A stretch of 24,834 nt of DNA, taken from the NCBI GenBank assembly GCA_028282585.1, contig JANQHR010000166.1:1-24834 (forward strand). The letters run 5' to 3'. This document shows, in pieces, positions 1-24,834 of this stretch. The number at the start of each line of letters is the position of its first letter. The first letter of the stretch is position 1. The translations under genes were made by a program, and so were the position numbers. The notes beneath the pieces were generated by a model. That model saw nothing but the letters and a program-made list of their open reading frames with translations. It did no database searches and had not been told where the DNA came from. The stretch is from Bacteroidales bacterium (lineage in GTDB: Bacteria; Bacteroidota; Bacteroidia; Bacteroidales; UBA12077).

Positions 1-6
1 TTTTTA

Positions 7-103
7 CTTTGAGTAACTTTATGTTTTCTTTGTGGTTCTCTGTTTAACAGCCTTTTATAATTATACCACAAAGTTTCACAAAGCAGGCACAAAGAACACT
101 AAG
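7..103. repeat. Palindromic array of ~10-bp CTTTGTG/CACAAAG units (REP-like element), possibly truncated by the window edge
   Basis: Left half: ctttgag(7), ctttatg(17), ctttgtg(28), ctctgtt(38). Right half, inverted: cacaaag(67,77,88), cactaag(97). ctttgtggt 28-36 is the exact reverse complement of accacaaag 65-73. Confidence 0.6.
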
Positions 104-142
104 ACTTTTTGGACACCCCCTTATAATTATGAATAGTAAACA

Positions 143-2122
143 TTATAATTTTTCAACTGCCATTAAAGGTTGGTCTTTCGAAATTAAAGTTCCATCTTCC
201 ACCAGTATCTTCACAATTTTACATTTATAAGGAGCTTCAATTTCATTGAAAAGTTTCATTGCTTCTAAAATACAAATTGGATCACCTTCTTCAACCACAT
301 CACCTTCCTGAACAAACGCAGGTTTATCTGCTTCGGGTGATTGGTAGAATGTCCCCGCCATAACAGCATTTATAGTTTCTCCGTAAGCTTGCGTATCAAC
401 TTCAGCAGGTTTTTCTTTTGGTTTAGCCGAAGTTTCTACTGCTACTTCATCAGTTTGAGGTTTTACCTCATCATGTATTTCAGGATGCACAGATCCTATT
501 GTAGGTTCTGAAAAAACATGACTTTTAGCACTACCATTTCCAGATCGCATTGAAAGATTGAAATCGCCCTTTCTGATAACCAATTCACTTAACTGCATAT
601 GCGCTGCTTTTTCAAGAATCGTATTCATTCCATTGTAATCTTCCGGATGAAGGAGTGGATCAACGCTGCCAGAAACCTCGGATTTAACTTGTACCTTATC
701 TTCTTCAGGTTCTTTAACTAAATCCTCAATTTCAATATCTGCAGGAGTTTTTGGCCTTTTATCTTCTTCAATTGCTCTCCATTTGAAATATTCCATTGAA
801 ACTTCCGGGAATAAACAATACGATAATATATCTTCTTCGCTTTCGATCAACTTAGGATCCGAAACATTCTTGGTTGCTGTGGGTAAAATAGGTTTTAAAT
901 CATCAGCCGGCCTGTGATCAATAGGTTTCTCATTTCCTAATATTTGTTTAATGAATTTTGGTGCAATAGGAGCTGGTGATCGGCCATACATTCCTTTTAC
1001 ATAATTCTTAACCTCTTGAGGAACTACTTTATATCGTTCACCGGTCAACACATTCATTACAGCTTGCGTTCCAACAATCTGGCTGGTAGGTGTTACCAAT
1101 GGAGGATATCCCAGGTCTTTACGCACATTTGTAACTTCTTCAAGTGCTTCCTCCAATTTCTCGCTGGCATCTTGTTGTTCTAATTGTGAACGGAAGTTAG
1201 AAATCATCCCTCCAGGAATTTGGTGAACTAGAATTTCTGAATCAATAATCGGTTCATATCCTCTGCCTTTCGAACGCTTCGGAGTTAACTCCTTAAAATA
1301 CTTATTTACTTTTCTTAATGCGTCTAAGTCAAGATCAACATTATATTCCGTTTCATCGAAAATAGCATGAATGGTTTCCACCGGAGGTTGAGATGAAAAT
1401 CCGGCCATAGACGAAATAGCACAATCCACAGCACCAGCACCGGCTTTTGCTCCTTCAAAATAAGCTGTTTCTGACATTCCACTGGTAGCATGACAATGTA
1501 CCTGGATTGGTATATCAAATTCTTTCTTTAAAGCAGAAACAAGATTTTTTGATGTTGTAGGTGATAATAATCCAGCCATATCCTTGATGCATAGTGAGTC
1601 GATACCCATTTGTACCTGTTCTTTTGCATCACTTACATATTTTTCAATGGTGTGAACCGGACTAATTGTATATGAAAGAGTTCCTTGAGCATGAGCACCA
1701 TGCTTTTTAACCGCTTTTATCGCAGCTTCCAAGTTTCTTGAATCATTCAAAGCATCAAAGATCCTGAAGATATCAATACCGTTTTGATGCGCCGTTTCTA
1801 CAAAACGATCTACCAAATCATCCGGATAATTTTTATATCCTACAATATTTTGCCCTCTAAGTAACATTTGAAGAGGAGTTTTTTTAGCTTGCGATTTGAT
1901 CAATCGCAACCTTTCCCAAGGATTTTCGCGTAAGAATCGTAAACAAACATCGAAAGTTGCGCCGCCCCATACTTCAAGCGAATAGTATCCAACCTGATCA
2001 ATGGTATCTAAAATACCAAGAATATCTTGTGTACGCATACGAGTTGCCCAAAGTGATTGATGCCCGTCTCGTAATGTAGTATCAGTAATTCTAATTATGT
2101 TCTTTTTCATAACAATATTCAT
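143..2122 (-). CDS. Pyruvate/oxaloacetate carboxyltransferase (PycB/OadA/5S-like) fused to a C-terminal AccB-type biotin carboxyl carrier protein
   Basis: Carboxyltransferase motifs DTTLRDGHQS, EVWGGATFD, LQMLLRGQN, CIKDMAG, HCH, HQIPGGM and YPPLVTPTSQ. C-terminal biotinyl domain MAGTFYQSPEADKPAFV...ILEAMKLFNEI. The start may instead be the ATG at 2110. Confidence 0.93.
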   Translation of the reverse strand: MNIVMKKNIIRITDTTLRDGHQSLWATRMRTQDILGILDTIDQVGYYSLEVWGGATFDVCLRFLRENPWERLRLIKSQAKKTPLQMLLRGQNIVGYKNYPDDLVDRFVETAHQNGIDIFRIFDALNDSRNLEAAIKAVKKHGAHAQGTLSYTISPVHTIEKYVSDAKEQVQMGIDSLCIKDMAGLLSPTTSKNLVSALKKEFDIPIQVHCHATSGMSETAYFEGAKAGAGAVDCAISSMAGFSSQPPVETIHAIFDETEYNVDLDLDALRKVNKYFKELTPKRSKGRGYEPIIDSEILVHQIPGGMISNFRSQLEQQDASEKLEEALEEVTNVRKDLGYPPLVTPTSQIVGTQAVMNVLTGERYKVVPQEVKNYVKGMYGRSPAPIAPKFIKQILGNEKPIDHRPADDLKPILPTATKNVSDPKLIESEEDILSYCLFPEVSMEYFKWRAIEEDKRPKTPADIEIEDLVKEPEEDKVQVKSEVSGSVDPLLHPEDYNGMNTILEKAAHMQLSELVIRKGDFNLSMRSGNGSAKSHVFSEPTIGSVHPEIHDEVKPQTDEVAVETSAKPKEKPAEVDTQAYGETINAVMAGTFYQSPEADKPAFVQEGDVVEEGDPICILEAMKLFNEIEAPYKCKIVKILVEDGTLISKDQPLMAVEKL

Positions 2123-2124
2123 TA

Positions 2125-2997
2125 TTATTTTACTGTGAATTTTCCCATTGCGGAGAATTTTTCAAACCTGCTTTGGATTAATTCTTCAACAGATAATTTT
2201 TGTAATGATTTTATATTTTTAACCACTGCTTTTTCAATTAAGTTGGCTACTTTTTTAACGTCAGTATGCGCCCCTTCACCTGGCTCCTCTATGATTTCAT
2301 CAATTACTCCGTGTTTTTTAAGAGCTTTTGCTGTTAAGTTAAGTGCTTCAGCAGCATCAGGAGCAAAGGCTGCATCACGCCATAAAATCGAAGCACATCC
2401 TTCAGGCGAAATCACAGAATAAATTGCATTTGATAACATCAGAACCTTATCACCAACACCAATTCCTAAAGCTCCACCACTTCCTCCTTCGCCAATTACA
2501 ACGCATACAATAGGTACCTCAATTGATGCCATTTCGGTTAAGTTTTTGGCAATAGCTTCGGCTTGTCCGCGTTCTTCAGCCTCTAATCCGGGGAAAGCAC
2601 CCGGTGTATCAATAAAAGTAATTATAGGTACATTAAATCGCTGTGCTAATTTCATCAAACGTAGAGCTTTTCGGTAGCCATCGGGTTTAGCCATTCCAAA
2701 ATTACGCTCAATATTTTCATGTGTTTTTTTTCCTTTGTTGTGTCCTATAAGCATCACTTTTTGACCATCAATTTCAGCAAAACCTCCAATCATGGCTTTA
2801 TCATCAGAGAAGTATCGGTCTCCATGAAATTCAATAAAGTTTGTTACAATATGTGATATATAGTCTTGTAAAATGGGTCGCTTTGGGTGTCTGCTAATCT
2901 GGACAATTTCCCAGGGTGTTAAATCTTTTTTTGTTTTCTTTTTCATTTTTTCCACCTCTGGTTTCTCCATTACAATACGATCAATTTCTTGTCCCAT
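2125..2997 (-). CDS. accA: Acetyl-CoA carboxylase carboxyltransferase subunit alpha
   Basis: LTPWEIVQISRHPKRP, HGDR..DD, RNFGMAKPDGYRKALRLM, IDTPGAFPG..AEERGQ, GEGGSGGALG, YSVISPEGCASILW. Confidence 0.96.
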   Translation of the reverse strand: MGQEIDRIVMEKPEVEKMKKKTKKDLTPWEIVQISRHPKRPILQDYISHIVTNFIEFHGDRYFSDDKAMIGGFAEIDGQKVMLIGHNKGKKTHENIERNFGMAKPDGYRKALRLMKLAQRFNVPIITFIDTPGAFPGLEAEERGQAEAIAKNLTEMASIEVPIVCVVIGEGGSGGALGIGVGDKVLMLSNAIYSVISPEGCASILWRDAAFAPDAAEALNLTAKALKKHGVIDEIIEEPGEGAHTDVKKVANLIEKAVVKNIKSLQKLSVEELIQSRFEKFSAMGKFTVK

Positions 2998-3037
2998 AAT
3001 TTCTAATTTTAAGATGCGTTTAGGTAATCTTTAATAT

Positions 3038-3868
3038 TTATCGATTATAGTAACTGAGAACGTTGCTTAAATAATCTTTTAAATCTTTACGATTTACGAT
3101 GGAGTCAACGAATCCATGCTCGCGAAGATACTCGGAAGTTTGAAAATCATCCGGAAGTTTTTCCCCGATGGTTTGTTCTATTACTCTTCGTCCTGCAAAG
3201 CCGATTAATGCACCTGGTTCCGACACATTAATATCACCCATCATGGCATAGCTTGCAGAAACTCCACCGGTAGTTGGATTGGTTAGTACTGATATATAAG
3301 GAATATTTTTTCTGTTTAAGCGAGCAATTCCTGCACAGGTCTTGGCCATTTGCATAAGAGATAAAGCGCCTTCCTGCATTCTGGCCCCGCCTGATGCGGA
3401 AATTACAATATACGGTAAATTATGATCATATGCATAATTCGCTGCTTGTAGAATTTTTTCACCAGTTCCGCTACCCAGACTACCACCCAGGAATCTGAAA
3501 TCCATTACGGCAATTACAACCGGTATAGCATTCATCTTTCCGTGTCCGGTAACAACCGCTTCGTTAATTCCTGTTTTCTTGATATTTGTTTCGTACTTAT
3601 CCTTGTAACTTCCTTTCAGATCATTGAATTTAAGCGAATCTTTAGGGCTGATATTACTAAATAGTTCTTCGAAGGTGTCTTTATCGAAAAGCAGATTGAT
3701 TCGTTCGTATGAACTTATGGCCCCGTGATAGTTACAGTTTGGGCAAACGTTAAGGTTTTTACTCCATTCTTCTGCATAAATGTGCGAATGACAATTTTTG
3801 CATTTTACCCAAAGTTCTTTTTTTGATTTTTTCTTTTCTGTTGTAGTTTCAGTATACCAAGCCATCAC
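3038..3868 (-). CDS. accD: Acetyl-CoA carboxylase carboxyltransferase subunit beta
   Basis: Zn finger LWVKCKNC...VCPNC; MDFRFLGGSLGS, SASGGARMQEG..SLMQMAK, PTTGGVSAS, IGFAGRRVIEQT, LPDDFQTSEYL. Start is GTG 3868 or ATG 3865. Confidence 0.96.
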   Translation of the reverse strand: MMAWYTETTTEKKKSKKELWVKCKNCHSHIYAEEWSKNLNVCPNCNYHGAISSYERINLLFDKDTFEELFSNISPKDSLKFNDLKGSYKDKYETNIKKTGINEAVVTGHGKMNAIPVVIAVMDFRFLGGSLGSGTGEKILQAANYAYDHNLPYIVISASGGARMQEGALSLMQMAKTCAGIARLNRKNIPYISVLTNPTTGGVSASYAMMGDINVSEPGALIGFAGRRVIEQTIGEKLPDDFQTSEYLREHGFVDSIVNRKDLKDYLSNVLSYYNR

Positions 3869-3874
3869 TCATTT

Positions 3875-3882
3875 CTCCCCTT
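3875..3882 (-). promoter_or_regulatory. Shine-Dalgarno-like sequence AAGGGGAG upstream of accD
   Basis: Minus strand aaggggag lies 6 nt before GTG 3868 and 9 nt before ATG 3865. Confidence 0.5.
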
Positions 3883-4344
3883 TTAATTATGAGTTAACAT
3901 ATACCTAAATAACGTAATTTTTATCTCCATATTAGACAAAACTTGAGATAAATAGTTTCGAAAAATAGTCATTTTTATAATTAAATGCTACATAATTTAG
4001 AATTAATACACGAGCGATTTTTGTTAAAATAGCCTTAATAAACTGTTATACAGACAAAAAAGTCCAATGTTAAGAATTCGATCGAAGTTTGTGGTTAGCA
4101 AAATTATTTGCCGAATTTTTCATCCTGGTTTTAAGTAATATTTCGTTAGGTTCGTCTTGTGATTTAAGATTTGAATTCTTTAAGACCTCTTGGGGTTGGC
4201 TAAAAAATAAGAATGATTGGATAGTATTTTAGTTTTGTTCCGGAATAATCTCAAAATCGAAGTTACATTCAGCTTGCAATCTTTTATTAAACTTCAACCA
4301 GTATAACTTTTTTGTGACACCGTTTCAAAACGAGACACCTTATG

Positions 4345-4381
4345 AAAAGTAAAAAGACTTCTGTTTTAATAGAAGTCCTTT
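4345..4381 (-). terminator. Intrinsic terminator of the receiver-cheW-MCP transcript
   Basis: Stem gacttct 4356-4362 / agaagtc 4371-4377, followed on the minus strand by tttttactttt, about 100 nt after the MCP stop. Confidence 0.75.
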
Positions 4382-4481
4382 ACCAATTAAGAGTACAAAA
4401 TTCTTATTGCTGTGTTTTCAAAAGTTATGTATATATCAAATAAATCATGGATTCATTTTTATTCGGGTTCTTTTTAACGCA

Positions 4482-6536
4482 TTAAAAACTTTCGTATTCC
4501 TTATCAATTTTATCGTTAGAATTAAGTACAATATCTACACCTTTTATCTCTTCATCCGGGCTTTTACTATTTCCGTTATCGGGCTCCTTTTTTACAGCCT
4601 GATACTCTTTTAGAACAGATTTTTTCGTTGTTTTAAAAGAACGACTTTGTTCCCTATCATTAATTTTGAAAAATGCAATGGTTTCCTTTAGTTGCTCAGC
4701 TTGACTGGCCAATTCTTCAGAGCTTGTGGCCATTTCTTCACTTGCCGCTGCATTTTGTTGTGTTACCTGACTTAATTGCTGAATTGCGTTGTTAACTTGG
4801 CCCGCTCCACTACTTTGTTCCATACTGGCCGATGAAATTTCCTGGATTAGATTTGCTGTTTTTTGAATTTCAGGAACCAATTCTTCCATCATTTTTCCGG
4901 CTTCTTCGGTTAAATTCACACTCGATTTTGATAATACATCGATTTCTTCTGCAGCGATTTTACTTCTTTCGGCAAGTTTTCTAACTTCAGCTGCAACTAC
5001 TGCAAAACCTTTTCCGTGTTCCCCTGCGCGTGCAGCTTCAACGGCAGCATTCAGTGCCAGTATATTGGTTTGAAAAGAGATATCTCCAATAATAGTTATC
5101 TTTTCGGCTATTTCTCTAATAGACTTTAAGCTCTCTTTAGATGCTGTTCCAACTTTTTCAACACTGTCTGCTGCTTTTACAGATATCTTTTCTGTTTGCA
5201 GGGCATTGTCATTGTTTTGCTGAATATTTGAAGCCATCTCTTCCATAGATGAGGAAACTTCTTCTGCAGATGAAGCTTGTTCCGAACTCCCTTGTGATAA
5301 TTGTTGTGATGTGGAACTCATTTCAACAGATGCTGATGCAATGTTATTGGCTCCGGAAATAATGTCGTTAACAATTTCTTTAAGTTTAGTGGCCATTGAT
5401 TGTAATGAAATGGCTAACTCTCCAATTTCATCTTTCTGATCTATTTCAACCTGTGCGGTTAAATCCCCTGAGGCAATTAGTTTGGTAAATTTAACACCTT
5501 TTAAAATAGGATTTATGATACCACGGGTAATAACTAATGATAAAATAACGGCAATTACTACCGCAATAAAACTAAATATTAAAACACCGCTGCGGGTTGA
5601 GCTTGTTTCTTCCGACATTTCAAGTTTTTTTACTTCTGCTTCGGTTTTGGCTTTCTCGATTATATCATTAAAAATAGATCCAACGTTTTCTAATGCTACC
5701 CTAGTTTTAGTATTATATATCTCATTAGCTTGGTTCATTCCTTCTATGTTATTATCCTGGTATTTTAGAACTTCATCTAATAAATCCAGTGTTTCATAGG
5801 CATGATTATGTGTATTTTGTGCATAATGGTTATAGGCTCTGTCGTGATTTCCGGCTTTGATATACCGGTCAATTTGAATAGCGCTTTCATGCAATTTCTT
5901 ATGAGGTTCCTCAACTCTTGTAATTAAGGCATTGAAATTAGGATCTTCTTGCCTCAGTTTTTTAACTTCCTCGCTTTCCAGCCATATACCCAGGTTACAT
6001 TTACGATAGTCCGTCTCTACATTTAATTCTCGGCTTTTGCTTAGTAATGCATCTTTAATATTATGCATCCATTGTAAATGGTCACTTTTAACCTCTCGTA
6101 TTTTAGAACCAATCTTAAAATCAGATTGTATAAACACATCGGAAATTTCAATAGCCGATTCATGAAGACGTATGTGAGGTTCTTCAATTTCCTTTAAGAA
6201 TGTTTCTATTTCCGGAATTAGCTTTATTGCTTCTTCTTTTCCTTCTCCATAATACCATTTCCCAAATGCGCATTTGTGGTGGTCCGTTTCTACATTAAGC
6301 TCTTCAACATTAGCATCGGTTAATAATTTATTAACTTCATTGGCCCATTTTAAGTGATCAACATGCCTTTGTTCGATAGTATAAAGTAATTCATCAACTT
6401 CTATTATACTTTCGGAATTTCGAACAATTCCGTTTAGGCCTTTAATGGCCCAAAATGTTACAATAATTAGTATAACAATTACTATTCCAAAGGCTATGGA
6501 CAATTTTTTTCCAAGTTTTATGTCTTTCCAATTCAT
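4482..6536 (-). CDS. Methyl-accepting chemotaxis protein with two extracytoplasmic CZB domains, HAMP and signalling domain
   Basis: TM1 ~aa12-31 and TM2 ~aa317-336. CZB ligands H61/C89/H121/H125 and H153/C180/H212/H216 ([15 protein letters not shown]). HAMP (GDLT...KDEIGELA). Hairpin tip [37 protein letters not shown]. Confidence 0.95.
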
Positions 6537-6608
6537 AATAATATATTTAGTTATTGATTTGTTGCGTTTTAATATTTCAAGTATTTAGTTTTATTTAAGT
6601 ATTATATT

Positions 6609-7106
6609 TTAATTGACTTCATTTATGAATATTGCATCTTTTGATGCGAATACTTTATTCAGATCAAGCAACATGATAAAACGTTCATTAACCTTCCAAA
6701 CACCATTAATGAACTCTGAACGATAATTTGAGCCAATAGATGGAGTAGAATCAATCAGGTCTTCATTAATCTCAAGAACTTCTTTTACGCTATCTACAAT
6801 GGCACCTAACGTTACTTCATCATTTCCGATTTTAACCTGAAGAACCAGAATACAAGTTTCATTCGAAAACTTAAGGTCAGACATTCCGAATATGATTCTC
6901 AGGTCTACAACTGGAAGAGAATTTCCTCTCAAGTTTATTAATCCGCTAAAATAAGCCGGAGATTGAGGGACTTTTGTGGTTTCTGTCATCTCTAGAATGT
7001 TAAATACATTCTTTACATTTGCACCGAATAATTCATTATTTAGCTCGAAGCATAAATAAGTCTCAATGTTGTCAAGATTTCCGGATTCAGCCTTTTTCCT
7101 TTCCAT
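6609..7106 (-). CDS. cheW: Chemotaxis coupling protein CheW
   Basis: YLCFELNNELFG, TKVPQSPAYFSGLINLRGNSLPVVDLR, GAIVDSVKEV, LLDLNKV; adjacent to the MCP gene. Confidence 0.93.
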   Translation of the reverse strand: MERKKAESGNLDNIETYLCFELNNELFGANVKNVFNILEMTETTKVPQSPAYFSGLINLRGNSLPVVDLRIIFGMSDLKFSNETCILVLQVKIGNDEVTLGAIVDSVKEVLEINEDLIDSTPSIGSNYRSEFINGVWKVNERFIMLLDLNKVFASKDAIFINEVN

Positions 7107-7151
7107 ATTATTTTATGTATTTAATTTATTACGTGGTCGATCCTTATAAGG

Positions 7152-7550
7152 TTAATTTTTAATTTTCATATTTTTCGGAAATAAATATTTATTATTAATA
7201 ACTACATCAATAACTTTATCTATTTCATCGAAAACATCTGTTTTAAATATACATGCTCGAAAACCGGCACTCATTATTTCGTCCAGATATGCTTTGTCTC
7301 TATACATGGTTATTGCAATAAATTTAATTTTGCTGTTTTCCCATAGCATCAGTTTAGCTGCCTTTAAACCATCCATTATTGGCATTTCAATATCCATTAG
7401 TACGATTTCAGGAGCATAAGAATTCATTAAATCCAAAGCCTGGCTTCCGTTTTCAGCTTCACATATTATTTCATACTTTTTATTCTTTTCCAGTAAATGT
7501 CTAAGCGCAAGCCTAAAAGATTTATTATCATCTACCAGCATTATTTTCAT
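7152..7550 (-). CDS. Single-domain response regulator (NarL-type receiver lacking the HTH)
   Basis: MKIMLVDD, EAENG, IVLMDIEMPIMDG (phospho-Asp), IAITM, CIFK; ends right after the receiver. ATG 7550 preferred over 7571 because it starts at the first receiver strand. Confidence 0.88.
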   Translation of the reverse strand: MKIMLVDDNKSFRLALRHLLEKNKKYEIICEAENGSQALDLMNSYAPEIVLMDIEMPIMDGLKAAKLMLWENSKIKFIAITMYRDKAYLDEIMSAGFRACIFKTDVFDEIDKVIDVVINNKYLFPKNMKIKN

Positions 7551-7580
7551 GATCGATAATTGGTTAATCATTTCCAGTGA

Positions 7581-7659
7581 TAAATTTATTTCAGAAAACT
7601 GTAATATTTCCGGGTAGGTTTACGGGAATATTTTAAAAAAACACTTGCGTAATTTTACG
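7581..7659 (-). promoter_or_regulatory. Putative regulator-dependent promoter: GTA-N4-TAC boxes plus a Bacteroidota -7-like element
   Basis: GTAGGTTTAC 7614-7623 (inside a 9/10 inverted repeat 7603-7612/7623-7632), CGTAATTTTACG 7648-7659, and minus-strand TAAATTTA at 7588-7581 (TAnnTTTG-like). Confidence 0.5.
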
Positions 7660-7735
7660 TGTAAGTTAATTAGGATATTGACGGAAAGCTAGGGTAGTTA
7701 GTGTTTTAAACAATATTTGGGGTTTTAAAAAGAAT

Positions 7736-8395
7736 TTAGATCTCGATTATTTTATTTTTAAAAGCCTGAACAATAATATTTGCCGTATTTTGAGCATTAA
7801 GTTTATCCATTATTTTAGATTTATGACCTTCAACAGTACGTATAGAGATATATAGTTTTCTGGATATTTCTTTGGTGGTAAGACCGTTACATATTAATTT
7901 TAAAACTTCATTTTCCCGGCTGGTAAAATGAACAGATTTGATTTCTTTTTCAGTTGTAATTTTTTTAGATGTTCCAAAATTAATTATAATGCTTTTCATT
8001 AACTCCGGAGAGAAAAAATCATCCCCTTTGATTACCGTCCGGATAGCTTTTTCTAACTCATCACTACTGGCTTTTTTTAAAACAAAACCTTTGGCTCCGG
8101 CTTGTATCATTTTGTAATAATATGCTTCATCACCATTCATTGATAAGGCAATAATTTTAAGATCAGGATATAATTCCAAAGCTTTTTTTGTGGCTTCAAC
8201 ACCATCTATTTTTGGCATATTAATATCCATTAAAACCACATCCGGTAATTTCGAATCCAGGATGTTTAAAAAAGCCTCTCCATTTTCAGCTTCTGCTATT
8301 ACTTCAATATTCTTTGATTTTGACAAGAGAAAGCTTAAACTTTCTCTAAAAAGATTATGATCGTCAACCAATATTATATTTATCTTATCCTTCAT
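7736..8395 (-). CDS. NarL/FixJ-family DNA-binding response regulator (REC + LuxR HTH)
   Basis: IILVDDH, VVLMDINMPKIDG, GAKGFVLK; C-terminal FTSRENEVLKLICNGLTTKEISRKLYISIRTVEGHKSKIMDKL. Confidence 0.95.
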   Translation of the reverse strand: MKDKINIILVDDHNLFRESLSFLLSKSKNIEVIAEAENGEAFLNILDSKLPDVVLMDINMPKIDGVEATKKALELYPDLKIIALSMNGDEAYYYKMIQAGAKGFVLKKASSDELEKAIRTVIKGDDFFSPELMKSIIINFGTSKKITTEKEIKSVHFTSRENEVLKLICNGLTTKEISRKLYISIRTVEGHKSKIMDKLNAQNTANIIVQAFKNKIIEI

Positions 8396-8418
8396 AAAGC
8401 AATAATAATATAATTAAA

Positions 8419-11106
8419 TCAATAAAGGGTAACTCTCATTTTAACGCTATATCCTTTATTATTACTGCTGCTCATATTTATGTCTCCATTTAAGGATTTT
8501 ATGCGGCTTATTATATTGGATAATCCCATTCCGGTATTTTTACTTAAGGTATCATCAATATTAAATCCTGTTCCATCATCGGCGTAATGCAAAAAAAGAT
8601 TATTTTCTTTATGAACCAGTTTTAAAATTATGGTATTAGCACTGGCATGCTTAAGCGTATTATTAATCAATTCAACAATAATTCTATATAGTGTGGTTTC
8701 AATTTTTTCGGAAACCCTTATCTCAAAGTTAGATCCTAATGCGAATTTAATAGAGCTGGTATCTGTTATTTTTTTATAAAATGATTCTACTGCCGTTGTT
8801 AATCCAAAATTTTTTAATATGTGTGGACTAAGGTTATTTGATATTTCCTGAACTCCAAGTATTGCATCATCAATGGTTTCCTCAAGTTTTTTAATTATTT
8901 GCATTTTTTCTTCGGTATTTTCACTTAACTGGAATGATTTTGAGTAGATTTTAGCAGCAGATAATAAAGGTCCAAGCCCATCATGAAGATCTTTAGCAAA
9001 TCTTTCTTTTTCTCGTTCTTCTGTTTCGATAACTGCAGTAAGGATTTTTCTTTCTGTTTCTTTTCTTTCGGAAATATCTCTTATCATTGTTAAAACAGCT
9101 TTTTTGTTTTCATAATCTATTATCTTGCTGCTTATTTCTATGGAAATGATATCTCCGGAAGCCTTGTAAGTTTCTATTTCTATGGGCGTTAAAGATTCGC
9201 CATTGTACAAAGCACTTATTCTTTGTTTTAAGATGTCGGTATATTTGGGAGGTACGTGTTCAATGATTTCTTTACTAAATAAATATTCCTTTTTAAAACC
9301 TAATAGATTTATTAAAGTTTCGTTTATAGCTAAGATCTTATATTTATCGTTAAAAATGATTATTCCGTCGCTACTCGAATTAAATAAATTCCGGAATTTA
9401 CGTTCACTTTCGAATAAGGCCTTTTCGGTTTTTTTTCTTAAGGTGATATCCTCTGCCCAGCCTTCATAATATAAGACCTCACCGTTACTATTTTTAATCA
9501 CCTGGGCGCTTTCATTAATGTCAATGGAAGAACCGTCCTTTTTTATATATTGAGTTTCATAGCCATGTATTACTCCTTTTTGATTGATCATACTTTTAAA
9601 TTCTGACCGGGGATATATTCTTTCATCCAGATCTTTTTCAAGATTAATTTTTTGAAGCTCTTTAAGGTTGGAATAACCTAACATTTTTAACAAAGCAGGA
9701 TTGGCCATTAATACTTTACCGCCAGGAGTTGTTCTGTATATTCCAAGGGTAGAGTTCTCGTACAAAGTACGGTACTCTTCTTCACTTTTCTGCATATTCT
9801 TAAATAATAATAATGATGATAAAGAGTCTTCAATTCGCCGGCCTATTTCATTAAATAATTGTATTTCATCATTTGTCCATTTTCTGGCATAAGAACATTG
9901 ATGCATGCCTAGTCCCCATGGTTTGCCTATTTTGGGATAAATGGCCATTACCAGTTGTGATAAAACATTAAATTCTTTGGCTAATTCAGGGTATATTTTA
10001 TGTTTCTCTTCGGGACCAAAAGGAACAGGTAATTCACTACCTAATGCTACTTTACAAACCTTGTCAGCACCAGGCTTCATAGGAATATCTTCATTTAACT
10101 GGAATGCGCCTGGATATTCCTGGTTGTTAAGCTCTGTTTCAATCTTAAAGGTAGGAGCATCAGGATCGCAGGGGTATAATAACCAAATTCGGTCGCATTT
10201 AAAAATTGACAGAGAAGTTTTTAAAACATCCCATAACATTTGATTTACATTATTAGATTTTTGAATGATCTTGTTTACTTGATTAATATTTTTTAAGAAA
10301 TTCAGATATGCTTTCCTTTGCTTTTCAGCCTGTTTTTGTTCGGTTATATCAAGTACAGAAAAAGTAACTCCTTCGGAGAGGTCTTTAATATTAATAGGAG
10401 ATGAGCTTAATAATACATCGATTATTTGCCCGTCTTTACATAACCACTTTGTTTCGATACTTCCAATGCGATGTTTCTTTATTTGGGAATACTTAACTTT
10501 CCCTACTCTTTCAAACTCTTCATTTGAAGGGTAAATTATTCGGGCACTTTTATTAATAAGTTCTTTTTTAGAATAACCTGTTAACTCACATATTCTTTTA
10601 TTTACATTTATAAATACTCTGTCCTTAACAACACCTATTCCAATTGGTGCTGCACGGAAAATACTCTTCATTCCGGCTTCACTTATTTTTAGCTTAGCTT
10701 CAGATTTTTTACGAGCAGTAATATCACGGTCAATGCCTCTAAATCCCAGAAAGTTACCTTTAATGTCAAAAAAGGGTACTCCACTTGTTTCAAGAATAAC
10801 CTTTTTCCCGTTTTTATGTAAATTAGTATTTTCCAGGTTGAAAAAAGGTTTTTTAGATGTAATTAAGCTGAAAAACTTATTGGCAATTTTACTTGCTTCT
10901 TCCGTTGGCATAAAATCAAACGGAGTTTTCCCGATGATTTGTTCCGGATTATAACCAAGTAAATCTTTTACCTTTGAGCTGGAAAATGTATAAACACCTT
11001 CCGTATTCACTTCCCAAATCCAGTCACTGGTTATTTCAACTAAATTGCGAAACTTCTCCTCACTTTTTTTTAATTTCTCTTTAGTTTTTTTTTCGTTTTC
11101 ACTCAT
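8419..11106 (-). CDS. Cytoplasmic multi-PAS/GAF sensor histidine kinase (HisKA_3, NarX/UhpB class)
   Basis: Four PAS/PAC repeats ending RDIT/LDIT/EDIT/RDIS with a central GAF-like region (KPWGLGMHQCSYARKWT). H-box EREKERFAKDLHDGLGPLL; ELINNTLKHA, DDGTGF, GMGLSNI. No TM segment seen. Confidence 0.93.
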   Translation of the reverse strand: MSENEKKTKEKLKKSEEKFRNLVEITSDWIWEVNTEGVYTFSSSKVKDLLGYNPEQIIGKTPFDFMPTEEASKIANKFFSLITSKKPFFNLENTNLHKNGKKVILETSGVPFFDIKGNFLGFRGIDRDITARKKSEAKLKISEAGMKSIFRAAPIGIGVVKDRVFINVNKRICELTGYSKKELINKSARIIYPSNEEFERVGKVKYSQIKKHRIGSIETKWLCKDGQIIDVLLSSSPINIKDLSEGVTFSVLDITEQKQAEKQRKAYLNFLKNINQVNKIIQKSNNVNQMLWDVLKTSLSIFKCDRIWLLYPCDPDAPTFKIETELNNQEYPGAFQLNEDIPMKPGADKVCKVALGSELPVPFGPEEKHKIYPELAKEFNVLSQLVMAIYPKIGKPWGLGMHQCSYARKWTNDEIQLFNEIGRRIEDSLSSLLLFKNMQKSEEEYRTLYENSTLGIYRTTPGGKVLMANPALLKMLGYSNLKELQKINLEKDLDERIYPRSEFKSMINQKGVIHGYETQYIKKDGSSIDINESAQVIKNSNGEVLYYEGWAEDITLRKKTEKALFESERKFRNLFNSSSDGIIIFNDKYKILAINETLINLLGFKKEYLFSKEIIEHVPPKYTDILKQRISALYNGESLTPIEIETYKASGDIISIEISSKIIDYENKKAVLTMIRDISERKETERKILTAVIETEEREKERFAKDLHDGLGPLLSAAKIYSKSFQLSENTEEKMQIIKKLEETIDDAILGVQEISNNLSPHILKNFGLTTAVESFYKKITDTSSIKFALGSNFEIRVSEKIETTLYRIIVELINNTLKHASANTIILKLVHKENNLFLHYADDGTGFNIDDTLSKNTGMGLSNIISRIKSLNGDINMSSSNNKGYSVKMRVTLY

Positions 11107-11305
11107 GAACTATACTATTAACAGCAAACGAAATACGATTGACTACTTTTAAAAAAGTCTATTTCATTTTTATTTGAAAATATTTCGGTATCAAAATGTT
11201 TATTTTTTACCGTTTCACGATATTTAAAAATAGATGAAATTTTTGTATTAAAGCAAAAAAATACAACAACATCTTTATTTTAACATTTGGTTAAATCATG
11301 CTCTT

Positions 11306-11514
11306 TTAATGGCTTTTTATTCGTAACAGTCCGTCCTTCATAGTTCAAACTTTTCTTCTAATACTGGTAACGATGCAGGATGCGTAAAAAAGCTTGAGCC
11401 AATAACATTTATATCTTTTCTTTTTGCCAAATGATTAAGCGATTCAATACTAAGATGTTTACTTGTGGTGTTAGAATTGTATGATTGTAAGCAGTAATCT
11501 ACAAAATAATTCAT
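11306..11514 (-). pseudogene. Decayed N-terminal fragment of an EndoQ-like PHP-domain gene (family also found fused to UvrD helicases)
   Basis: From ATG 11514: MNYFVDYCLQSYNSNTTSKHLSIESLNHLAKRKDINVIGSSFFTHPASLPVLEEKFE, then a frameshift to MKDGLLRIKSH*. This resembles the recalled family pattern (F.ADLHIHS.YS.ATSK.L..E.L...A..KGI.V.GTGDFTHP.W...L.EKLEP.E.GL..LK). The HxH and GTGD motifs are lost. Confidence 0.65.
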
Positions 11515-11842
11515 GTATGATGAATTTAATAAGGGGATCAATAAATTCATAAAAATCAAAACAAACTATTTTACTGTTTTTTTAATAACAATAAATATAC
11601 AGTAAAGGTTTAATTTTTAAAAGCTTTATTTTAGAATATAACATAAAAACTGATGTTTTTCGATATGTTAATCACTAAAAATAAAGACATTAAACTAATT
11701 TAAACTAGTTTTTTAGATAACTGTATAATTAATGTTAAGGAAAAAGTGTCGAAGGTTTCGATGAAAATAGTATAGTTTATATTATTTCCCTTAATAGTTA
11801 TGTTTTTCATCGTGTAATCATAGCCGATATTATAATTTGACA

Positions 11843-11878
11843 AATACAAAGAAAGGCTTCTAAACTATAGAAGCCTTT
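11843..11878 (-). terminator. Intrinsic terminator-like hairpin
   Basis: Perfect 11-bp arms aaaggcttcta 11852-11862 / tagaagccttt 11868-11878 with a 5-nt loop, followed by T-rich sequence on the minus strand. Confidence 0.7.
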
Positions 11879-11960
11879 ACCCTAATTAAGAACCCTAAAT
11901 TTTAATTACTCCCCTTCTCAGATGATATCCGCAATTTTTTAGTTGGTTTTATGTATTTAC
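11845..11960 (-). ncRNA. Candidate ~110-nt small RNA (or tiny-ORF transcript)
   Basis: Promoter-like TAACTTGC at 11971-11964 and a terminator at 11878-11852, with no ATG ORF between them. The 3' motif is shared with 4352-4402. Confidence 0.4.
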
Positions 11961-11963
11961 AAT

Positions 11964-12062
11964 GCAAGTTATAAAGTTAATTTTACGAAGTTATGAGTAA
12001 AATTACCTGTTTAATTACAAATCAATCTACGTATTTGCACCAACTATTTTACGTAATTGACT
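11964..12062 (-). promoter_or_regulatory. Second copy of the GTA-N4-TAC promoter architecture
   Basis: GTAAAATTAC 11997-12006 (reverse complement of the 7649-7658 box), TTAATTTTAC 11977-11986, GTATTTGCAC 12031-12040, TACGTA at 12028 and 12050; -7-like element at 11971-11964. Confidence 0.5.
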
Positions 12063-12217
12063 GAAATTCATTAAAAAGCGATTCGCTTAAAGAGTGAGAT
12101 AAATTTTAAACCGGTTAAAACAGGCGTTTATTTTTTATTCAAACAAACAGGTAAAAAGAATATGCATACACATGTTTTTAATCATAAATTATTTTTAGAT
12201 TATTTTTCATTTTAGCC

Positions 12218-12246
12218 CGCAAGTTTTTCTAAACCAATTTGTCTTA
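12218..12246 (+). promoter_or_regulatory. Putative ECF sigma promoter (GCAAG-N16-TGTCT) upstream of the sigma gene
   Basis: cGCAAGtttttctaaaccaattTGTCTta; same motif and spacing recur at 13386-13414. Confidence 0.7.
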
Positions 12247-12266
12247 CTAGTAAGGAAAAATTATTA

Positions 12267-12839
12267 ATGAAAGATTACGATCTTGTTGAACGTATTAAGA
12301 ATCAAGATGAATCAGCTTTTAAGGAATTAGTAGAAAGTTACCAAGATATGGTAATAAATTCCTGTTATGGTTTATTACATGATTATAACGAAGCCGAAGA
12401 CGTCGCTCAGGATGTTTTTGTAGAAGTATACGAGTCAATTCATAAATTTAGGGGAGATTCGAAAATTTCTACATGGTTGTATCGTATTGCCATTAATAAA
12501 TCAATAAATACTACAAAAAAAAATAAATTAAGAAAATTCTTTATTAAAATTGAGGACGCATTTAATGGTGTTGAAACCAGAAATTATGAGAAATCAGATG
12601 ATATAAACTCTAAACCTCTGCAAAGATTAGAATCCATTGAAAACAAAGCAATAATAAAGAACGCGATAGATCATTTACCAAGCAATCAAAAAATCGCATT
12701 TACTTTACATAAATACGAAGATGTTTCTTATAAAGAAATTGCGGAAATAATGGATCTTTCTCTAAGTTCGGTGGAATCTCTTATATTTAGAGCAAAACAG
12801 AACCTTAAGAAAAAATTAGTTCAATATTTTATAAAATAA
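12267..12839 (+). CDS. ECF RNA polymerase sigma-70 factor
   Basis: Region 2: AEDVAQDVFV...FRGDSKISTWLYRIAIN. Region 4: LPSNQKIAFTL...SYKEIAEIMDLSLSSVESLIFRAKQNL. Confidence 0.95.
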   Translation: MKDYDLVERIKNQDESAFKELVESYQDMVINSCYGLLHDYNEAEDVAQDVFVEVYESIHKFRGDSKISTWLYRIAINKSINTTKKNKLRKFFIKIEDAFNGVETRNYEKSDDINSKPLQRLESIENKAIIKNAIDHLPSNQKIAFTLHKYEDVSYKEIAEIMDLSLSSVESLIFRAKQNLKKKLVQYFIK

Positions 12840-12848
12840 TAGTTGAAA

Positions 12849-13361
12849 ATGAAGAAGCTAAATAACTATATAAGTAAGTTAAATATCATTTTGTTGGTTG
12901 CCAATCTAACCATATTTGGTGCAATATATTTGAGTCATTCCGGATTTCATTCCGAAAAAAATTTGAATTATCAAACCAATACAGACGAATTTATTAAAAA
13001 AGAACTCGGGTTCTCTGAGGAGCAATATGAAGAATATCTGGCTCTTAACGAAAAAGTGATGAAAGGATATAAGAGAAATGAAGAACTTACATGCATAAAT
13101 CATTATGGTTTTCTTCTTGAATTGTCAAAGCCTGAGCCTTCGCTTACCAAGTTGGATTCAATTAGTCGTGCAAACGGTCGGCTTCATACGGGACTGAAAG
13201 TATTCACCGCAAGACATTTTTTAAATATAATGTCGATATGTACTCAAGAACAGGAAATAAAATTTCAACAATTAATTAAAGAAATGTTGCAGATTGGTGC
13301 GTGTGAAGATTGTACCGATCCAAATTGTCCGCATGAATCTGATGTTCACAGAATTAAATAA
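12849..13361 (+). CDS. Membrane-anchored Spy/CpxP/ZraP-like helical periplasmic protein with Cys/His-rich tail
   Basis: N-terminal hydrophobic helix (IILLVANLTIFGAIYL); LTxxQ-like motifs ELGFSEEQ and SICTQEQ; tail CEDCTDPNCPHESDVH. ATG 12849 preferred over TTG 12843. Confidence 0.7.
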   Translation: MKKLNNYISKLNIILLVANLTIFGAIYLSHSGFHSEKNLNYQTNTDEFIKKELGFSEEQYEEYLALNEKVMKGYKRNEELTCINHYGFLLELSKPEPSLTKLDSISRANGRLHTGLKVFTARHFLNIMSICTQEQEIKFQQLIKEMLQIGACEDCTDPNCPHESDVHRIK

Positions 13362-13385
13362 AAGTTAATTTTTTTTAAATTTTTG

Positions 13386-13414
13386 CGCAAGTTTTTTAAA
13401 AAATTGTTGTCTTA
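13386..13414 (+). promoter_or_regulatory. Second putative ECF promoter (GCAAG-N16-TGTCT) upstream of the anti-sigma gene
   Basis: cGCAAGttttttaaaaaattgtTGTCTta; as for the first copy, 22 nt separate TGTCT from the ATG. Confidence 0.7.
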
Positions 13415-13434
13415 ATGTTAAAAGGATTTGAAAA

Positions 13435-13863
13435 ATGAACTGTAAGGATTTTTTAAAAGAAATAACAAAAGGTAAATTGAATTCGAACCTAGGTCATATT
13501 GAATTTTGTGAAAACTGTAAGGAGATTCTTTTAAATATCGATAAACAAATTGAAGAGGTTGGAAAGGATAAATTAACCGAAACCAACCCTTTTTTTTATA
13601 CAAAAGTAAAACAGCGACTTGAAAATAGACAGATTAAACCATTTTATAATAAACAATTTATTATTCGCTTAGGGAACGTATCATCACTCGTCATAACAGG
13701 GATGTTTTTGGGGCTTTTATTTTTTAAGCAATTTGGAGGAGGTATTCAAATTCCTCCTGGTAAAGAAAATAGAAGGGAGCAAATTATCGAAAATATGATG
13801 AATGATCATTTTCTGATTAATAAGTCAAAATCAATTTCGTTATTTGACTCAGAGTCAGAATAA
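13435..13863 (+). CDS. Probable zinc-binding (ZAS) transmembrane anti-sigma factor
   Basis: MNC at the N-terminus, HxxxCxxC (HIEFCENC), NPFFYTKV linker, single TM helix (SLVITGMFLGLLFF); close to the ECF sigma gene. Confidence 0.82.
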   Translation: MNCKDFLKEITKGKLNSNLGHIEFCENCKEILLNIDKQIEEVGKDKLTETNPFFYTKVKQRLENRQIKPFYNKQFIIRLGNVSSLVITGMFLGLLFFKQFGGGIQIPPGKENRREQIIENMMNDHFLINKSKSISLFDSESE

Positions 13864-13948
13864 CCTAGCAAACGAGTCTTTAATTAAAACAGATTAAAAA
13901 TTTTTAAACGAAGTGATTTTTCACTTTGCAGGAAAGCTATATACTATT

Positions 13949-15910
13949 ATGAAACGTAAATTAATAAACTTTAACTTATTCAGACTATTATCCCAGCTTA
14001 GTATCTTAGGAATTCTGTTCGTGTTAGCATACGACTTTTTTATTCAAATGAAGTATGTTGATTTTGAAGCATATTGTCCATTTGGAGGAATTATGGCATT
14101 GGGAAGTTTTATAGAGAATGAATCTTTAACATGCTCAATGACTTCTAAGCAAATTGGCATGGGAATAATATTATTTGTAAGTATTATTTTATTTAGCAAA
14201 CTATTTTGTTCAAATATATGTCCTATCGGAACAGTAACAGAGTTTATTTCAAAACAAGCCAGAAAATTAAAAGTTAATTTTACACCCAAAGGAATTACAG
14301 ATAAAGCATTAAGAATTATAAAATATGTTTTATTGGCAATCATATTTTATTTTACACTGGAAACCTCAGAATTATTTTGTAAAAAATTTGATCCGTACTA
14401 TGCTATTGCAACCGGATTTAATGATGATGTAAACTTATGGATGGCAATTATCTCGATAGCAACTGTTTTTATCGGTTCCTTTTTTGTAAGAATGTTCTGG
14501 TGCAAATATGCATGCCCGCTTGGAGCATTATCCAATATTTTTAAAAATTATTGGTCATTTATTGTACTTGCTTTTATTTATATAATTCTGCTGTGGACAG
14601 GAGTTAAATTAAGCTTATTCTGGTTTGTACTAGCAATATCAATAGTAGGATACATACAGGAAATATTGAATAATCCAATTGAAAAATTGCAGCTTATTAA
14701 AATTGTTAGAGACGAAGAAATTTGTATCGACTGTAAAAAGTGCAATAAAAGCTGCCCTCAGGGAATTGCCGTAACGGAATATACCAAAGTTAATCATATC
14801 GATTGTAACATGTGCGGCGAATGTGTATCAGTTTGTCATGTGAAAGGATCAATTGGAGTTAATCAACCTAAAAAGAAATTAGTATGGTTACCTACTTTAA
14901 TTGTAGCTATATTATTAGTAATAGGCCTTTTTCTTGGTAAACAGTTTGAGCTACCAACAGTAAATATATTCTGGGGTGATGGATTGGAGAAAGAGTATTC
15001 CGAAACATTTACCATGGATAATTTACGAGATGTAAAATGTTATGGTAGTTCCATGTCATTTGTTGAGCAGATGAAGCAGGTTCCCGGAGTAATTGGAGCG
15101 GCAACATACGTTGATAGACACAGAGTAAAAGTTCTTTATGATCCACAACGAATAGAACCTGCCGAGATTAAGGAAGCTATTTTTAATCCGGCAAAAATGT
15201 TAAATATTGAGCCTGATTTAAATTTAGATTCTTTAGTAATTGTTAGTGTTGAAGTAAACAACTTTTTCGATGGCTTTGATACTTATTTTATGAATATTCT
15301 TTTATCGCAGTATTCGGAGCATACCGTATTCGGATATGAGTCGATGTATGGAGAACCTGTTAACCTAAAATTATTTATGGACCAGTCTCCGCTTATTTTA
15401 AATAATTTGAAAGATTTTATCGAAAAAGATGAAATTGCATTTATCGAAGAGGGCATTGAGTATACCGAAGATCTTAATTTCGAAGTAGTATCAATCGATG
15501 TCTTAAAGGAAAAAATCTCACGTATAGATTTTATGCTAAAAATGTTTAAAGCATACAATGCTACCTGCAATAATTATGAGAATTACGAACAAAAAGATAT
15601 TGAGACTTTTAAGGTAAAAGTTTTAGGTTATAGGAAAAATCAACAAATGGGCGCTCATTTAAGAAATGATATTGCCCGAAATGATACTGGCATAGTAAGG
15701 GTTAAAACTTATTATGCCGGTGATTATCCAATTGCAGAAATTGAATATGTAAATACCATAACAAATCCGGAAAATATTTGGAATAGCATTTCAAAAGACA
15801 CGTTAACTGTTACTTATACCAATGGTTACGTGCAAAAATTAAAAAATCCTTTTCAGTTCGAAAAAATCAGGTCCGAAGAATTATTAATTAAACCTGAAAA
15901 ACAACATTAA
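13949..15910 (+). CDS. Membrane 4Fe-4S binding protein (NapH/RdxA/FixG-like) with C-terminal HMA-like domains
   Basis: Multiple TM helices; EAYCPFGG, FCSNICPIG, WCKYACPLG; two ferredoxin motifs CIDCKKCNKSCP and CNMCGECVSVC. After the last TM there is an HMA-like segment (VKCYGSS...VPGV...VKVLYDP). ATG 13949 preferred over GTG 13913. Confidence 0.85.
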   Translation: MKRKLINFNLFRLLSQLSILGILFVLAYDFFIQMKYVDFEAYCPFGGIMALGSFIENESLTCSMTSKQIGMGIILFVSIILFSKLFCSNICPIGTVTEFISKQARKLKVNFTPKGITDKALRIIKYVLLAIIFYFTLETSELFCKKFDPYYAIATGFNDDVNLWMAIISIATVFIGSFFVRMFWCKYACPLGALSNIFKNYWSFIVLAFIYIILLWTGVKLSLFWFVLAISIVGYIQEILNNPIEKLQLIKIVRDEEICIDCKKCNKSCPQGIAVTEYTKVNHIDCNMCGECVSVCHVKGSIGVNQPKKKLVWLPTLIVAILLVIGLFLGKQFELPTVNIFWGDGLEKEYSETFTMDNLRDVKCYGSSMSFVEQMKQVPGVIGAATYVDRHRVKVLYDPQRIEPAEIKEAIFNPAKMLNIEPDLNLDSLVIVSVEVNNFFDGFDTYFMNILLSQYSEHTVFGYESMYGEPVNLKLFMDQSPLILNNLKDFIEKDEIAFIEEGIEYTEDLNFEVVSIDVLKEKISRIDFMLKMFKAYNATCNNYENYEQKDIETFKVKVLGYRKNQQMGAHLRNDIARNDTGIVRVKTYYAGDYPIAEIEYVNTITNPENIWNSISKDTLTVTYTNGYVQKLKNPFQFEKIRSEELLIKPEKQH

Positions 15911-15912
15911 AA

Positions 15913-18486
15913 ATGAAAAAATTATTTTTCTTAATAGCATTATCTGTAGGATTACTTTTAACAGGTAATATGTATAACTTCACTTATGCACAGGAGGCAG
16001 ATGAAGACAAAGAGGAAACATCATCCGATGCAGACAATGAAGATAATGACAGTGACAATAAAAAGAAGAGTAGCAAAATTAAAGACATTTCAAAAGTAGT
16101 TAAAAGGTGTACTAAACATGAAGGATTATTTACCGTATACCAGGATACTTTAAACGGGAGTCTTTATTTGCAAATTGAAACAAATAAATTAGAGAAGGAA
16201 TTTATATATTTCGGATATGCCGAAAACGGTATACCATTCCTGAATATGTTCAGAGGAGCATACCGAGAAGTTACGGTATTTAAGCCTATCAGGTATTTTA
16301 ACCGGATTGAGTTCCAGGTTCCAAACTATAATTTTTATTTTGATCCGGAAAATCCAATAAGTAAAGCAGCTGACGCAAATATTAGTGATGCAATTATTTA
16401 TTCTTCAACTATTTTGGGTGCAAGCAAGGATGGTGATACGCTGATTATTAAAGCAGATGACCTGTTTATGAAAGAAACCTTGACGAAAATTAAACAAAAG
16501 GTTAATCGAAATCTGTACCAGGTAGGTAAATTATCCAAGAAAAAATCAAAAGTTGCTGCAATTAAAAATTACTCAGATAATACGGATGTAATTATTGAGT
16601 ATGTTTTTGAATCAAAAAATCCTGAGAAACCAGGAGGAAAAGTATTAGCCGACGATAGAAGCGTAAGTTTTGTGTTTCAACACTCATTTATTGAAGTGCC
16701 GGATAATGATTATGAACCTCGCAGGGATGATCCAAGAGTAGGATACTTTACAACCGAGTTTGATGACATGACATCTCTTTCAACAACACCTTACAGAGAT
16801 ATTATTCATCGTTGGAACTTAGTAAAGAAAAATCCTGACCAGAAACTTTCGGAACCAGTTAAACCAATTGTATTTTGGATAGAGAACACGACTCCTTATG
16901 AGTTCAGGCCGGCAGTTAAAAAAGGAGTTTTAAACTGGAATAAGGCTTTTGAGAAAATAGGATTTAAAAATGCTGTTGTTGTTAAGCAAATGCCAGACAA
17001 TGCAACATGGGAACCAGGAGATTTAAAATATAATGTAATTCGTTGGACTGCTTCACCAACACCAAGATTTGCAGGATACGGGCCAAGATTTTTTAATCCG
17101 AAAACCGGAGAGATCCTGGGTGCTGATGTAATGCTCGAGTATTCTCAGTTTAAACTACAACGCAGGTATGAGAAAATGTATACCGGAAAAAATACATCGG
17201 AATTAGAACTGGATTATGACAACTTACCGGAATTGACCGAAACTGAAATGTATGCTCAAAACCTCGAGTTTGGTCAGTCGTTAGCGGTTAACAATGAAGA
17301 ATACACAGAGCTGGTTAATCAATATATAATAGCTTTGGTAACCCACGAAGTAGGTCATACGCTTGGTTTAACTCACAACTTTAAGGGTTCTTATTTCCTT
17401 TCTCCGGAAGAGCTGCAAGATAAAGAACTAACGGAAAAATACGGAGTAACAGCTTCTATCATGGATTACATGTTAATTAATGTAAGTCCTGACCCTGAAA
17501 AACAAGCGCATTATTTCTCGACAACAATTGGCCCTTACGATTATTGGGCAATTGAATATGGCTATAAACCGGTTGAAAATGACTCTGAACTTGAAGAGAT
17601 TGCAAAAAGGTCAACAGAAAAGGGTCATATCTTTGGAAATGATGGTGAAAACGCCAGAAATTTAAGATTAGGCATTGATCCAAGAGTTTTAACTCACGAT
17701 CTATCAAATGATCCTATCCAATACTCTATCAATCGTTTAGATTTAGTTATAGAATTAATAAATGAGTTACCGCAGAAATATGCCAACGGAAACGGATCTT
17801 ATCACGATTTGCGTTACGAGTTCAGTCTTTTGATTAATCAGTACAAAAATGCTGTTGCAACCATAAGCAGATACATTGGCGGAATTTATACAGAGAGAGT
17901 ATTTGCTGATCAAAATAGTGGTAAAATACCTTATACGCCGGTTCCAAAAGAAACACAGCAAAAAGCTATGAAAGCCTTACATAAATATGTATTTGCAAAA
18001 GAAGCATTGAATTTTTCAGAATTTATTTACCAATATGCGCAAATTCAACGTCGTGGTTTTAATGTTGGTAGAGACGCTTTTCCGGTTCATGCAATGGTCA
18101 ATGATATACAAAGAGAAGCTCTCGCACCGGTATTAAATCCTGTAATGTTTAGCCGAATGCTTGATTCGGAAAAATATGGTAATGGATATCAGTTGGGCGA
18201 ATATATGTCGGATATACGCGATTTGGTATTTGATTATAATTATAAAGCAGAAATTAATTCATATCAGCAATATGCACAAGCTTTGTTTGTGAAACAGCTA
18301 ACCAAAATGTTTGGTCAGTCGAGTATATTTAACGTAAACCGATATCCATATCAGGCAAGAGCATTAGTTGTAGAAGACCTGTTAAACTTACAAAAGCAAT
18401 TAAAATACAAAGGAGACGATAAATTAACAAAAGCTCATCAGGAGCAAATAAAGAAATTAATTGAGAACGCATTTAATTTCATGTAA
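15913..18486 (+). CDS. Secreted zinc-dependent metalloprotease (metzincin, DUF5117/DUF4953 EcxA-like)
   Basis: Signal peptide and acidic linker; PRRDDPRVGYF, HRWNL, KPIVFWIENTTP, HEVGHTLGLTHNF (HExxHxxGxxH), Met-turn ASIMDY, GPYDYWAIEYGY. Confidence 0.92.
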   Translation: MKKLFFLIALSVGLLLTGNMYNFTYAQEADEDKEETSSDADNEDNDSDNKKKSSKIKDISKVVKRCTKHEGLFTVYQDTLNGSLYLQIETNKLEKEFIYFGYAENGIPFLNMFRGAYREVTVFKPIRYFNRIEFQVPNYNFYFDPENPISKAADANISDAIIYSSTILGASKDGDTLIIKADDLFMKETLTKIKQKVNRNLYQVGKLSKKKSKVAAIKNYSDNTDVIIEYVFESKNPEKPGGKVLADDRSVSFVFQHSFIEVPDNDYEPRRDDPRVGYFTTEFDDMTSLSTTPYRDIIHRWNLVKKNPDQKLSEPVKPIVFWIENTTPYEFRPAVKKGVLNWNKAFEKIGFKNAVVVKQMPDNATWEPGDLKYNVIRWTASPTPRFAGYGPRFFNPKTGEILGADVMLEYSQFKLQRRYEKMYTGKNTSELELDYDNLPELTETEMYAQNLEFGQSLAVNNEEYTELVNQYIIALVTHEVGHTLGLTHNFKGSYFLSPEELQDKELTEKYGVTASIMDYMLINVSPDPEKQAHYFSTTIGPYDYWAIEYGYKPVENDSELEEIAKRSTEKGHIFGNDGENARNLRLGIDPRVLTHDLSNDPIQYSINRLDLVIELINELPQKYANGNGSYHDLRYEFSLLINQYKNAVATISRYIGGIYTERVFADQNSGKIPYTPVPKETQQKAMKALHKYVFAKEALNFSEFIYQYAQIQRRGFNVGRDAFPVHAMVNDIQREALAPVLNPVMFSRMLDSEKYGNGYQLGEYMSDIRDLVFDYNYKAEINSYQQYAQALFVKQLTKMFGQSSIFNVNRYPYQARALVVEDLLNLQKQLKYKGDDKLTKAHQEQIKKLIENAFNFM

Positions 18487-18490
18487 TACT

Positions 18491-18529
18491 AAATCCCTTT
18501 GGAACATGTTTCCAAAGGGATTTTTTCTT
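18491..18529 (+). terminator. Strong hairpin plus T tract between the protease gene and susC
   Basis: 14-bp perfect arms aaatccctttggaa 18491-18504 / ttccaaagggattt 18510-18523, then tttctt. Confidence 0.8.
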
Positions 18530-18542
18530 AATCGAAGGGACT

Positions 18543-21500
18543 ATGAAAAAGACAATACTAACCTTATTTTTATTATTCACCAGTGTGCTGTTTTCAATTG
18601 CACAAGTTCACATTGTAGAGGGTACCGTAAAAGATGATATAGGAGTTACATTACCTGGAGTTTCGGTGAGAGTTAAGGGAACACAGATTGGGACAATAAC
18701 AGATAATGATGGTAAATACAGAATTCGTTTACCTATTGCTAATAAAACTTTGATTTTTTCATTCGTTGGAATGACAACGCAGGAAATTAAACCTCAGGGA
18801 AATATTTTGAATGTTACTATGCAAACGGATTCAAAACAACTCGATGAAGTTGTGGTTGTAGGATATGCCGGGGTAAAAACAAAGGAATCAATCGTTGGAT
18901 CAGTGGAGCAGGTAAAAGCCAAAGATTTAATGGTTGAAAGGCCTATTGAAAGTATTGATAAGATGCTAGATGGAATGATGACTGGTGTGCGTGTTGAGGA
19001 AAATACCGGTGATCCTGGGGCTCCTGTAAGTATAAGAATACGCGGCCAAAGTTCATTAACTCAAATAGCTAGTAACGCGGTTGTAGCATCTTCGGAACCA
19101 TTGTATATTTTAGATGGTGTTCCGTTATACGATGTTTCGGCTCCGAATGATGTTGATAATATGGGGGATGTTAAAATTAATCCACTGGCACTAATAAATC
19201 CTGAAGATATTGAATCTATTACCGTACTAAAAGACGCTTCAGCTTCTGCTATTTACGGAGCAAATGCTTCGAATGGTGTTATTATCATAACAACCAAAAA
19301 AGGTGAAAAAGGAGATACCAAATTTTCTTTATCATCAAGCACCGGTATATCTGAACCACTTTCAGAGTTCAAGTATTTAAATTCACAGCAATATATTGAG
19401 TTAGCAACAGAAGCTATTAATAATTCTGATTTTTCTGAAACGCAAAAACAAGATGAAATTGCCGCACTGGGAAGCCCTGATGTAAACACTAATTGGTTTG
19501 ACCTTGTTTCCAGAACCGGAGTAGTGTATAAAAACAATTTAGTTTTTTCTGGTGGGGGTGACAGCCACGTCTATAGATTTTCTTTAAACCATTTAAAAAA
19601 TAAATCAATAGGTATTGGTAATCAATTAGAAAGAGTTACCTCTACTTTAAAAGTTAATTCTGATTTAAACGAAAAACTTTCGTGGGATTATAAAGTTGGT
19701 GTATCCTATCTTAAAAAGGATGTATTCAATTCATTTGAGTCCATTTCTTTTGCACCCACATTGTCTCCATATAAAGAGGACGGAAGTTTTAACGATGAAC
19801 CTCCATTTGACAGAAGAATGAATCCTATGGCAGGAATTGAACAGAATGAAGCATGGAATAAACACTTATATGTAAATGGGTCAACAGAACTTTTATATAA
19901 GATAGTTGAAGGCTTAGATTTTAGAACTGCATTTGGAGTTGATTTCGACAATGGTGAAAACTATGCATATTATAGTTCTGAGAATGGATCAGGTTATACA
20001 AGAGGTGGTTATATAACAAAAAGTACCAAGAATAATTTAAAGTGGATATCAACTTCACAACTTAGTTATCATAAAATGTTAGCAAACCATCAGATTAGTT
20101 TATTAGGAGGCTTTGAAATAACAGACAGAGAGCAAACCTACCTTAGAGGTACCAATTCAAACTTACCATTTGAGAAAATTCTGGAATTAGGGATATCTGA
20201 GAAAGAGGATGCTTCAGTGAGTAGCTCTAAAAGCTCAATTGGGTCAATTTCCTATTTTGGTAAGTTTGAGTATAACTACAAAAGTAAATACTACTTTAGT
20301 TATAGTATTAGAAATGACCAGGCTTCCGTATTTGGTGGAGATTCTCAAAAAGATAACTTTTCATCATATGGTGCTTCCTGGATTATAAGTAAAGAAGATT
20401 GGTTTAAAGATTTAACACTTCCGGTCACTTTTCTAAAAATCAGGGGTTCCTACGGATCAACAGGAAACTCCAGAATTGGAACGTATGCTGCTTATGGCCT
20501 TTACCAGTACGATGATAGTTATATGTATGATGGTTTAATCGGAGCTCAACCTTACACAGCTCCTAACCCACATTTAACATGGGAAAAAACCTACAAATTT
20601 AATGCTGCTTTAGATTTTAGGCTTTATGATAAAGTAAACTTTACCGTTGCACATTATATAAATAAAACCGAAGGAGCCATATCTAACCTTAAGATTCCAA
20701 TGGAAACAGGATTTTCAACTGTGCCGGTTAATGTGGCGGACATGGAGAATAGTGGGTGGGAGTTTTCAGCTTCGTCAACAATTATTAACAAAGAGGATTT
20801 TAATTGGAATGCAAGTTTTAATATTTCAACAAATAAAAATATTGTTACAAAATTAGGTAATGAAAATCCTCAATTTGCAGACTTGAATTATTCTTCATTA
20901 GGTTTATTTGTTGGTGAGGATGTAAACGTAATTTTGGCATTAAGATATGCTGGAGTAAATCCTGAAACAGGGGAAGCACAGTATTATTTAGCTGATGGCT
21001 CAATAACTACAGATAGGAGCGAGGCGAATCAAATGGAAAATAGAGAGTTTGTCGGAAATTCCACACCGGATGCATCAGGAGGTTTTTCAACTTCTATTGA
21101 TTACAGGAACTTTACATTATCTACCGCACTTTCTTTTGATATTGGCGGGTATGTTATGCTTCCCTGGAACTCATATTTATACAGTTCTGATGGTGAACAG
21201 ATTTTAGTTCATAATCAAAATGTAAACCAGCTAGACCGCTGGCAGGAGCCTGGTGATATAACTGATATTCCACAATTAAGTATTAATAATAAACCCATTA
21301 AAAATACAACTAGAAATCTGTATGATAGAACCAACATCGACGTTAAATATATTGCATTATCGTATAGAGTTCCTAAAAATATAGTTGAAAAAATTAAACT
21401 TAATCAGGCATCTATTAGCCTAAATGTTAATAATATCTGGACATGGTATAAAGTAGATAAAGATGTGGCATCTGACAGAAATGGACTAAATGAGTTGTTG

Positions 21501-21554
21501 CATGCATATCCAATGTCCAGAACTTATTCAATAGGTATAAAATTTAATTTCTAA
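18543..21554 (+). CDS. susC: SusC/RagA-family TonB-dependent outer-membrane transporter
   Basis: Signal peptide, N-terminal extension (LPGVSVRVKGT), LDEVVVVGY, plug (EPLYILDGVP; INPEDIESITVLKDASASAIYGANASNGVIIITTKKG), LKIRGSYG, NPHLTWEKT, C-terminal YP..RTYSIGIKFNF. Family-level symbol only. Confidence 0.96.
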   Translation: MKKTILTLFLLFTSVLFSIAQVHIVEGTVKDDIGVTLPGVSVRVKGTQIGTITDNDGKYRIRLPIANKTLIFSFVGMTTQEIKPQGNILNVTMQTDSKQLDEVVVVGYAGVKTKESIVGSVEQVKAKDLMVERPIESIDKMLDGMMTGVRVEENTGDPGAPVSIRIRGQSSLTQIASNAVVASSEPLYILDGVPLYDVSAPNDVDNMGDVKINPLALINPEDIESITVLKDASASAIYGANASNGVIIITTKKGEKGDTKFSLSSSTGISEPLSEFKYLNSQQYIELATEAINNSDFSETQKQDEIAALGSPDVNTNWFDLVSRTGVVYKNNLVFSGGGDSHVYRFSLNHLKNKSIGIGNQLERVTSTLKVNSDLNEKLSWDYKVGVSYLKKDVFNSFESISFAPTLSPYKEDGSFNDEPPFDRRMNPMAGIEQNEAWNKHLYVNGSTELLYKIVEGLDFRTAFGVDFDNGENYAYYSSENGSGYTRGGYITKSTKNNLKWISTSQLSYHKMLANHQISLLGGFEITDREQTYLRGTNSNLPFEKILELGISEKEDASVSSSKSSIGSISYFGKFEYNYKSKYYFSYSIRNDQASVFGGDSQKDNFSSYGASWIISKEDWFKDLTLPVTFLKIRGSYGSTGNSRIGTYAAYGLYQYDDSYMYDGLIGAQPYTAPNPHLTWEKTYKFNAALDFRLYDKVNFTVAHYINKTEGAISNLKIPMETGFSTVPVNVADMENSGWEFSASSTIINKEDFNWNASFNISTNKNIVTKLGNENPQFADLNYSSLGLFVGEDVNVILALRYAGVNPETGEAQYYLADGSITTDRSEANQMENREFVGNSTPDASGGFSTSIDYRNFTLSTALSFDIGGYVMLPWNSYLYSSDGEQILVHNQNVNQLDRWQEPGDITDIPQLSINNKPIKNTTRNLYDRTNIDVKYIALSYRVPKNIVEKIKLNQASISLNVNNIWTWYKVDKDVASDRNGLNELLHAYPMSRTYSIGIKFNF

Positions 21555-21559
21555 GAGTT

Positions 21560-22975
21560 ATGAAAAAAATATTTAACTGCATATTAATTCTTCTCACCAC
21601 AATTGCTTTGGTTTCTTGTGAGGATTTTTTAGATCGCGATCCGCAAGATAAAATATCCAATGAAAATCTACTAGCAGATATCGAAGGAGTTACTATTGCT
21701 GCAGTAGGATGTTATAATGCTTTGGTAGATGATTATTATTACAGAACAGATTTAAATTTAATATCTGAACTGCGAGGTGGAAACTTAAAATTTGTCGAAT
21801 CAGTTAGTAGCGGTTATGTAGATAGATATACCGATTTTTATAGTTATAACCTAAACTCAGAAAATAGTCGAAACGAAGATCACTACGAAGCATTATATGG
21901 AATACTGAATCAAACAAATAATATAATTCATGCAATCCCTGAAATTTCGGATGGAACCACTGAAGAAAAAAATCAATTGCTAGGAGAAATGTATACGGTA
22001 AGAGCTTTGTGCCATTTCGATTTACTTCGATTATACGCACAGCCATATAGCCATTCGGCAAATGCTCAGCATAATGGAATTGTTGTAGTAACAATTACTC
22101 CTGATGTTTTAGACATGCCTGCAAGAAGTACAGTGTACGATTCTTATAAACAAATTGTTGAAGATCTTAGTGCAGCTATTGATTTACTAAAGGATGAGAA
22201 TAAACATGGTGCAACAAAAAAGTTTTGGATCGGACCTGGTGTAACAAAAGCAATTTTAGCTCGAGTTTTTCTTTACATGGAAGATTGGAACAATGCAATT
22301 GAAATGGCAACCGAAGTTATTGAAGATCCAAATTATGGCTTAATTGCAGGTGATTTACTTGCTGCGGAATGGTTAGATAATACTCCGTCAATAGAAGATA
22401 TTTGGGTTCTGGATAATTCGGTACAACAAGCCGAGAATATATCAAAATACATGGGATACCCTGATATAGGAACAGAAATGAACTGTTCGGTTACTAAAGA
22501 TTTATATGATTTATATTCCGTTGAGGACTTAAGGTTAAACTTATTTGTTGATTTTTATGGCGATACAACTTCTTATAAATACCATTCGGAAGGTAACATC
22601 GAAAGCAATATCACAGTAATTCGTTTAGCGGAAATGTACTTGATAAGAGCCGAGGCTTATGCCAGAACAAATCAGGAAGCATTGGCACGTGGAGATTTAC
22701 AAGTAATCCGCGAAAGAGCAAATCCAGATGCAGAATTTGTTAACCTTTCCGGAGAGGAGTTAATTCAAGAGATATTAATTGAAAAACGAAGAGAATTCGC
22801 ATTTGAAGGACATAACTTCTTCGAACTAAAAAGGACGGGAAGCAATATCCGCAGAAATGATTGTACAGCTTCTTTAAATCACGATTTAGATTTTCCTGAT
22901 TATAGGTATGTGATGCCTATACCATATGATAATATTGAAGCGAATAGAAATTTAGTTCAAAACGAAGGATACTAA
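21560..22975 (+). CDS. susD: SusD/RagB-family surface lipoprotein
   Basis: Lipobox LVSC followed by EDFLD; GEMYTVRALCHFDLLRLY, IRLAEMYLIRAEA, EKRREFAFEGH.FFELKR, PIP...NLVQNEGY. Family-level symbol only. Confidence 0.95.
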   Translation: MKKIFNCILILLTTIALVSCEDFLDRDPQDKISNENLLADIEGVTIAAVGCYNALVDDYYYRTDLNLISELRGGNLKFVESVSSGYVDRYTDFYSYNLNSENSRNEDHYEALYGILNQTNNIIHAIPEISDGTTEEKNQLLGEMYTVRALCHFDLLRLYAQPYSHSANAQHNGIVVVTITPDVLDMPARSTVYDSYKQIVEDLSAAIDLLKDENKHGATKKFWIGPGVTKAILARVFLYMEDWNNAIEMATEVIEDPNYGLIAGDLLAAEWLDNTPSIEDIWVLDNSVQQAENISKYMGYPDIGTEMNCSVTKDLYDLYSVEDLRLNLFVDFYGDTTSYKYHSEGNIESNITVIRLAEMYLIRAEAYARTNQEALARGDLQVIRERANPDAEFVNLSGEELIQEILIEKRREFAFEGHNFFELKRTGSNIRRNDCTASLNHDLDFPDYRYVMPIPYDNIEANRNLVQNEGY

Positions 22976-22993
22976 ACCCTAATATATCTTACT

Positions 22994-24538
22994 ATGAATA
23001 ATATTAAAATTTGGTCAATTACACTAATGTTATTATCTGGGATTATTTTATGGTCTTGTAATAAAGACGACGAAGTTAAAATCCCTGAAGTATCATTTGA
23101 ATCTGCTTCTTATAATTTAAACGAGACTAGTACTAGCACACTTGAGGTTAAAGTGATCTTAAATATGAATGCACCTCAGGATTTAATAGTAAAGTTTACC
23201 ATTTCAGGTACTGCAGTGGCTAATGTTAATTACCAGGCTATCGCTGATAATTCGGTAACGATACCTACGGGGAGTTCAGAAGCAATCATTTTTGTAAATG
23301 CTATCAATGAACCTATAATCGAAGGAGATAAAACCATTGAATTTACATTGGAATCAGGTGATAACTACATTCTTGCATCAACCAATAAGGTTGCAACGGT
23401 TATGATCGAAGATAACGAAGTTGCTTCCGGCAATGCCCCGGTAGTTCAGTTTACATCGGATCATGTTACCACAAATGCATTTTTACAAGATACAGTTGAG
23501 GTAAGAGTTGGACTGGATAAAGCATTTAGTTCAACTACAACAATTCCAATTTCTTTTGGTGGAACAGCCGAAATGGGAATAGATTATGAAGTTCTTGATT
23601 TAACTAGTTTAGAAACCGTTGACTTTGCTGCCGGCGATTTATCGCTAGCTTTTAAGATAGCGGTAAAATATAATGCTATTGAAGATCTAAACAAAACAGT
23701 TGAAATAACTTTTCCGGAGCCTATGTTAACAGATTATAAAGTCTCTGAAACGAATGATACCATAAGTATAAATATTATTGATCCTGCAGCGGATTTCTCC
23801 GCCTGGTTTAACGAAATAACAAAATACACAGAATTTTATTCCGGTGGAACTGCTTCAGTTTATAGAGATGATTTGTATGCGTATAATATTAAAAGATATT
23901 ACTGGAACTCGATTGAGGAAGGTGGTAAATATAGCATACTAACAGGCGAACACTCTTTTTTTCCAAGTATAGCTAAATATAATTCATGGGTGGAAGTTAT
24001 AAATATTCACCAACGATTAATAGGATTTCCATACGTTAATGTTCCTGAAGAAGAAAGATGGGAAATTCAAACCGGAGGCGAAGGCGACTTCTTTGGACTA
24101 AGTAGGTTTTTTGGAAATTTAGCAGAGTATGGAAAAACCTTAATTGAATCTGAAAACGGCTGGTTGCGTTTTGTTGCGCTGAATTCTGATGCCTCAGAGG
24201 GTAAGGTTATAGTTCCTGCGCAAACACTTACATTATATAAAGTTAAGCCGGGATTTGATTGGCAAGAAAGCTTTATAGCTTCTGATGGTGTTGAAGATTA
24301 TAGAGCCTGGTATGCAGATTCAAATACTACGCAAGGGCATCTAGGCCAGTCAACCAATGTGGAAACAACACAGGTTGTTATTCATGGGGGTGAAGGAACA
24401 TATAGCAACGCATCAGAAGAAATTATATTTGAAGTTACCTTCACTTGCGATGATCCGGATTTTAATATTGATCCCAAGTATTATATTTCCAATGATGGTG
24501 ATACCTATACAATGAAAATAAAATATGTTAAACCATAA
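22994..24538 (+). CDS. Surface lipoprotein with two Calx-beta/Ig-like domains and an unrecognised C-terminal domain
   Basis: Lipobox LWSC + NKDDE; two repeats VSF/VQF...SGTA/GGTA...NY/DY...KTIEFTL/KTVEITF...IED/IID. Confidence 0.75.
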   Translation: MNNIKIWSITLMLLSGIILWSCNKDDEVKIPEVSFESASYNLNETSTSTLEVKVILNMNAPQDLIVKFTISGTAVANVNYQAIADNSVTIPTGSSEAIIFVNAINEPIIEGDKTIEFTLESGDNYILASTNKVATVMIEDNEVASGNAPVVQFTSDHVTTNAFLQDTVEVRVGLDKAFSSTTTIPISFGGTAEMGIDYEVLDLTSLETVDFAAGDLSLAFKIAVKYNAIEDLNKTVEITFPEPMLTDYKVSETNDTISINIIDPAADFSAWFNEITKYTEFYSGGTASVYRDDLYAYNIKRYYWNSIEEGGKYSILTGEHSFFPSIAKYNSWVEVINIHQRLIGFPYVNVPEEERWEIQTGGEGDFFGLSRFFGNLAEYGKTLIESENGWLRFVALNSDASEGKVIVPAQTLTLYKVKPGFDWQESFIASDGVEDYRAWYADSNTTQGHLGQSTNVETTQVVIHGGEGTYSNASEEIIFEVTFTCDDPDFNIDPKYYISNDGDTYTMKIKYVKP

Positions 24539-24615
24539 ATTAAAGTGTTGTGGTATTTGCTGCAATGTTTTTAATACAAACAAAAAATTACTAATCAACC
24601 TAAATTCATTTACTT

Positions 24616-24834
24616 ATGAAAAAGTTTTACTTAATTTTTATACTGGCTATTTTTTGTGCAAATTCTTTTGCTCAGATAGAGCTGGTAAAAGACTTATATA
24701 TTGGAACCGAAGGTGGTGTTCCAGCAAATTTATATGTCTTCGATAATCAAATCTATTTTAAAGCAACTGATGGTACTGCAGGTATTGAATTATGGAAATC
24801 AGATGGTACTGAAGAAGGAACAGTTCTGGTAAAA
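24616..24834 (+). CDS. ELWxxDGT repeat protein, 5' part (runs off the window)
   Basis: Not in the ORF track. Translated by hand: MKKFYLIFILAIFCANSFAQIELVKDLYIGTEGGVPANLYVFDNQIYFKATDGTAGIELWKSDGTEEGTVLVK; signal peptide plus ELWKSDGT motif. Confidence 0.9.
   Translation, partial: MKKFYLIFILAIFCANSFAQIELVKDLYIGTEGGVPANLYVFDNQIYFKATDGTAGIELWKSDGTEEGTVLVK

What the first reader, a model, noticed from the sequence alone, without database searches (positions are those of the whole stretch)
143..3868. accD-accA operon with a keto-acid carboxyltransferase-AccB fusion and no accC: candidate ATP-independent malonyl-CoA-forming transcarboxylase
Seen: three tightly packed co-oriented genes (gaps of 40 and 2 nt) encode AccD, AccA and a PycB/OadA-type carboxyltransferase with a biotin carrier. 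No biotin carboxylase (accC/pycA) or Na+-pump subunit (oadB/oadG) is present, and a repeat element follows the last gene. Known: the Propionibacterium transcarboxylase couples a keto-acid CT (5S), a biotin carrier (1.3S) and an acyl-CoA CT (12S) without ATP. Inference: this operon builds the same logic from E. coli-type ACC parts, giving oxaloacetate + acetyl-CoA <-> pyruvate + malonyl-CoA. Alternative: a distant AccC loads this one carrier for both pyruvate and acetyl-CoA carboxylation.
Basis: partly seen in the sequence, partly recalled or inferred. Interest (0 to 1): 0.85.

Follow-up and report, generated by a model that had tools for sequence, protein, structure and literature searches.

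The report
Biotin-carboxylase-free malonyl-CoA transcarboxylase operon
Three adjacent genes look like an acetyl-CoA carboxylase whose ATP-using part has been replaced by an oxaloacetate-handling part fused to the biotin carrier, which would let these anaerobic bacteria make the fatty-acid building block malonyl-CoA without spending ATP.

Summary
On the minus strand lie accD (3038-3868), accA (2125-2997) and a 659-aa fusion (143-2122), with gaps of 40 and 2 nt. The fusion joins a PycB/OadA/5S-type keto-acid carboxyltransferase to a near-full-length AccB. A dispersed ~120-bp repeat follows, and the contig ends in it.

- **Own genome:** it holds one biotin carboxylase (BC) domain, inside a methylcrotonyl-CoA-carboxylase-like cluster. 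It has no accC and no free accB.
- **Same genus:** the operon is in 27 of 37 genomes. Eight of those 27, one of them closed, show no BC (five re-checked with BC domain models). Five checked genomes (four BC-free, plus the window's own) keep FabD and PEPCK.
- **Selection:** dN/dS is 0.03-0.14, also between two BC-free genomes.
- **Metagenome loci:** in a scan of 80 loci, 49 of 55 informative accD-accA pairs are followed by the same carboxyltransferase. It is fused to AccB in 36 of 36 loci where both parts are visible. No locus holds a BC.
- **Neighbours:** PEPCK is the upstream neighbour in 10 of 33 loci.

Best reading (about 0.7): oxaloacetate + acetyl-CoA gives pyruvate + malonyl-CoA. This chemistry is known from a fused protist enzyme and from the Propionibacterium transcarboxylase. 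I found no report of this bacterial operon form. It is a new variant of a known kind.

The parts
3038..3868 (-). accD, the carboxyltransferase beta subunit (276 aa), with a four-Cys zinc ribbon. The listed start is GTG at 3868; an in-frame ATG lies at 3865.
   Evidence: TIGR00515 381 bits, above the cut-off of 317; PF17848 and PF01039. Sequence read.
2125..2997 (-). accA, the carboxyltransferase alpha subunit (290 aa). It starts about 40 residues into the TIGR00513 model.
   Evidence: NF004344 449 bits, above 357; TIGR00513 423 bits, above 319; PF03255 445 bits.
143..2122 (-). Fusion gene (659 aa plus stop): keto-acid carboxyltransferase joined to a near-full-length AccB-type biotin carrier.
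   Evidence: PRK09282 793 bits; PF00682, PF02436 and PF00364; TIGR00531 101 bits over residues 500-658. PDB alignments.
743..2122 (-). Residues 1-460 of the fusion: PycB/OadA/5S-type carboxyltransferase domain. Motifs are DTTLRDGHQS (residues 14-23), KDMAG (K180) and HCH (H209, H211).
   Evidence: Aligns over residues 10-449 to 5ks8_C (PycB), 2nx9_A (OadA) and 1rqb_A (5S). Motifs kept in 116, 118 and 94 of 118 homologues. The catalytic roles of these residues are recalled from the 5S and pyruvate carboxylase structure papers, not tested here.
503..637 (-). Residues 496-540: segment like the AccB N-terminal domain. Its core, residues 511-530, is about 80% conserved.
   Evidence: TIGR00531 match starts at model position 7. 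4hr7_B residues 27-176 align to query 500-657. Conservation profile.
383..502 (-). Residues 541-580: hypervariable Pro/Ala/Glu/Lys-rich flexible linker.
   Evidence: Mean identity 0.16 and gap fraction 0.28 among 118 homologues.
146..382 (-). Residues 581-659: AccB-type biotinyl domain with the thumb-like SPEADKPAF stretch. The predicted biotinyl-lysine is K623 in EAMKL (codon 254-256).
   Evidence: PF00364 67 bits. Aligns to 1bdo, 3bdo and 4hr7. EAMKL is present in 118 of 118 homologues.
1..120 (.). Copy of a dispersed ~120-bp intergenic repeat. The contig ends inside it.
   Evidence: blastn against the genome finds more than 30 further copies at 88-100% identity, many at contig ends.
3869..4351 (-). 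Intergenic region upstream of accD, the presumed promoter region. It lies downstream of a terminator-like hairpin (4352-4381) that follows the chemoreceptor gene.
   Evidence: Sequence; hairpin. Sigma-70-type promoter matches are not above chance (14 found, 15.7 expected), and that scan does not cover Bacteroidota promoters.

Best explanation
AccD, AccA and the fusion protein form an ATP-independent biotin transcarboxylase.

Proposed cycle:
1. The 5S/PycB-type domain of the fusion takes the carboxyl group from oxaloacetate and puts it on the biotin of its own C-terminal AccB-type carrier, releasing pyruvate.
2. The carrier swings on its flexible linker to the AccD/AccA carboxyltransferase.
3. 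AccD/AccA passes the carboxyl to acetyl-CoA, giving malonyl-CoA for type II fatty-acid synthesis.

Oxaloacetate comes from PEP carboxykinase (PEP + CO2 + ADP gives oxaloacetate + ATP). Carboxylation then costs no ATP, saving one ATP per malonyl-CoA relative to AccABCD.

Shown: the gene content, the fusion, conserved motifs, the absence of BC, the conservation and the gene neighbourhoods.

Inferred: that the three proteins assemble, the substrates, and the direction of flux.
For: **Architecture.** A keto-acid carboxyltransferase is fused to an AccB-type carrier, not to the 1.3S/OadA type. It lies 2 nt after accA. The nearest unfused relatives in the order (54-55% identity) are a 1.3S/MmdC-type carrier of 121-124 aa plus a carboxyltransferase-only protein of 511-521 aa. 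The carrier type was thus exchanged for the one AccD/AccA uses.

**No BC in the window's genome.** G000 has one BC domain only, in a methylcrotonyl-CoA-carboxylase-like cluster with a carboxyltransferase beta subunit, an enoyl-CoA hydratase and an acyl-CoA dehydrogenase. It has no free AccB.

**Genus level.** The fusion is in 27 of 37 genomes, with accA adjacent. Eight of the 27 have no BC at E <= 1e-30: G106 (closed), G176, G188, G193, G194, G200, G201 and G202. Five of five tested (G106, G176, G201, G193, G200) have no PF02785 or PF00289 hit above cut-off.

**Malonyl-CoA demand and oxaloacetate supply.** FabD is over cut-off in 5 of 5 genomes, and PEPCK is present in 5 of 5. The five are G000, G106, G176, G201 and G193.

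**A separate ATP-dependent enzyme where BC exists.** Where a ~504-aa BC is present, the two loci examined (L105, L106) place it in its own carboxyltransferase(518)-BC(504)-BCCP(177) operon. Eight of 10 fusion-negative genomes of the genus have a BC of that size. This is the pattern expected of two interchangeable malonyl-CoA sources.

**Repeated loss of BC.** All three genes are present in 25 of 25 loci fetched. On the operon tree, absence of the ~500-aa BC needs 6 changes.

**Purifying selection.** dN/dS is 0.03-0.14, including between G106 and G193, which both lack BC.

**Metagenome loci (80).** Sixty-six have accD plus accA. Forty-nine of the 55 with room downstream have the carboxyltransferase directly downstream. 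Carboxyltransferase and AccB are in one frame in 36 of 36. None of the 80 has a BC hit. GC ranges from 0.31 to 0.72, so many lineages are involved.

**PEPCK as neighbour.** It is the immediate upstream neighbour in 10 of 33 module loci: 6 GTP-type co-directional and 4 ATP-type divergent. It is also adjacent in G193, G201 and G176.

[quoted passage not shown] The P. freudenreichii enzyme is used for the same reaction (passages in PMC12502205).
Against: - No biochemical, genetic or expression data exist for any member. No RNA run is listed.
- Sixteen of 27 operon-bearing genomes of the genus also carry a ~500-aa BC, and two more have partial BC hits. G000 has a methylcrotonyl-CoA-carboxylase-type BC. 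Loading in trans is therefore not excluded there.
- In G198 and G184 the separate carboxyltransferase-BC-BCCP operon lies only about 10-12 kb from the operon on the same contig.
- Most genomes are MAGs. Four of the eight BC-free ones are only 90-94% complete, so some 'losses' may be assembly gaps.
- G181 (93% complete) has neither a BC nor the operon. Another malonyl-CoA source, or a gap, must exist there.
- The AccB N-terminal-like segment binds AccC in E. coli (recalled). It is conserved here, and its role without AccC is unexplained.
- BC-free genomes also carry a 12S-like carboxyltransferase plus a small carrier, and a diverged OadA-like protein. These could in principle also make malonyl-CoA.
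- Six of 55 accD-accA loci with room downstream lack the carboxyltransferase.
Confidence: 0.72

Rival explanations
1. A shared carrier for two ATP-dependent carboxylases. A biotin carboxylase encoded elsewhere carboxylates the fused AccB domain. Candidates are the ~504-aa BC of the carboxyltransferase-BC-BCCP operon or, in this genome, the methylcrotonyl-CoA-carboxylase-type BC-BCCP. The carboxybiotin then serves either the pyruvate carboxyltransferase (pyruvate carboxylase activity) or AccD/AccA (acetyl-CoA carboxylase activity).
For: Sixteen of 27 operon-bearing genomes of the genus have a ~500-aa BC, and G000 has a 660-aa BC-BCCP. The fusion keeps a conserved AccB N-terminal-like segment, which in E. 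coli mediates AccC binding (recalled). Annotation pipelines name the protein 'pyruvate carboxylase subunit B'.
Against: Eight of 27 operon-bearing genomes, one of them closed, show no BC (five re-checked with BC domain models). Two of them compared (G106, G193) keep all three genes under purifying selection. The BCs that exist come with their own carrier and carboxyltransferase in their own operons. None of 80 metagenome loci and none of 7 flanked genome loci has a BC beside the operon.
Confidence: 0.12
2. The complex works mainly in the opposite or a decarboxylating direction. One form is malonyl-CoA + pyruvate giving acetyl-CoA + oxaloacetate, for malonate use or anaplerosis. Another is carboxybiotin handed to the membrane MmdB/OadB-type subunit to drive Na+ export, or loaded from it by reversal.
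For: Transcarboxylation is close to equilibrium (established for EC 2.1.3.1). AccD/AccA homologues (MadC/MadD) act in the decarboxylating direction in Malonomonas malonate decarboxylase (recalled). The genome has one Na+-decarboxylase beta subunit.
Against: BC-free genomes need malonyl-CoA (FabD in the 4 BC-free genomes tested), and no other dedicated source is evident. The only beta subunit lies in the methylmalonyl-CoA decarboxylase cluster with its own carrier. No OadG, OadB or malonate genes lie near the operon in the 7 flanked genome loci examined. In the 80 metagenome loci I looked only for BC, PEPCK and PPDK by tblastn and family-scanned eight recurrent neighbours. The TIGR01108 oadA score (717 bits) is below its cut-off of 756.5. 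The recurrent neighbour is PEPCK, an oxaloacetate producer.
Confidence: 0.08
3. The transcarboxylase logic is the same but the substrates differ. The donor or acceptor could be another 2-oxo acid (for example 2-oxoglutarate/oxalosuccinate, as with CfiB-type enzymes), or another acyl-CoA such as propionyl-CoA.
For: Sequence alone cannot fix substrate specificity. The carboxyltransferase domain scores similarly against the PycB, OadA and 5S models.
Against: AccD and AccA pass the equivalog cut-offs of the acetyl-CoA-specific models. The best structural relatives of the carboxyltransferase domain all act on pyruvate/oxaloacetate. PEPCK and PPDK adjacency points to the PEP-pyruvate-oxaloacetate node.
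Confidence: 0.08

Closest known systems
Fused 'ACCT/PycB' malonyl-CoA:pyruvate transcarboxylase of anaerobic protists (Entamoeba histolytica, Giardia, Mastigamoeba, retortamonads, Monocercomonoides)
   Same: The proposed reaction is the same (oxaloacetate + acetyl-CoA giving pyruvate + malonyl-CoA). So is the domain logic: an ACC-type carboxyltransferase, a PycB-type carboxyltransferase and a biotin carrier, with no biotin carboxylase. The role is also the same, supplying malonyl-CoA in anaerobes that lack a conventional ACC (passages read in PMC8136499, PMC7985675 and PMC12308965).
   Different: The protist enzyme is one polypeptide, while here there are three genes, with only the PycB-type carboxyltransferase and the carrier fused. 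I could not obtain a protist sequence through the tools, so homology and relatedness are untested. No single-chain form appeared among the best 120 longer homologues of the fusion or of AccA, nor among the best 150 cluster representatives. The primary papers (Jordan et al. 2003; Barbosa-Cabrera et al. 2012) are not held.
Propionibacterium freudenreichii methylmalonyl-CoA:pyruvate transcarboxylase (12S/5S/1.3S, EC 2.1.3.1)
   Same: It is an ATP-independent biotin enzyme that couples a 5S-type keto-acid carboxyltransferase to an acyl-CoA carboxyltransferase through a carrier. The 5S subunit (1rqb) aligns to residues 9-464 of the fusion at E 2e-130. It is reported to interconvert acetyl-CoA + oxaloacetate and malonyl-CoA + pyruvate, and is used for that in engineering (PMC12502205, passages).
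   Different: Its acyl-CoA carboxyltransferase is a single-chain 12S protein, not split AccD/AccA. Its carrier is a free 1.3S protein, not an AccB fused to the 5S-type domain. Its physiological substrate is methylmalonyl-CoA.
Heteromeric acetyl-CoA carboxylase AccABCD
   Same: AccD and AccA pass the equivalog cut-offs. The carrier is AccB-type, with the N-terminal segment, a flexible linker, the thumb-like stretch and an MK(L) biotinylation motif.
   Different: There is no AccC in the genome, and AccB is not free but fused to a keto-acid carboxyltransferase. The sister genus has the canonical form, with a 447-467-aa accC about 1 kb from accA and no fusion.
Two-subunit pyruvate carboxylase (PycA/PycB) and the Na+-pumping oxaloacetate decarboxylase alpha subunit (OadA)
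   Same: These are the best sequence and structure matches of residues 10-449 (5ks8_C and 2nx9_A). Public annotation uses these names.
   Different: There is no PycA partner and no OadB or OadG partner in the operon. The carrier is of AccB type. The equivalog scores fall below cut-off (TIGR01108 717 against 756.5; PRK14041 631 against 734).

Membership tests
Heteromeric acetyl-CoA carboxylase (AccABCD) | AccD and AccA carboxyltransferase subunits | tested here: met
   TIGR00515 381 bits (cut-off 317); TIGR00513 423 bits (cut-off 319); NF004344 449 bits (cut-off 357).
Heteromeric acetyl-CoA carboxylase (AccABCD) | AccB-type biotin carboxyl carrier | tested here: inconclusive
   It is present only as the C-terminal part of the fusion. 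TIGR00531 gives 101 bits, under the cut-off of 115, but covers model positions 7-156 of 156. It aligns to E. coli AccB 4hr7_B.
Heteromeric acetyl-CoA carboxylase (AccABCD) | AccC biotin carboxylase subunit encoded in the genome | tested here: not met
   The only BC domain in G000 is a 660-aa BC-BCCP in a methylcrotonyl-CoA-carboxylase-like cluster; TIGR00514 gives 561 bits, under the cut-off of 626.5. Five related genomes, one of them closed, have no BC domain.
Biotin transcarboxylase (EC 2.1.3.1 type, 12S/5S/1.3S) | 5S-type keto-acid carboxyltransferase with conserved active-site motifs | tested here: met
   1rqb_A aligns at E 2e-130 over residues 9-464. DTTLRDGHQS, KDMAG and HCH are present, and are kept in 116, 118 and 94 of 118 homologues.
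Biotin transcarboxylase (EC 2.1.3.1 type, 12S/5S/1.3S) | 12S-type single-chain acyl-CoA carboxyltransferase and a free 1.3S carrier | tested here: not met
   The acyl-CoA carboxyltransferase is split AccD/AccA, and the carrier is AccB-type and fused.
Biotin transcarboxylase (EC 2.1.3.1 type, 12S/5S/1.3S) | Works without biotin carboxylase and without ATP | not testable with these tools
   Absence of BC is shown genomically. The activity needs an assay.
Two-subunit pyruvate carboxylase (PycA/PycB) | PycA (BC) partner subunit | tested here: not met
   There is no free BC in G000. None of 80 homologous loci has a BC nearby.
Na+-translocating oxaloacetate decarboxylase (OadABG) | OadA at equivalog level, with OadB and OadG partners | tested here: not met
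   TIGR01108 gives 717 bits, under the cut-off of 756.5. The single OAD_beta gene of the genome lies in the methylmalonyl-CoA decarboxylase cluster on contig C49.
Protist fused ACCT/PycB transcarboxylase | ACC-type carboxyltransferase, PycB-type carboxyltransferase and carrier, with no BC | tested here: met
   The domain content of the operon matches. The description of the protist enzyme comes from passages in PMC8136499 and PMC12308965.
Protist fused ACCT/PycB transcarboxylase | Single polypeptide; sequence relatedness to the protist proteins | tested here: inconclusive
   The single-polypeptide feature is not met: here there are three genes. Sequence relatedness could not be tested, because no protist sequence could be obtained. 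No single-chain form was found among the best hits.

The most novel reading that the evidence does not exclude
The accD-accA-(carboxyltransferase-AccB) module is the sole malonyl-CoA source of many anaerobic bacteria in several lineages (contig GC 0.31-0.72). It couples PEPCK-driven CO2 fixation directly to lipid synthesis at zero ATP cost, and has repeatedly displaced ATP-dependent acyl-CoA carboxylases. It is also the prokaryotic progenitor of the fused ACCT/PycB transcarboxylase of Entamoeba, Giardia and other anaerobic protists, formed by fusion of the whole operon after lateral transfer. The three proteins sum to 1225 aa, close to the about 138 kDa that I recall for the Entamoeba enzyme.
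Probability: 0.3. Interest if true: 0.85.

Novelty: new variant of a known kind. Interest (0 to 1): 0.74.

Why it matters
Malonyl-CoA formation by ATP-dependent acetyl-CoA carboxylase is treated as the universal committed step of bacterial fatty-acid synthesis, and as a drug and engineering target. If this operon works as proposed, a sizeable group of fermentative anaerobes makes malonyl-CoA without ATP. This includes Bacteroidales and, judging by contigs of 31-72% GC, other lineages. They would do so by passing on the carboxyl group that PEPCK fixed, and some have dispensed with biotin carboxylase altogether.

- **Annotation:** genes now named 'pyruvate carboxylase subunit B' or 'oxaloacetate decarboxylase alpha' next to 'ACC carboxyltransferase' would be corrected. 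So would metabolic models that infer pyruvate carboxylase or a broken ACC.
- **Engineering:** it would offer a compact natural three-gene part for ATP-free malonyl-CoA supply. That aim is currently pursued with the Propionibacterium enzyme (PMC12502205, passages read).
- **Evolution:** it would provide a candidate bacterial counterpart for the protist transcarboxylase.

The claim is directly testable with three recombinant proteins.

Tried and rejected
- **Expression:** no RNA holder is listed. The only full holder, X1, is DNA and may be the source sample.
- **Single-chain forms:** the 120 best longer homologues of the fusion are pyruvate carboxylases with BC, one OadA-OadB fusion and two proteins (P0121, P0122) carrying only the keto-acid carboxyltransferase domains. 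None has an ACC-type carboxyltransferase. The 120 best longer homologues of AccA include many entries of 540-600 aa carrying both AccD- and AccA-type domains (PF01039, PF03255). None has a PycB domain.
- **Cluster representatives:** the one long candidate among the 150 listed (P0367, 1115 aa) is a duplicated keto-acid carboxyltransferase.
- **Genome-collection scan:** the fusion as query mostly picked up ordinary Bacteroidota AccB genes through the MKLFNEIE pattern. Only 3 of 80 loci carried the fusion.
- **Clean deletion of the BC operon in G000:** neither the operon of L105 nor its flanking genes have close counterparts in the assembly, so absence cannot be told apart from a variable or unassembled region.
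- **Promoter scan:** sigma-70 matches are at chance level, 14 found against 15.7 expected.
- **Literature:** nine accepted searches found no report of a bacterial accD-accA-carboxyltransferase/AccB transcarboxylase. A review of the PEP-pyruvate-oxaloacetate node has no occurrence of 'transcarboxylase' or 'malonyl' (PMC8100219, term search only). Jordan et al. 2003 and Barbosa-Cabrera et al. 2012 are not held and may bear on novelty. Supplements were not consulted.
- **Not run:** Complex prediction and structure prediction. A carrier-enzyme pair would likely pass by likeness to solved ACC structures and would not separate the hypotheses.

Full report
**1. Observation**

The window is an entire 24,834-bp contig (C104) of a 4.89-Mb, 173-contig assembly rated 98.35% complete. 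Three minus-strand ORFs lie at 3038-3868, 2125-2997 and 143-2122, separated by 40 and 2 nt.

- NCBIfam places the first two above the equivalog cut-offs for AccD and AccA. AccD also carries the zinc-ribbon domain.
- The third protein (659 aa) has a PycB/OadA/5S-type carboxyltransferase at residues 9-480.
- Its residues 500-658 match the AccB model from position 7 to the end. They also match E. coli AccB chain 4hr7_B residues 27-176.
- The fusion therefore carries an essentially complete AccB: an N-terminal-like segment, a hypervariable Pro/Ala/Glu-rich linker and a biotinyl domain with EAMKL.
- Carboxyltransferase residues 10-449 align with the solved PycB (5ks8_C), OadA (2nx9_A) and 5S (1rqb_A) chains. 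The motifs DTTLRDGHQS, KDMAG and HCH are kept. Their catalytic roles are recalled, not tested.
- The first 120 bases of the window are a copy of a dispersed repeat with more than 30 copies, many at contig ends. This explains why the contig stops there.
- The other window genes encode a chemoreceptor, CheW, response regulators, a PAS histidine kinase, an ECF sigma factor and a SusC/SusD pair. None is a BC or an OadB.

The nearest homologues of the fusion that carry a name are labelled Bacteroidales or Bacteroidota.

**2. Is a biotin carboxylase hidden elsewhere?**

In the window's own genome, Biotin_carb_C and the accC model find one BC only. It is part of a 660-aa BC-BCCP protein. That protein sits between a 535-aa carboxyltransferase, an enoyl-CoA hydratase and an acyl-CoA dehydrogenase, which is a methylcrotonyl-CoA-carboxylase-like cluster.

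- The best AccB match in the genome is the fusion itself.
- The other biotin loci are a methylmalonyl-CoA decarboxylase Na+ pump, a 12S-like carboxyltransferase with a 124-aa carrier, and a diverged OadA-like protein.
- In seven homologous genome loci with flanks (L021, L022, L023, L106, L107, L108, L111), accD-accA-fusion is conserved.
- Their flanking genes differ: a histidine kinase, a radical-SAM protein, PPDK, a phosphate-binding protein, a glycosyltransferase or PEPCK. None has a BC next to the operon.

**3. Co-occurrence in the family**

Fifty-six genomes of the family were searched.

- The fusion occurs in 27 of 37 genomes of the window's genus and in 0 of 19 genomes of the other genera. 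accA lies beside it.
- Thirteen of the 16 genomes of the sister genus have a canonical accC of 447-467 aa scoring above cut-off. Where accA is on the same contig it lies about 1 kb away.
- Within the window's genus, BC hits are of two kinds. One is a frame of about 500 aa that scores below the accC cut-off. The other is a 664-676-aa methylcrotonyl-CoA-carboxylase-type protein.
- In the two loci examined, the ~500-aa BC sits in its own carboxyltransferase(518)-BC(504)-BCCP(177) operon, a complete separate acyl-CoA carboxylase.

Counts among the 27 operon-bearing genomes:

| BC status | Genomes |
|---|---|
| ~500-aa BC present | 16 |
| Only contig-cut BC pieces | 2 |
| Only the methylcrotonyl-CoA-carboxylase type | 1 (G000) |
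| No BC at E <= 1e-30 | 8 |

- The eight with no BC are G106 (closed, single contig), G176 and G201 (both rated 100% complete), G193 (98%), G200, G194, G188 and G202 (90-94%).
- Five of these were re-searched with the two BC-specific Pfam domains at E <= 1, and none reached the cut-off.
- FabD (over cut-off) and PEPCK are present in all five genomes tested (G000, G106, G176, G201, G193).
- Of the 10 fusion-negative genomes of the genus, 8 have the ~500-aa BC.
- The two exceptions are G204 (77% complete, with accA at a contig end) and G181 (93% complete, with neither).
- On a maximum-likelihood tree of the concatenated three proteins from 25 loci, all three genes being present in each, lack of the ~500-aa BC requires 6 changes. 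Either the ATP-dependent enzyme was lost repeatedly where the operon is present, or some MAGs have gaps.
- dN/dS is 0.03-0.14 for all three genes, including between two BC-free genomes. dS is near saturation, so the values are rough.

**4. Breadth**

- An order-wide sample of 151 genomes from 148 families showed the full-length fusion in three genomes from two families. In G032, the one from a second family, accA is adjacent and the only BC is a 675-aa frame.
- The protein database holds at least 120 clusters at 70% identity or more.
- A metagenome scan seeded with an AccD/AccA relative (P0241) gave 80 loci.
- Sixty-six of them have accD plus accA. Of 55 with at least 400 nt after accA, 49 have the keto-acid carboxyltransferase directly downstream, at 65-88% identity to the window's.
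- In all 36 loci where both the carboxyltransferase and the AccB part are visible, they are in one open frame. None of the 80 loci gives a BC hit.
- These contigs range from 31% to 72% GC, so the module is not confined to one lineage. AMKL is kept in 34 of 36.
- Among 33 module loci with at least 1.8 kb upstream, PEPCK is the immediate neighbour in 10. Six have a GTP-type enzyme, co-directional, ending roughly 75-140 nt before accD. Four have an ATP-type enzyme, divergent.
- The ATP-type PEPCK is also divergently adjacent in G193, G201 and G176.
- PPDK lies convergently downstream in L021 and in three metagenome loci.

Two different PEPCK types (ATP- and GTP-dependent) recurring next to the module tie it to oxaloacetate supply.

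**5. Mechanism**

The most economical reading is a transcarboxylase.

1. The 5S-type domain moves the carboxyl of oxaloacetate to the biotin of its own AccB-type carrier.
2. AccD/AccA moves it on to acetyl-CoA.

The closest unfused relatives pair a carboxyltransferase-only protein with a 1.3S/MmdC-type carrier. The carrier here is instead the type that AccD/AccA uses, which fits that reading. With PEPCK making oxaloacetate and ATP from PEP, malonyl-CoA costs no ATP. This last point is an inference from established stoichiometries.

Three things remain unexplained:
- why the AccB N-terminal-like segment is conserved in the absence of AccC;
- what the other BC-free biotin proteins do (the 12S-like carboxyltransferase with its small carrier, and the diverged OadA-like protein);
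- genome G181.

**6. Comparison with what is known**

- The reaction is reported for a fused transcarboxylase of Entamoeba, with orthologues or putative equivalents in Mastigamoeba, Giardia, retortamonads and Monocercomonoides (passages read in PMC8136499, PMC7985675 and PMC12308965).
- It is also reported for the Propionibacterium 12S/5S/1.3S enzyme when used in engineering (PMC12502205, passages).
- A survey of biotin carboxylases set transcarboxylase-like bacterial homologues aside (PMC3199775, passages).
- I found no description of the bacterial accD-accA-carboxyltransferase/AccB operon in nine full-text searches. Two primary papers on the protist enzyme are not held.

By membership tests the system is not a canonical ACC (no AccC). 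It is not a PycAB pyruvate carboxylase (no PycA) and not an OadABG pump (no OadB or OadG, and below cut-off). It is not a 12S/5S/1.3S transcarboxylase in composition. It works like the last of these and like the protist enzyme.

**7. Verdict**

It is a new variant of a known kind. The finding is of high interest because it is widespread, mis-annotated and decisively testable with three recombinant proteins.

Noticed in passing
window 1-120; further copies for example at G000 C8:47204-47323, C146:31406-31525 and C49:108325-108444: A ~120-bp dispersed intergenic repeat with more than 30 copies at 88-100% identity. Many copies sit exactly at contig ends, so it appears to be a main cause of assembly breaks in this genome. 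Its nature (MITE or REP-like) was not determined.
   Followed up: partly
window 4482-11106 (minus strand): A chemotaxis-like signalling cluster in a Bacteroidales-type genome. It holds a methyl-accepting chemoreceptor with CZB zinc-binding and HAMP domains, CheW, a single-domain response regulator, a LuxR-type response regulator and a multi-PAS HisKA_3 histidine kinase. From recall, such genes are uncommon in Bacteroidota.
   Followed up: no
window 12267-24538 (plus strand): An ECF sigma factor is followed by two small ORFs without family matches and a 4Fe-4S protein. Then come a DUF4953 Met-zincin, a SusC-like TonB receptor, a SusD-like protein and a Calx-beta protein. This looks like a PUL-like locus, possibly for a proteinaceous substrate.
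   Followed up: no
G000 C77:24263-26197 (L103 5263-7197) and C105:43895-45640 (L104 4896-6641): A 12S/MmdA-like carboxyltransferase (515 aa) with a 124-aa biotin carrier and no BC. Elsewhere lies a diverged OadA/5S-like protein (581 aa) with a biotin domain, next to methylglyoxal synthase. The closed BC-free genome G106 has biotin-domain frames of similar size (138 and 586 aa). They may form a classical methylmalonyl-CoA:pyruvate transcarboxylase, or a second route to malonyl-CoA.
   Followed up: partly
G000 C101:54139-62832 (L101 4140-12833): The genome's only BC lies in a cluster of HydE-like radical SAM protein, carboxyltransferase beta (535 aa), enoyl-CoA hydratase, BC-BCCP (660 aa), a 609-aa protein with no NCBIfam match at E <= 1e-10, and an acyl-CoA dehydrogenase. 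This is a methylcrotonyl-CoA-carboxylase-like set in an apparent anaerobe.
   Followed up: no
G000 C97:3920-4744 and C124:104252-105097: FabD-like acyltransferase domains sit inside very long open frames (1830 and 3350 aa). This suggests polyketide or PUFA-type synthases, which would add to the malonyl-CoA demand.
   Followed up: no
window 2125-2997; compare the coordinates: AccA of this genus starts about 35-50 positions into the TIGR00513 model (frames of about 290 aa). AccA of the sister genus, which has a canonical accC, starts at position 14 (frames of about 350 aa) and scores lower. Among longer proteins searched (>= 509 aa), the best AccA matches are 55-66% identical; those carrying a name are labelled Kiritimatiellae, Lentisphaerae or Cloacimonadota. 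This hints that the accD-accA pair was acquired laterally.
   Followed up: partly
P0367 (1115 aa): A protein with two tandem keto-acid carboxyltransferase units (HMGL-like plus PYC_OADA, twice) and no biotin or BC domain.
   Followed up: no
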